Numbered from the stretch's first letter, positions 1 through 58,825 are shown. The stretch: 58,825 bases of DNA from an uncultured Bacilli bacterium (GCA_947624115.1 CANQIS010000001.1:1-58825); one strand, 5' to 3'. Notes: generated by a model from the sequence alone, not told the origin. Made by a program: numbers and translations.

Positions 1-125
1 TCAACTACCAAAATTTTAAATTTTATTTAATTATTAAGTTAAATAACTAATTTTAAATGATTTAAAATAAAGGCAAAAGTATTTAAATAAACTTAGAAGT
101 GCGTGAATACTAACCGCCCACTGAA

Positions 126-151
126 GAGTCAGCAAAAACTGGCTCATTTTT
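126..151 (+). terminator. Intrinsic-terminator-like hairpin for a gene lying upstream of the window
   Basis: GAGTCAG (126-132) / CTGGCTC (139-145) form a 7-bp stem with one G-U pair and a 6-nt loop, followed by ATTTTT. Confidence 0.35.
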
Positions 152-257
152 GTATATATAAAAGAAATTTTTAGAATTAATTATTTAATTTTGTAACAAC
201 CCCCTTTTTTGACAAATATTATTAATTACTTATTATATATTGTTTACGGTGATATAA

Positions 258-431
258 ATGAAAGTAAAAATTTTTGATGAAGCTCATGAAAAAGACTTGG
301 AACTTGCTATAAATGCTTTCTTAGACGACTTTGAAGGTGAAATTATAGATATCAAATATCAAGTTTCGGTCAGTGTTTTTTCAGAGGAACAAATATATTG
401 TTTTTCAGCCATGATTGTATATACAAAATAA
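258..431 (+). CDS. Small sporulation protein, Cse60-like (57 aa)
   Basis: ORF below the track size cut-off: MKVKIFDEAHEKDLELAINAFLDDFEGEIIDIKYQVSVSVFSEEQIYCFSAMIVYTK. The pattern KIFDE.HEKDLE...DIKYQV...YCFSA matches the Cse60 family as I remember it. A TTGACA(209-214)-16-TATTAT promoter-like site lies upstream. Confidence 0.6.
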   Translation: MKVKIFDEAHEKDLELAINAFLDDFEGEIIDIKYQVSVSVFSEEQIYCFSAMIVYTK

Positions 432-499
432 AATATTTGTGATTAAAAATTATATTTATATATCAAAATAAACATAGAATATAAATGAGGAGGGAAATT

Positions 500-2824
500 A
501 TGTTTGGAAATTTTACAGAAGAGGCAAGAAAAATATTAACCAATGCTAGAAAAGAAATGTATGACCTAAAACACCCATATATTGGTAGTGAACATTTATT
601 ACTGGCCATTTTAAAAGATAAAAACGATATATCAAAAAAATTATTAGAATATAAATTAGATTATGATAAATTAAAAGCAGAAATAATAAATATTGTTGGT
701 ATAGGTTCCAAAGAAAGTGAATGGTTTTTATATACTCCTTTATTAAAACGAATCATTGAAAACGCTATTATCGATAGTAAGGAAAATAATAATGGAAATG
801 TGACAATAGAACATTTATTTGCTAGTTTATTAGAAGAAGGAGAAGGAGTAGCTATTCGTATAATGCTTGGTCTAAATATCGACCTAGAAGAATTATATAA
901 TGAATTTTCATATAGACTAGTCAATAAAAATAGAGGTAAAAAAACAAAAAAATTACTATTAGAAGAATTAGGTGTTGATTTGACTAAAAAAGCGTTAAAT
1001 GGTGATATAGATCCTGTTATTGGTCGCGATAAAGAAATAAAAAGAGTATTAGAAATATTATCACGTCGAACTAAAAATAATCCCTTATTAGTAGGTGAAG
1101 CCGGTGTTGGCAAAACTGCTATTGTTGAAGAATTAAGCAAAATGATTGCTTATGGTGATGTCCCACTTTCATTAAAAAATAAAAGAATTATTAGCCTCGA
1201 TATGGCAACAACCGTAGCCGGAACAAAATATCGTGGTGAATTTGAAGAACGTATAAGGAAGATTATTAAAGAAATTGAAGAAAATGATGATATAATTTTA
1301 TTTATTGATGAAATTCATACTTTAGTAGGAGCTGGTGGAGCAGAGGGAGCAATTGATGCTTCAAATATTTTTAAACCAGCTTTAGCACGTGGCAAATTAC
1401 GTTGTATAGGAGCAACAACCCTAGATGAATATAAAAAATTTATTGAAGTAGATGGTGCTTTAGAAAGACGTTTTCAAAAAGTTATAATAGAAACACCAAA
1501 TAAACAAACAGTGAAAGAAATATTATTAAAATTAAAAAATATTTATGAAAAATTTCACCTAGTAACTATTAGTGATGAAATAATAGATTTCATTATTGAA
1601 ATGTCAGAAAAATATATATATGACCGAAATCAACCAGATAAGGCTATCGATTTACTAGATGAAGTATGTGCTAAAGTAAGTTTAACAGAAAGTAGAGAAT
1701 TTAAAAAATATAATCATTTAAATAAAGACTTACAACAAATTCTAAAAGATAAAAACAAAGCTATTATTGATGGGAATTTTAATGATGCTGCTACTTTAAA
1801 AGAGCAAGAAAATATATTAATGGATAAAATAAATAAATTAGAACTTAATTTATATAAAAAAGATAAATATAATACAGTAACAAAAGATGATGTAGCTAGC
1901 GTTGTTAATATAAAAACAAAGATTCCTGTTTACGAATTGTTAAATGACAATATTTATATTATAAATAAGCTAGAAAAAAACTTAAAAGATAAAATTATTG
2001 GTCAAGATAAGGCAATTGAAAATACACTTAAAATTGCCAAAAGAATCAAATTAGGATTTCGAGATGACAACAAATGTTACGCTATGCTATTTTGTGGAGC
2101 AACCGGTGTTGGTAAAACAGGATTAGCTAAAATTTTTGGTGAAAACTTAGTAGGAAAAGATAATGTAATCAAAATTGATATGGGTGAATATACTGAGGAA
2201 CATTCTATTAGTAAGATAATTGGAGCACCTCCTGGCTATGTTGGATATTCAGACAATAAAAATATTTTAGAAATAATTAGAAATAAGCCATATTCAGTTT
2301 TAATACTAGATGAAATAGAAAAAGCTTCATCTAACGTTATTAATTTATTTTTTGAAATTTTAGATGATGGAAAAATAAAAGATGCTACTGGTCGTGAAAT
2401 AAGATTTGATAATGTTACGATTATAATGACTTCTAATATTGGCTTTAATGATATAAATATAGGTTTTAATAAAATAAATAATGATGTAGTATTAACTAAA
2501 TTAAAAGAATACTTCTCATTACCATTTATAAATAGAATTGACAATATTATAGTTTTTAATAAATTAACCAATAACAACATTCAAGAAATAACTAATCAAA
2601 AATTAGAAATTTTAAAACAGAAATATGCTAAAAGAAAAATAAAATTACGTTTCTCTAAAGAATTAATAATGGAAATAGTAAACGATTCAAATTACGAAGA
2701 ATTTGGAGCAAGAAAAATTGATAAAATACTTAAAGATAAAATAGAAAATCAAATAATTGAAAAAGTCATCGAAGGGAAAAAAAATATTGTTATTAATTCA
2801 AATTTTGAAAAAAGTTCTGTTTAG
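500..2824 (+). CDS. clpC: ATP-dependent Clp protease ATP-binding subunit ClpC
   Basis: AGGAGG at 487-492 favours ATG 500 over the track start 485. N-terminal Clp repeats ([19 protein letters not shown]). Two AAA+ modules with Walker [10 protein letters not shown] and GATGVGKTG and Walker B ILFIDEIH and VLILDEIE. Confidence 0.9.
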
Positions 2825-2871
2825 ACTTTTTTTTTTGCGTATTTTGTGCTACAATTATTTAAGGTGATAGT

Positions 2872-3699
2872 ATGATTACTCTTGAGCAAATACAAGAATC
2901 TCTTAGAAAAAATCCAAATTTAACTGATGCTATAAAAGGTAATTTATTTGAATTAACTAGTATTTTTCATTCTAATTATCCACAAGTAGATTTAACTAAT
3001 TTAGATAATAGATTGAAAACAATAAACATAGATTCAGGTAGTAAGTATGTGTATAACGAAGTTGCTAATTATAATCCGACTACCAATCAAATTTATTTAA
3101 ATGTCGAAGAATTAAATAAAGATAATGACATGAAACATGTTATGATGTGTCAATTATTACAAGTTATCACAGCTAAAGATAATGCTGTTGGCTTTAATAG
3201 AAATAATAAATTTTCAGCTCTTAACATAGGTTATACAGAAATAATAGCAAATAATTTAGTCGGTAATGAAAGTGATAAAGATTATCATACTGATGAAGTA
3301 ATCGCAACTGATTTAATTGCTAACATGGTTGGACTTGATGTTATAGAACAATCTTATTTTAACAACAATTCAAGTTTATTAACAGAGTCATTGACAAAAA
3401 TTGGTTTAAATCCTAAAGTAAATGAAATGATGAATTATAATATGGTATATGGTACTAATAGCAAGAAAAGTAAATTACCAGAAATTATATTAGAAATAAG
3501 TAAAACATCAATCCAAAATGGTACATGGAATAGTATGCAAGAAAAATTTGATATAAATATTCCTTCCGCTGAATGTTTTGAAAACCCCAATCGTTACTCT
3601 GACTTAAAATATTTTAAACAATTTACCAACTATGTTACTAACGTTATGAACTCAGAAATCATACAAGAAGAAGCAAATTATGGCAATAAAATGAAATAA
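2872..3699 (+). CDS. Hypothetical protein (275 aa)
   Basis: Long ORF with an AAGGTGA ribosome-binding site upstream; no motif recognised. Confidence 0.6.
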   Translation: MITLEQIQESLRKNPNLTDAIKGNLFELTSIFHSNYPQVDLTNLDNRLKTINIDSGSKYVYNEVANYNPTTNQIYLNVEELNKDNDMKHVMMCQLLQVITAKDNAVGFNRNNKFSALNIGYTEIIANNLVGNESDKDYHTDEVIATDLIANMVGLDVIEQSYFNNNSSLLTESLTKIGLNPKVNEMMNYNMVYGTNSKKSKLPEIILEISKTSIQNGTWNSMQEKFDINIPSAECFENPNRYSDLKYFKQFTNYVTNVMNSEIIQEEANYGNKMK

Positions 3700-3733
3700 A
3701 ATCAAAAAAATTTAAATTTTTTTGATTTTTTTT
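3700..3733 (+). terminator. Intrinsic terminator
   Basis: AATCAAAAAAA...TTTTTTTGATT inverted repeat followed by a T-run. Confidence 0.5.
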
Positions 3734-3793
3734 GTCAAAAAAAAAGGATTTTTTAATAGTTTTTTATTATGTTATAAGTGAGGAGGTGATTTG

Positions 3794-5884
3794 ATGCTAA
3801 AAAAATATCCGTTTGTAAAACAAACAGGCATTAAAGATTGTGGTGTTGCATGCTTGCAAATGATTATAAGATATTATCAAGGCTATTTAAGTATGAGGAA
3901 ACTACAGGATATGACCAAGACAACAAAAAATGGTACCACAGCTTTTCATATTATAGAAGCCGCAAAACAAATTGGATTTGAAGCTAGTGGCGTCAAAGCT
4001 GATTTAAAAGCTATGAATGACCAAAATATGATTTTACCATGTATTGCTAATGTGACAATTAATAACACATATAATCACTATGTAGTAATATATGAGATAA
4101 ATTATAGAAAAAAATTTATGATAATAGCAGATCCTTCAAGTGGAATCAAAAAAATGCCTTTTAATGAATTTGAAAAAATATGGAACAATATTATTTTATT
4201 CATGTATCCAATAACAAAACTCCCCTTATATACTAAAGAACCAAATTTATTGGAAATATTTATAAATATAATTATTTTTTATAAAAAATTTATTTTGCAT
4301 ATAACTATTATTTCCTGTTTTTATACTATCTTTCTACTATTGAGTTCTTATTATTTTAAATTTATTACTGATAGTGTCTTGACACAATCAAAAAATTATA
4401 TGATTTTCTTATTTATATTATTTGCTATGTTTAATGGATTAAAAAATCTGTCTAATTATTGTCGCAATAAACTCCAAATTTATTTGAGTGAAAAAATTGA
4501 TCTATTGTTTACAAGCAGTATTTTTAAAAGCATTATATTACTTCCGTATAATTATTATCGTAATCATACAACTGGTGAAATTGTATCACGTATGAATGAT
4601 TTAGGAAAAATAAGAGAAATTATTAGTAAAATTATAATTAGTGTTTTTATTGACTTGCCAATAGCCTTTGTATCTTTTATAGTTCTTTATTTTATAAACT
4701 CAACATTATTTTTTATTTCATCAATAATTATTATACTGTTCATTATTATAGCCTCTATCTTTACCAAATTTATAAAACGTAATGTTGAAAATGCTCAAAT
4801 AAAAAGAGCCGAATATACATCATATATGGTTGAAAGTATAACCGGCTTTGAGAGTGTAAAAGGTCTTAGCATGGAAAAAAATGTTATCGACAAATTCCAA
4901 AACAAATATATTAATTATTTGAAAAAAATTTTTAGTTTAGAATCAATTTATAATAACAGCTCTGCTTTAAAACAATTACTTTTTGATATAGGTTCTTTAT
5001 GCGTGTTGTTTGTTGGAGGTTTACTAATTATAGATGGTAAATTAACTTTAGGCAATTTACTTGTCTTTAATACTTTACTAAATTATTTACTACTACCAAT
5101 TGATAATGCTATAGAATATAATATTTCAATAAGAGAAGCTAATAATGCTTTAAAAAGAATATTAGAAATTATAGTTGAAGAAGAAACTAAAGGAAATATA
5201 GATAATAAAATATATGGCGACATAACAGTTAAAAATTTAAATTATAGTTATAATGATCGTGATTATGTTTTAAAAAATGTTAATTTAGATATAAGAAAAA
5301 AAGAAAAAATAGTTTTTATTGGAGATAGTGGCAGTGGAAAAAGTACATTAGTTAAATTATTATTACAATATTATCCATTAAGTAGAAATAAAATCTATAT
5401 AGATAATGTAGATATTAATGATTACCGTAATAACTGTATAAAAAATAATATTGTTTATATATCCCAAAACGAAACACTTTTTACTGACACATTGTATAAT
5501 AATATCACTCTAGACGAAAAAATAGATAATGATAAATTTTTAGAAATTACTAAAATTTGTCACGTAGATAACATAATAAAAACAAATAATCTAGGTTATA
5601 ATATGCTAATTGAAGAGAATGGTTTTAATTTATCAGGTGGTGAAAAACAGCGAATTGTTTTAGCAAGAAGTTTGATGAGAAATTTTGAAATCTTAATAAT
5701 CGATGAAGGATTAAATCAAGTTGATACTAATTTAGAAAGAAAAATATTAAAAAATATTTTGACTAAATTCTCTAATAAAACAATTATTTTCATCTCACAT
5801 CGTTTAGATAATATTGACTTATTTAATCATCTAGTCGAATTTTCAAATCATAAAATAAAGAGGAATATTTATAAAACTAGCTGA
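3794..5884 (+). CDS. Bacteriocin-processing ABC transporter with N-terminal C39 peptidase domain (ComA/LagD type)
   Basis: AGGAGGTGA RBS, then TTG ATG. C39 catalytic Cys context QTGIKDCGVACLQMI and His context NHYVVIYEI. Multiple TM segments. Walker A GDSGSGKST, signature LSGGEKQR, Walker B ILIIDEG. Confidence 0.9.
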   Translation: MLKKYPFVKQTGIKDCGVACLQMIIRYYQGYLSMRKLQDMTKTTKNGTTAFHIIEAAKQIGFEASGVKADLKAMNDQNMILPCIANVTINNTYNHYVVIYEINYRKKFMIIADPSSGIKKMPFNEFEKIWNNIILFMYPITKLPLYTKEPNLLEIFINIIIFYKKFILHITIISCFYTIFLLLSSYYFKFITDSVLTQSKNYMIFLFILFAMFNGLKNLSNYCRNKLQIYLSEKIDLLFTSSIFKSIILLPYNYYRNHTTGEIVSRMNDLGKIREIISKIIISVFIDLPIAFVSFIVLYFINSTLFFISSIIIILFIIIASIFTKFIKRNVENAQIKRAEYTSYMVESITGFESVKGLSMEKNVIDKFQNKYINYLKKIFSLESIYNNSSALKQLLFDIGSLCVLFVGGLLIIDGKLTLGNLLVFNTLLNYLLLPIDNAIEYNISIREANNALKRILEIIVEEETKGNIDNKIYGDITVKNLNYSYNDRDYVLKNVNLDIRKKEKIVFIGDSGSGKSTLVKLLLQYYPLSRNKIYIDNVDINDYRNNCIKNNIVYISQNETLFTDTLYNNITLDEKIDNDKFLEITKICHVDNIIKTNNLGYNMLIEENGFNLSGGEKQRIVLARSLMRNFEILIIDEGLNQVDTNLERKILKNILTKFSNKTIIFISHRLDNIDLFNHLVEFSNHKIKRNIYKTS

Positions 5885-6320
5885 TATAAAAAAATTTGAA
5901 AATAATGATGAAATATTTCTTCTTAGAGAACCATCTAAAATATATTCTTTTACCACTATATTAATAATTTCAACAATTCTTTTCTTAATAATTAGTAATT
6001 TATTATATTATGATAAGTCAAAGACATTTATATCGACTATAACATATAATGAAGATAACATCTATTTAAATATTACACTTCAGTCTAATATCTTAAAAGA
6101 ATTAGACGATTATAAACTAATAATTGAAGACCATTATTATGATTATACAATTATAGATATTGAGAAAAACGAATATGATAATAATTATAAAATTAATCTA
6201 ATGATTAGATTTGATCAATCATTGATTAAACAAAAATACCTCGTTATAACTTTAAGACGAGGAAAGACAAACTTGTTCAAAGAAATAATCAAAGGAATAA
6301 AGGAGGAATTTAATATATGA
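5859..6320 (+). CDS. Possible bacteriocin-export accessory membrane protein; open frame without a canonical start codon
   Basis: 153 stop-free codons (..FENNDEIFLLREPSKIYSFTTILIISTILFLIISNLLYYDKSKTF..) with one N-terminal TM segment. Its TGA overlaps the ATG of the first bacteriocin gene. No in-frame ATG/GTG/TTG occurs until about 6200. ATGATG at 5905-5910 is in the adjacent frame. Confidence 0.3.
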   Translation, partial: RGIFIKLADIKKFENNDEIFLLREPSKIYSFTTILIISTILFLIISNLLYYDKSKTFISTITYNEDNIYLNITLQSNILKELDDYKLIIEDHYYDYTIIDIEKNEYDNNYKINLMIRFDQSLIKQKYLVITLRRGKTNLFKEIIKGIKEEFNI

Positions 6321-6454
6321 TTAAACTTGAAAATGAGCAGTTAAAAAAAATTAATGGTGGTGGTGTTGGAGCTTGGTTTTTAATTGGTGGTATAATTGTT
6401 TTTTTGATTGGTGTTGCTGATGGATATGTAAGACCACTTGCATGCAATAATTAA
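6317..6454 (+). CDS. Double-glycine-leader class II bacteriocin precursor A (45 aa)
   Basis: Not in the ORF track. MIKLENEQLKKINGG | GVGAWFLIGGIIVFLIGVADGYVRPLACNN. Typical 15-aa GG leader; hydrophobic Gly-rich mature peptide with a GxxxG motif (GVADG). Confidence 0.85.
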   Translation: MIKLENEQLKKINGGGVGAWFLIGGIIVFLIGVADGYVRPLACNN

Positions 6455-6465
6455 GGAGGTTAAAT

Positions 6466-6624
6466 ATGATAGAATTAAACAAAGAAGAATTATTAAATAT
6501 TAGTGGAGGTAGCATTTCAGGTACTATGATCAATGCTTTTGCAAGAGCTATAAATTCCATACTTGATTTGGGTCGAAGTTTAGGCAACGCTATTAGAAGA
6601 ATAAGTACTGGAAATTTATGTTAA
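6466..6624 (+). CDS. Double-glycine-leader class II bacteriocin precursor B (52 aa)
   Basis: Not in the ORF track. AAGGAGG RBS at 6453-6459. MIELNKEELLNISGG | SISGTMINAFARAINSILDLGRSLGNAIRRISTGNLC. Cationic amphipathic mature peptide with a GxxxG motif (GRSLG). Confidence 0.85.
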   Translation: MIELNKEELLNISGGSISGTMINAFARAINSILDLGRSLGNAIRRISTGNLC

Positions 6625-6800
6625 ACACAATAAAACAAAATAAGTTATTAAAAATTAGTCTACTAATAATTTTGATATTTTGTACCATAATATTTATAAT
6701 GCCACTTTTTAGCCTATTAGTAGAGATTATTTCTAATGCAGGTAGAATTGTAGGTACTATGATAAGAAATCATGTTAGTCTATGCTTGCTTCTTTTATAA
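6618..6800 (+). CDS. Putative bacteriocin immunity protein (60 aa, membrane)
   Basis: Start overlaps the end of precursor B. One or two hydrophobic helices. Positioned as the last gene of the locus. Confidence 0.5.
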   Translation: MLNTIKQNKLLKISLLIILIFCTIIFIMPLFSLLVEIISNAGRIVGTMIRNHVSLCLLLL

Positions 6801-6827
6801 AAAAGAGAAAAAAATCTCTTTTTTTTG
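6801..6827 (+). terminator. Intrinsic terminator of the bacteriocin operon
   Basis: AAAAGAGA / TCTCTTTT hairpin followed by a T-run. Confidence 0.55.
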
Positions 6828-6905
6828 TCTTTTTAACAAAATTTATTGAAAAATAAGTATTCAAGTGATATAATAACACTAGTTTTAGAAGGGAGGGATA
6901 CTAAA

Positions 6906-7109
6906 ATGACAAAAGTTGTTGTCCATAATGGAAATGTTGAAAGTGCTATACGTACTTTAAAACAAAGAAATGCAAAAAGTGGCCTCCAAAAAGAAATTAG
7001 AGAAAGACAAGAAGGATATTTAAAACCAGGAGTAAAGCGTAGAAAAGCAAGAGAAGAAGCTATTAAAAATAGTCGTAAAAGAAATAGAGAATATAATAGA
7101 GCCGCATAA
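6906..7109 (+). CDS. rpsU: 30S ribosomal protein S21
   Basis: GGGAGGGA RBS then ATG 6906 (the track start 6846 is an upstream extension). MTKVVVHNGNVESAIRTLKQRNAKSGLQKEIRERQEGYLKPGVKRRKAREEA is a typical S21. Confidence 0.9.
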   Translation: MTKVVVHNGNVESAIRTLKQRNAKSGLQKEIRERQEGYLKPGVKRRKAREEAIKNSRKRNREYNRAA

Positions 7110-7121
7110 TGTGGCTTTTTA
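7101..7121 (+). terminator. Intrinsic terminator/attenuator overlapping the rpsU stop
   Basis: GCCGCA-TAA-TGTGGC hairpin followed by TTTTT. Confidence 0.45.
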
Positions 7122-7140
7122 TTAAAGAAAGGAAAATTGT

Positions 7141-7584
7141 ATGAGAGAAAAAATATTAGAAGATCTAAAGTCAGCCATGAAAGCTCAAGATAAAGAAAAA
7201 TTATCAGTAGTCAGAATGGTTAAAGGTGCTATTCAAATGGAAGAACTAAATAAAAAACATCAATTATCAGATGACGAAGTAATTTCAATTATTGCAAAAC
7301 AAATTAAATCTAGAAAAGAAGCAATTATTGAATTTGAAAAAGCAAATCGTACAGATTTAATTAATCAAAATCAGAAAGAAATTGAAATCCTTAATACATA
7401 TATGCCAAAACAATTAAGTGAGGAAGAAATAATTAAAGTAATCGATGAAGCCTTTTCTAAAATTAATCCAACTTCCGAACGAGACATGGGAAAAATAATT
7501 GGCTCTATTTCACCTATTTTAAAAGGAAAAGCCGATATGAGTTTAGTTAGTAAAATGGTTAAAGAAAAATTAAATAATTTATAA
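7141..7584 (+). CDS. yqeY: GatB/YqeY domain protein
   Basis: MREKILEDLKSAMKAQDKEKLSVVRMVKGAIQ... is a typical YqeY N-terminus. The rpsU-yqeY adjacency is conserved in Bacillota. Confidence 0.85.
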   Translation: MREKILEDLKSAMKAQDKEKLSVVRMVKGAIQMEELNKKHQLSDDEVISIIAKQIKSRKEAIIEFEKANRTDLINQNQKEIEILNTYMPKQLSEEEIIKVIDEAFSKINPTSERDMGKIIGSISPILKGKADMSLVSKMVKEKLNNL

Positions 7585-7654
7585 TATTTATTAAGGTTAT
7601 ACATTGTATAGCTTTTTATTTTATAAATACAAAAAATTAAAAGGAAACTAATTT

Positions 7655-8257
7655 ATGGCAAAATTATATTTCAGATATGGTGCAATGAATACTGGTAAAA
7701 GTACCATTTTATTACAGACAGCGTATAATTATCAAGAAAAAAATTTAAAATGTATATTAATAAAACCAAAAATTGATACTAAAGGTGAAGATACTATTAT
7801 TTCTAGAATTGAAATTTGTCAAAAAGTTGACATTCTAATTAATCATGATGAAAGTTTATTAACAAATAAATATTTAGATAAAATAAAAAAATCAAATTGT
7901 GTTTTAGTAGATGAAAGCCAATTTTTAAGTGAAAACCAAATTAATGAATTATGGTATATAAATAAATTATTAGATATTCCTGTTATTTGTTATGGAATTA
8001 GAACAGATTTTAAAAGTGAATTATTTGAAGGTAGTAAAAGATTAATGGAATTAGCTGATGAAATTGAAGAAATACCTACTATTTGCAAATGTGGAAATAA
8101 GGCAAGATTTAATGCTAGAATAACTAATAATGAATATGTAAGTAGTGGAGATCCCATAGGGATTGATAATAATAAAAATATAAGATATGAATCACTTTGT
8201 GGAAAATGTTATATTGAAAAAGTAAAAAAATATACATTTAAACAACAAAAATTTTAA
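7655..8257 (+). CDS. tdk: Thymidine kinase
   Basis: P-loop GAMNTGKST, VDESQF, and a C-terminal zinc ribbon CKCG...CGKCY. Confidence 0.9.
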   Translation: MAKLYFRYGAMNTGKSTILLQTAYNYQEKNLKCILIKPKIDTKGEDTIISRIEICQKVDILINHDESLLTNKYLDKIKKSNCVLVDESQFLSENQINELWYINKLLDIPVICYGIRTDFKSELFEGSKRLMELADEIEEIPTICKCGNKARFNARITNNEYVSSGDPIGIDNNKNIRYESLCGKCYIEKVKKYTFKQQKF

Positions 8258-8338
8258 TTTATTAAAATTATAGTTAAATTAACAAGAAATAATATTTATT
8301 ACACATTAAATTTTTGATATAATTTATATGGTGGTAGT

Positions 8339-11300
8339 ATGCAACAATATATGGAAATTTTATTAAAAAAAATAAATTACTCATTAGATAAATATTCAAA
8401 TTTTCAAAATGCTAAAATAGATAAAATAGTAGGTAGTTATGATAAAACCAAATATGTTTTTTATATAACGATAGATAACATGATAAAATTAAATGATTAC
8501 CAAGAATTTATTAATTTAATAGAAAACTCTTACAAAGAAATATCAAGTATTGATGTTATGTTCAATGTAATTAACAAAAAAGATAGTGATATAAAAGAAT
8601 ATTATCGATACTTTGTTAACAAAATTGGAAAAAATTCACCACTTATATCTACACTAGCTAACTTAGATATATCAGTAGAAAACTTAAATCTCAACATAAA
8701 TGCTGATAATTTCGCTCAAAAAATAAGATTAGAAAACATTCTTGATAAACTAAAAATATTATATAAAAAAATAGGTTATGATAACTTAAACTTTAATATT
8801 AATGTCAATGATAATAATGAGATCCAATCGGAAATTGAAAAAGATTTAAAAATAGATGTTCCCAAAGAGTTATTAGAAAAAAAATACGAACAACCTCCAG
8901 AAGAAAAGAAAAAATGGATTCCCGATAAAAATTATAAACGTCCTCCACTAATCGTCGAACCAGATAATCCAGATATTGTTTTTGGTAAAAAAATAGCTGA
9001 TAAAGCTGTAAGATTAGATACCGTATCATCTACAGGTACAATAACTGTAGAAACAGAAATCTTTGGAAAAGATGTCATTGAAACAAAAACTGGACTTAGA
9101 ATTATTACTTTAAAATTGACAGATTATACTGATAGTATATATTCAAAAATATTTGTTAATGATGAAGAAGAATTTAAAATTATTGATAAAGCCTTAAAAG
9201 TAGGCAATTGGTACCGTATTAAAGGTAGTGTAAAAAACGACGACTATTCCAAGGAACTAACCTTAAGTGCTACCGATATTAATAATTTTCAAGTAATAAA
9301 AGAAGAAATAATTGATGATGCACCTGTTAAAAGAGTGGAACTACATGCTCATACAATGATGAGCCAAATGGACGGTGTCACTAAACTAGATTTAGGCAAA
9401 CATACTTGTGAATTAGTTGAAAAAACTATAAAACTAGGTTATAAAGGAGTAGCTATTACCGATCATAACGGTTGTCAAGCTTTCCCAATCTCCTTTGGAA
9501 TTATAAAATCACATAATAAAAAAATAAAAAATGAAATTAAAAGTAAAATCGAAGAATTAAAAAATAAATTATCAGAAGAAACTGATGAAAAGACAAAAGA
9601 AGAAATTCAAATAGAACTTGAAAAAGAACAAGAATTATTAAAAAATCCCCCAATTTTTAAAGGATTATATGGTACTGAATTAACATTAGTTGATGATACT
9701 GTAAATATTGTTATAAGACCAACTGATGAACCTTTAATAAACAACACTTATGTTGTCTTTGATACTGAAACCACAGGCTTTAATGCCGGTGGAGCCGATC
9801 AAATGATTGAAATAGGTGCAGTCAAAATTCAAGATGGAAATATTATTGAACGTTTTGATGAGCTAATTGATCCCCATCGCCATATTCCAGATCGTATTAC
9901 TGAATTAACTTGTATTACTGATGAAATGGTTAAAGGTAAAGATGACGAAGAAACAGTTACAAAAAAATTTTTAGAATGGACCGGTAACCTTCCTATGGTC
10001 GCTCATAACGCAAAATTCGATATATCTTTTATTGAAATGTCCATGAAAAAATATAACTTAGGAACATTTCATAATACGGTAATCGATACACTTGAATTAT
10101 CACGTACTCTAGACCAAGGCTATGCTAGACATGGTCTATCTGCCTTAGTTAAAAGATATAATGTTCCTTGGGAAGAAGATGCCCATCACCGAGCTGATTA
10201 TGATGCAGAAGGAACAGCTCTAGTTTTTCATAAGATGTTAAAAAAATTGGAAGCCCAAAAATATACTAAAATTAGTGATTTAGACAAATTAGTTTCTAAA
10301 GATGAAATACATAAATTTGGTCGTACTCACCATTTTAACGCCATTGCTTTAAATAAAAAAGGTCTAAAAAACTTATTCACAATTATATCACTTGCCAATA
10401 CAGTTTATTTATATAAGACACCAAGAATTCTAAGAAGCAAATTAAATGAGTTAAGAGAAGGATTACTAATTGGTAGTGGTTGTTATGAATCAGAAGTATT
10501 TAAAGAGGCAAGAAGTAAAGAAGGCGAAGAACTAACTAATATCATTAATTTTTATGATTATGTTGAAGTTCAACCACCTGAGGTATACGATCATTTAATT
10601 CAACTAGGTGATTTTAAAGATAAAATAGAATTAGAAAACCATATAAAAAAAATTATTGAAGCTACAAAATCTGCTGGTAAAATTATTGTTGCAACTGGAG
10701 ATGTTCATCATTTTTATAGAGAAGATAAAATTTATCGTCAAATTATTGTAAATCAAAAAGTACCAGGTGGTGGCCGTCACCCTTTAGCCAAAAACGAAAT
10801 TACAAATATACCATCACAACATTTTAGAACCACTAGAGAAATGTTAGACAATTTTGCATTTTTAGGAAATGATTTAGCATATGAAATTGTTGTAACCAAT
10901 ACTAATAAAATTTTAGATATGACTGAAGAAATTGAAGTTATACCTGATACTGGTGGAACCCCATTTTCACCAAGAATAAAAAGTGATGATGGAAAAACAT
11001 ATTTGGATTGTCCAACTGTCGTAACAGAGTTAGTTTATACTAAAGCTAAAGAATGGTATGGCGAACCATTACCATATTCAATTGAAGAGAGAATAGCTAC
11101 TGAATTATATGGTGATGTTGTACTTACAGCTGTAAAAAATGAATTATCTGATTTAACAGGCGATGAATTAACAAAACAGGCTTTTAATAAGCTACATGAA
11201 ATTATTATTCAAGGTTCAGATACAGTAAAAAATTATGTAAGAGAATACTTGAAAAATATAGCTGAAGAACCTTTAAGTGATGAACAACTAGAAAGTACGT

Positions 11301-13102
11301 TAAAAAAATCTTTAGGTGGCGTTATTGGTGCAGGCTTTGACCCAATTTATTTAATAGCCCAAAGATTAGTTAAACACTCTAATGATGAAGGATTCTTAGT
11401 TGGTTCACGTGGTTCAGTAGGATCAAGCTTTGTTGCGACACTAATGGGAATAACAGAAGTAAATCCTTTATCACCACATTATCGTTGTAGTAAATGCAAA
11501 ATAAGTATTTTTGAAGATGATGAAGGGAAATCACTTGGAGCAAGCTATTCATCTGGTTTTGATTTACCAGATAAAATGTGTCCAAACTGTCATATTCCCC
11601 TTATAAAAGATGGTCAAGATATGCCATTTGCAACATTCTTAGGATTTAATGCCGATAAAGTTCCAGATATTGATTTAAATTTCTCTGATTTAAATCAAGC
11701 AAGTACTCATGCCTATACTAAAGTCTTATTTGGTGCTGATAATGTATATCGAGCAGGAACAATTGGTACTGTTGCTGATAAAACAGCTTTTGGTTTTGTT
11801 AAAGGATATTGCGAAGATAAAAATATTGTTATGCGTACTGCTGAGGTTGAACGTCTAGCAATAGGTTGTACTGGTGTCAAAAGAACCACAGGTCAACATC
11901 CAGGTGGAATTGTTGTTATCCCTGATTATAAAACTTGCTTTGATTTTACACCATTTCAATTTCCAGCCGAAGATGCTACTGCTGAATGGCGAACAACTCA
12001 CTTCGATTACCATTCAATTGAGGAATGCGTCTTAAAACTTGATATTTTAGGACATTCTGATCCAACCCAACTAAGACTTATCCAATTACAGTCAGGTACT
12101 GATATTATGAAAGTTCCCCTTGATGATAAAGATACGATGAGTATTTTCACTTCAACTGATGTTCTAGGCGTTACTAAAGAACAAATTATGTGTAATACTG
12201 GTACTTTAGGAATACCAGAATTCGGAACACCATTTACCATAAAATTAGTCGAAGATACAAAGCCAACTACCTTTGGTGAATTAATAAAAATATCAGGATT
12301 ATCGCATGGTACTGATGTTTGGTTAGGTAATGCTCAAGAGTTAATTCAAAATAATATTGTACCATTTAAAGAAACAATAGGCTGTCGTGATGATATAATG
12401 GTTTATTTAATGTATAAAGGTGTAAAGCCAATAAAAGCTTTTAAAATAATGGAATTTGTCAGAAAAGGTAAAGCTAGTAAAGATCCAGAAACATGGAAAG
12501 AACACGTTAAAACAATGCAAGAAGCTAATATTCCAGACTGGTTTATTGGATCATGCCAAAAAATTAAATACATGTTTCCAAAGGCTCATGCTGCCGCTTA
12601 TGTTATAAGTGCTTTTAGAATTGCGTGGTATAAAGTTCATATGCCAGTTTACTTTTATGCTTCTTGGTACTCATCTAAAGCCACAGATGTTGAATTGGAG
12701 TCCATGATTAGTGGTTATAAAGCCATCAAAAATAAAATTATTGAAATTCAAAATAAAGGTCATGATGCAACAAATAAAGAATTAGGACAATCAGAAAGCT
12801 TAAAAGTTGCATTAGAAGCAACAGCTCGTGGTATGAAATTTTTAAATGTCGATTTATATAAAAGTGATGCTATTGTTTGGAACGTAAAAAGTGATACTGA
12901 AATATATCCACCATTTAACGCAATTGATGGGCTTGGAGAAACTGTAGCTAAAAATATTGTTGAAGAACGTGAAAAAGGTAATTTCTTAAGTATCGAAGAT
13001 TTACAGAATCGAGCAAAAATTTCTGGAACATTAATTGAAAAAATGCGTTTAATGGGAATTTTAGACGGTATGGACGAATCAAGTCAATTGTCTTTATTTT
13101 AA
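8339..13102 (+). CDS. polC: DNA polymerase III alpha subunit, PolC type (1587 aa)
   Basis: PHP motif ELHAHTMMSQMDG, inserted 3'-5' exonuclease VVFDTETTGF...HNAKFD...HRADYDA, polymerase core GSRGSVGSSFVA, zinc module CSKC...CPNC. Confidence 0.95.
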   Translation: MQQYMEILLKKINYSLDKYSNFQNAKIDKIVGSYDKTKYVFYITIDNMIKLNDYQEFINLIENSYKEISSIDVMFNVINKKDSDIKEYYRYFVNKIGKNSPLISTLANLDISVENLNLNINADNFAQKIRLENILDKLKILYKKIGYDNLNFNINVNDNNEIQSEIEKDLKIDVPKELLEKKYEQPPEEKKKWIPDKNYKRPPLIVEPDNPDIVFGKKIADKAVRLDTVSSTGTITVETEIFGKDVIETKTGLRIITLKLTDYTDSIYSKIFVNDEEEFKIIDKALKVGNWYRIKGSVKNDDYSKELTLSATDINNFQVIKEEIIDDAPVKRVELHAHTMMSQMDGVTKLDLGKHTCELVEKTIKLGYKGVAITDHNGCQAFPISFGIIKSHNKKIKNEIKSKIEELKNKLSEETDEKTKEEIQIELEKEQELLKNPPIFKGLYGTELTLVDDTVNIVIRPTDEPLINNTYVVFDTETTGFNAGGADQMIEIGAVKIQDGNIIERFDELIDPHRHIPDRITELTCITDEMVKGKDDEETVTKKFLEWTGNLPMVAHNAKFDISFIEMSMKKYNLGTFHNTVIDTLELSRTLDQGYARHGLSALVKRYNVPWEEDAHHRADYDAEGTALVFHKMLKKLEAQKYTKISDLDKLVSKDEIHKFGRTHHFNAIALNKKGLKNLFTIISLANTVYLYKTPRILRSKLNELREGLLIGSGCYESEVFKEARSKEGEELTNIINFYDYVEVQPPEVYDHLIQLGDFKDKIELENHIKKIIEATKSAGKIIVATGDVHHFYREDKIYRQIIVNQKVPGGGRHPLAKNEITNIPSQHFRTTREMLDNFAFLGNDLAYEIVVTNTNKILDMTEEIEVIPDTGGTPFSPRIKSDDGKTYLDCPTVVTELVYTKAKEWYGEPLPYSIEERIATELYGDVVLTAVKNELSDLTGDELTKQAFNKLHEIIIQGSDTVKNYVREYLKNIAEEPLSDEQLESTLKKSLGGVIGAGFDPIYLIAQRLVKHSNDEGFLVGSRGSVGSSFVATLMGITEVNPLSPHYRCSKCKISIFEDDEGKSLGASYSSGFDLPDKMCPNCHIPLIKDGQDMPFATFLGFNADKVPDIDLNFSDLNQASTHAYTKVLFGADNVYRAGTIGTVADKTAFGFVKGYCEDKNIVMRTAEVERLAIGCTGVKRTTGQHPGGIVVIPDYKTCFDFTPFQFPAEDATAEWRTTHFDYHSIEECVLKLDILGHSDPTQLRLIQLQSGTDIMKVPLDDKDTMSIFTSTDVLGVTKEQIMCNTGTLGIPEFGTPFTIKLVEDTKPTTFGELIKISGLSHGTDVWLGNAQELIQNNIVPFKETIGCRDDIMVYLMYKGVKPIKAFKIMEFVRKGKASKDPETWKEHVKTMQEANIPDWFIGSCQKIKYMFPKAHAAAYVISAFRIAWYKVHMPVYFYASWYSSKATDVELESMISGYKAIKNKIIEIQNKGHDATNKELGQSESLKVALEATARGMKFLNVDLYKSDAIVWNVKSDTEIYPPFNAIDGLGETVAKNIVEEREKGNFLSIEDLQNRAKISGTLIEKMRLMGILDGMDESSQLSLF

Positions 13103-13134
13103 AAAGATATCTAACAAATTGATATCTTTTTTTA
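13102..13134 (+). terminator. Intrinsic terminator after polC
   Basis: AAAGATATC-N9-GATATCTTT hairpin followed by a T-run. Confidence 0.6.
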
Positions 13135-13169
13135 TTAGGAATTTTTTTTAAAAAAATGTTGATTAAATA

Positions 13170-13198
13170 TTGACGAACATTTTTTCGTGTGCTATTAT
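13170..13198 (+). promoter_or_regulatory. recX promoter with an embedded LexA (Cheo) box-like site
   Basis: TTGACG (13170-13175), 17-nt spacer, TATTAT (13193-13198). CGAACATTTTTTCG (13174-13187) matches the Bacillota SOS box CGAACATATGTTCG at 12 of 14 positions. Confidence 0.4.
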
Positions 13199-13215
13199 GT
13201 TATTGAGGTGATAAA

Positions 13216-13989
13216 TTGAAAATTTCTAAAATAAAAAAAACATCTAACTCTAAATATAATTTATTTTTAGATAATAAAGAGAAAATATTAACTTATGATG
13301 ATGTTATCTTAAAAAATAATTTGCTTTATAATCGTGAAATTGATAGCGAATTATTGAATAAATTAAACATTGAAACTAAGTATTATGATATATACAATAA
13401 ATGTATTAAATTAATTGGTATTAGACTACGTAGTGAAAAAGAAATCGTTGATTATTTGAATAAAAACAATATTTTAGAAGATCAAAAGAAAGAAATAATT
13501 ATCAATTTAAAAAATGTTGGCTTAATTAATGATAAACAATTTACTAAGGCATATATTATGGATAAAATAAATTTTAGTAATTGTGGACCTATTAAGATAA
13601 AAAATGAGTTAAAAGAACATAATATTGAAGATTCTATAATTGATAATGAATTAAATATAATTGATTCTAATATGTTTTTAAATAAAATAAAAAAAATAAT
13701 TGATAAAAAAATAAAAAGTAATACTAAATATTCTGATTATATATTAAAACAAAAAATTATGACTGATCTAATTAACTTAGGATATTATAAAGACGATATT
13801 AGTTATTGTTTAGAAAATATTAAAGTTAATAATGAAAATTTGATTGATAGTGCCTATGATAAATTATATAAAAAGTTGGCAGTTAAATATCATGATAAAG
13901 AATTATATCAAAAAATTAAGATTAAACTATATCAGAAAGGTTTTTCAATCTCAGAAATAGATGAAATAATTAATCAAAAAATAAATTAA
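13216..13989 (+). CDS. recX: Recombination regulator RecX
   Basis: TTG start after GAGGTGA. Repeated three-helix units; RSEKEIVDYL...GLINDKQFTKAYI pattern typical of RecX. Confidence 0.7.
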   Translation: MKISKIKKTSNSKYNLFLDNKEKILTYDDVILKNNLLYNREIDSELLNKLNIETKYYDIYNKCIKLIGIRLRSEKEIVDYLNKNNILEDQKKEIIINLKNVGLINDKQFTKAYIMDKINFSNCGPIKIKNELKEHNIEDSIIDNELNIIDSNMFLNKIKKIIDKKIKSNTKYSDYILKQKIMTDLINLGYYKDDISYCLENIKVNNENLIDSAYDKLYKKLAVKYHDKELYQKIKIKLYQKGFSISEIDEIINQKIN

Positions 13990-14000
13990 AAGACATATAA

Positions 14001-14041
14001 AAAACTGATAAATAGAAATATATTCTAAATATCAGTTTTTA
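14001..14041. terminator. Bidirectional terminator between convergent recX and prsA
   Basis: AAAACTGATA...TATCAGTTTT inverted repeat flanked by an A-run and a T-run. Confidence 0.6.
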
Positions 14042-14079
14042 TTTACAACTTTCTTAAGCAATCACTAAGCCTATATTTT

Positions 14080-15048
14080 TTATTTATATGATTCGATGGT
14101 TTGATCATATATTTTCTTTATATCACTATCAATAATATTTAAATTATATTTTTTTCTTATTTCAACCCAAGATTTTTCACTTAAATTTGTATCATTTGTT
14201 AACTTTTCTTCTGCAAGTGTATCTTTAATATCATCTCTAGTATCTTCCAAAGATGGTCTTTCATTTTGACTTACTTTTAAAATGATATGATATCCATATG
14301 TACTTTTTACTGGTTCACTAGTATATTCATTATCTTTTAGATTATAAGCAGCTTCCCAAAATTCTGGTACAACACTATTAGAACCAACTTTTGAAAATCC
14401 AGAAATTAATCCACCTTGACTAGCAGTTCCAGCATCATCTGAATTCTCTTTTGCTAATTCTTCAAAATCAGCTCCATCATTTAACTGTTTAATTAAATCT
14501 TGAGCTTTACTTAAAGCTTCATTTTCTTTCATAGCTTTTTCATCATCACTCATATCATTTGTAACATCTGGTGTAATTAAAATATGTTTAGCAGTCATAT
14601 CTCCAAAAATATTTTCATCATAATAGCTTTGAATTTCTTCATCTGTAATTTGATCTTTTACATAATTTTCAACAACTTTATCTTTTTTATATTGAAGAAT
14701 TATTTCATCTAACAACTCATCTTCTGTTTCGTTAGCTTGTTTCAAAGCCTCTTCAAAATCCATATTATATAATTCATATTGATATTTTATATTTTCTAAT
14801 TCAGATTTGGCATATTTTCTAGCATCATCATCAGTTTCAATTTCTTTTTCAGCTATTTGAGTGTTAATCATATCAACTAATGCACTAGTTCCATAGTAAC
14901 TTTTTAATTTAAGATACAAGTCATTAGCAGTAAAACTCTTTCCATCAATCTCTGCTACTACTTCTTCACCATTTTCTAATTTTGGGATTGTACCACACCC
15001 AGTTAATAAAAATGCACAGGCTAATGTACTTAACAAGATTTTTTTCAT
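14080..15048 (-). CDS. prsA: Foldase lipoprotein PrsA (parvulin-type peptidyl-prolyl isomerase)
   Basis: Lipobox LLTGCG after the signal peptide. Parvulin core AKHILI...GGLISGF...YGYHIILKV. Confidence 0.85.
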   Translation of the reverse strand: MKKILLSTLACAFLLTGCGTIPKLENGEEVVAEIDGKSFTANDLYLKLKSYYGTSALVDMINTQIAEKEIETDDDARKYAKSELENIKYQYELYNMDFEEALKQANETEDELLDEIILQYKKDKVVENYVKDQITDEEIQSYYDENIFGDMTAKHILITPDVTNDMSDDEKAMKENEALSKAQDLIKQLNDGADFEELAKENSDDAGTASQGGLISGFSKVGSNSVVPEFWEAAYNLKDNEYTSEPVKSTYGYHIILKVSQNERPSLEDTRDDIKDTLAEEKLTNDTNLSEKSWVEIRKKYNLNIIDSDIKKIYDQTIESYK

Positions 15049-15196
15049 TTTTTTCTCCTTCCTCTATGATTTTTTAATCATACATGTATATGATAACAAA
15101 AATAATAAAAAAATACAATAATTAGATATAAGTATTCACATAATTTTCAAAATTCCATAAAATAATGTGAAAAGACAAAAAAAGGAGGAATGAACT

Positions 15197-15280
15197 ATGT
15201 GTAATACAGGTGTTTCTGGTGCTGCTATTGTTTTAGTATTATTTATACTTTTAATTATTATACTTGGAGCATATATTTAA
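15197..15280 (+). CDS. YjcZ-like small sporulation membrane peptide (27 aa)
   Basis: Not in the ORF track. AAGGAGG RBS. MCNTGVSGAAIVLVLFILLIIILGAYI resembles the YjcZ family (..ALIVVLFILLIIVG..). Confidence 0.5.
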   Translation: MCNTGVSGAAIVLVLFILLIIILGAYI

Positions 15281-15309
15281 GCTCTAATAAGAAGTAGGAG
15301 GTGATATAG

Positions 15310-15453
15310 TTGGCTTGTCAAAATTCTAGCAAATGTTCTAATAATTGTAATAATAATTGTATATCAACTAATCAAACTTCAAATTATTGGATTATAATAA
15401 TTTTGTACATTTTACTTGCTATCATAATTGGAACATATATTAGTTGGTATTAA
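15310..15453 (+). CDS. YjcZ-like small Cys/Asn-rich membrane peptide (47 aa)
   Basis: Not in the ORF track. AGGAGGTGA RBS then TTG. MACQNSSKCSNNCNNNCISTNQTSNYWIIIILYILLAIIIGTYISWY. Confidence 0.45.
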   Translation: MACQNSSKCSNNCNNNCISTNQTSNYWIIIILYILLAIIIGTYISWY

Positions 15454-15466
15454 ATTCTATGATATA

Positions 15467-15516
15467 ACCTATAAAGAAATTCTATAAAATATAGAAAATA
15501 TTCTTTATAGGTTTTA
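15467..15516 (+). terminator. Terminator hairpin after the YjcZ-like genes
   Basis: ACCTATAAAGAA (15467-15478) / TTCTTTATAGGT (15501-15512) 12-bp stem followed by TTT. Confidence 0.5.
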
Positions 15517-15948
15517 AATTTATATAATTATAAAAGAAACAAAATCTATTAATTGTAGTTTTTTATAATGATTAATTAAAAAATATCTTATAAAAACTAA
15601 TTATAAATAAAATATCATAATCATGACTAACATACTAAAATATTCATAAAGTTTTAATTACCATAATATATTAAATTTAATTAAGACAATCTATCTTTAA
15701 AAATATTTACTAATGTTTTTTATCAATAACAATAAACAAAAAATTTAAATATAAGTTAAAAATTCATATTATAATTAAAAATTATTATAATAGTTACCAA
15801 AATCAAATCATTAGAATATATTATAGTGTATAGAATTCAAAAAATTTTTAATATTAAAAATAGAATATAAAAGTTCTAAATATGTTATTACAGAATATTA
15901 TTAAGTGTGATCGATAAATACAACGATTCACAAAAGAATTATTTTGTA

Positions 15949-16042
15949 ACAAATATAGATAAATAATCTATATTTGTAATTATTAGTACGCTAATGCATT
16001 AGCGTTTAATATAGATTGAGAACCAATTACAATGGTTCTTTT
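15949..16042 (+). other. Cluster of three consecutive hairpins, the last terminator-like (possible sRNA 3' end)
   Basis: 12-bp stem ACAAATATAGAT/ATCTATATTTGT (15949-15977). Perfect 18-bp palindrome ACGCTAATGCATTAGCGT (15988-16005). AGAACCA/TGGTTCT stem plus TTTT (16019-16042). Confidence 0.3.
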
Positions 16043-16144
16043 AAATGGAATTTTTGTTATAAAAAATAAAAAAACAGTTGACTTTTAATAAACGGTATGA
16101 TATTATTGAAAGGCGGCTTTGATTTGAAAGAGGGATAAAATTAA

Positions 16145-16630
16145 ATGAAAGATTATTTAAAGAAAGTTGATTCAACTGATATAATGGCAGCTTTTCGAGC
16201 TATATCATCATCACCAGTTAGTGAATCAATTAAAGAAATAGAAAAGAATATACTAATTAATGATGCTTTTAGAAAATATAATAAAATGTTATTAGAAAAT
16301 AGGTTAACATATTGGAATTTCTTTAATGTCATTACAATCGTTGGGTATAAATATGATGCCAATAAAGTTGAAAATATTTATAGAAAATTAGTTATAATAA
16401 AAAAATTAATTTCTAAACAATCGAATCTTACACAAGAAGAACAATTAAAAATATTTGATGATATTTGTACACAATTAATTAGTATATATGTTAGTAAAGA
16501 AGAAGAACAGACTAAACAAATCAATTTAAATAATTATTACACAGAAACATTACAAACTCTAAACGAAGATTCGAATATTCAAATAGAGTTTACAAAGGAA
16601 AAGCAATTTATTAAAAAAGTCTTAGTATAA
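16145..16630 (+). CDS. Hypothetical protein (161 aa)
   Basis: ORF preceded by TTGACT(16078-16083)-17-TATTAT(16101-16106) and a GAGGGA RBS. Confidence 0.55.
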   Translation: MKDYLKKVDSTDIMAAFRAISSSPVSESIKEIEKNILINDAFRKYNKMLLENRLTYWNFFNVITIVGYKYDANKVENIYRKLVIIKKLISKQSNLTQEEQLKIFDDICTQLISIYVSKEEEQTKQINLNNYYTETLQTLNEDSNIQIEFTKEKQFIKKVLV

Positions 16631-16677
16631 AAAAGGAACTATTAGAAATTAATTATTTAATTTCATAATAGTCCTTT

Positions 16678-17211
16678 TTAAATTATATATTTACTAATAC
16701 CATATTTTTCTTCCTTAGGATCAAAAAATAAATCATTTTCTGGTGGATAATAAGTTAATAAACCAAAACCAATATAAGAAATAATAATTAAAACAATTGT
16801 TAAAATATTTAAATTAAATTCTTTTACATTCAATATTTTATAATTTATAAACTGAACAATAATTATATCAATTAACATGATAGAAATAGTTATAAACATA
16901 TTTTCACCCATTTTATAATAAATTGGTAAAAACATAATTAGATAAATTGGAATACTTACAATCGCAGTTACAAAACTAGCAAATAAAAAGTTATTAACTT
17001 TAATCTGTTTAATAGATAAAATTATATATTCGATTATTTCATATAATAATATTGTTGTAAACAACATTTTCATATGTTCCCATATACTTTCATTTACTGG
17101 AAAAAAAATTGAAAAAAGACTATTAGGAAACCAAGTATATAGAAAATGAGTTAGAAAAGCTAGTATAAAAGTACCAAATACACTAAATACCTTCCATTTT
17201 TTTAAATTCAT
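16678..17211 (-). CDS. Polytopic membrane protein (177 aa, DUF6512-like)
   Basis: Five or six hydrophobic helices; conserved-looking NESIWEHMK motif. Confidence 0.6.
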   Translation of the reverse strand: MNLKKWKVFSVFGTFILAFLTHFLYTWFPNSLFSIFFPVNESIWEHMKMLFTTILLYEIIEYIILSIKQIKVNNFLFASFVTAIVSIPIYLIMFLPIYYKMGENMFITISIMLIDIIIVQFINYKILNVKEFNLNILTIVLIIISYIGFGLLTYYPPENDLFFDPKEEKYGISKYII

Positions 17212-17246
17212 TCAACATCACCTTGTTATTAATATATGCAATAATA

Positions 17247-17328
17247 TTGATTTTATAATTTGCTTAAAATGTATTTTTATAGTATAATTGATTTTATAAT
17301 TTGCTTAAAATGTATTTTTATAGTATAA
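17247..17328 (+). repeat. Perfect 41-bp tandem duplication, each unit carrying a promoter
   Basis: TTGATTTTATAATTTGCTTAAAATGTATTTTTATAGTATAA occurs twice (17247-17287, 17288-17328). TTGCTT-17-TATAAT at 17260-17288 and again at 17301-17329. Confidence 0.9.
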
Positions 17329-17368
17329 TAATACATATTATTAAATTTCTAGAAAGGAAATATTTTTT

Positions 17369-18427
17369 ATGATTGAAAGATTAAATTCGATAGAAGAAAG
17401 ATACAATCAAATCTCAACTGAACTTATTGATCCAAATAATATAACCGATATAAAAAAAATGACTGAATTAAGTAAAGAACAAGCTTCTATAAAAGAAGCT
17501 TATGATACATATCAAGAATATAAAAAAATATTGTCTGATATTGAAGTAGCAAAAGAAATGTTAAAAGATAATGACATGATTGAATTTGCTAAAGAAGAAT
17601 TAGCAAATTTAGAAGAAAAAAAACAACAACTAGAAAATAATTTTGAAATTATTTTATTACCAAAAGACCCTAACGATGGCAAAAATGTTATTGTTGAAAT
17701 TAGAGGAGCAGCTGGTGGTGATGAAGGAAATATTTTTGCTGGAGATTTATACGAAATGTATAAGAAATATGCTGAAAATCAAGGCTGGAAAATTGATATC
17801 ATTGAAGAAGAACATTCGGAAGCCGGTGGCTATTCCTTAATAAGTTTTATGGTTAAAGGTGATAATGTTTACTCTAAACTAAAATATGAAAGTGGTGCAC
17901 ACCGTGTTCAGCGTGTCCCATCTACCGAAACTCAAGGAAGAGTCCATACTTCAACCGCTACTGTCCTTGTTATGCCAGAAGCAGAAGAAGTCGATTATAC
18001 ACTAGATATGAGTGAAGTTAGAATTGATATCACGAGAAGTAGTGGCTGTGGCGGACAAGGTGTTAATACGACCGATTCAGCTGTTAGACTTACTCATATA
18101 CCAACAGGCATAGTTGTTTATTCACAAACTGAACGTTCACAAATAAAAAATAAAGAAAAAGCCATAAAAATTTTACAAACAAGACTATACGATTTAAAAA
18201 TGCAAGAAAGAGAACAAGAACTTGGCGTTGAAAGAAGAAGCAAAATTGGTACTGGAGATCGAAGCGAAAAAATAAGAACTTATAATTATCCACAAAATCG
18301 TGTTACCGATCATCGAATTGGCTTTACTTTAAAACAATTAGATAGAGTTATGAATGGTGAAATGGAAGAAATAATCGAAGCATTAATTCAAGAAGATCAA
18401 ATTCGTAAATTAAAAGGCGAAGATTAA
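17369..18427 (+). CDS. prfA: Peptide chain release factor 1
   Basis: PST tripeptide (VPSTETQGR) and GGQ motif (SGCGGQGVNTTDSAVR). Confidence 0.95.
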   Translation: MIERLNSIEERYNQISTELIDPNNITDIKKMTELSKEQASIKEAYDTYQEYKKILSDIEVAKEMLKDNDMIEFAKEELANLEEKKQQLENNFEIILLPKDPNDGKNVIVEIRGAAGGDEGNIFAGDLYEMYKKYAENQGWKIDIIEEEHSEAGGYSLISFMVKGDNVYSKLKYESGAHRVQRVPSTETQGRVHTSTATVLVMPEAEEVDYTLDMSEVRIDITRSSGCGGQGVNTTDSAVRLTHIPTGIVVYSQTERSQIKNKEKAIKILQTRLYDLKMQEREQELGVERRSKIGTGDRSEKIRTYNYPQNRVTDHRIGFTLKQLDRVMNGEMEEIIEALIQEDQIRKLKGED

Positions 18428-19158
18428 TGACTGAAATAGAATATTTAAAAAAATATTTGCCTAAATCTGATTTAGATAGTGGCATCAGACGTTTAAATAA
18501 TGGTGAGCCTGTACAATATATAGTAGGCAACGTCGATTTTTTCGACTTAAATTTTAAAGTAAATGAAAATGTATTAATTCCACGCTTTGAAACAGAGGAA
18601 TTAGTTGATAAATTAATTAAATATATAAAAAAATATTTTAATAATAAAAGTTTAAAAATTTTAGATATTGGAACTGGTAGTGGATGTATTGCCGTTACTT
18701 TAAAATCGAAATTTTCTGATAGTTTTGTTACTGCCACTGATATTTCCTCAGAGGCTTTAGAAGTTGCTAAAGAAAATGCTAAAAATAATAATTTAGAAGT
18801 TAATTTTATAAATAGTAATTTATTTGAAAATATAAAAGATAGATATGATATTATTGTCAGTAATCCACCATATATTGCTTATGATGAGGAAATTATGGAT
18901 ATTGTTAAAAATAATGAACCTAATATAGCGTTATTTGCAGATAATAATGGTTTATATTTTTATCAAGAAATTTTAAAAAAATCGAGTCAATATTTAAATC
19001 AAAATAGCATTATAGCTTTTGAAATTGGCGAAAAACAAGGTTTAGATATTTTAAAAATAGCTAAAAAAAACTTTCCTAATTCTAAAATTATAATAGAGAA
19101 AGATTTACAAAAAAGGGATAGATTTGTATTTATTTTTAATATTTATGATATAATATAA
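18427..19158 (+). CDS. prmC: Release-factor glutamine N5-methyltransferase PrmC/HemK
   Basis: SAM motif ILDIGTGSGCIA and NPPY; 1-nt overlap with the prfA stop. Confidence 0.9.
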   Translation: MTEIEYLKKYLPKSDLDSGIRRLNNGEPVQYIVGNVDFFDLNFKVNENVLIPRFETEELVDKLIKYIKKYFNNKSLKILDIGTGSGCIAVTLKSKFSDSFVTATDISSEALEVAKENAKNNNLEVNFINSNLFENIKDRYDIIVSNPPYIAYDEEIMDIVKNNEPNIALFADNNGLYFYQEILKKSSQYLNQNSIIAFEIGEKQGLDILKIAKKNFPNSKIIIEKDLQKRDRFVFIFNIYDII

Positions 19159-19162
19159 AATG

Positions 19163-19304
19163 GTTATATAAATGTGATGATGAGCTTGGAAACTCGGAGC
19201 AATATAATAATGAGTTGATTCTTCTAGAATAAGTAAGGTGGAACCGCTAATAAAATTAGTCCTTATATTTCTGGGAGAATTTTGTATTTTAAGGAGGAAA
19301 AAAG
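19163..19304 (+). promoter_or_regulatory. Glycine T-box-like leader of glyQS (unusually short)
   Basis: Extended -10 TGATATAAT (19146-19154). GA-motif GTGATGATGAG. Candidate specifier GGA+A at 19188-19191. T-box core AAGGTGGAACCGC (19235-19247) with the UGGA bulge expected for tRNA-Gly. Confidence 0.55.
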
Positions 19305-20675
19305 ATGGAAAAAATTACGATGGAAAAAATGGTAAATATTTGTAAGCAATACGGTTTTGTTTTTCAAGGCAGTGAAATTTATGATGGACTTGCGAATACT
19401 TGGGATTACGGCCCATTAGGTGTTGAACTAAAAAATAATATAAAAAAATGTTGGTGGAAACGTTTTGTTCAAGAAAATATAAATAGTTATGGTATCGATG
19501 CCGCCATTTTAATGAATCCACGAGTTTGGGAAGCAAGTGGACACGTTGGAAGTTTTTCGGATCCACTTTTAGATTGTAAAAATTGTAAAACAAGATATCG
19601 TGCCGATAAACTTATTGAAGAATTTACTGATGAGATTAATCCTGATACTTTAACCGATAAAGAAATGCTTGAATATATTAATGAACATAAGATACCTTGT
19701 CCAAAATGTGGCAAAGTAGATTATACTGATATTCGTGAATTTAATTTAATGTTTGAAACTAATCGTGGTGTTGTTAAGGATGCAACTAGTTTAGTTTATC
19801 TACGTCCTGAAACTGCTCAAGGAGAATTTGTTAATTTTAATAATGTTCAAAGAACAATGCGTGCCAAGGTACCTTTTGGTATTGGACAAATAGGTAAAGC
19901 CTTCAGAAATGAAATTACTCCTGGTAATTTTACTTTTAGAACAATCGAATTTGAGCAAATGGAACATCAATTATTTTGTAAAGAAGGAACCGATAGTGAA
20001 TTTTATCAATTTTATAAAAAATATGCTTATGATTTTTTAATTGATTTAGGGATAAATTCAGACAATATTCGTTTTAAAGATCATGAAAAATTAGCTCATT
20101 ATGCTAAAGAAGCCTGTGATATTGAATATAGATTTCCATTTTCATGGGGTGAGTTATGGGGAACCCATAATCGTACCAATTATGACTTAACGCGTCATCA
20201 AGAATATTCTAAAAAATCTATGGAGTATTTAGATCCAGAAACTAATGAGAAATATATTCCTTATGTTGTAGAATCATCAGTTGGATGTGATCGTCTAACT
20301 TTAGCCATTCTATCAGACGCTTACTATGAAGAAAATTTAGAAGATGGAACAACTCGTGAAATAATGAAATTTATACCTGCACTTGCTCCTTATAAGTGTG
20401 CAATTTTACCACTTATAAAGAAACATCATAGTCAAAAAGCTTTAGAAGTATATCAAACATTAGCTAAAAATTTCATGTGTGCTTATGATGAAACAGGAAA
20501 TATTGGAAAAAGATATAGACGACAAGATGTTATTGGAACACCATTTTGTATAACTATTGATGATGAAACAATAAATAATAATACAGTTACCATTAGAGAT
20601 AGAGATACTATGGAGCAAATAACTTTGAAAGTAGATAAATTAATTGATTATATTAATGAAAGAATTAAATTTTAA
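19305..20675 (+). CDS. glyQS: Glycine--tRNA ligase (homodimeric GlyQS type)
   Basis: ICKQYGFVFQGSEIYDGLANTWDYGPLG N-terminus, class II motifs, zinc-like CPKCG insertion. Confidence 0.95.
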   Translation: MEKITMEKMVNICKQYGFVFQGSEIYDGLANTWDYGPLGVELKNNIKKCWWKRFVQENINSYGIDAAILMNPRVWEASGHVGSFSDPLLDCKNCKTRYRADKLIEEFTDEINPDTLTDKEMLEYINEHKIPCPKCGKVDYTDIREFNLMFETNRGVVKDATSLVYLRPETAQGEFVNFNNVQRTMRAKVPFGIGQIGKAFRNEITPGNFTFRTIEFEQMEHQLFCKEGTDSEFYQFYKKYAYDFLIDLGINSDNIRFKDHEKLAHYAKEACDIEYRFPFSWGELWGTHNRTNYDLTRHQEYSKKSMEYLDPETNEKYIPYVVESSVGCDRLTLAILSDAYYEENLEDGTTREIMKFIPALAPYKCAILPLIKKHHSQKALEVYQTLAKNFMCAYDETGNIGKRYRRQDVIGTPFCITIDDETINNNTVTIRDRDTMEQITLKVDKLIDYINERIKF

Positions 20676-20678
20676 TTA

Positions 20679-20706
20679 AAAACACCATCAAATAATTGGT
20701 GTTTTT
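20679..20706 (+). terminator. Intrinsic terminator after glyQS
   Basis: AAAACACCA-N9-TGGTGTTTT hairpin followed by T residues. Confidence 0.7.
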
Positions 20707-20901
20707 CAATTCCTAATATTAATAAAAAAATATATCTACTATCACTTTCTAACTTATTATTAGAATATAATAAATTGAATTGTGCTAACTAATAATATAT
20801 GATAAAAATTTGTCAAATAGACGAAAAATAATCATTAAACTAGTGTCTAAATTAAAAATTTGTGATAGACTATAATATATAGAATAATGTAGGGGATATT
20901 T

Positions 20902-21597
20902 ATGAAGAAAAAAAAGAAACATCTAAAAAAAAATAAGAAAAAAATAAGAGTAAGATATGGAAGATTGTTTATATTATTATTAATTATATTGATTATTAGT
21001 ATGATAATTTTATATTTCATTAATTTAAGAATTACTAATATCTTTATTATTAATAATGACTTTTTAACTACTCAAGAAGTTATTGATATAGCCCAACTTC
21101 AAAACTATCCTCCAAGTCTTAATTATCCTTCTAAAAAATTAGAGCATAAATTAGAAGATAATGTATATATAAAACAAGCTAAAGTTTCAAAAAAGTGGTT
21201 AACTCAAGTATATATCAAAATTGATGAAAACTATCCATTATTTTATTACAAAACTGATGAAAAAACAGTTTTATCTGACGGTAATAAAGTTGATGACATA
21301 TTTGATGTACCGACAGTTATAAATTATGTACCAAATTTAAAATATCAAAGTTTAATAGAAAAAATGAACAACTTAAATAAAGAAATTTTAATACGAATTT
21401 CTGAAATAAAATATGACCCTAGTGACTATGATGATGAACGTTTTTTATTATATATGAAAGATGGAAATTACGTCTATGTTACATTATATAAATTTGAAAA
21501 TCTAAATAAATATATCGATATTGTTAAAAATTTCGGTAATAAAAAAGGAATTATGTATTTAGATTCAGGAAATTATTTTGAAATTAGAGAAAATTAA
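20902..21597 (+). CDS. FtsQ/DivIB-like cell-division protein
   Basis: Lys-rich N-terminus, one TM segment, then a POTRA-like region (ITNIFIINNDFLTTQEVIDIAQL). Confidence 0.6.
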   Translation: MKKKKKHLKKNKKKIRVRYGRLFILLLIILIISMIILYFINLRITNIFIINNDFLTTQEVIDIAQLQNYPPSLNYPSKKLEHKLEDNVYIKQAKVSKKWLTQVYIKIDENYPLFYYKTDEKTVLSDGNKVDDIFDVPTVINYVPNLKYQSLIEKMNNLNKEILIRISEIKYDPSDYDDERFLLYMKDGNYVYVTLYKFENLNKYIDIVKNFGNKKGIMYLDSGNYFEIREN

Positions 21598-21714
21598 TAA
21601 AAATTATTGTTGATTTATTGCCAAAATGCTATTTATGTGCTAAAATTATAAATATGTGATCCGCTGATAAAAAATTATAATTATGATCATATATTTATAA
21701 AGGAGAGTGTAATC

Positions 21715-22053
21715 GTGAATTTAGTTGAAAAAATTACAAAAAGTCAAATTCGTACTGACATACCAAATTTTCAAGTAGGAGATACTATTAAAGTTGATCT
21801 AAAAATTATTGAAGGAAAAACACATAGAATTCAAGCTTTTGAAGGTATTGTTGTAGCTATTCAAGGAGCTGGAATATCTAAAAATTTTATTGTTAGAAAA
21901 ATATCTAATGGTGTCGGTGTTGAAAGAACAATACCATTCAATTCACCAACTATCGACAAAATTACAGTTGTAAGAAAAGGTAAAGTCAGAAGAGCAAAAC
22001 TAAATTATTTAAAAAATGAAAAGAAACAAGCAAAAATAAAAGAAAGAAATTAA
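21715..22053 (+). CDS. rplS: 50S ribosomal protein L19
   Basis: GTG start after [41 protein letters not shown]...RRAKLNYL. Confidence 0.95.
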
Positions 22054-22097
22054 TAAGGCATTTTTTTGTCTTATTTTTCGTATAGGGAGTTGATAAA

Positions 22098-22631
22098 ATG
22101 GATAATGAAAAAATAAATAAAGAGAACAAATTAATTAATAATTTTAAAGAAATAGGTATATATATAATAATTATTATTGCCGTAATTTTAATCAGAACTT
22201 TTATTATAACACCAGTTAAAGTTGATGGTGCTTCTATGAACGATAACTTGCAAGATGGTGAAATTTTAATTCTAAAAAAATATGATCACAGTTATGAAAG
22301 ATTTGATGTCGTTATTTTTAATTACAAAGGCGAAAAACTAATTAAAAGAATTATTGGTCTGCCAGGTGAAACGGTTGAATATAAAGATAATAAATTATAT
22401 ATTAATGGTGAATACATTGAAGAACAAATGATTACTAAAAAAACAAATGATTTTAATTTAAATCAATTAGGTTTTACTAAAATACCAGCTGGCTATTATT
22501 TTGTAATGGGAGATAATCGTGTTAATTCAACCGATAGTCGTATAATTGGACTTGTTAGCCAAGATGACATTTTAGGTACTACTAATTTTATTCTATTTCC
22601 ATTTAACAAAATTGGAAGAATTAACAAATGA
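22098..22631 (+). CDS. lepB: Signal peptidase I
   Basis: Catalytic Ser box DGASMNDNL, Lys box KRIIGLPGE, GDNRVNSTDSR. Confidence 0.9.
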   Translation: MDNEKINKENKLINNFKEIGIYIIIIIAVILIRTFIITPVKVDGASMNDNLQDGEILILKKYDHSYERFDVVIFNYKGEKLIKRIIGLPGETVEYKDNKLYINGEYIEEQMITKKTNDFNLNQLGFTKIPAGYYFVMGDNRVNSTDSRIIGLVSQDDILGTTNFILFPFNKIGRINK

Positions 22632-23950
22632 AAAAAAATATCTTAGAACGTCTACGAATGTACAAAATAAATATCAATAAAAAACAAAAAGATGAAAATT
22701 CAAAAACAAAAAATAATAAAATAAACATTTCTAAAAAAAATTCTAAAATAAAAATATTTTTTAAAATGATTTTAGGATTTATTGCTGGTTTTTTTGAATA
22801 TCTTGTTATAAAAAGTAATCAAAAAAATTTCACAAAAGCCAATAATAAAAAAGTAGGAGAAATTAATAATAAAGAATTAACAGAAACTAACCAAAAAAGT
22901 GTAGACAAACAAAATAATAATGAATCAAATTTAAATCACAATAAAAAAATGGAAGTACCAAATATTAATAATGAGAATAAAATTTCTAAAATATCAATTA
23001 AAACAACAAAAATTCCTCAACAAACTGCTATTATTAAAAACAAATCAAAAAATTATAATGATAAAAAAAATAATTTAACTCAAATAGAAAATCAAATAAT
23101 TTTTGCCAATAACTTAGATGAATTAAACTATCATAAACTCAAGATACTTAACATAAAAAAAGAATTAGAAACAAATAAAGAAAAACTACAAAATAATAAT
23201 TCAGAACATACATTAAAAAAATCAATTGGAATGAATCAACCATCTAAAGAAAAAGTAGAAAAAGATAAATTAATAGTAAGATGTGATCAAGATTTGATTC
23301 TCATAGAACAAAAGAAAAAATATATAAATTCAGAAATAGAATATAGAAAAGAAATGGATAAAATAAACCTTGATAAAGAAGAATTTAAATTTACACAAAA
23401 TGATTTAAACCAAATAAAAAATAATGTCAATTCTATTTTAAAAGAGCAAACAAAAGAATTAGGAAAATTAAAAAAATATTTTAATAAATCCATAAATTCT
23501 AATAATAAAATACCATTTCTAACAAAAATAAAAATGTTTTTTAATCATTCTGTTAAACTATCATTTAGCTTTATACCATTTGTCGCTTTCCCAAGTAAAT
23601 TAATTGGTTTAACAACAAGTACTATATTAGTAAATAATTCTTTAAAACAATTCAAAAAAAATACCAATAGTACTGATATGAATCAATTAATAGATCAGAT
23701 GTTAATCAGTAAAGAAAATTGTTTAAAAATAGGTATAAATACTTGTCAAGATTCATTAAACGAAATAGAAAATATTAAATTATATTTAAATAATCTACCA
23801 AGCAATCTAAAAGAAACATTTGAATATCGAAAATACTTATTAGATGTAATTTCTACCTCTAATCAAATTCAAAATCAAATTTCATGTTTAAACAAAATAT
23901 CTAAAAATTACTTTGATTATAAAGTAAAAGTAAAAAAAATTGGTTATTAA
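22628..23950 (+). CDS. Asn/Lys-rich membrane-associated coiled-coil protein (440 aa), unknown function
   Basis: ATGA overlap with the lepB stop. TM segment near residue 50 and hydrophobic stretch near residue 300. Low-complexity composition. Confidence 0.5.
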   Translation: MKKNILERLRMYKININKKQKDENSKTKNNKINISKKNSKIKIFFKMILGFIAGFFEYLVIKSNQKNFTKANNKKVGEINNKELTETNQKSVDKQNNNESNLNHNKKMEVPNINNENKISKISIKTTKIPQQTAIIKNKSKNYNDKKNNLTQIENQIIFANNLDELNYHKLKILNIKKELETNKEKLQNNNSEHTLKKSIGMNQPSKEKVEKDKLIVRCDQDLILIEQKKKYINSEIEYRKEMDKINLDKEEFKFTQNDLNQIKNNVNSILKEQTKELGKLKKYFNKSINSNNKIPFLTKIKMFFNHSVKLSFSFIPFVAFPSKLIGLTTSTILVNNSLKQFKKNTNSTDMNQLIDQMLISKENCLKIGINTCQDSLNEIENIKLYLNNLPSNLKETFEYRKYLLDVISTSNQIQNQISCLNKISKNYFDYKVKVKKIGY

Positions 23951-23974
23951 AAAATAATGCTAAAGGAGTAAAAT

Positions 23975-24325
23975 ATGTTAAAAAAATTTTCAAAAATATT
24001 TATTATTAGTATAATGTTAATTTGTGGTTGCAATAACAAAGAACTATCAAAAGAAGAACAACTACAAAGTATTATTAAAGAAGACAATTATATCATTATT
24101 GATGTTAGAACAAAGCAAGAATATGATCTATCTCATGTCAAAAATTCTATCAATATTCCTTATGATACTATTGACGAAAATACTAAATTAGATAAAACAA
24201 AAAAGATACTAGTATATTGTCAAAGTGGAAAAAGAAGTAATATTGCTTATAACACCTTAACCGATTTAGGTTATGACGTCTTAGATTTGGGAGCCTATAA
24301 TTCAATTAATTTAGAAAAAGAATAA
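23975..24325 (+). CDS. Rhodanese-domain lipoprotein
   Basis: Lipobox LICGC; active-site loop CQSGKRS. Confidence 0.8.
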   Translation: MLKKFSKIFIISIMLICGCNNKELSKEEQLQSIIKEDNYIIIDVRTKQEYDLSHVKNSINIPYDTIDENTKLDKTKKILVYCQSGKRSNIAYNTLTDLGYDVLDLGAYNSINLEKE

Positions 24326-24435
24326 AAGATAAGTGTAAATAAAAACATTTATTTTTTAATTATTAAATTTTTAAAAACTTATTTAATTTTTCTTTAATAT
24401 CAGTTATAATATATAACCAAGCAAGTGGTGATATT

Positions 24436-25380
24436 ATGAAATTGATAAGAAAAATTCAAAAATTAAATGATGACGAATTAGAAATCTTTGTCCAAAGAAG
24501 AATAAATTTACTTGAAAATAAACAAAAACATTTAAGTGATACTATAGGTTTTCTATTAGATTATAATCAATCGGTTGATAGTTTATTATTATCTGATTAC
24601 GAACTAGCTACAGCTGAGATTTTAACCAAATTCGATGGCTATATACCATTAGGAACTAGAATGGTATATGGTATGAATTGTGATACAAACAAAAAAATTG
24701 TATCCAATGGTGGTAAATTTTATTATATAGATACCGATGATTATATTTTAGACTTTTGCAAATATATTAAAGAACAAGAAATAATTGATGAATTTGAATT
24801 ATTTGATTGTATTTTAGACTTCATTGATATATATTTTGGTACTATTCCAACTATAAATCGAGAAGAAATGATACAATTAATCAGTAAAGACGAAAGAACA
24901 TTTTTTGATCCAATAAAGGCTCCAGTATTTAGTTCTTTTAAAAAGAAAGGTAATCATCAATGTAGTGAAATTGGCATCGTTACTCAAAATATATTATCTT
25001 TTTTAGGTTATGATATTAGTTTAATAATAGGTAACCAACAATTAGATGAAGAATATGCACATGCTTTTAATTTAATTGATTTTAACTATCAAAAAACAAA
25101 ATTATCACTTTTACTTGATATGGCCTCATCAGTCTATATCACTAATTTAGATCATCAAACTATTGGTATTGCCCCTTATATTCATTATTTAGATAAAAAT
25201 AAAGAAGAAACTTTTCAATCACTAATTGATGGTACAATCGACGCAATCGAATGTCCTGATTATAATTATATTTTAGTTGGTAAAAATATTTGGAAAGAAA
25301 TTAATCAAAACAATCGTTATTATTCAATCTATAATGAGTCAAATAATAAAAGATTAAAAAAAACAATAAATAAGAATTGA
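24436..25380 (+). CDS. Hypothetical protein with transglutaminase-like Cys-His-Asp core
   Basis: GNHQCSEIGIVTQNILSFLGYD ... EEYAHAFNLIDF ... LLLDMA fits the G.C...HaW...D spacing of transglutaminase-fold cysteine peptidases. Confidence 0.4.
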   Translation: MKLIRKIQKLNDDELEIFVQRRINLLENKQKHLSDTIGFLLDYNQSVDSLLLSDYELATAEILTKFDGYIPLGTRMVYGMNCDTNKKIVSNGGKFYYIDTDDYILDFCKYIKEQEIIDEFELFDCILDFIDIYFGTIPTINREEMIQLISKDERTFFDPIKAPVFSSFKKKGNHQCSEIGIVTQNILSFLGYDISLIIGNQQLDEEYAHAFNLIDFNYQKTKLSLLLDMASSVYITNLDHQTIGIAPYIHYLDKNKEETFQSLIDGTIDAIECPDYNYILVGKNIWKEINQNNRYYSIYNESNNKRLKKTINKN

Positions 25381-25482
25381 TTAAAATTTATTGTTTTTTT
25401 ATAAATATTTTTATATAATATATCACTAAGGTGATTAGCCTAAGAACAATATTGAACAAAGTGAGAGGAATGTGTGGTTTAA

Positions 25483-27108
25483 ATGAATTATCATGAAATT
25501 GAATATTGTATTAAATATCGAGTTATAAAATTAGAACAAGATAAATACATTTTGTTTCCTGTTTCAGTTGAAGAAGGCGAAGCTAGAGAATTTGATTTTA
25601 AATCTGCAAAAGAAAAAATCCCTTTTATAGAACGCAAAAATGATTTAAAAAATAAATATGTAGTTGATAGTGTTTATTCAATCGATGAATTAAAAATCAT
25701 TTATGATTTTGAAGAAGATAATTATTCAGAAGATAATCAAAAATTTTTATGTGAATATTTTTTCAATGATTATAAAAATCGAATAATTTATATAGAAACA
25801 ACAAAAAATAATGATGTTGTCACTAAATATGAAATTGATTTAAATTTCATTAAAGATAATCAAGAAATTATAACTTATTTATATAATAAAGATATACCAT
25901 CTGTTGTCTTAAATGAAGATGCTTTAAACCAAATATTAAATTGTAACAATTTACAAGAAATCAAAATATTACTAGAAAAATATCGTAGACTTGTTTCTGA
26001 GTTTAAAAATTTATCCGAAAGAATTGGGATTAGTAAAATTAAAGTTATTGATGGTAAAGTAAAAGAAATTGAAACATCTAAAACAATTAATTCTTATGAA
26101 ACAAATAATAAAAGATTAGAATCAAATAACGATTTATCAGTATTTGGCGAAATATCCTATGATGGTTTACGAACATTTATCAAATCAAAAGTTTTTGGAC
26201 ATGACGAAGAAATAGATACTTTTGCGCAAAAATTATATATGAATTATACAGCTATCGATGGTGAAGGGACTGACTCCATTTTATTAGTTGGACCAACTGG
26301 TACAGGCAAAACAGAAACAGTTAATGCTGCATGTACTTATTTAGATATTCCCTCAATTTGTGTCAATGCTTCCAATATTGTTCCCCAAGGTATTAAAGGT
26401 ATGAGTATTGAAGATGTCATTATTTCACTTTTTGATGCTTCAAAAGGAGAATTAAAAAAAGCTCAAAAAGGTTTAATATTCTTAGACGAATTTGATAAAT
26501 TAAATGATTCAGATTTAGATATAAAAACTGCAATCAAAAATATTTTATTAACTTTTACAGCCGGAGGAATTTTTCCTATCGATACTGAACATTATAATTT
26601 TATGTTTGATTCAAGTATGACTAATAAAGTTTTTGCTGGTGTCTTTGATAGAATAAATGATACCAAAAAAATTACAGGATTTGAACAAAAAAATACGTCC
26701 AAATTAAATTTAGAGACAGAGCAAGATATAAGAAAAAAGATTATTGAAAAAAAATATTTTACTTTAGAAGAATTATCACGAATTAGTACTGTATTATTAT
26801 TTAAAGAATTAGATAAAGAAACAAAAAGAAAAATATTATTAGAATCAAAAATAAGTGAATTATCTAAAAAACGCTATAGATATAAAAGACAATTTGGAAT
26901 TGATATTCAAATAAATGATGATTTTGTAGAAGCAGTTTTAGATAGTGTTTCAAATAGTGAAACTGGCATGCGTAGTGTTAATAATATAGTTAAAAAAATA
27001 ATTGATACAGCCGAAAAAAGTATTTTAGAAAATGAAAAAATAGGTTATAAAAAATTAGTTTTAACTAAAGATACTGTTATTAATCCTAAGACATTTGATT
27101 TAAACTAA
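25483..27108 (+). CDS. AAA+ ATPase with a ClpX-like module and a unique ~230-aa N-terminal region
   Basis: Walker A LLVGPTGTGKTE, Walker B LIFLDEFDKL, flanking VFGHDEEIDTFAQKLY as in the ClpX family. No zinc-finger N-domain. Confidence 0.7.
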   Translation: MNYHEIEYCIKYRVIKLEQDKYILFPVSVEEGEAREFDFKSAKEKIPFIERKNDLKNKYVVDSVYSIDELKIIYDFEEDNYSEDNQKFLCEYFFNDYKNRIIYIETTKNNDVVTKYEIDLNFIKDNQEIITYLYNKDIPSVVLNEDALNQILNCNNLQEIKILLEKYRRLVSEFKNLSERIGISKIKVIDGKVKEIETSKTINSYETNNKRLESNNDLSVFGEISYDGLRTFIKSKVFGHDEEIDTFAQKLYMNYTAIDGEGTDSILLVGPTGTGKTETVNAACTYLDIPSICVNASNIVPQGIKGMSIEDVIISLFDASKGELKKAQKGLIFLDEFDKLNDSDLDIKTAIKNILLTFTAGGIFPIDTEHYNFMFDSSMTNKVFAGVFDRINDTKKITGFEQKNTSKLNLETEQDIRKKIIEKKYFTLEELSRISTVLLFKELDKETKRKILLESKISELSKKRYRYKRQFGIDIQINDDFVEAVLDSVSNSETGMRSVNNIVKKIIDTAEKSILENEKIGYKKLVLTKDTVINPKTFDLN

Positions 27109-27401
27109 AAAATCATTTGAACAAGAATCAATTGATTATACTTTTGAAATTATAAAATCAATTAGAGTTAAATTTTAGTAAACCTAGTGAATTATTAATA
27201 ATATAATAGGAATGAAAAAAGTGCAATTTGTGTTATAGGTAATATAAAGTTTTAAGTGGTGAATTTGGATTATAAGGATAAACGCATGAATTAAAAAAAT
27301 ATGCGTTTATTTTATTGTAAATAAAGTAAAAATAGGTATTGCAATTACCAGTTAAAGGCGTTATAATTTAAATATCATAATAAAAGGGAGGTATTTGAAT
27401 T

Positions 27402-28499
27402 ATGATGACAAAAAATATAAAAAATAAAGGATTTACATTAATAGAATTATTGGCTGTAATTGTAATACTAGCCGTAATTGCTTTGATTGCCGTACCACAA
27501 ATTTTAAATATTTTAAATAGGGTAAGATTAAGTGTAGCTGAAGATACAACAAGTGGTATTATAAAATCGGCTGAGAATTATGTAACAAGTTTTATGTTAC
27601 AAAATAATGGAGGCTTTCCAGATGAAACACTTACTTTTGAATGTACGACAGATGGTTGTATATTACAAACAGAATTAGATGATTATAATCTAAATAATTT
27701 AGATGAATTAGATTTTAAAGGAACAAAGCCTAATAGTGGAACAATAACAATCGGTAATAGTGGAAGAAATATTAATACAACTAATTTAAATATTAATAAT
27801 TTTGTTTGTGCTTATTTAGATGATCAAAGTATTTGTACTGATAAAAGAGAAGTAAAAGAAGATGGAACTGTCGTTTATTTTAATCCTGTAACAGGAAAAG
27901 AATGTAGTGCAAGTGAATATACAGATACTCAAAGTGTAGCTGGTATAAAAGAAGGTTGTATGAAATGGTATATCTTTTTAGATAGTGAAGAATCAGCAGT
28001 TTATAATTTACTTTTAAATCATAATACTACATCTGATCCTGTTGTATGGAATTCTAGTGGTAATAATTATGATGGACCGAAAGAAGTAATTGAAAAATTA
28101 AAAGAAACAACAGAAAATTGGACAGGAGTACCAAATCGTACTGATAATTATTCTGTTAATTGGACTTATGATAATCAAAATTATGGATATACTGTTGATT
28201 ATAATGGCTATAGGGCTAGATTAATAGAAGCCGAAGAAGTAGCTAAAATTTTGAAATTAAATGATTTTAAACTTAATTATTCTACAGATAAACCATCTGT
28301 TGATAATTGGATACAAGCTGATAGTGTTGTTGGCCGATATTATTGGACAATATCACCTGATACTAATGGATTAACTAATATTTGGCGCATAACTCATTTT
28401 TTTTATTCACATTCTTCTAATCAAGCATTATATGATGATGGAACAACATGGGCTGGAACACGTCCTGTTATAACAATTTCTAAATCAGTTATTAAATAA
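27402..28499 (+). CDS. Prepilin-type N-terminal methylation-motif protein, copy 1 (365 aa)
   Basis: KG|FTLIELLAVIVILAVIALIAVP class III signal (G-1, F+1, E+5). C-terminal YWT.SP...GTRPVITISKS motif. Confidence 0.8.
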   Translation: MMTKNIKNKGFTLIELLAVIVILAVIALIAVPQILNILNRVRLSVAEDTTSGIIKSAENYVTSFMLQNNGGFPDETLTFECTTDGCILQTELDDYNLNNLDELDFKGTKPNSGTITIGNSGRNINTTNLNINNFVCAYLDDQSICTDKREVKEDGTVVYFNPVTGKECSASEYTDTQSVAGIKEGCMKWYIFLDSEESAVYNLLLNHNTTSDPVVWNSSGNNYDGPKEVIEKLKETTENWTGVPNRTDNYSVNWTYDNQNYGYTVDYNGYRARLIEAEEVAKILKLNDFKLNYSTDKPSVDNWIQADSVVGRYYWTISPDTNGLTNIWRITHFFYSHSSNQALYDDGTTWAGTRPVITISKSVIK

Positions 28500-28669
28500 A
28501 AGATGAAAAAAACAACTTGAAATAATTTAGTTTAATAAAAAAATGATAAACGCATGAATTAAAAAAATATGCGTTTATTTTAATTTAAATAAAGTAAAAA
28601 TAGGTATTGCAATTACCAGTTAAAGGCGTTATAATTTAAATATCATAATAAAAGGGAGGCATTTGAATT

Positions 28670-29758
28670 ATGATGACAAAAAATATAAAAAATAAAGGAT
28701 TTACATTAATAGAATTATTAGCTGTAATTGTAATACTAGCCGTAATTGCTTTGATTGCCGTACCACAAATTTTAAATATTTTAAATAGAGCAAGATTAAG
28801 TGCAGCTGAAGATACAACAAGTGGTATTATAAAATCAGCAGAAAACTATGTAACAAGTTTTATGTTACAAAATAATGGTAGTTTTCCAGACGGAACACTT
28901 ACATTTAACTGTAAAACCGATGGTTGTCAATTAAAAGAAACATTAGATGATAGTTATAATATGGATAATTTAACTACATTAGATTTTAAAGGAACAAAGC
29001 CTAATAGTGGAACCATAACAATAAGTAATAGTGGAAAAAATATTAATACAACTAATTTAAATATTAATAATTTTGTCTGTGCTTATTTAGATGGACAAAG
29101 TTTTTGTACTTATAAAAGAGAAGTAAAAGAAGATGGAACTGCCGTTTATTTTAATCCCGTAATAGGAAAAGAATGTAGTGCAAGCGAATATACAGATACT
29201 CAGAGTGTAGCAGGAACAAAAGAAGGTTGTATGAAATGGTATATCTTTTTAGATAGTGAAGTATCAGCAGTTTATAATTTACTTTTAAACCATAGTACTA
29301 CATCTGAACCTGTTGCATGGAATTCTAGTGGTAATAATTATGATGGACCTAAAGAAGTAATTGAAAAATTAAAAGAAACAACAGAAGATTGGATAGGAGT
29401 ACCAAATCGTACTGATAGTTATTCAGTTAATTGGGTTTATGATAATCAAAATGATGGATATACTGTTGATTATAATGGCTATAGGGCTAGATTAATAGAA
29501 GCAGAGGAAATAGCTAAAATTTTGAAATTAACAGACTGGGAATTTTTTTCTAAAGGTGAAAGAAAAATATCTATTCCAGATAATAAAAAATGGTTATATG
29601 GTTTTTATTGGACTTCTTCTCCATGTAAAATATTGCATAATGTTGGTGCAATTATGGTATATGATAAAACATTTACTTTTACATACCCAGATATAGAAAA
29701 TGATAGACTAAGATTAAGACCTGTCATAACAATTTCTAAATCAGTAATAAATAACTAA
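28670..29758 (+). CDS. Prepilin-type N-terminal methylation-motif protein, copy 2 (362 aa)
   Basis: Nearly identical to copy 1 over about 280 aa, then a replaced C-terminal ~80 aa ending RLRPVITISKSVINN. Confidence 0.8.
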   Translation: MMTKNIKNKGFTLIELLAVIVILAVIALIAVPQILNILNRARLSAAEDTTSGIIKSAENYVTSFMLQNNGSFPDGTLTFNCKTDGCQLKETLDDSYNMDNLTTLDFKGTKPNSGTITISNSGKNINTTNLNINNFVCAYLDGQSFCTYKREVKEDGTAVYFNPVIGKECSASEYTDTQSVAGTKEGCMKWYIFLDSEVSAVYNLLLNHSTTSEPVAWNSSGNNYDGPKEVIEKLKETTEDWIGVPNRTDSYSVNWVYDNQNDGYTVDYNGYRARLIEAEEIAKILKLTDWEFFSKGERKISIPDNKKWLYGFYWTSSPCKILHNVGAIMVYDKTFTFTYPDIENDRLRLRPVITISKSVINN

Positions 29759-30453
29759 AAAATTTTTAACTAAATTTATACTTGAAAAATTATTTCAACC
29801 TTTTAATTTCATCAATATCTAGAACTGTATATTTAGTTATAATCAAAATCACCTTTAAAAAATATTATATTTATTTTGTTTAAGATCATCTTCAGCAAGT
29901 TTTATTTTGAATCTTTTAATTCTAGTACGTATAATGTTCTCAGTTTCTTTTTAAACATACATATTCTTATTATTTTTCATCTTCATTTAAGATTAATAAC
30001 CATGATACAACATTTTTGTATAAATAATCTAAATATAAATGATATTTTATAGGGATTTAAAGTTAATTATATTTACTATTTTTTCTCTAAATACAAATTT
30101 ATATATTTCATTATTTTGGTTAAAACAAAAAAATTATCACAAATGATTTTAAGTAATAGTAACTTAGAAATTTATTTTTTTAAATAATTACAATGTTTAT
30201 TGAAAACAAAAAATGAAATTTATCTAAAATATTTAAGACTAAGATGACTTAATGTCGTAAATCTTAGTTTTTTTAGGCTAATGTGACAAGATTTAAAAGG
30301 TGTATCAAATGTGATTAATATATACTAAACCAAGACTTCAAACACGAGCTATGCCATAAGCATCAATTCAAATATATTCAACATCACAGCAATAAGAATT
30401 ATAATTGGTTAAATATATGCTTACTTTAAGATATATTTTTTTTATTATATTCA

Positions 30454-30493
30454 TTGACAATTGTGTATAATCTGTATATAATGTATATATACA
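30454..30493 (+). promoter_or_regulatory. Promoter plus candidate YtrA/GntR operator
   Basis: TTGACA (30454-30459), 17-nt spacer, TATAAT (30477-30482). TGTATA repeated at 30464, 30473 and 30482 (9-bp phase). Inverted TGTATATA-N5-TATATACA (30473-30493). Confidence 0.5.
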
Positions 30494-30506
30494 AAAGAGG
30501 TGAACT

Positions 30507-30884
30507 ATGGAAATTATAATTAGTAATTCAAATGGTATTCCTATTTATGAACAAATTAAAGAACAAATAAAAGTCAAAATAGTTTCTAATGAATTAAAAG
30601 AAAATGAATTATTACCATCTATAAGAACTTTAGCTAAAGATCTCCGTTGTAGTGTTATAACAACAAAAAATGCTTATGAAGAATTAGTAAAAGAGGGTTA
30701 TGTAAAAAATATTCCATCCAAAGGTTTCTATGTTGCTAAAATAAATAAAGATATTGCCTTAGAAGAACAATTAAATAAGATAGAAGAACTTATGGATAAA
30801 GCAGTTACTATTGCCAAAATGAATAATATAAATAAGAAAACGCTAAATGAAATGTTAAATATATTGTATGAGGAGGATAAATAG
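30507..30884 (+). CDS. GntR-family (YtrA-subfamily) transcriptional regulator
   Basis: 125 aa; winged-HTH LPSIRTLAKDLRCSVITTKNAYEELVKEGY; short C-terminal dimerisation helix. Confidence 0.85.
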   Translation: MEIIISNSNGIPIYEQIKEQIKVKIVSNELKENELLPSIRTLAKDLRCSVITTKNAYEELVKEGYVKNIPSKGFYVAKINKDIALEEQLNKIEELMDKAVTIAKMNNINKKTLNEMLNILYEEDK

Positions 30885-30886
30885 AA

Positions 30887-31744
30887 GTGGAAAATATTTT
30901 AGAAATTAAAAATCTTTGTAAAAAATATGATAATTTTGAACTTAAAAATATATCATTTACTTTACCTAAAGGTATGATTATGGGTTTTATAGGTGAAAAT
31001 GGTGCAGGAAAGACTACAACCATAAAAGCCATATTAGATATTATTAAATCTTATAGTGGTGAAATTAAAATTTTTGGATTAGATAATCGTGAGTATGATA
31101 AAGAAATAAAACAAGATATTGGAGTCGTTTTAGATGATATGTTTTTTCCAGAGATACTTACACCAAATGATATCAATAATACCATGAAAGGTATTTATAA
31201 AAATTGGGATACTAAAATGTTTAATGATTATTTAAAAAAATTTTCTTTATTACCAAATAAACAAATTAAAACTTTTTCTAAAGGTATGAGAAAAAAACTA
31301 GAAATAGCGACCTCTCTTTCGCATCATCCTAAACTTTTAATATTAGATGAACCAACATCGGGACTTGATCCCGTAGCTAGAGCAGAAATAATTCAAATAT
31401 TTCAAAATATACTAGAAAAAGATGAGTGTTCTATTTTGCTTTCTAGTCATATTACTACTGATTTAGAACATATAGCTGATTATATAACTTTTATCAATAA
31501 CGGAGAAATTGTTTTATCAAAAACAACAAATGAATTATTGGATAAATATGGAATAGTAAAATGTACAGAAAAAGAGTTTAAAGGAATTGATAAAAAAGAT
31601 TATATTAAGTATAAAAAATTAAAATATGAATATGAGGTGTTAATTCCTAATAAAAAAGAATTTAAAACCAAATATAGTATTTCTGTAATTGATAAAATAA
31701 CATTAGATGAACTTATGGTTTTAATGATTAAGGGGGAAGAATAA
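30887..31744 (+). CDS. ABC transporter ATP-binding protein
   Basis: Walker A GENGAGKTT, signature FSKGMRKK, Walker B LLILDEPTSGLD. Confidence 0.9.
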   Translation: MENILEIKNLCKKYDNFELKNISFTLPKGMIMGFIGENGAGKTTTIKAILDIIKSYSGEIKIFGLDNREYDKEIKQDIGVVLDDMFFPEILTPNDINNTMKGIYKNWDTKMFNDYLKKFSLLPNKQIKTFSKGMRKKLEIATSLSHHPKLLILDEPTSGLDPVARAEIIQIFQNILEKDECSILLSSHITTDLEHIADYITFINNGEIVLSKTTNELLDKYGIVKCTEKEFKGIDKKDYIKYKKLKYEYEVLIPNKKEFKTKYSISVIDKITLDELMVLMIKGEE

Positions 31745-32376
31745 TGATAGGATTTATTAAAAAAGATTTAGCAGTGATTAAAAGTAATTTTAAATTACTA
31801 GGTGTATTAATTGTTATATATACAATAATGGGTTTAATGGGAAAAATGGATATATCATTTATCTTACCATTTATGTGTGTAATGATAATGATTTCATCAT
31901 TTAGTTATGATAATTATAATAAATGGGATGCATATTCTATTTCATTACCTAATGGAAGAAAAAATAGTGTAAAATCTAAATATATAACAACAATTTTAAT
32001 GACTTTTATTGTTACTATAATCACAACTATTTTATCTTTCATTATTTCGTATGTTAATATCCAATCTATTAACTATGAACAAATATTAGTAACAATGTTT
32101 GGTACAGTATTTGGAACATTATTAGTTTTAACTATTATGTATCCGATTATTTATAAATTTGGCGTTGAAAAAGCAAGAATTTGTATATTTTTACTTGTAT
32201 TTGGGATAGTTATAATTGGTAGTTTACTTGCAAATTATATAGATTTATCCAACATTTTAAAACCCTTATCATTTTTAGAAGATTATTTAATAATAATTTT
32301 AATAGTAGTAGCTATTATTATGGTTTATGTATCCTATAAAACATCAGAAAAAATATTTAGTAAAAAAGAATTTTAG
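31744..32376 (+). CDS. ABC-2-type membrane protein
   Basis: Six hydrophobic helices; start overlaps the stop of the ATPase gene. Confidence 0.7.
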   Translation: MIGFIKKDLAVIKSNFKLLGVLIVIYTIMGLMGKMDISFILPFMCVMIMISSFSYDNYNKWDAYSISLPNGRKNSVKSKYITTILMTFIVTIITTILSFIISYVNIQSINYEQILVTMFGTVFGTLLVLTIMYPIIYKFGVEKARICIFLLVFGIVIIGSLLANYIDLSNILKPLSFLEDYLIIILIVVAIIMVYVSYKTSEKIFSKKEF

Positions 32377-32646
32377 AAGGTCAAATATGAAGTTAGAAAA
32401 TTGTAAAGAATTGAAAACTACTATTTGTGAGATAAATAAAACAAAGTTTTAATTGAACCAAGATAAAGGAAAAAGTAATTTGTAAAAAGAAAGACTAAAA
32501 TAATCCATACAATAAAAAAACAATTTGTTTTTTTTATTTTATATTAGGAATTTTTTAAATGTTAATATTAGTTGACAAATTTCCAACTCAAACAGGTAGA
32601 TTGCAACTAAAATAAATTGTATAATTGATGTTGTGAGGTGAGGAAA

Positions 32647-33293
32647 GTGAATAATTTAGGTGAAAGATTATTCAATTTGAGAAAGGATAAAAAATTATCA
32701 CAAGAAGAAGTTGCAGACAAATTAAATGTTACTAGACAAACAGTTTCAAAATGGGAAACTGATCAAAGTATGCCTGATTTTGATAAGATAGTTCCATTAT
32801 GTGAATTATACGAAATAACACCAAATAATTGTTTATTGAACTAGCATCAAAGGAACTTTCAAAAGATATCAAAAATCCAATAGATTCTAATTGGGAAAAA
32901 TTAAAAGTCCAAAAAAAGGCTAGAGGAATAGCCATTAGTATAGTATTATATTTTTTGTCAATTGTATGGATAATGATTTCAATACCTGTTTTAAGTATTA
33001 ATCCAATAGTATCTTCTGCAATATTCTTACTTATTTGTGGCATAGCAACAGGTATAATAATCTATGTATGTATTAGATATAAAAAAATAAAAACACCTAA
33101 AGAAACTGAAACTGATAAATTAAGACATCAAATTTCAGATGTAGTTGCAATAATAGTTACTATTATATACTTAATAATTAGTTTTAAGACTATGGCGTGG
33201 CATTTAACATGGATTATATGGATAATATTTGGTTTGTTTGAAGAAATTTTAAAATTAGTATTTATGTTAAGGAGTTATAAAGATGAAAAATAA
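32647..33293 (+). pseudogene. XRE-family HTH regulator with a membrane domain, split by an apparent 1-nt frameshift
   Basis: HTH LSQEEVADKLNVTRQTVSKWE ends at TAG 32842-32844. The TM-rich continuation (ELASKELSKD...) is in the next frame from 32829. One extra G at TTG|GAA (about 32838) would fuse them. Confidence 0.5.
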
Positions 33294-34161
33294 AAAATGG
33301 ATTGTAACATTAATTATTTTATTGTCAATTATTATGGTAGTCCTTTCTATATTTTTTGTTAATCTTTTACAAAATGGTTTTAAATTTAAAATTGGATTAC
33401 AAAGTAGTAATGAATTAATATTAGATAAGACTTATGAAGAACAATTTAATAATATTATAATAGATGCTACTACAAGTGAAATTTATATAAAAAAGTCTAA
33501 TACAAATAATGTTAAAGCTATAATTTATGGTGAAAAAGATTATACTGATGTTGAAACTAATCATGATACTTTAAATATTAAAACAAGTGAAAAAAATTGT
33601 ATAGGATTTTGTTTTAATCAAAAATCAGCTAAGATAGAAATATATTTGCCAGAAGAATTTAATGGAAATATTGATGTAAAAAATGATTATGGTGATATCT
33701 TTATAGATGAGTTTTTAAATGCTAATATTGATGTAGAAGAAGATTGTGGAAACGTTAAAATACTTGGTGGTAATAGTATTGAGGTAGATAATAATTATGG
33801 TGATATCGAAATAGAGAAAGTTAATGTAGCAACTATAGATGAAGATTGCGGAGATGTTACAATTTCAAGTGTATTTGATGTAACAGTAAAAAATAGTTAT
33901 GGAGATATAAAAATTAAATCAGTTGATAATTATCTTAATCTTGAAAATGACTGTGGAGATATTGAAATTGACAATATTAATTTAACTAAAGATTCTTATA
34001 TTAAAGATGATTTTGGAGATATAAAAATCGGTAGTACTAATGAAATATTTATTGATGCAAAAACAGATTTAGGAAAAGTAAAAATAAAAAATAATTATAA
34101 TAAATCTGATGTTACTTTAAAAATAGAAAATGACTGTGGTGATATCGAAGTTAATAATTAA
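33283..34161 (+). CDS. DUF4097-like beta-repeat protein with N-terminal membrane anchor
   Basis: Repeated DCGD[IV].I and N.YGDI.I motifs. Confidence 0.7.
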   Translation: MKNKKWIVTLIILLSIIMVVLSIFFVNLLQNGFKFKIGLQSSNELILDKTYEEQFNNIIIDATTSEIYIKKSNTNNVKAIIYGEKDYTDVETNHDTLNIKTSEKNCIGFCFNQKSAKIEIYLPEEFNGNIDVKNDYGDIFIDEFLNANIDVEEDCGNVKILGGNSIEVDNNYGDIEIEKVNVATIDEDCGDVTISSVFDVTVKNSYGDIKIKSVDNYLNLENDCGDIEIDNINLTKDSYIKDDFGDIKIGSTNEIFIDAKTDLGKVKIKNNYNKSDVTLKIENDCGDIEVNN

Positions 34162-34269
34162 AGCAAATAAAAAAACAAAAGTATATAAAGTTTACCATTT
34201 TAATGGTATAATTTAAAATAAATATTAATTTATATAAATAAAAAATAATATCAAGATTAATTTTTGATA

Positions 34270-34794
34270 TTATTTTTTATTTTTATATTCACTTTTTAAA
34301 ATATTTTCTATTTCTTCAGGTGTTTCTTTACAACCACTATCTAACCATTTTTTGATAATTGCGTTAAGTCCTGCTTTAAAAAATTCCATGTGATAATCTA
34401 TATATTTATCATCATATAATCTTTTCGATAAATGATAATCATAATCTTTAATAATAAAATTTTGATCCATTTTTAACTTAAAATAAGTTTTATAAAATAT
34501 TTGATTATCTTTTATATGCTTGAATAGTTTTAAAAAATTGTTTGAATTATGATTTGTTTCTCTTTCTTCTTGATATAAGGATAAAACCTCTTGTTCTAAC
34601 TCTTGTCCTATTTTGTCTGCTAAATCATAAATATCAAGATAATTAACATAAAAAGTAGAACGATTTATTTTAGCGAGTTTACAAATATCAGTAACAGAAA
34701 TTTTGTTCATTTCTTTTGTTTGTAATAAAGAGATAAAAACTTTACTTATTTTATCTCTTGTTTCTTTTCTTCTTTTATTATTTGGTGTATTCAT
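34270..34794 (-). CDS. TetR/AcrR-family transcriptional regulator
   Basis: HTH ISVTDICKLAKINRSTFYVNY. Confidence 0.85.
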   Translation of the reverse strand: MNTPNNKRRKETRDKISKVFISLLQTKEMNKISVTDICKLAKINRSTFYVNYLDIYDLADKIGQELEQEVLSLYQEERETNHNSNNFLKLFKHIKDNQIFYKTYFKLKMDQNFIIKDYDYHLSKRLYDDKYIDYHMEFFKAGLNAIIKKWLDSGCKETPEEIENILKSEYKNKK

Positions 34795-34916
34795 GTATTT
34801 ACTCCTTTTAATTGGACAAATGTCTATAAATTGTTGATTGTATTTCTCTTTCTAAAAGATTATACTAAAATTGTAATAAAAAGACAAGTGTCTTATTATT
34901 GAAAAGAAGTGATTAT

Positions 34917-35138
34917 ATGTCTAAAATCGTAGATGTTAATAAAAAAATTGAAAATTCAGCCCTTAGTGGATTCAAAAAAATTGAAAATACCGTTGTTGGT
35001 GGTTATAAAAAAGTAGAGGATAAGTTTGTTGATACATTTTTAAAAAAAGAGGGCGAAACAATAGAAGAAGCAAAGGTACGAATTAAAAAGGAACAAGAAG
35101 AACTAAAAGAAAAACAACATGAAAAATTAAATAAATAA
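34917..35138 (+). CDS. Small charged protein with internal repeat (73 aa)
   Basis: GFKKIENTVV / GYKKVEDKFV repeat. ATG 34917 preferred over TTG 34899. Confidence 0.45.
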   Translation: MSKIVDVNKKIENSALSGFKKIENTVVGGYKKVEDKFVDTFLKKEGETIEEAKVRIKKEQEELKEKQHEKLNK

Positions 35139-35158
35139 AGTATATGGAGGTATAAAAT

Positions 35159-35554
35159 ATGAAAAAAGAAACTTTGTTAGAAATCATTTTAGGAACGATA
35201 GGTGGTTTGGTATTTGCAGTGGGTATGTGTATGTGTCTAATACCAGAGTGGGATTTATTTGCAGCAGGTGTTGTAGTAACAATTTTAGGTTTTATTATTT
35301 TACTATGTATTATTCCTGTATATAGAAATAATCATTCGAAAAAAGAACATGGTCCTATAAATTGGGGTATAGTATTAACTTGGCTTATAGGAATTGTTGG
35401 TGCTTTAGTAATGGGATTTGGTATGAGTAAAGTAATGGTTGACGAACCAGATAAAACTAATTTAATAATTGGTATTATAATAGGTACTATTGGTTTACTT
35501 ATATGTGTATTTAACTATCTAATATATTCTTATTTAAAAAGTAATAAAAAATAA
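35159..35554 (+). CDS. Membrane protein (131 aa)
   Basis: GGAGG RBS; four hydrophobic helices. Confidence 0.6.
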   Translation: MKKETLLEIILGTIGGLVFAVGMCMCLIPEWDLFAAGVVVTILGFIILLCIIPVYRNNHSKKEHGPINWGIVLTWLIGIVGALVMGFGMSKVMVDEPDKTNLIIGIIIGTIGLLICVFNYLIYSYLKSNKK

Positions 35555-35590
35555 TTTGGGAATTATAAAAATTCTCTTTTTTTCGATTAG

Positions 35591-36451
35591 ATGTGCATGA
35601 AGAAAATATTTAAGAATATATTTTTTCCAAGTAGGATAGTTGGATTAGTTTTATTTAATGTGGCTTTTGGCTTACTGATTTATGTATTTAGTTTTCATTT
35701 AGAAAATACACCACTTGCTTATATAAGTTATCTTTTATCTACTTATGCTTTAATTATATTTTGTATTTGGTTTTTTAAAATTTGCAAGTTTAGTAATAAC
35801 GCTATTAAAAAATCTAAACTATATAATTTATATAAAAAACATGAGTTATTAATAACTAAAATATTTTTGGCATTATCACTTTTTTTGAATTTTGTATATG
35901 GTATTTTTAAATTAGGAACAGGAATATATTATATGTCTTGGTGGTTTATTACTTTTGCAGTTTATTATTTAATTTTATGTTTAATGAAGTTATCTATTAT
36001 CAAAGATATAAAAAATGAAGTAGGAATAGACTTAAAAAGTGAATATAAAAAGTTAAGATTAACAGGTATAACACTTTTATTTCTAAATTTAATCTTAACA
36101 GGTATGATTGTTTTAATAATTAGACAAAATCAAGAAATAAATTATGCCGGTTTTATTATTTATATTGTAGCATTATATGATTTTTATTTGATTATAAGTG
36201 CTATTATAAATGTAATTAAATATCGAAAAAATCATAGTCCACTTTTAGCATCAAGTAAATGTATTAACTTAACAGTAGCCATGATTTCTATGATTTCACT
36301 TGAAGTTGCTATGGTATCTGAGTTTGGAACAAATGATAGTGAGTTTAAAATATTAATGACTAGCATAATGGGCTTTGTGGTGTGTTTGATAAATACAGTT
36401 ATGTCCATATATATGATAATTATAGCTAATAAAAAATTAAAAAATATATAA
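35591..36451 (+). CDS. Polytopic membrane protein (286 aa)
   Basis: Six or more hydrophobic helices. Start uncertain (ATG 35591 or 35597). Confidence 0.6.
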   Translation: MCMKKIFKNIFFPSRIVGLVLFNVAFGLLIYVFSFHLENTPLAYISYLLSTYALIIFCIWFFKICKFSNNAIKKSKLYNLYKKHELLITKIFLALSLFLNFVYGIFKLGTGIYYMSWWFITFAVYYLILCLMKLSIIKDIKNEVGIDLKSEYKKLRLTGITLLFLNLILTGMIVLIIRQNQEINYAGFIIYIVALYDFYLIISAIINVIKYRKNHSPLLASSKCINLTVAMISMISLEVAMVSEFGTNDSEFKILMTSIMGFVVCLINTVMSIYMIIIANKKLKNI

Positions 36452-36661
36452 TACAAATAACAATTTTATAGTTATAAAACAAAAGAGCATGTTATAAGCA
36501 AAGTATGTTTATAATCTTTCAAAAGTAAAGGTTAAAGGAGATTAATATTTAATTGTGCAAGTTATTTAAAATAACTAAATGAACTTTCAAAAAAAATATT
36601 ATAAATTAGAGATGTATTCTAATATTTAAAAAAATCCCTCATGAAAGTGTATTTCAAGCTA

Positions 36662-36689
36662 TTGACATTATAACAAAATATGGTATAAT
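36662..36689 (+). promoter_or_regulatory. Strong sigma-A-type promoter of the five-gene operon
   Basis: TTGACA (36662-36667), 16-nt spacer, extended -10 TGgTATAAT (36681-36689). Confidence 0.6.
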
Positions 36690-36720
36690 AATAACCAATA
36701 TTTATATAGGAGGCAAGAAT

Positions 36721-37290
36721 ATGCAAGATAAATTTTTAGAAAGCGTAAGAACTGGATTTATAAGTCAAATAGAAGAAATTATTAGTGAAACTAAATTATC
36801 TTCAGAAGCAAAGAAATTAAATGCAATAGATACTTTAGTATTAGTTAACGATAATATTAGTTCTTGGATTTCATCAATAAATGGAATGTTTCATATTGAT
36901 GAAGAATTATTAACTAAAGTTGCTGAATTAAAAAGACCTTTTGTTAGTGCTGCAAAAAAAGAAGTAGCTTCAGAAGTTGCTAAAATTATTGAAAACGAGT
37001 CAACAAATGTAACATCAAAAATTAATGATTTTATGAATGGACTAAAGAAAAAAGGTATTGACTTAGATGGTGATGATAAAAAGGAAGAAAAAAGAACAAC
37101 AACTACACTTGAAAGTGAAACACATTCAAGACCAATTGAAACATCAACTCGTGATTCAGAATCTTTATTTAGTTTAAGTAGACAACGTGTTTTAAAAAGA
37201 GAGGTAGAAAGACCAAGAAGAAGTACTTCTGATTGTCCACCATATAGTTGTGGAGGAAGCTCTGGAGGTTGTGGCGGAGGCGGTTGCTAG
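36721..37290 (+). CDS. Unknown 189-aa protein with C-terminal Cys/Gly tail
   Basis: AGGAGG RBS. Helical acidic N-region, Ser/Thr/Arg-rich linker, terminal CPPYSCGGSSGGCGGGGC (37234-37287). Confidence 0.7.
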   Translation: MQDKFLESVRTGFISQIEEIISETKLSSEAKKLNAIDTLVLVNDNISSWISSINGMFHIDEELLTKVAELKRPFVSAAKKEVASEVAKIIENESTNVTSKINDFMNGLKKKGIDLDGDDKKEEKRTTTTLESETHSRPIETSTRDSESLFSLSRQRVLKREVERPRRSTSDCPPYSCGGSSGGCGGGGC

Positions 37291-37320
37291 CCACTTTTTA
37301 TCTTTGAGGGGGGAACAATA

Positions 37321-37860
37321 ATGGATGAAAATTTAATGCAAAAAGCCATTTATGATTTACTTAAGGCTATGGGTGAAAATCCAGACCGTGATGGATTAAA
37401 GGATACTCCCAAAAGAGTTGCTAAAATGTACTCTGAAATATTATCATATCCTAACTTTAATTACACAACATTTGAAGATAAATATGATGATTTAATTATG
37501 GTTAAAAATATTGAATTTTGTTCAATGTGCGAGCATCATTTAATGCCTTTTTATGGTATAGTTCATATTGCATATATTCCTAATAAAAAAATTATAGGTT
37601 TAAGTAAAATTGCTAGAGTAGTTGAAAAATATGCTAGAAAACTTCAAGTGCAAGAGAGAATGACTGATGAAATTATGGAAGATTTAAAGAAAAATCTCGA
37701 TACTGATAATATTGCAATTTATATAGAAGCAAAACATATGTGTATGATTTCCAGAGGAGTAAAAAAGGAATTAACTAGTACAGTAACAACTAAATTTAGT
37801 GGTTTATTTAAAAATGAGCGAAAAAGTGAATTTTTATTTTTAATTGGAAAAGGTAATTAA
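37321..37860 (+). CDS. folE: GTP cyclohydrolase I (FolE type)
   Basis: GLKDTPKRVAKMY, CSMCEHHLMPFYG, LQVQERMT signature blocks. Confidence 0.9.
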   Translation: MDENLMQKAIYDLLKAMGENPDRDGLKDTPKRVAKMYSEILSYPNFNYTTFEDKYDDLIMVKNIEFCSMCEHHLMPFYGIVHIAYIPNKKIIGLSKIARVVEKYARKLQVQERMTDEIMEDLKKNLDTDNIAIYIEAKHMCMISRGVKKELTSTVTTKFSGLFKNERKSEFLFLIGKGN

Positions 37861-37861
37861 A

Positions 37862-38845
37862 ATGAATTATCAAAAATATATGGAAATTGCTTTAGAAGAA
37901 GCAAAAAAAGGAATTTTATGTGGCGAACAACCATATGGAGCAGTATTATTAGCAGATGGTAAAATTGTATCAGTTGCTCATAATCAAGTAATGTCTTCTA
38001 ATAATAATTTAAATCATGCAGAAATAGTTGCCATAACGAATTATTTAAAAAGTGTGAAATCTAAACCAAAAGATTTAACTTTAATTACTACTTGTGAGCC
38101 CTGTGTCAATTGTTTTGGAACAGCCATAAAATTAGGTGTAAATAGATTTGTATATGGGTCTAGTCTAGAAACAGCTATTAATTATGGATCTAATGATATA
38201 CACATTGGACTAGAAGATTTTAAATTAATATATAATTTTGAAATTATTGATAATGTTTTAAAAGACGAATGTGATGCGATGCTTGAAAACTTCTATTTTA
38301 AGAATAATGTAGTAACATATTCAAAAGGTACTAGTGAAGAAATTTATTGGATGAAAAGAGCTTTAGAAATTGGCAGAAAAGGAATGTTAGAAAAAGAGGA
38401 ACTGCCTATTGGAATTGTTTTGGTAGCAGGAGATGAAATATTAAGTGAAACTTGTACTATGACATATACGCTCAATTCTCCAATAACTCATGGTGATTTT
38501 ATGGCCTTATATAATGCAGAAAGAAAAGTATACTCACCAACTTGCAAAAGACCTTTAGTTTTATATAGTTCATTAGAACCACATTTATTAGGTTTTGGTG
38601 CTGCAATAAAATGTAAGGTTGACAAAGTTGTTTTTGGTTTAGAGGCAATACCTGATGGTGGCTCTTGTTATTTGCCAAACATAGTAGGAATTAAAGAAAG
38701 AATACCGAAAGTAGTTGGTGGAGTTTTAAGAGATGAACAGTATGAACTAATGAAGGAATTTTTGAATACTCATGAAGAAAATCGTGTTGGATATGATTAT
38801 GCGAAAACACTTGTGAAATTGTATGAAAGTGAAAAAAAGAGGTAG
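37862..38845 (+). CDS. Tandem CDA-fold deaminase: GuaD/TadA-like active N-domain plus degenerate C-domain
   Basis: N-half has HAEIVAI and TCEPCVNC zinc ligands with a GuaD-like PYGAVLLADGKIVSVAHNQV. C-half keeps the fold pattern but reads THGDFMAL and LEPHLLGFG. ATG 37862 preferred over the track start 37844. Confidence 0.75.
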   Translation: MNYQKYMEIALEEAKKGILCGEQPYGAVLLADGKIVSVAHNQVMSSNNNLNHAEIVAITNYLKSVKSKPKDLTLITTCEPCVNCFGTAIKLGVNRFVYGSSLETAINYGSNDIHIGLEDFKLIYNFEIIDNVLKDECDAMLENFYFKNNVVTYSKGTSEEIYWMKRALEIGRKGMLEKEELPIGIVLVAGDEILSETCTMTYTLNSPITHGDFMALYNAERKVYSPTCKRPLVLYSSLEPHLLGFGAAIKCKVDKVVFGLEAIPDGGSCYLPNIVGIKERIPKVVGGVLRDEQYELMKEFLNTHEENRVGYDYAKTLVKLYESEKKR

Positions 38846-38850
38846 ATAAT

Positions 38851-39465
38851 ATGAATTTTGATTATTTCTATTCTAGACAAAAGAGTTATTTTGGTGAAGC
38901 ACCATCTGATGGACTTGTAACTATGCTTAAAGAATATGATGTGAATATTGGAAAAGCTTTAGACATAGGTGCAGGTGAGGGAAGAAATTCTATTTATCTT
39001 GCTTCATTAGGATTTGATGTGACATCAATCGAACCAACGAAAGTTGGGGCAAATAAAATTATAGAGAAATCTAATAAACTAAATTTGAATATTAATGTCA
39101 TAAATTGTGATTATCTTTCAGAAAATTTGAACGAAAAGTATGATTTTATTATAGCAGGAACATCGCTAGATCATATGGATAAACAATATTTAGATAATGC
39201 AGTTAATAAGTTAAAAAATAGTTTAAATATTGGTGGTTTAATTTATATCGTTGTATTTACAAAAAAAGATCCTGGTTATTTAAAACAACTTGATAATGCA
39301 AGTGAATGTTCTGGATTTATTAAACACTATTTTGAAGAAAATGAATTAAGAGATTATTTTAAAGATTTTGATATATTATATTATGATGAGTATATAAAAC
39401 CTGATAATACTCATGGAAAACCTCATGTTCATGGTAAGGCAAAAATAATTGCAAGGAAAATATAA
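38851..39465 (+). CDS. Class I SAM-dependent methyltransferase, TehB-like
   Basis: Motif I ALDIGAGEGRNSIYLA closely resembles TehB (LDLGCGNGRNSLYLA). Confidence 0.75.
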   Translation: MNFDYFYSRQKSYFGEAPSDGLVTMLKEYDVNIGKALDIGAGEGRNSIYLASLGFDVTSIEPTKVGANKIIEKSNKLNLNINVINCDYLSENLNEKYDFIIAGTSLDHMDKQYLDNAVNKLKNSLNIGGLIYIVVFTKKDPGYLKQLDNASECSGFIKHYFEENELRDYFKDFDILYYDEYIKPDNTHGKPHVHGKAKIIARKI

Positions 39466-39466
39466 T

Positions 39467-39964
39467 ATGGAATATGAACTATTATTAGAAAAAATAATTA
39501 AATTACTTTCTAAAACAAATTATGTTGTGCTTGCTACTGCAAGTAAAGATGGTGTTGTAACTGCTAGCAAAATGTGTATGATAGCAAATGTGACAACATT
39601 ATATTTTCAAACTGATTCCAATTTTGAAAAAGCAAGAAACATAATGGAAAATCCAAATGTAGCAATTACTATTGAAAATATTTATTTCAAAGGACAAGCT
39701 ACAATAATTGGGCATCCATCTGAAAATAAATTTTTTGTAGAAAAAATGAAAGAAAAGCACTATCAAACATATGAAAATTATACTGATTTACCTAATCAAA
39801 TTTTAATTGAAGTAAAACTTACTGAATGTAGAATATGGGGAATATGGCAAAATAATGGTATTGGTGAAGATAAAATTCATAGAGAAGAATCCATTAAAGT
39901 ATTAAATTTAAAAAATAAACAATTAACCAAAATAAAGTGTGATAACTTAAAAGGCGGTTATTAA
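39467..39964 (+). CDS. Pyridoxamine-5'-phosphate-oxidase-fold (flavin-binding split-barrel) protein
   Basis: LLSKTNYVVLATASKDGVVTASKMC...LYFQTDSNFEKARNIMENPNVAI pattern typical of PNPOx-like proteins. ATG 39467 preferred over the track start 39449. Confidence 0.6.
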   Translation: MEYELLLEKIIKLLSKTNYVVLATASKDGVVTASKMCMIANVTTLYFQTDSNFEKARNIMENPNVAITIENIYFKGQATIIGHPSENKFFVEKMKEKHYQTYENYTDLPNQILIEVKLTECRIWGIWQNNGIGEDKIHREESIKVLNLKNKQLTKIKCDNLKGGY

Positions 39965-40079
39965 TAGTATTATAAATAAATTATTATTATGTAGGAATTT
40001 AAAAAAATTTGTAACTAATTAATTTCTACATAAACCAACTTATAATTATAGTATTTAGTTAAATAAATTAAAAAATATA

Positions 40080-40991
40080 TTGTCAAACAAATGTTCTTAT
40101 TGTATAATGCTCTTATCAAGGAGGTTTTATAAGAATCAAAACAAATTAGAAACGATTTCAAATTTATTTGAAGGTAAGGAAATAAGAAGCATTTGGAATA
40201 GTGAAAAGGAAGATTATTATTTTAGTGTAGCAGATGTTATTGGAGCATTAACTGAAAGTCCTAGACCAAGAAAATATTGGAATGCTTTAAAAACAAAATT
40301 AAATAATGAAGGAAGTAAGTTGTCCTCAAAATTGGGACAACTGAAATTAAAATCTCAAAAAGATGGTAAAAGTTATTTAACAGATGTTTTAGATACTAAA
40401 GAAATATTAAGATTAATTGAATCAGTTCCTTCGCCTAAAGCCGAACCTCTTAAAATTTGGCTTGCTAATTTAGGTAGTTAAAGAATTGATGAGGTATTTG
40501 ATCCTGAAATTGCTATTAAAAGAGCAATTAATTATTATCGAAAACGAGGATATTCTGATAAATGGATTGAAACAAGATTAAAAGGAATACTAGACAGAAA
40601 TAAATTAATTGATATATGGAAAGAGGGAGGTATTTCAAAAGATTATGAATATGGAATACTAACCAATGAGATATATAAAGAGTGGTCTGGTATGAAAGCA
40701 AATGAATATAAATCATATAAAAGTATTAGAAAAGAATCTTTAAGAGATAATATGTCTGATATAGAAGTGGCACTTACCGATTTAGGAGAAATTGATACTC
40801 GTGAACTTGCTAAAGAGTATAAACTATATGGATTAGAGCAAAATAAAAAAATTGCTAAAATGGGTGGACATGCTGCCAAGGTTGCTAAAGAAGATATTGA
40901 AAAAAATTTAGGTAAATCAGTAATTAGTAATCAAAATAACCTTCCATATCAATATTTAGATGAAAAATATAAACTAGAAATAAAAAAATAG
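40080..40991 (+). pseudogene. Bro-N-domain protein, disrupted
   Basis: A single frame reads ..FEGKEIRSIWNSEKEDYYFSVADVIGAL..RKYWNALKTKL..SVPSPKAEPLKIWLANLGS*RIDEVF.. with an in-frame TAA at 40479-40481. TTGTCA-17-TATAAT (40080-40108) and AAGGAGG (40118-40124) are not followed by an in-frame canonical start. Confidence 0.65.
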
Positions 40992-41132
40992 AATGATAAT
41001 CAGTCCTCCTAAGTTGATTAATAACGGTTTAGATACTATGTTAATAAAATGTATAATATTGTTGTCATCATATAAATATATTTACTAGTTATTATATAGC
41101 ATATATAATTAATTTAGGAGGATATAAGTTAT

Positions 41133-41882
41133 ATGAAGAAAAAAAGTGTTTTAATTATTAGTTTTATTATTATTTTAATAATAGTTTATTTTAGTTATAA
41201 GGGTTTTAATTTGTATTATTATAATGTAAATAATATTATGACTCAGGATGCTAAAAATAATGTTGAACAATTTAACATAAGTAACACTATTACTATTAAA
41301 CATAGTTTAGTTGAAGCAAATGAATATTTTGAATATCAAAATATGAAAATTAGAAATGATTTTAAAGATTATAGTCGATTAGAACAAAATATAGAAAACT
41401 CTTCACCAAAACTAATTTTAAAAAATCAAGATAACAATACTACCAAATCTTTTTGGATGGGAATTGCTGATACTTATGTAGATATGCTAAAAGCCGATAA
41501 AACATTATTTGGAACAGACAATAAAAGAATTTCAAATATTGATTTTAGTAATGTTTTGAAGAACAATAATATAAATAATGATATCGATTTGTTTAACTAT
41601 TTATCAAAACAAAAAGACATTAAGAGTAATATATTTACTAGTGTTAAGGAAATGAAAGAAAATTATACAATTCAGTTTATGGTTTCAGTAATAATGCCAA
41701 CTGTAGATAGCATTACTTTAATAAATGGTGATTATGATGGCTATATATTTAATATAAAAAATGGTATGAAAGAAGTTAATATTATGAAAAATAATAAGCG
41801 ATATGTATTTATGTTTATTGATGAAACTGATTTAAATGATGAATACTTAAAAGATATTTTAAGTACTGTTGTTATAGAGTAA
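41133..41882 (+). CDS. Hypothetical membrane-anchored protein (249 aa)
   Basis: AGGAGG RBS; N-terminal TM segment; no motif recognised. Confidence 0.55.
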   Translation: MKKKSVLIISFIIILIIVYFSYKGFNLYYYNVNNIMTQDAKNNVEQFNISNTITIKHSLVEANEYFEYQNMKIRNDFKDYSRLEQNIENSSPKLILKNQDNNTTKSFWMGIADTYVDMLKADKTLFGTDNKRISNIDFSNVLKNNNINNDIDLFNYLSKQKDIKSNIFTSVKEMKENYTIQFMVSVIMPTVDSITLINGDYDGYIFNIKNGMKEVNIMKNNKRYVFMFIDETDLNDEYLKDILSTVVIE

Positions 41883-41932
41883 TATAATTAATTAAGAAAT
41901 TAGAAAAATAATGTATATTATAATTTGTGGGA

Positions 41933-42338
41933 GTGATAGACACGAAAGTTTTAAGTATAACGGAACCATATGCAACATTGATTAAAAATGGTATAAAGAC
42001 TATAGAAACTAGAAGTTGGAAAACAAATTATAGAGGTAAATTATATATACATGCTAGTTCTACTAATATATCAAAAGAATGTAAATAAAATGCAGAATTG
42101 ATGTCTTTAGTAGATATAAATGATTTGAATTTGGGAAAAATAATATGTTCATGTGAATTAATAGATTGTATTAAAATGACAGATGAATTTATAAATAATA
42201 TAAAAAATAGAAAAAATGAATATCTTACAGGTATATATAAAAATGGTAGATATGCTTGGATATTAAAAAACTATAGAACCACTAGATGAACCAATAAAAG
42301 CTAAAGGTAAATTAAATATTTGGAAATTTAACATTTAA
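41933..42338 (+). pseudogene. ASCH-domain protein, disrupted
   Basis: VIDTKVLSITEPYATLIKNGIKTIETRSWKTNYRGKLYIHAS.. has an in-frame TAA at 42086-42088. The C-terminal ..IEPLDEPIKAKGKLNIWKFNI is reached only after a frameshift at the A6 run 42265-42270. Confidence 0.65.
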
Positions 42339-42488
42339 ATAAATTTGATGAGGTAAACCATATATGAGGTTTGCTTTTTTTGATATAATTAAATTAGTAG
42401 TTATTTGTAAAAACATTTTTACAAAAAGTAATAGATATTTTATTTAAAAATATTTTTAAATAATGTATATTTATTTTGGAGGTGCTAT

Positions 42489-42929
42489 ATGACATTAGGT
42501 GAAAAAATTATTGAACTAAGAAAAAAGAAAGGACTAACACAAGAAAATTTAGCAGAACAATTAAATATTTCTAGACAAACTTTATTAAATTGGGAAAAAA
42601 ATAATACTATTCCTGATATATTACAAGCAAAAAATATCGCAAAATTTTTCAATATTAGTTTAGATGACTTATTGGATAACAACTTGGAAATCGAATGTAA
42701 AAATAATTCCAATAACATATTACAAAATCTGATTGGTAAAAATTGCTATTTACTTATGCATGAAAATTATGCCGATGCATTTATCAATTATAATGCTAAT
42801 GTAAAAATTTTAGATGTTAGTGATAGTTTTATAAAAATCGAATATAAAAAAGGAAAAGAGATAATAAATAAAATTATTGATTTAGATATTATCATTTCAA
42901 TCAAATTAGTTGAGGAGGCAGATAAATAA
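42489..42929 (+). CDS. XRE-family HTH regulator with C-terminal beta-rich domain
   Basis: LTQENLAEQLNISRQTLLNWEKNNTIPD. Confidence 0.8.
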   Translation: MTLGEKIIELRKKKGLTQENLAEQLNISRQTLLNWEKNNTIPDILQAKNIAKFFNISLDDLLDNNLEIECKNNSNNILQNLIGKNCYLLMHENYADAFINYNANVKILDVSDSFIKIEYKKGKEIINKIIDLDIIISIKLVEEADK

Positions 42930-43234
42930 TGGAAGTGTTTTTATTATTAATATTGATATTATTCTATTTTGAATTAAATAGTAAGATTAAGATGATTTTA
43001 AATAATCAAAACAAAAGTAATAAAAAAGATTATTCATTATTAAAAAAATTAGTTGGTAGGCAAATAGAGATTGATACTGATGATGAATATGAATTAGCAT
43101 TTGGTAGTAAAAAAAGAGGAATATTAAAAAATTTTAATGATACTTGGATTATCCTAGAAACACAAAACAAAGAAAAAAAAGAAACGATTTATTATAGACT
43201 AAGTAATATTAAAAGTATCGTTGAAGTTAAATAA
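42929..43234 (+). CDS. Small membrane-anchored protein paralogous to the C-domain of the preceding regulator
   Basis: 1-nt overlap with the upstream stop. N-terminal TM segment. LKKLVGRQIEI...IKSIVEV parallels LQNLIGKNCYL...IISIKLV. Confidence 0.55.
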   Translation: MEVFLLLILILFYFELNSKIKMILNNQNKSNKKDYSLLKKLVGRQIEIDTDDEYELAFGSKKRGILKNFNDTWIILETQNKEKKETIYYRLSNIKSIVEVK

Positions 43235-43788
43235 TAATACAACAGTCCTGTATATTATTTGAAACAGGATTTAAAAAAAGAATAATTATGACATTGTTTT
43301 TAAAATTGATTTTGAAAACATAAATTACAAATTATTAATTAAAAGTTTTAAAATATTTGAATTTTACGATGTGTATTAAATTTAAGATGATAAAAGTATA
43401 CCAAAAATCAAAAAAAATAATATATAATCTTTACTTTTGCAACAAAAATGAGTTAAACCTTTTAAAATAAGCCCTAACTCATTTTTTATTTGTTGTACAT
43501 TACTATATTTTTTAATTCTAAAGATAAATATGTCCCTTATATAACACGCTTTTAAAAACATATAAATATATTATATTAAAATGTAATGTAAAATAATAAA
43601 AATTTGACAAAAGAAAAGCCTTATATAACATGGACTAATTTCAAATTTTATTTCTATTTATCTGCCAAACCAAGGGAGTAGAAATATCGAAAGTCTATAG
43701 CAAATTTTATAAAATTTCTAAATTTTTTGATTTTTTTCTAAAATATAGTATAATGAGTTTAAATAATAAATAGAAAGTGTGATTATAT

Positions 43789-44118
43789 ATGGCTACTATA
43801 GAAGATTTTATGAAATTAGATATTAGAGTAGGTACAATTATAGAAGCTAAAATTTTTAAAAAGGCCATTCATCCTGCTTATCAATTAAAAATTGATTTTG
43901 GTAAAGAAATAGGTATAAAAAAATCATCGGCCCAAATTACAACATTATATAATAGTGATGAATTAATTGGTAAACAAGTTTTAGCAGTTGTAAATTTTCC
44001 ACCGCGACAAATTGCCAATTTTATCTCTGAAGTTTTAGTATTAGGCACTTATAGTCAAGATGGAGTTAGTTTAATAATACCTGATAAAAAAGTTCAAAAT
44101 GGTGATAAGTTAGGATAA
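43789..44118 (+). CDS. csaA: tRNA-binding chaperone-like protein CsaA
   Basis: DFMKLDIRVGTIIEA...IDFGKEIGIKKSSAQIT...VVNFPPRQIANFISEVLVLG closely resembles B. subtilis CsaA. Confidence 0.8.
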   Translation: MATIEDFMKLDIRVGTIIEAKIFKKAIHPAYQLKIDFGKEIGIKKSSAQITTLYNSDELIGKQVLAVVNFPPRQIANFISEVLVLGTYSQDGVSLIIPDKKVQNGDKLG

Positions 44119-44149
44119 TATAAATTTATTATATTAAAGTAGAAGAGTG

Positions 44150-44557
44150 ATGAAAAAATTTTTAGTAATATGTTTATGTAGTCTTTTTGTTTTATGTGGC
44201 TGTATTGATAAAAAACAAGAAAGTTCAGATATTCAAAATAGCGAAGAAATCGAAAAGGAAATATTAGATAATTTTAATAAAATATTAGAAGTATCTGATC
44301 TTTTATCGTCTAATCCTTATGATTATACTGAAAATGAATATTATGAAAATATAGTTAATTTAGGTAAACCTGCTGTTTTAGTTTTGATAGATATGTATAA
44401 TGATGGTAAATTAACTGGTTTGAATGCTTATTTATCAGCCCTAGCAATCGAAGATATAACTGACTGTAATTTATTTGAAACATATAATATTAATTGGTCA
44501 TCAGCCGACGAATTTTATCAAGCTTGGGAAAATAAAAATTGTGAATTTAAAGATTAA
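44150..44557 (+). CDS. Lipoprotein, unknown function
   Basis: Lipobox VLCGC. Confidence 0.6.
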   Translation: MKKFLVICLCSLFVLCGCIDKKQESSDIQNSEEIEKEILDNFNKILEVSDLLSSNPYDYTENEYYENIVNLGKPAVLVLIDMYNDGKLTGLNAYLSALAIEDITDCNLFETYNINWSSADEFYQAWENKNCEFKD

Positions 44558-44692
44558 TAAGAAATTAAGCAAGAAATCATTTTTGATTCTTGCTTTTATA
44601 ATAATTTAATAAATTAATATTATATATTTGCTAAAAATCATTTTACATATATATTATAATTTGCTATTATATATGTAAGAAAGAGGAAAAAA

Positions 44693-46153
44693 ATGGAAGT
44701 ATTTGAAAAATTGACGAAGCAGATATCTGAAACCAAATATTTAAATGCTGAAAATTCTTATCGCTATCGACCTATTATGCGATGTTTTTATAAAAATTAC
44801 GAACAGTTAGAATATTGGTTATACAAAGAAGATGTCTATCGCGAATTAAAAGAAAATGACATATTTAAAGATTACACACTTGAAGATTGTGAAAGAGATT
44901 TGGAAACTTTAACTGAATGGATGAGTTTGTCAAAAATGCAAGATACTAAAAATGCAACATCTATTGAAGAATTTAAAAATAAAAAATTTCGCTATCAGTT
45001 GACTGAATATGCTACTGTAATTGAAAGAATGACGATTTCTTTAGAAGAAATGAAAATTAAAACTGCATCATTAGAGCCAAAATTATTTGATAGAATTAGA
45101 ATTTCAATTGCAAAATTTGAAAATATTGACACTTTAACAGAAGAAGAAGTAATAGATTTATGGAACAATTTAAATGATGATTTTACTAAATTAAACGAAA
45201 ACTATCAAGATTTTCTAAAAAAATTTAATGAACCAAAATCTGAGGAATTATTACAAAGTGTTTTATTTTTACAATTTAAAACCGAAATTGTAAAATATTT
45301 AAGAGAATTTATAAAAGGCTATCAAAAAAATATTTATGCTATCAAAGATAGTATTAGTAACATCGATTCCCTAACCATTAATAATTTTATTAATAAAATA
45401 TGTGAACATTATAAAAAGAATCCTATGTTAAATCAAAACTTTGATTATGATTATTTCAAAGAAATAAATTTTGGAAAAATATCCAATATTTTTAAATGGT
45501 TTATTGGTAATGAAATGGATATAAGTGAAGGCGAAAAATTAATAAATACAACAGATAATATCATTGTTAAAATTACAAAATATGCTAGTTCTTTATTAGA
45601 ATTACATGGAAATATGACAAATCGTAAAGAAGAATATAAATATTTATGTAAATTGTTTGATAAAATAGATGATATTGCACTAGCGCATAAATATGCTTCT
45701 GTTATTTTTGGTATAGAAAATGTAAGGCATTATATAGGAAATTCTAATATAAATACCGATGTAATTGTAAATACTTATGATATTCCACCTATCGAAATTC
45801 TCTTATCATCACGAACTATTAATCGTAAGGAAAAAGTTCATATAGCACCTATAATTGATAAATCAAAAGAAAAACAAAAATTATTAGAAGAACATCGAGA
45901 AATTCAAAAGCAAAATAAAGAAATTTTAAAACATCTTATTAAAGATAAAAAAATTATTTTGAAAGATGAAATGAATTTAACAAAATATGAGCGAAAATAT
46001 ATTCAAAAATTACTTGGAACACCAAACAGAAAAGAAACTGAATTTGGATTAAACTATAGTATTAATAAAAGCGATGGTAAATGTAAAATTATTTCAGAAG
46101 ATGGAATCTTTTATTTAGATAGTATCGAAATAGAATTTGAAGGTGATATATAA
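44693..46153 (+). CDS. jetA: Wadjet JetA-like (kleisin-like, DUF2397/TIGR02677-type)
   Basis: First gene of the four-gene cassette. N-terminal YRYRPIMRCFY resembles the YRAIMR motif of this family. Confidence 0.7.
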   Translation: MEVFEKLTKQISETKYLNAENSYRYRPIMRCFYKNYEQLEYWLYKEDVYRELKENDIFKDYTLEDCERDLETLTEWMSLSKMQDTKNATSIEEFKNKKFRYQLTEYATVIERMTISLEEMKIKTASLEPKLFDRIRISIAKFENIDTLTEEEVIDLWNNLNDDFTKLNENYQDFLKKFNEPKSEELLQSVLFLQFKTEIVKYLREFIKGYQKNIYAIKDSISNIDSLTINNFINKICEHYKKNPMLNQNFDYDYFKEINFGKISNIFKWFIGNEMDISEGEKLINTTDNIIVKITKYASSLLELHGNMTNRKEEYKYLCKLFDKIDDIALAHKYASVIFGIENVRHYIGNSNINTDVIVNTYDIPPIEILLSSRTINRKEKVHIAPIIDKSKEKQKLLEEHREIQKQNKEILKHLIKDKKIILKDEMNLTKYERKYIQKLLGTPNRKETEFGLNYSINKSDGKCKIISEDGIFYLDSIEIEFEGDI

Positions 46154-47328
46154 TGGATGTGAATACCAAAGAATTAGAATATTTATTAAATAATTATTGG
46201 TGTTTAAAAGAACAAAGACCAGATGTTTATTTTAATATAAAAAATAAATTAGATTATTACAAAGATTTTATTCAAACTAAAATGGGTAGTAAATTGCTTG
46301 TAAATGATCGATTTATTAAATTAGAAAAAATACCTGCTACTCCTAAAGCGTATATGGGTATAATGGATTTTACTAATCCTTTAGAATATGTACTATTATT
46401 TATCATTTTAATATTCCTAGAAGATAAACCAAGATTGGAACAATTTATATTATCAAATTTAATTGAGTTTATTACTAATACAGCTACAACTTTAAAATTA
46501 GATAATCTTCCCGATTGGAATCGCTTGCAGCATCGAAAATATTTGGTAAATGTTATTAATCATTTAAGTGAATTAGGTATTATTAAAGTAGTTGAAGAAA
46601 AAAATATATTCACTGAAGACATAAAAGCGGAAGCTTTATATGAAACCACGGGACTTGCTAATTACTATGTTAGAGAATTCAAAAATAATATTTTAGAATA
46701 TAGGGAATTGAATGATTATGTCAATGATGAATTTACTGACCAAAATGAAAATATAGGCGATGTTAGACGCTATAAGGTTTATCGTCATTTACTTTTTGAA
46801 CTTTCGAGCTACACTGATGAATTAACAGAATTTGAAATAGATTATTTAAGAAAATTTCGTAATAGTATTAATAGTGAATTAAGTAAATATACACTTTCGG
46901 AATTAGAATTAACTAAAGACATGGCTGTTTTAATGTATGATGAAGAAACAAAAGAAAAATTTGATTTTCCTAATGGTAAAGCAATTTCAGATATTGTTTT
47001 ATTAATAAATAATTACTTATTAAACAAATTAAATAATAATGAATTTAACTTAGAAAATGATGAAACTATTATAATTTCTAAAGAACAATTATATCGAATT
47101 ATAAAGGAAACTAGAAAAGATTATTTAGATTATTTAAGTAAAAAATATCGTGAGTTGTCTATTGATAATTTTATCAAAGAGGTTATTTCTTATATGCAAG
47201 AGTATGATTTTATAAAAGAAATAGAATTAGGTTATAAAATATACCCTAGTGTTTCTAAATTGGTAGGATATATTCCAAAAGACGATACTGAACAATTAAA
47301 TTTATTTGGAGGTGATGATAATGAATAG
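46153..47328 (+). CDS. jetB: Wadjet JetB-like (DUF2398/TIGR02678-type)
   Basis: 1-nt overlap with jetA; size and position fit the family. Confidence 0.65.
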   Translation: MDVNTKELEYLLNNYWCLKEQRPDVYFNIKNKLDYYKDFIQTKMGSKLLVNDRFIKLEKIPATPKAYMGIMDFTNPLEYVLLFIILIFLEDKPRLEQFILSNLIEFITNTATTLKLDNLPDWNRLQHRKYLVNVINHLSELGIIKVVEEKNIFTEDIKAEALYETTGLANYYVREFKNNILEYRELNDYVNDEFTDQNENIGDVRRYKVYRHLLFELSSYTDELTEFEIDYLRKFRNSINSELSKYTLSELELTKDMAVLMYDEETKEKFDFPNGKAISDIVLLINNYLLNKLNNNEFNLENDETIIISKEQLYRIIKETRKDYLDYLSKKYRELSIDNFIKEVISYMQEYDFIKEIELGYKIYPSVSKLVGYIPKDDTEQLNLFGGDDNE

Positions 47329-50300
47329 ATTGAAAGTAACTAAAATTGGCTTGTTGAATTTTTGGCTTTATGACGAAGAAGAATATGATTTTTATGGTGG
47401 TAAATTAATTTTAAGAGGAAGTAATGGTAGTGGTAAATCTGTAACCATGCAATCATTTATCCCTTTAATTTTAGATGGAAATAAGAGCCCAGATCGCTTA
47501 GATCCATTTGGCTCTAAAGAAAGAAAAATTGAAGATTATATAATTGGTGATGCTGAATCAGGTCAAAAAGAGGAATCGACTGCTTACTTATATATGGAAA
47601 TATACGATGAACAAAATAATCGCTATGTGACGATTGGTTTAGGTTTTCGAGGAAGAAAAGGACGACCAGTTGAGTCTTGGGGTTTTGCTTTAAAAGATGG
47701 TAAAAGAGTTGGAAAAGATTTTTTCCTTTATAAAGATGCTATTAATAAAATTCCTTTAACTAAAAATGAATTAAAATCTCGTTTAGGAATGATTAACGAA
47801 TTTACTGATAGTGCAAAAGATTATAAGGCCATGGTTAATCGTTTATTATTTGGTTTTCCAAATTTAGATACTTATGATGAATTTATCAAATTGCTACTAC
47901 AATTGCGAAGTAATAAATTATCAAAAGATTTAAAACCAACTAACTTAGTAAATGTCTTAAATACGGTTTTACAACCATTAACAGAAGAAGATTTACGACC
48001 TTTATCAGAAGCAATTGAACAAATGAATAAAACTAAAGAACAAATCGAAAAATTAGAAAAAAATTATAAATCACTAAATGAATTTTTAAAAACATATCGT
48101 AATTATAATGAAATAAACTTATTAACCAAAACTAAAAACTATAAAAAAGTAAGTGATGATTATAATGTATTAATTAAAAATATTGATAATTCACAAAAAC
48201 AATTAGATAATTACAAACAATTATTAATTAATAAAAGAGTTCGTCAAGATGAGGTCATTGAAAAAATTAAATTAGATGAAGCTACTAAAGAACAATTAGA
48301 TAATAATGATTTAAAGAAAAAAGTTGAATCATTAAATAAAATTGAGCAAGTAATTATTACTTTAGAAGAAAAAATAGATGAAATTGATAAAAAAATTGAT
48401 ATTAATGAAAAAGATAAAATTGAAACTAGTAAGAGATTATCCGTCACTGACGAAGAAATTTATAAATTAAAAAAAGAAATAGAAGATATAACTATCGATT
48501 TAAAATCGTTAGCAGACTATAGTTATTTTGATGAAATTATTTTCTTTATTGATGAAATGTCAGAAAATTTTGATAAAAATATTTCTTTCGATACTATTTT
48601 TATGTCCATAAAACATTATAAAGACAAAATAAATAAACTTCTCGAGTTATTAGAAGAAGAACAAAGAATTGTTTCCGAAAGTGAATCTTCGAGAATGAAA
48701 CTGGAAAAATTAGTTCAAACATATAAAAATATCGAACATGATCTTAATAATAAATATGAAAATTTTAAAGAAAGTATTATGGCTTGGGAAGAAGATTTTA
48801 TTAATAAGTTAAATAATAACGATTATTTGAAATTAGATGATTTTTCTAAAAAACAAATATATGATTTAATGAATGATTATAAATCAGAAAATTATGCTGA
48901 AGTAACAAAAATTTATCAAAGTTGTGGACAAGAATTAATTAACGAAACAATCAATCAAAAGTTGATTTTAGAAAATAAAAAAGTTGCTAAACAAAAAGAG
49001 TTAGATGAATTAAAAGTCGAATATGAAAAAATAGAAAATTCCGATGATTTTGAAATACCATCATATAATATTGAAACAGATAATATATTAATAGAAAATA
49101 ATATTACAAGTATACCTTTTTATAAATGCGTTGAATTTAAAGATAATATAGATGAAAAAATTAAAAATCATATTGAATCAACTTTATTAGATTTAAATAT
49201 TTTAAATGCTAAAATAATTAAAGAAAGTGATATACCAATTGTTGAAAAATTAGATGCTCAAATATTATATTTAAAAAAATCAACTAAAAAGAAAGATAAC
49301 TTATTAAAATATTTTAATATTGTATTAGATGAAAAAATAAATATTAGTGAGGAATATATAAAATCTATTTTAGAATCTATTAGTATTAATCAAGACGATT
49401 TAGTATCTATTTCTGATAATGGTATTTCCAAAATTGATTTTTTGAATTCTATTTCTGATAATAAATATAAACAAACATTTATTGGCTATTTAAAAAGATT
49501 AGAATATAAAAATAATAAATTAAAAGAAATAAAATCACAAGTAGAAGTTTTATCCAACGAAATAATTAATATAAATAATTTAACAAATAATCTTGAAAAT
49601 AAAATATCTGTAATTGAATTAGAAATTAAAAATTTGCCATCTAGCAAATTTATAGATAGCATTTTATATGAAATAAGTAATCTTAATATGTCATTAGAAT
49701 GGAATGATAAAAATCAAAAAGATTTAGAAAAAGAATTAGAATTAATCGATAATCAGTTAAGAGAAATAAAAAATCAAATTTTAGATAATCAGCAAGGATT
49801 ATATATACCTCTTAATTTACAATCGTATAAAGAAGTATTTAAAAATGTATGTAATATAAATGAAATATTATTTAAACTTCAAAAAAATTATAATTCATAT
49901 ATCAGTAAATTAGAAATACAATATAGTCAAAAAGAAAAAATAGAAGCACTCCAAGATAATATAGATTATCTAGAATCCGATAAAACTGAAAAAGATAATG
50001 AATTACAAATTAATATAAATAATAAAAATACTATTAATGAGATTTTGAAAACAAAAGAATATACAGATCAAAAAGAAAAATTAATGCAACTAGAAAATGA
50101 ATTAAATAATTTAAATATTGAAAAAGAAAATTTAATTAGAGAACTATCACAAATTGAAACACAAATAAATTATGAAGAAAAAAGTTTAAATAATTTATTG
50201 CAAGAAAAAGAGCAACAATTAAAAGAGTTAAATGTATATAAAGAAATTTTTTTAAGGGAATATAAATTAAATTATGTTTATCAAAATGATATTATCGATA

Positions 50301-51406
50301 TTGATACAACTATAAAAAATATATTGAAAGATATTAAAGATAAAAAAGAGATGTCTTTAAGTGAAGCATTAGATAAATTTTACTCTGATTATAATCATTA
50401 TGCATTAGAATTAAATGAATATTCTTTAAAAAATATTAAGTTATTTTATGATTATACAACTGATGATGAAAAGATAAAAAAGATATACGATGACAATGTT
50501 CGTGCTGATGTAACTTGTATGTATCAAGGTATAAAACTAAACATTATTAAACTATGTGAAAAATTAGAAAATGATATAGAAGAAAATAGAGATTTAATAA
50601 GTGAACAAGATCGTCATTTATTTGAAGATATATTATTAAATACAGTTGGTGATAAAATTAGAAATAGGATTAATTCTTCCAATGAATGGATAGATAAAAT
50701 AAATGATATTATGGCTAAAATGCAAGAAAATAGTGCTTTAAGCTTTAAATTAAAATGGAATAGTATTTCAGCTGAAAGAGAAGGTGAAATCGATACAAAA
50801 GAATTAGTCAGAATTTTAAAAATCGATCCAAAATTATTAAAAGATAGTGATACAGAAAAATTAGGTAATCATTTTCGAATAAAAATAAAAAAAGCGGAAG
50901 AATTATATCAAGATTCATATATATCTTTTACAAAAATAATTCAAGATGTCTTAGACTATCGTACATGGTTTACTTTTCAATTACAATATCAAAGGAAAGG
51001 CATGAGTAGTTTTAATGAATTAACTGACAAAACATATTCAAAATTAAGTGGTGGTGAAAGAGCTAAAAGCATGTATATTCCACTTTTTGCAAGCGTCTAT
51101 GCTAAATTAAAATCAGCCAAAGATAATTCTTTAAGGCTTATTGCTTTAGATGAAGCCTTTGCTGGTGTCGATGAAGATAACATAAGAGAAATGTTTGGTA
51201 TTCTAAAATATTTAGATATTGATTTTGTGATAAATTCCCAACTTTTATGGGGTGATTATGATACGGTGGAAGACTTGTCAATTTGTGAGTTAATAAGACC
51301 AAATAATTCAAATGTGGTAACTGTTGAAAGATATCGTTGGAATGGTAAATATAAAGAAATTATAAATAATCGAAAAAGTTTTAATGAGCAAATAGAGAAT
51401 GCATAA
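47321..51406 (+). CDS. jetC: Wadjet JetC-like SMC-family ATPase
   Basis: GGAGGTGA RBS then ATG 47321. Walker A GSNGSGKS, very long coiled-coil middle, C-terminal LSGGERAKS and Walker B LIALDEAFAGVD. Confidence 0.85.
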   Translation: MNRLKVTKIGLLNFWLYDEEEYDFYGGKLILRGSNGSGKSVTMQSFIPLILDGNKSPDRLDPFGSKERKIEDYIIGDAESGQKEESTAYLYMEIYDEQNNRYVTIGLGFRGRKGRPVESWGFALKDGKRVGKDFFLYKDAINKIPLTKNELKSRLGMINEFTDSAKDYKAMVNRLLFGFPNLDTYDEFIKLLLQLRSNKLSKDLKPTNLVNVLNTVLQPLTEEDLRPLSEAIEQMNKTKEQIEKLEKNYKSLNEFLKTYRNYNEINLLTKTKNYKKVSDDYNVLIKNIDNSQKQLDNYKQLLINKRVRQDEVIEKIKLDEATKEQLDNNDLKKKVESLNKIEQVIITLEEKIDEIDKKIDINEKDKIETSKRLSVTDEEIYKLKKEIEDITIDLKSLADYSYFDEIIFFIDEMSENFDKNISFDTIFMSIKHYKDKINKLLELLEEEQRIVSESESSRMKLEKLVQTYKNIEHDLNNKYENFKESIMAWEEDFINKLNNNDYLKLDDFSKKQIYDLMNDYKSENYAEVTKIYQSCGQELINETINQKLILENKKVAKQKELDELKVEYEKIENSDDFEIPSYNIETDNILIENNITSIPFYKCVEFKDNIDEKIKNHIESTLLDLNILNAKIIKESDIPIVEKLDAQILYLKKSTKKKDNLLKYFNIVLDEKINISEEYIKSILESISINQDDLVSISDNGISKIDFLNSISDNKYKQTFIGYLKRLEYKNNKLKEIKSQVEVLSNEIININNLTNNLENKISVIELEIKNLPSSKFIDSILYEISNLNMSLEWNDKNQKDLEKELELIDNQLREIKNQILDNQQGLYIPLNLQSYKEVFKNVCNINEILFKLQKNYNSYISKLEIQYSQKEKIEALQDNIDYLESDKTEKDNELQININNKNTINEILKTKEYTDQKEKLMQLENELNNLNIEKENLIRELSQIETQINYEEKSLNNLLQEKEQQLKELNVYKEIFLREYKLNYVYQNDIIDIDTTIKNILKDIKDKKEMSLSEALDKFYSDYNHYALELNEYSLKNIKLFYDYTTDDEKIKKIYDDNVRADVTCMYQGIKLNIIKLCEKLENDIEENRDLISEQDRHLFEDILLNTVGDKIRNRINSSNEWIDKINDIMAKMQENSALSFKLKWNSISAEREGEIDTKELVRILKIDPKLLKDSDTEKLGNHFRIKIKKAEELYQDSYISFTKIIQDVLDYRTWFTFQLQYQRKGMSSFNELTDKTYSKLSGGERAKSMYIPLFASVYAKLKSAKDNSLRLIALDEAFAGVDEDNIREMFGILKYLDIDFVINSQLLWGDYDTVEDLSICELIRPNNSNVVTVERYRWNGKYKEIINNRKSFNEQIENA

Positions 51407-52652
51407 TTATACAAAATATTTTAAAGACCAAAAAGGATTCGATAGGTTTATAACGGCTTTATATAAAAAATATCAATCTTTAGGAAAAATATCAGGTACT
51501 ATTCATTTAAATAATTTGACAATAGATGAAAAAATTGTTTTGTCAAAATTATTTGGAACTGAATATCAAGAAAATACCAATATAACCATTCCAATTAAAA
51601 AATTTGTCAAAATTATGGAAAATTCTAAATACGAAGATTTTGATATAAATATATTAGTATCAGAATATTTAAATCTACAGTTATTTAGTAAAAACGAAGA
51701 AAAAGATATGTTACTTAATAATGAAAAAGAATATTATCAAAGTATCATTCAAGATAAAAATACTATAGGAAATAAATGGTTAAAAGAAATTGTTGATAAA
51801 AAAATAAAACCGTATAATTTAATTCATAAGAGATATAATCAAAATAAAGAAGCATTAAAAAAAGAATTAACAAATATTTTAACTCTTGTTAATAATTTAC
51901 CAACAACTAAAACATTATTATCAATTTTTTCATCAAACTATACATCAGATCCACATTATATCGATTTAGATAAAAATCATATTATTTTATTTTTATACGC
52001 TTTATCATATTTAGATGATAGTGAATTTCCAAATACAAGAGAAGAAAAAATTAAATTATTAGGAAAATACAATATAGAAATAGATAATTTATCGAATTTT
52101 GCTCTGACATATAATTTATGGTCAAATAAAGAATATATTAATAAGTTTGCTGAAAATAAAGAATCTTTAATTTTGAATATTCAAAATATTTTAGCAATTG
52201 ATAGTTTAGATGCCAAAAATAAAAAAGTATTTATTTTTGAAAATCCATCAATTTTATCTGAAATAATCTCTAAAAATATAGATGTAAGTGTTATTATATC
52301 TAGTGGTTTTATTAATACTAGTATATATTTAATTATAGATAAATTAATAAAAAATGATAATAAATTATATTATAATGGCGATTTTGATCCTGAAGGATTA
52401 TTAATTGCTCAAAAATTAAAAGAAAAATATAAAGAAAAAATTGAATTGTTTTGTTATAGTAAAAACGATTATGAACAATGTATATCTAAAAAAAATATAA
52501 ATATTCAAAGATTAAATAAATTAACTAAAATAGATAATAAAGAACTTTTAGAAATTAAAGAATTATTAAAAAATAATAAATTATCAGCTTATCAAGAAAA
52601 TAATAAAGATAATATAATAAAATTTATAAAAGAAACTATTATTAAACAGTAA
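51399..52652 (+). CDS. jetD: Wadjet JetD-like Toprim nuclease subunit
   Basis: 8-nt overlap with jetC. C-terminal Toprim-like FIFENPS ... YNGDFDPEG. Confidence 0.75.
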   Translation: MHNYTKYFKDQKGFDRFITALYKKYQSLGKISGTIHLNNLTIDEKIVLSKLFGTEYQENTNITIPIKKFVKIMENSKYEDFDINILVSEYLNLQLFSKNEEKDMLLNNEKEYYQSIIQDKNTIGNKWLKEIVDKKIKPYNLIHKRYNQNKEALKKELTNILTLVNNLPTTKTLLSIFSSNYTSDPHYIDLDKNHIILFLYALSYLDDSEFPNTREEKIKLLGKYNIEIDNLSNFALTYNLWSNKEYINKFAENKESLILNIQNILAIDSLDAKNKKVFIFENPSILSEIISKNIDVSVIISSGFINTSIYLIIDKLIKNDNKLYYNGDFDPEGLLIAQKLKEKYKEKIELFCYSKNDYEQCISKKNINIQRLNKLTKIDNKELLEIKELLKNNKLSAYQENNKDNIIKFIKETIIKQ

Positions 52653-52957
52653 ATGTTACTTTCAAAATAAAGAGTGTATAATATTATTTATGAATTTAGT
52701 ATATTAGAGAATAATTTAAAATATACAAATTCATGGTATAGGAAATGAAAAAAATGAATAAGGAAAGATTAAAAAATATTAGTACTTATAATGGTGATAA
52801 TACATCGAATGTAGATTCTAATGATTCTAAGGTATCACCATATAATAAATATATTTTTGAACATAGTTTTGTGGATTTTGATGAACAAAAAAATGCTAAA
52901 AAATGATGGTAATTAAGAATTATAGAAAACTTTTAGTAGAACGAAGAGGTGAATGCA

Positions 52958-53626
52958 TTGAAAATAAAAGATTTAAAAGAAGATTATGATAAGTTGCAAA
53001 TTAAATATGGAGCTAAGGATTTAGATTCTATATATAATGGTGGATGTGAAGATAATCCTGATATTTGTTTTGTTTTCATGAATCCTACTGGTAAAAATAT
53101 TGCAAGTGATAAATCATGAAAAGGTAGAAAATCTCCATGGCTTGGAACTAAAAATATATGGAAATTGTTTTATAAAGTTAATTTATTAAGTGATGAAGTA
53201 TTTAACAAAATTCAAGAAAAGAAACCAAAAGAATGGGATTATGAATTTTGTGATTACGTTTATGAAGACATAACTAATCATAAAGTATTTATTACTAACC
53301 TGGGAAAATGTACACAAACAGATGCAAGACCATTATCAGATGAAGTATTAAAAAAATATCTTGATTTATTATTTAAAGAAATAGATATAATAAAACCAAA
53401 AGTTATTATTACTTTTGGCAATCAAGTTAGTTCTATTATTTTAAATAAAAAGATTTCAGTATCTGAAAATAGAAAAATATGTCAAAAAATAAAAATTAAT
53501 GAAAATATATATAAAGTTTATCCTGTTTATTATCCAGTTGGTAATGGTATATTTAATATGGATAAGTCAATAGAAGATATAAATTGGATAATTAAAAATG
53601 AACTTAAAGAGGAAGTGAATATATGA
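52958..53626 (+). pseudogene. Uracil-DNA glycosylase-superfamily protein interrupted by an in-frame TGA
   Basis: TTG 52958 after AGAGG. ..PDICFVFMNPTGKNIASDKS*KGRKSPWLGTKNIWKLF.. with TGA at 53117-53119 in the same frame as track ORF 53165-53626. Confidence 0.55.
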
Positions 53627-54216
53627 AAAAAATTTTATTTGCTACAGAAAATGAGAGTAAAGCCAAAAGATTTAAAAGTGGTCTTTTAGAAAAAAATATA
53701 GAGATAATTACAATAAATGATATCGATAAAAAAATAGATGTCGAAGAAAATGGAAATAATGCAATTATTAAAGCAAGAGCTTATGCTAATATTTGTGATA
53801 TACCGGTACTTGCTATGGATGATAATTTGTATATTGATAATATACCAGATGATAAACAACCTGGAATGTTTGTAAGACGAGTTAATGGTAAAAGACTGTC
53901 AGATGAAGAAATGATCAAATATTATTCTAATTTGGCTAGCACTTATGGTGTAGATGGTAAATTAACTTGTAGATGGGTCTATGGTATAGCAGTTATTTGT
54001 AATGGAGTAGAGAAAACTTATACTTGGAGTAAAGAAGATTTTTATATTGTCGATAAACCTTCAGATAAAATTAATCCTGGTTATCCTCTTAATACCATCT
54101 CTATTAATAAAAATTTAAATAAATATTTTACAGATATTACTGAAGATGATAAAAAGTATATAAAAGAAGATGAGCGTGATGTTATTGATTTTATAGCAAA
54201 CAGTATAAAACAATAA
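53623..54216 (+). CDS. Divergent Ham1/RdgB-like (non-canonical purine NTP pyrophosphatase fold) protein
   Basis: ILFATENESKAKRF, VEENGNNAIIKARAYA and PVLAMDDNLYIDNIP..QPGMFVRR parallel RdgB blocks ATGN.GK, EETG..NA..KA and ADDSGL....PG..SAR. ATGA overlap with the upstream gene. Confidence 0.5.
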   Translation: MKKILFATENESKAKRFKSGLLEKNIEIITINDIDKKIDVEENGNNAIIKARAYANICDIPVLAMDDNLYIDNIPDDKQPGMFVRRVNGKRLSDEEMIKYYSNLASTYGVDGKLTCRWVYGIAVICNGVEKTYTWSKEDFYIVDKPSDKINPGYPLNTISINKNLNKYFTDITEDDKKYIKEDERDVIDFIANSIKQ

Positions 54217-54301
54217 CTTAATTAAGAAGCAGTTAATAATTCAAAGATTTAAGTATAGTGATATATTTCAAAAATGTTAAAATTGTAGAAAGAATTTTTT
54301 T

Positions 54302-54397
54302 ATGAAGTACAAAAACAAGGAACAAAGTTTTCTGTCAGTTGGAATCAACTGTGCGATACGGATTTATGGAAACACCTTAACGAATCTTTATAAATAA
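54302..54397 (+). CDS. Micro-ORF (31 aa) inside repeated element, copy 1
   Basis: MKYKNKEQSFLSVGINCAIRIYGNTLTNLYK shares INCAIRIYGNT with the ORF at 58293-58367. Confidence 0.25.
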   Translation: MKYKNKEQSFLSVGINCAIRIYGNTLTNLYK

Positions 54398-54519
54398 AGG
54401 AATTTGTCCAAAAAAGTTTTTACATTTTTGAATATTATTATGAAAAATTAAGATAGTATTTATTCAATTAGAAAAGATAAAAAGTTAGAATTATAAAGAT
54501 GAAGGAGTAATGATTTAAG

Positions 54520-54984
54520 ATGAGTATAATTACAAGTACCAGTGGTTCGTCATGTTGGAGAGGATTAGATTATTATAAAATTAAAAAAATTAAAAAAATT
54601 AAAAATATTAAAAAATTAAATAATAATGAGTATATATAAGTATTGTTTCAGAAAATAAAGATTATAATGTTTATCTTAAATTTAGAAAATCATAGAAAGT
54701 CAACATGCAATTGTCCTCTGGCTAATGGAAAACGTATTATTTGTAAACATATTGTTGCAACTTATTTTAGTGCTGTTCCAAATAGTGCTAAAAATTTTGA
54801 AGAAGAACAAGAAAAATTACAACAAGAATATGAAGAATATGAAGAAAGACAATACAAAAACACCATAAACTTTTTATATAAAATGACTAAAAAAGAACTA
54901 ATTGAAGAACTTGTTTATATTTTTGATTATGCTTCAGAATGGATTTATACTGATTTTGTTAAAAGAAATGATATAGAAGGATAA
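54520..54984 (+). pseudogene. SWIM zinc-finger protein, disrupted
   Basis: MSIITSTSGSSCWRGLDYYK.. and ..NLENHRKSTCNCPLANGKRIICKHIVATYF (CxC...CxH SWIM motif) are in one frame, separated by TAA at 54637-54639. The 45 nt after the stop read better in the adjacent frame (SENKDYNVYL). Confidence 0.65.
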
Positions 54985-55029
54985 ATTTGCAAATTTTATT
55001 ATAAAAAATTATGAAAGGAAGCGACTTGT

Positions 55030-55910
55030 ATGGTAAATAAATCAGAAAATAAGATAGTAAATAAAGTTTTAAATGATAAATATACTGACAGCACTTTTGA
55101 AAGCATAAAACATTTAGATGATTATGGAAATGAATATTGGTTTACTAGGGAACTTTCAAAGGCATTAGAATATAGTGATTGGCGCAATTTTTTAAAAGTT
55201 TTAAATAAAACAAAAGTGGCTTGTAAAAACTCATGATTGAATGTAGATGAACAACTCGTTGAAGTCAACAAGTTGTCGAAGAGAAACAATAATGCTAATG
55301 TTAACATCCAAGATTATAAACTATCGAGATATATATGCTATCTAATAGTGCAAAATGCTGATCCTAGTAAAGAAGTAGTTGCTTTAGGGCAAACTTACTT
55401 TGCTATACAAACAAGAAAGCAGGAAATTACAGAGCAAGAATATGAAGCTTTATCAGATGATGAAAAAAGATTTTATCAAAGAAAGCTAACTAGGTAAGGT
55501 AATTATACGCTTCAAAAAGTCGCTTCATCTGCTGGTGTTAAAAATACGGCAGAATTTCATAATGCAGGTTATAGAGGATTATATAATGTTGAAACAGCTG
55601 ATGAAATTTTTAAAAGAAAGAAATTACGTTATAGAGAAGATATATTAGATAATATGAATGAAGATGAGTTGATAGCTAATCTATTTAGAATAAATCAAAC
55701 AAAACAAAGATTAATTCGTGATAATGTACAAGGTGAGAATAATGCCAAGGCTGTTCATTATGAAGTTGGTAAAAAGGTACGAAAAGCTATTCAAGATATT
55801 GGAGGAATGATGCCTGAAGAAAATGCCAACACCAAAGAAAAGTTTAAAAGAACTTGAAAAAGAAAAAGTGAGAAAATAAAGAACAAGAAAAACTTGAAGA
55901 AGTTAAATAA
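55030..55910 (+). pseudogene. dinD: DNA-damage-inducible protein D (DinD)-like, copy 1, disrupted
   Basis: In-frame TGA 55234-55236 and TAA 55495-55497 (CAA in copy 2), plus a 3' frameshift relative to copy 2. Motif RYICYLIVQNADPSKEVVALGQTYFAIQTRKQE as in E. coli DinD. Confidence 0.7.
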
Positions 55911-55923
55911 GGAGTTATGAATT

Positions 55924-57084
55924 ATGACAAAGTTAAATAATAAGTATTCACTTGCTGAATTAATAAACAACTTGGATTATAAATATCAGTTTGTTAAAAA
56001 TAATAGATATTGGAATTATGATCAAGTGTATAATTTATACTTAAATGATAAATTGTATCAAGTTTCTGAAAATGATATTTTATTAAATATTTCTCATAAT
56101 ATTGCAAATAAAGTAACCAAAAATTTTATACAGGAAAATGACATTCAAGATTATGAAGTTTTTAATATGGATATTAATCAAATGAAAAATATTGTTGTAA
56201 GTTTTTTTATGAATATAAATACAAATTTAAAAGATAAAATTGAACTTGCATTATTAAATACAAAATTTATAAAATATGATGATAATATACCTGGTAATTG
56301 TCAAAGATCAGTAACTAAAAAAAGTGGAGTAACATTTTATTATAAAAATGATTTAAGTTCTTTAGTTACTTTAGCTCATGAAATGAGTCATGTTATTGCA
56401 AATTTAGATAACAACGGAAAAATTAATAATGCTAATAAAGTTGCTGCTTTTTCTGAAATTGAATCTGAATTAGCAGAAGATTTATTTTTGGAATATTTGA
56501 AAAACATTCATTTACCAATAAAATTAAAAAATTCAACTGATTCTGTTAGAAATTTAAACGATAATGATATAAATTGTATAAAATATAATAAGTATAAATC
56601 TGTTGTTTTTCTATCGTATAGAGCAATAGATGAATTAGGATTTAAAAAATTTATTAAAAGTAAAGGAATAAATAAAATAGATTATGAATTAATCCATGAA
56701 TTATCTATTTCTATGAATATTACAAAAGAAAATTTGATTTCAAAAATAGAAAGATTTGTGAATGAATATTATCCAAATGAAAATTTATTACATGATTATG
56801 CTGTTAAAAATTATGATTTAGAAAATGGAAGACATTTATCTAATGAAAGCAGATTTATTTATGCATTTTGTTTTACTGAAAAATTTAATGAAATGCAATT
56901 AGATTATATAGATAAATGTAAATTTTATGAAAATTATTTAGAAAATGCAAAAAATATGTCTTTTCAAGATGTCTTGAAGTTATTTAATGTAGATTTAATT
57001 GATTTAAATAGGTTTAGTGATGAATTTATAAATAAATTTAATGAGTTATCGAATAAAAGTGATTTTAGATATAGAAACATTTAG
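55924..57084 (+). CDS. Zinc metallopeptidase-like protein (HExxH, truncated M3-like)
   Basis: LAHEMSHVIA followed about 25 aa later by FSEIESELAE (candidate third ligand). Confidence 0.5.
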   Translation: MTKLNNKYSLAELINNLDYKYQFVKNNRYWNYDQVYNLYLNDKLYQVSENDILLNISHNIANKVTKNFIQENDIQDYEVFNMDINQMKNIVVSFFMNINTNLKDKIELALLNTKFIKYDDNIPGNCQRSVTKKSGVTFYYKNDLSSLVTLAHEMSHVIANLDNNGKINNANKVAAFSEIESELAEDLFLEYLKNIHLPIKLKNSTDSVRNLNDNDINCIKYNKYKSVVFLSYRAIDELGFKKFIKSKGINKIDYELIHELSISMNITKENLISKIERFVNEYYPNENLLHDYAVKNYDLENGRHLSNESRFIYAFCFTEKFNEMQLDYIDKCKFYENYLENAKNMSFQDVLKLFNVDLIDLNRFSDEFINKFNELSNKSDFRYRNI

Positions 57085-57379
57085 ATAATTAATTAAATAA
57101 AGAGTCAAACTTGATCAACAATGTCGATCAAATTCTTAAAAAAATATATTTAAGGATAATGAAAAGTAAGTTGCTGAGAATTTCTCGTTAACTTTTTCAG
57201 ATGAAAAAAATTATAAAACTAAAATATATCTATCATTGCGGTACGTAATTGGTTAAAAAATAGAATAACTTAGTTACTTGGGAATCAATTTATAATTTAA
57301 ATTTTAATTCCGTCGAATTCGATGGGTTTAGAAAAAAATGTTGGTTAAAAATTTTTTGATAAAAAATTTTTGAAAGTAA

Positions 57380-58274
57380 GTGGCTTATATGACAAATAAA
57401 TCAGAAAATAAGATAGTAACTAAAGTTCTAAATGATAAATATACTGATAATACTTTTGAAAGTATAAAACATTTAGATGATTATGAAAATGAATATTGGT
57501 ATGCAAGTGAATTGCAAAAAGCATTGGATTATAAAGAATGGAGAAATTTTAAAAAAGTAATAGATAAAGTAATAGTATCAGCAAAAAAATAGTATTTCAA
57601 ATAGGGAAGATTGGGTTGTTGAAGTCAACAAGCCAATAAAAACTGGTAAAGGAAAAGAAGAAATTATTAAAGATTATAAATTGCCTAGATATATATGCTA
57701 TCTTATAGTGCAAAATGCTGATCCAAGTAAAGAAGTTGTTGCTTTAGGACAAACTTACTTTGCCATTCAAACAAGAAAACAGGAAATTACAGAGCAAGAA
57801 TATGAAACTTTATCAGATGATGAAAAAAGGTTTTATCAAAGAAAGCTAACTAGGCAAGGCAATTATACGCTTCAAAAAGTCGCTTCATCTGCTGGTGTTA
57901 AAAATATGGCAGAATTTCATAATGCAGGTTATAGAGGATTATATAATGGTGAAACAGCTGATGATATTTTTAAAAGAAAGAAATTACGTTATAGAGAAGA
58001 TATATTAGATAATATGAATGAAGATGAACTAGTGGCTAATCTATTTAGAATAAATCAAACAAAACAAAGATTAATACGAGATAACGTAAAGGGTGAGAAT
58101 AATGCCAAGGCTGTTCATTATGAAGTTGGTAGAAAGGTACGAAAAGCTATTCAAGATATTGGTGGAATGATGCCTGAAGAAATGCCAACACCGACAAAAA
58201 GTTTAAAAGAACTTGAAAAAGCAAAGAAAAAATTAGAAAATAAGAAACAAGAAAAACTTGAAGAAGTTAAATAA
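57380..58274 (+). pseudogene. dinD: DinD-like, copy 2, frameshifted in an A7 run
   Basis: The N-part ends at TAG 57590-57592. The continuation NSISNREDWVVEVNK...RYICYLIVQNADPSKE is in the next frame. One additional A in 57583-57589 restores a single ORF. Confidence 0.7.
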
Positions 58275-58292
58275 TTTATGGAAGTGATAAAA

Positions 58293-58367
58293 ATGAATGA
58301 AAATAAAACAAACATCAATTGTGCGATACGGATTTATGGAAACACTACTAGAATTCCTTATAAATAA
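58293..58367 (+). CDS. Micro-ORF (24 aa) inside repeated element, copy 2
   Basis: MNENKTNINCAIRIYGNTTRIPYK; GGAAGTGA RBS-like sequence upstream. Confidence 0.25.
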   Translation: MNENKTNINCAIRIYGNTTRIPYK

Positions 58368-58427
58368 AGGAAATTTTCTAAAAAATTTTTACATTTTTAA
58401 ATAAATATTGTAAAGGAGATGACAAAA

Positions 58428-58825
58428 TTGGCAAAAGATTTAATTATAAGAAGTAGTAGTGCTGAGTTTATTATTTTTGAAAGACAAACTCATGATAAAG
58501 GTATTCAAGTTCGATTCGAAGATGGAGATTTATGGTTGACACAAAAAGCAATTGGGGAACTATTTAATACAACGAGAAACAATATAACAATGCATATTAA
58601 TGAGATTTATAATAGTTATGAATTGAACGAAACTTCAACTAGTAAGAAATTCTTACTAGTTCAAAATGAAGGAAATAGACAAGTAAAAAGAAATATTCAA
58701 TATTATAATTTGGATATGGTAATATCTATTGGTTATCGAGTAAATTCTGATAGAGCAATTCAATTTCGTAGATGGGCAACTAATATATTAAAAGAGTTTT
58801 CTAAAAAGGGATATATTATTGACAA
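58428..58825 (+). CDS. rhuM: RhuM-family protein, 3'-truncated by the window edge
   Basis: TTG 58428 nine nt after AAAGGAG (ATG 58419 is also in frame). ..LWLTQKAIGELFNTTRNNITMHI..ISIGYRVNSDRAIQFRRWATNILKEFSKKGYIID is typical of RhuM. Confidence 0.75.
   Translation, partial: MAKDLIIRSSSAEFIIFERQTHDKGIQVRFEDGDLWLTQKAIGELFNTTRNNITMHINEIYNSYELNETSTSKKFLLVQNEGNRQVKRNIQYYNLDMVISIGYRVNSDRAIQFRRWATNILKEFSKKGYIID

Follow-up and report, generated by a model that had tools for sequence, protein, structure and literature searches.

A conserved, so far undescribed five-gene operon of uncultured gut bacteria encoding GTP cyclohydrolase I, a tandem deaminase and a Cys/Gly-tailed protein

Which pathway is encoded by five adjacent genes that join a GTP cyclohydrolase I (FolE) to a tandem deaminase, a TehB-fold methyltransferase, a PNPOx-fold protein and a small protein with a Cys/Gly tail? 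The question is raised by a locus in a 58,825-nucleotide stretch of DNA from an uncultured Bacilli bacterium (GCA_947624115.1 CANQIS010000001.1:1-58825), which as a whole is referred to here as the window. The five genes form a genuine operon that is conserved in a few uncultured gut bacteria and has not been described so far. Our preferred reading, to which we assign a probability of roughly 40%, is that FolE starts a route tailoring a pteridine or guanine ring in which the Cys arm of the tailed protein is the pathway's thiol partner, and that the operon belongs, as a lineage-restricted variant, to a wider and uncharacterised family of FolE-dependent clusters in gut Bacillota.

Layout and distribution of the operon

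The ORF listing of the window contains five ORFs, all on the + strand, between positions 36721 and 39964. The features of the locus are as follows.

36662..36689, + strand: sigma-70-type promoter, TTGACA-16 nt-TGgTATAAT, 12/12 match with extended -10 TG
36721..37290, + strand: ORF 1, Cys/Gly-tailed protein, 189 aa; predicted helix bundle 1-115, predicted disordered arm ~120-171, Cys tail
37234..37287, + strand: C-terminal tail of ORF 1, CPPYSCGGSSGGCGGGGC, core motif C-G-x(3-6)-C
37321..37860, + strand: ORF 2, GTP cyclohydrolase I (FolE, zinc type), GTP_cyclohydroI (PF01227) 226 bits
37844/37862..38845, + strand: ORF 3, tandem deaminase, 327 aa; 37862 is the chosen start
37862..38302, + strand: N-domain of ORF 3, predicted active GuaD/guanosine-deaminase-like zinc deaminase, zinc motifs invariant
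38312..38845, + strand: C-domain of ORF 3, inactivated deaminase fold, HGD ... LEP[H/C]LLG
38851..39465, + strand: ORF 4, TehB-fold SAM-dependent methyltransferase of a FolE-linked subfamily; SE(C), HYF and HG..H.H motifs invariant
39449/39467..39964, + strand: ORF 5, PNPOx-fold (flavin split-barrel) protein, PNPOx_N (PF01243) 51.6 bits, cut-off 28.1; 39467 is the chosen start

The ATGs at 37862 and 39467 are taken as the true starts because the homologues begin with MNY.../MEY..., and with these starts the intergenic gaps are 30, 1, 5, and 1 nt. Each of the five starts is preceded by a purine-rich Shine-Dalgarno-like stretch. The promoter, located 31 nt upstream of the first ATG, is the sole 12/12 match within 35.5-41.5 kb; perfect matches of this kind number two in the window, where 0.30 would be expected (two are reached in 5 of 100 shuffles), and both lie directly upstream of an operon. 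Terminator-like sites were found neither within the operon nor behind it, and no Rfam family was found in the window; the operon leader, at about 25 nt, is too short for a riboswitch. The five closely spaced co-directional ORFs and their strong promoter, both described in the initial annotation, are thus borne out by the ORF listing, the homologue starts, and the complete match with its extended -10, and on this arrangement the five genes are read as one operon.

The genes are conserved together at about a dozen distinct loci, which are flanked by unrelated housekeeping genes, for example topA/hisS, HU/ychF, and upp, and in an all-against-all comparison of 12 loci the operon genes alone are common to the loci. 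A gene-neighbourhood search thus finds the set recurring as a unit in many genomes with differing flanks. The host genomes are uncultured, AT-rich gut 'Tenericutes'/Bacilli MAGs, and the set is rare, being represented by 42 clusters in a collection of 5.8 billion proteins and by 5 species out of 185,579; phage, plasmid, and viral collections contain no members. No locus has QueD/E/C, FolB/K/P, or GTP cyclohydrolase II with RibD in its operon, and the window ORFs scanned with Pfam include no partner gene from the folate, queuosine, riboflavin, or toxoflavin pathways. The earlier statement that folate and queuosine partners are missing is supported; no characterised pathway with this gene set was known at the outset, and no paper or curated model searched describes it.

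Enzymes of the operon and their relatives in sister FolE clusters

Profile-HMM searches confirmed all four family calls with which the locus was first annotated, namely FolE, deaminase, TehB fold, and PNPOx fold. FolE lies above the equivalog threshold of TIGR00063 (212.2, cut-off 181.6) and scores 223.6 against NF006826 (cut-off 162). Its zinc/catalytic motifs CEHHLMPFYG and KHMCM are both present, and CEHH and HMCM align with those of Listeria FolE 4uqf (167 bits). FolE is nevertheless dispensable in the operon: it is encoded in 8 of the 12 compared loci, and the operons at L008/L072 and L010 are without it. FolE may therefore act only as the source of a precursor; alternatively, guanine or guanosine, and not a pterin, may be the substrate.

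The tandem deaminase matches dCMP_cyt_deam_1 twice. Its N-domain carries the invariant motifs H52-A-E54 and C78-E-P-C81-x-x-C84, and its best solved relative, by sequence and by fold (fold E 4.5e-14), is the A. thaliana guanosine deaminase (GSDA), to which N42, C78, and the segment YGSSLETAINYGSND112 align gap-free (N69, C107, and the YG..E.AI..G..D segment of GSDA). In GSDA, N69 anchors the substrate and C107 is in contact with its 2-amino group, and the active site is capped by the C-terminal Tyr of the other subunit (PMC9739398). There is no proven counterpart of this capping Tyr in the tandem protein, in whose C-terminal helix Y313 and Y321 are invariant. CDA-fold guanine/guanosine deaminases, namely GuaD 1wkq (B. 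subtilis), GSDA 7dbf (A. thaliana), and NE0047 (N. europaea), give the N-domain its best matches in both sequence and fold, and it shares the HAE and (C)EPCxxC motifs, the Asn, and the YG..E.AI..G..D segment with them; the GuaD-like character originally proposed for this half is accordingly upheld in sequence, fold, and motifs. Enzymes of the GuaD/GSDA type are homodimers found in the context of purine catabolism, whereas here the N-domain is fused to an inactivated second domain and its gene stands with those for FolE and a methyltransferase. At L149, the N-domain type occurs as a stand-alone protein adjoining FolE.

The C-domain has HGD and P-[H/C]-x-x-G in place of the zinc/catalytic motifs. 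It shares 44% identity with a 168-aa deaminase that is intact (HGE...PCIMC) and belongs to the FolE/methyltransferase cluster at L151; relative to this enzyme, the catalytic E is replaced by D, the first Cys by H, and the second Cys by G. Judged from this alignment, the C-domain is orthologous to the L151 deaminase but inactivated; the first description of a 'ligand-less' second domain was right about the lost zinc ligands and missed this origin. The two halves of the protein belong to two different deaminase lineages, each of which is found alone in sister FolE clusters, and there are more invariant residues in the C-domain than in the N-domain. Pairs of active and inactive deaminase units are known from the E. 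coli-type two-domain cytidine deaminase and from ADAT2/ADAT3. The C-domain is likewise inactive in the plant Des/Cda enzymes (PMC3239186). The tandem protein resembles these pairs in joining a catalytic unit to a unit without catalytic residues as a pseudo-dimer, but its halves come from two lineages and the inactive half is the better conserved. The best curated model for the whole protein is TadA (NF008113), an identity that was rejected on a score of 128.6 against a cut-off of 150 (the C-domain by itself scores 61.9) and on the two-domain architecture, TadA being a single-domain homodimer.

The methyltransferase scores 76.8 bits against the TehB Pfam family (PF03848, cut-off 20.4), and among solved structures its closest relative is TehB 3m70 from H. 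influenzae (87.6 bits with a profile). It is not classed as TehB proper, falling far short of each of the three TehB equivalog cut-offs (88.3/303, 78.6/219.5, and 66.2/218, score/cut-off). TehB methylates tellurite and selenite; the operon enzyme shares its fold and its SAM-binding motifs but differs in these low scores, in a distinct C-terminal HG..H.H motif, and in a constant linkage to FolE. The subfamily comprises at least 293 clusters, and FolE is adjacent or near in 6 of 6 sampled sister loci (the methyltransferase stands beside FolE at L149, L151, L152/153, L156, and L157). This linkage wherever the subfamily was sampled argues for a GTP-derived substrate and not a chalcogen. The L149 cluster also encodes an aminotransferase and a PTPS-like protein (55 bits), both representing pterin side-chain chemistry.

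The PNPOx-fold protein contains the PNPOx_N domain and scores far under the PdxH equivalog cut-off (19.1 against 180); its similarity to 'general stress protein 26' structures is only weak. Its gene is present in 9 loci; an SDR takes its place in L006, and an SDR is also found in L010. The PNPOx-fold protein presumably performs a redox step. Both the PNPOx-fold protein and the SDR are of generic kinds and give no hint of the substrate.

The Cys/Gly-tailed protein

A Cys-tailed ORF occupies the same position in 13 of 13 tandem-deaminase loci and is never absent, and every one of these proteins terminates in C-G-x(3-6)-C. Such a tail is found in 0 of 6 sister loci, against a background of 9 in 3360 ORFs. 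The constant partner of the operon is the Cys/Gly-tailed protein, not FolE. Its gene is the first of the operon and the most faithful member across genomes.

The protein has no family match in Pfam or NCBIfam, a Foldseek search with its model gave no match, and its homologues form only 27 clusters, none with a name. In the AF2 model, residues 1-115 have a pLDDT above 90 and residues 122-189 below 50, which corresponds to a predicted four-helix bundle followed by an arm of about 70 residues that is predicted to be disordered. Among 28 close homologues, the conservation of C177 and C184 is 90% or higher, and C177, G179, and C184 are invariant in a 17-sequence set. In distant operons, the tail persists alone, the body of the protein having diverged past recognition.

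Functional C-termini are known from the LysW amino-group carrier, the pearlin scaffold peptides, and the C-terminal dithiol tail of class I ribonucleotide reductase. In common with these, the operon has a small dedicated protein with a putative functional group at the very end of a flexible acidic arm, encoded with the enzymes that it would serve; the protein has no sequence or fold relation to them, and the operon includes no ligase-type enzyme.

Proposed route and alternative explanations

In the route that we favor, FolE would convert GTP to 7,8-dihydroneopterin triphosphate, and the N-terminal deaminase half would remove the 2-amino group of a guanine-type (2-amino-4-oxo-pyrimidine) ring, giving a lumazine/xanthine-type ring. 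The heterocycle would then be methylated by the TehB-fold enzyme, and its oxidation state would be set by the flavin split-barrel protein, or by the SDR in some genomes. The substrate, the order of the steps, and the role of the tail are what we infer from the gene content. The tail protein, a reductase, and a zinc-ligand-depleted domain co-occur in this cluster type only, from which we infer that the Cys arm is a dedicated thiol partner. Most likely, the arm would be a carrier or acceptor of the heterocycle with the dead deaminase domain as its dock; a role as dithiol reagent only is less likely. The route has to contend with the loci whose operon lacks FolE, with TadA being the best curated model of the deaminase, though below the cut-off, and with no operon enzyme having an obvious C-S bond-forming function; the sister clusters, which work without a tail protein, count against the thiol-partner role. 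The stronger proposal of a new carrier type, in which the heterocycle is held covalently on the arm thiols and tailored while tethered, with the ligand-depleted domain docking or attaching it, we regard as unlikely. If true, it would imply a swinging arm that bears a protein-bound lumazine/pteridine prosthetic group or, alternatively, carrier-mediated small-molecule synthesis comparable to that on LysW or pearlin scaffolds.

In the toxoflavin and riboflavin routes, a GTP-derived pyrimidine ring is deaminated and then methylated or converted to lumazine, and the enzymes are GTP cyclohydrolase II and a RibD-type deaminase-reductase. The proposed route follows the same logic of deamination, N-methylation, and lumazine-type intermediates, but the cyclohydrolase here is of type I and the RibD model scores 36.7 against a cut-off of 156. 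A precedent for a dedicated GTP cyclohydrolase I start followed by pterin tailoring, the latter only proposed here, is the Photorhabdus pepteridine island plu2792-2799, which also has a carrier (thiolation) domain (PMC5384830). That island uses a PTPS, a pteridine reductase, a pyrophosphokinase, and an NRPS-like T-C/E2 protein, and neither a deaminase nor a methyltransferase is mentioned in the paper on it (PMC5384830). It also has no Cys-tailed protein.

Type IA FolE and CDA-fold deaminases are zinc enzymes, and it is conceivable, if quite improbable, that a free small molecule is made and that the Cys-tailed protein is a zinc or soft-metal chaperone or buffer for both in a zinc-poor gut. The zinc motifs of both enzymes are present, and the tail is flexible and Cys/Gly-rich with acidic residues before it, as in metal-binding tails. 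However, the tail protein is absent from sister clusters that combine FolE with an intact zinc deaminase, it is kept where FolE is missing, and it co-varies with the zinc-ligand-depleted domain and not with the zinc-containing ones.

That the tail protein is instead a RiPP-like precursor or scaffold, its Cys/Gly core modified by the other enzymes (e.g., by S-methylation and oxidation) while FolE gives a cofactor or building block, has slightly poorer prospects. A 'leader' body that is long and conserved, a variable linker, a short hypervariable 'core' that keeps its Cys residues, and a composition recalling the Gly/Ser/Cys core of microcin B17 are in keeping with such a precursor, as is the doubling of the tail gene in tandem in L067; yet no version of the operon has a YcaO, LanB/C/M, radical-SAM, MNIO, protease, or exporter gene (the radical SAM beside L012 is not recurrent), and the 'leader' is modelled by AF2 as a folded 115-residue bundle. 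Moreover, these methyltransferase and deaminase types occur with FolE where there is no such peptide, so that the peptide is unlikely to be their substrate.

We give little credence to the tandem deaminase being a tRNA editing enzyme, a single-chain analogue of ADAT2/ADAT3 whose edited base the methyltransferase modifies. A-to-I editing has no use for the tight, recurring association with FolE and with a methyltransferase that is itself FolE-linked, the N-domain has C-E-P-C and the AI..G..D segment, where TadA aligns only with gaps, and the TadA score falls below its cut-off, even though TadA is the best NCBIfam match for both halves, TadA structures are among the close fold matches, one source labels a member tRNA(adenine34) deaminase, and several loci lie amid translation genes.

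Chalcogen or metalloid detoxification is very improbable: dithiols react with selenite, and a dithiol capturing selenite, tellurite, or arsenite, a reductase reducing it, and a TehB-like enzyme methylating it would suit the fold of the methyltransferase, but the missed TehB cut-offs and the FolE linkage in 6 of 6 sister loci speak against it, and FolE and the guanine-type deaminase are left without a role. The initially suggested role in anti-phage defence or stress, through depletion or alteration of GTP/guanine pools, is just as improbable and was not supported: the window operon adjoins Bro-N/Xre genes and a Wadjet system, and some sister clusters lie on mobile elements with nucleotide-kinase-like genes, but housekeeping genes surround the operon in other genomes, phage, plasmid, and viral collections lack it, and PADLOC gave no significant match for the five proteins or a sister cluster, with generic domain-level hits only.

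The tail is not a selenocysteine-containing one, because the stops of the tail genes are TAG or TAA and never TGA. The last 60 nt of the tail gene have a GC content of 55%, that of the genome being 24%.

Operon layout and protein families

The initial annotation described five ORFs separated by 30, 1, 5, and 1 nt and preceded by a strong promoter. The ORF positions agree with the ORF list of the window, and the gaps hold with starts at 37862 and 39467, which are the true starts because homologues begin MNY... and MEY.... The promoter matches the consensus at 12 of 12 positions and carries a TG extension, a purine-rich ribosome-binding stretch lies 5' of every operon start, and no terminator-like site was found within the five-gene set. 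A riboswitch or leader RNA was ruled out, as no Rfam family was found in the window and the leader is only ~25 nt long.

Features of the operon
36662-36689, promoter
36721-39964, + strand, five genes encoding the tail protein, FolE, the tandem deaminase, the methyltransferase, and the PNPOx-fold protein
36721-37290, + strand, tail protein (189 aa)
39467-39964, + strand, PNPOx-fold protein

Two perfect promoter matches occur in the window against 0.30 expected, each immediately 5' of an operon; the other one (TTGACA-N17-TATAAT, 30454-30482) directly precedes a GntR and ABC-2 transporter operon (30507-32376).

Profile searches confirmed the family calls made earlier for FolE, the tandem deaminase, the TehB-fold methyltransferase, and the PNPOx protein, and returned no family for the first operon protein. 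FolE scores 212 against an NCBI equivalog cut-off of 181.6, and its CEHH and HMCM motifs align with a solved FolE. The methyltransferase scores well under all TehB equivalog cut-offs; its homologues share an invariant S-E, followed by Cys except in L149 (a related cluster lacking the tandem deaminase), and an invariant HG..H.H. The PNPOx_N split-barrel protein scores far under PdxH, and its relatives with structures, which are only "general stress protein 26" entries without assigned function, were dropped as a functional clue. This protein and its homologues contain an invariant Cys eight residues before the C-terminus in the motif I-x-C-[DK]-N-x-K-G-G-Y, and most terminate in KGGY.

The 327-aa deaminase consists of two dCMP_cyt_deam_1 domains. 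In the N-domain, H-A-E and C-E-P-C-x-x-C are all invariant. Among solved structures, Arabidopsis guanosine deaminase is closest to this domain, both in sequence and in comparison with a model of pLDDT 88, followed by TadA and the NE0047/GuaD guanine deaminases. An anchoring Asn and the Cys preceding E-P-C are common to the N-domain and the guanine/guanosine deaminases; in guanosine deaminase, this Cys touches the 2-amino group and the Asn anchors the substrate (PMC9739398). The segment YG..E.AI..G..D aligns with the guanine/guanosine enzymes without gaps, whereas B. subtilis TadA aligns only with gaps. These features support the earlier description of the N-domain as GuaD-like, although the best curated model for the tandem deaminase is TadA, at 128.6 and thus below its cut-off of 150. 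The inactivated C-domain has HGD in place of HAE and LEP[H/C]LLG in place of PCxxC, and holds more invariant residues than the N-domain.

Distribution and related gene clusters

Only 42 relatives of the tandem deaminase, effectively all unnamed, were found among 5.8 billion protein clusters, and in an exhaustive search of 1.84 billion proteins it is represented at 50% identity by three sequences, of which one is partial. Of 185,579 species genomes, 5 carry the protein, and each is a MAG of an uncultured gut bacterium assigned to "Tenericutes", Bacilli, or "Clostridia". It also occurs in four loci of a JGI metagenome scan. The operon genes co-occur in every locus with enough DNA, and twelve loci compared all-against-all share nothing beyond them. 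The deaminase and methyltransferase are present in all loci and FolE in eight of the twelve; the operons of L008/L072 and L010 have no FolE gene. An SDR replaces PNPOx downstream in L006 and lies upstream in L010, where the contig stops within the next ORF 3' of the methyltransferase. These SDRs have only generic matches ("pteridine reductase" reaches 40 bits where the cut-off is 288), and their subfamily was set aside as evidence for a pterin substrate. Two metagenome contigs otherwise identical to the window have shorter FolE calls (L001, 1872-2300, 142 aa; L002, 2120-2647, 175 aa; 179 aa in the window), which may reflect strain-level damage or assembly error.

The flanking genes are housekeeping and vary: topA with hisS/aspS, upp with a P-type ATPase, HU with ychF, or rpsF-ssb-rpsR. 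The gene-neighbourhood comparison shows the same gene set recurring across genomes with differing flanks, which rules out chance adjacency. A mobile-element origin was also ruled out, as no members occur in phages, plasmids, or IMG/VR. The DNA of the window is ordinary chromosomal sequence that encodes PolC, RF1, PrmC, L19, and signal peptidase.

The exhaustive search also gave single-domain relatives of each deaminase half. An N-type single-domain deaminase, P0073, is located in L149, in the order FolE, deaminase, class-III aminotransferase, membrane-anchored alpha/alpha-toroid, methyltransferase of the operon's subfamily, and double PTPS-like protein (55 bits). This methyltransferase subfamily comprises at least 293 clusters, and FolE adjoins or is near the methyltransferase in 6 of 6 sampled members outside the tandem-deaminase clade (L149, L151, L152/L153, L156, and L157). 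Such sister clusters, found in Clostridia-type gut MAGs, usually add dTMP-kinase-like genes, one or two homologous membrane-anchored alpha/alpha-toroid proteins, and an AP_endonuc_2 TIM barrel, and some are flanked by mobilisation or recombinase genes (Mob_Pre or serine recombinases). L151 encodes a 168-aa deaminase that shares 44% identity with the window C-domain and has HGE and PCIMC intact. The toroids were considered as Zn-thiolate (prenyltransferase/LanC-like) thiol-alkylating enzymes tied to the tail; their alignment contains no invariant Cys or His, and this link was therefore dropped.

Because FolE/methyltransferase and deaminase relatives are shared, the window operon is regarded as one rare form of a broad FolE-methyltransferase(-deaminase) family that has no name, a much larger group in gut Bacillota without recorded function. 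The window form joins an N-type deaminase to an inactivated C-type one in a single protein, lacks the toroid, TIM-barrel, and kinase genes, and includes a cysteine-tailed protein as well as a reductase.

The cysteine-tailed protein

A gene directly upstream whose product carries a cysteine tail is present in all tandem-deaminase loci (13/13), a constancy not anticipated by the initial annotation. As background, unrelated loci totalling 1.04 Mb contain 3360 ORFs, 9 of which are Cys-tailed; the sister loci have none. The constant element is C-G-x(3-6)-C in the last ~20 residues, usually C-terminal to an acidic stretch.

Tails of the upstream proteins (L handles are loci from other genomes or metagenomes)
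Window: SCGGSSGGCGGGGC
L004: SGCGGGSTGCGGGC
L006: SGCCGGSSGCS
L008: DCGNSGCGG
L010: SGCGQESGCGGRSSGGCGSSGGGC
L012: SCGGGGGGCEGGR
L013: SGCGGIIGCGC
L067, two tandem genes upstream of FolE (5239-6441): SCGSSPRCY and SCGHTRGCSY

In the predicted structure, residues 1-115 of the window protein form a confident four-helix bundle, and the ~70 residues that follow are predicted to be disordered. Foldseek returned no structural relative below E = 0.5. A profile of the window body recognises L004 and L067 and, weakly, L006, and fails to recognise L008, L010, and L013; since the tails remain where the bodies are missed, the body diverges and the tail stays conserved. The tail coding region is 55% GC in a genome of 24% GC. 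The thioredoxin reductase tail GCUG carries selenocysteine, a residue ruled out here as every stop is TAA or TAG and never TGA.

In L012, from a mouse-gut Bacilli MAG, a radical-SAM protein with weak HxsC/MoaA-like matches lies just 5' of the tail gene, and a second ORF, farther upstream, ends in a Cys/Ser/Gly-rich tail. The two (1909-2445 and 3728-4654) are not seen in other loci, and the radical-SAM protein was rejected as a tail maturase because it is not recurrent. In L067, a DarT-family gene (10519-11079) lies slightly 3' of the operon.

A proposed pteridine pathway and its setting

FolE normally supplies folate, biopterin, or 7-deazaguanine synthesis. The gene set does not correspond to folate, queuosine, riboflavin, or toxoflavin synthesis, as the partner genes of these routes are missing from the operon and from the window ORFs scanned with Pfam. 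Full-text literature searches found no paper on it. It also differs from the pepteridine island (PMC5384830). Each operon protein has a known fold or is closely related to one, and the gene set is read as a probable variant of a specialised FolE-started pteridine pathway.

Two observations point to a GTP-derived, pteridine-type substrate: the methyltransferase subfamily is constantly linked to FolE, and L149 carries PTPS and aminotransferase genes. The guanine-deaminase-like N-domain would strip the 2-amino group common to guanine and pterins, which would leave a lumazine- or xanthine-type ring, and the alternation of PNPOx and SDR fits one redox step. Since the tail protein occurs together with the dead domain and the reductase, we infer that the tail thiols are the dedicated partner of the pathway and most probably act as its carrier or acceptor, with the dead domain for docking. 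The pathway as a whole is the best explanation, with a probability of about 40%. No enzyme of the operon has an evident C-S bond-forming role, and a tail that serves as a covalent carrier is rated unlikely.

Among the alternatives, a RiPP-like precursor fits the layout of the tail protein, but it comes without a known maturase, protease, or exporter and leaves unexplained the enzymes that occur elsewhere without the peptide. A zinc-chaperone role for the tail protein loses weight, since the protein is missing from sister clusters that encode the same zinc enzymes. The sub-threshold TadA match would make the tandem deaminase a tRNA-editing enzyme, which cannot account for FolE. Chalcogen detoxification has little support, since the constant FolE link and the L149 PTPS and aminotransferase argue against chalcogen methylation, and so has the defence role once suggested for the operon, as PADLOC gave only generic matches for it and for one sister cluster and phages, plasmids, and IMG/VR hold no members.

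Here FolE heads a conserved gene set of another kind, in gut bacteria whose reduced genomes can afford few biosynthetic operons. Pteridines and lumazines are redox-active and fluorescent, and certain of them are ligands of host immune receptors; identification of the product would add a branch to the GTP/pteridine metabolism of the gut microbiome. No counterpart has been described for the pairing of a dithiol-tailed protein with an inactivated deaminase domain, which, with its invariant tail, may represent a new mechanism of the protein-carrier or protein-modification type; a covalent-carrier tail, if true, would raise the importance of the finding.

Other features of the window
2872-5884, family-less 275-aa protein followed by a C39-peptidase ABC exporter of the bacteriocin/double-glycine type (3791-5884)
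27402-29758, two adjacent paralogous proteins of ~360 aa with N-terminal prepilin-type methylation motifs
40080-43234, Bro-N and Xre-type genes preceding the Wadjet-type system
44693-52652, Wadjet-type system: DUF2397, DUF2398, 1366-aa SbcC/SMC-like ATPase, and DUF3323/DUF2399 (JetD-like)
53165-54216, UDG-superfamily glycosylase and Ham1/RdgB-type (ITP/XTP) pyrophosphatase, overlapping by 4 nt

Ham1/RdgB-type pyrophosphatases clear deaminated purine nucleotides, and this gene, 14 kb from the operon, may be relevant to a cell with a guanine-type deaminase.
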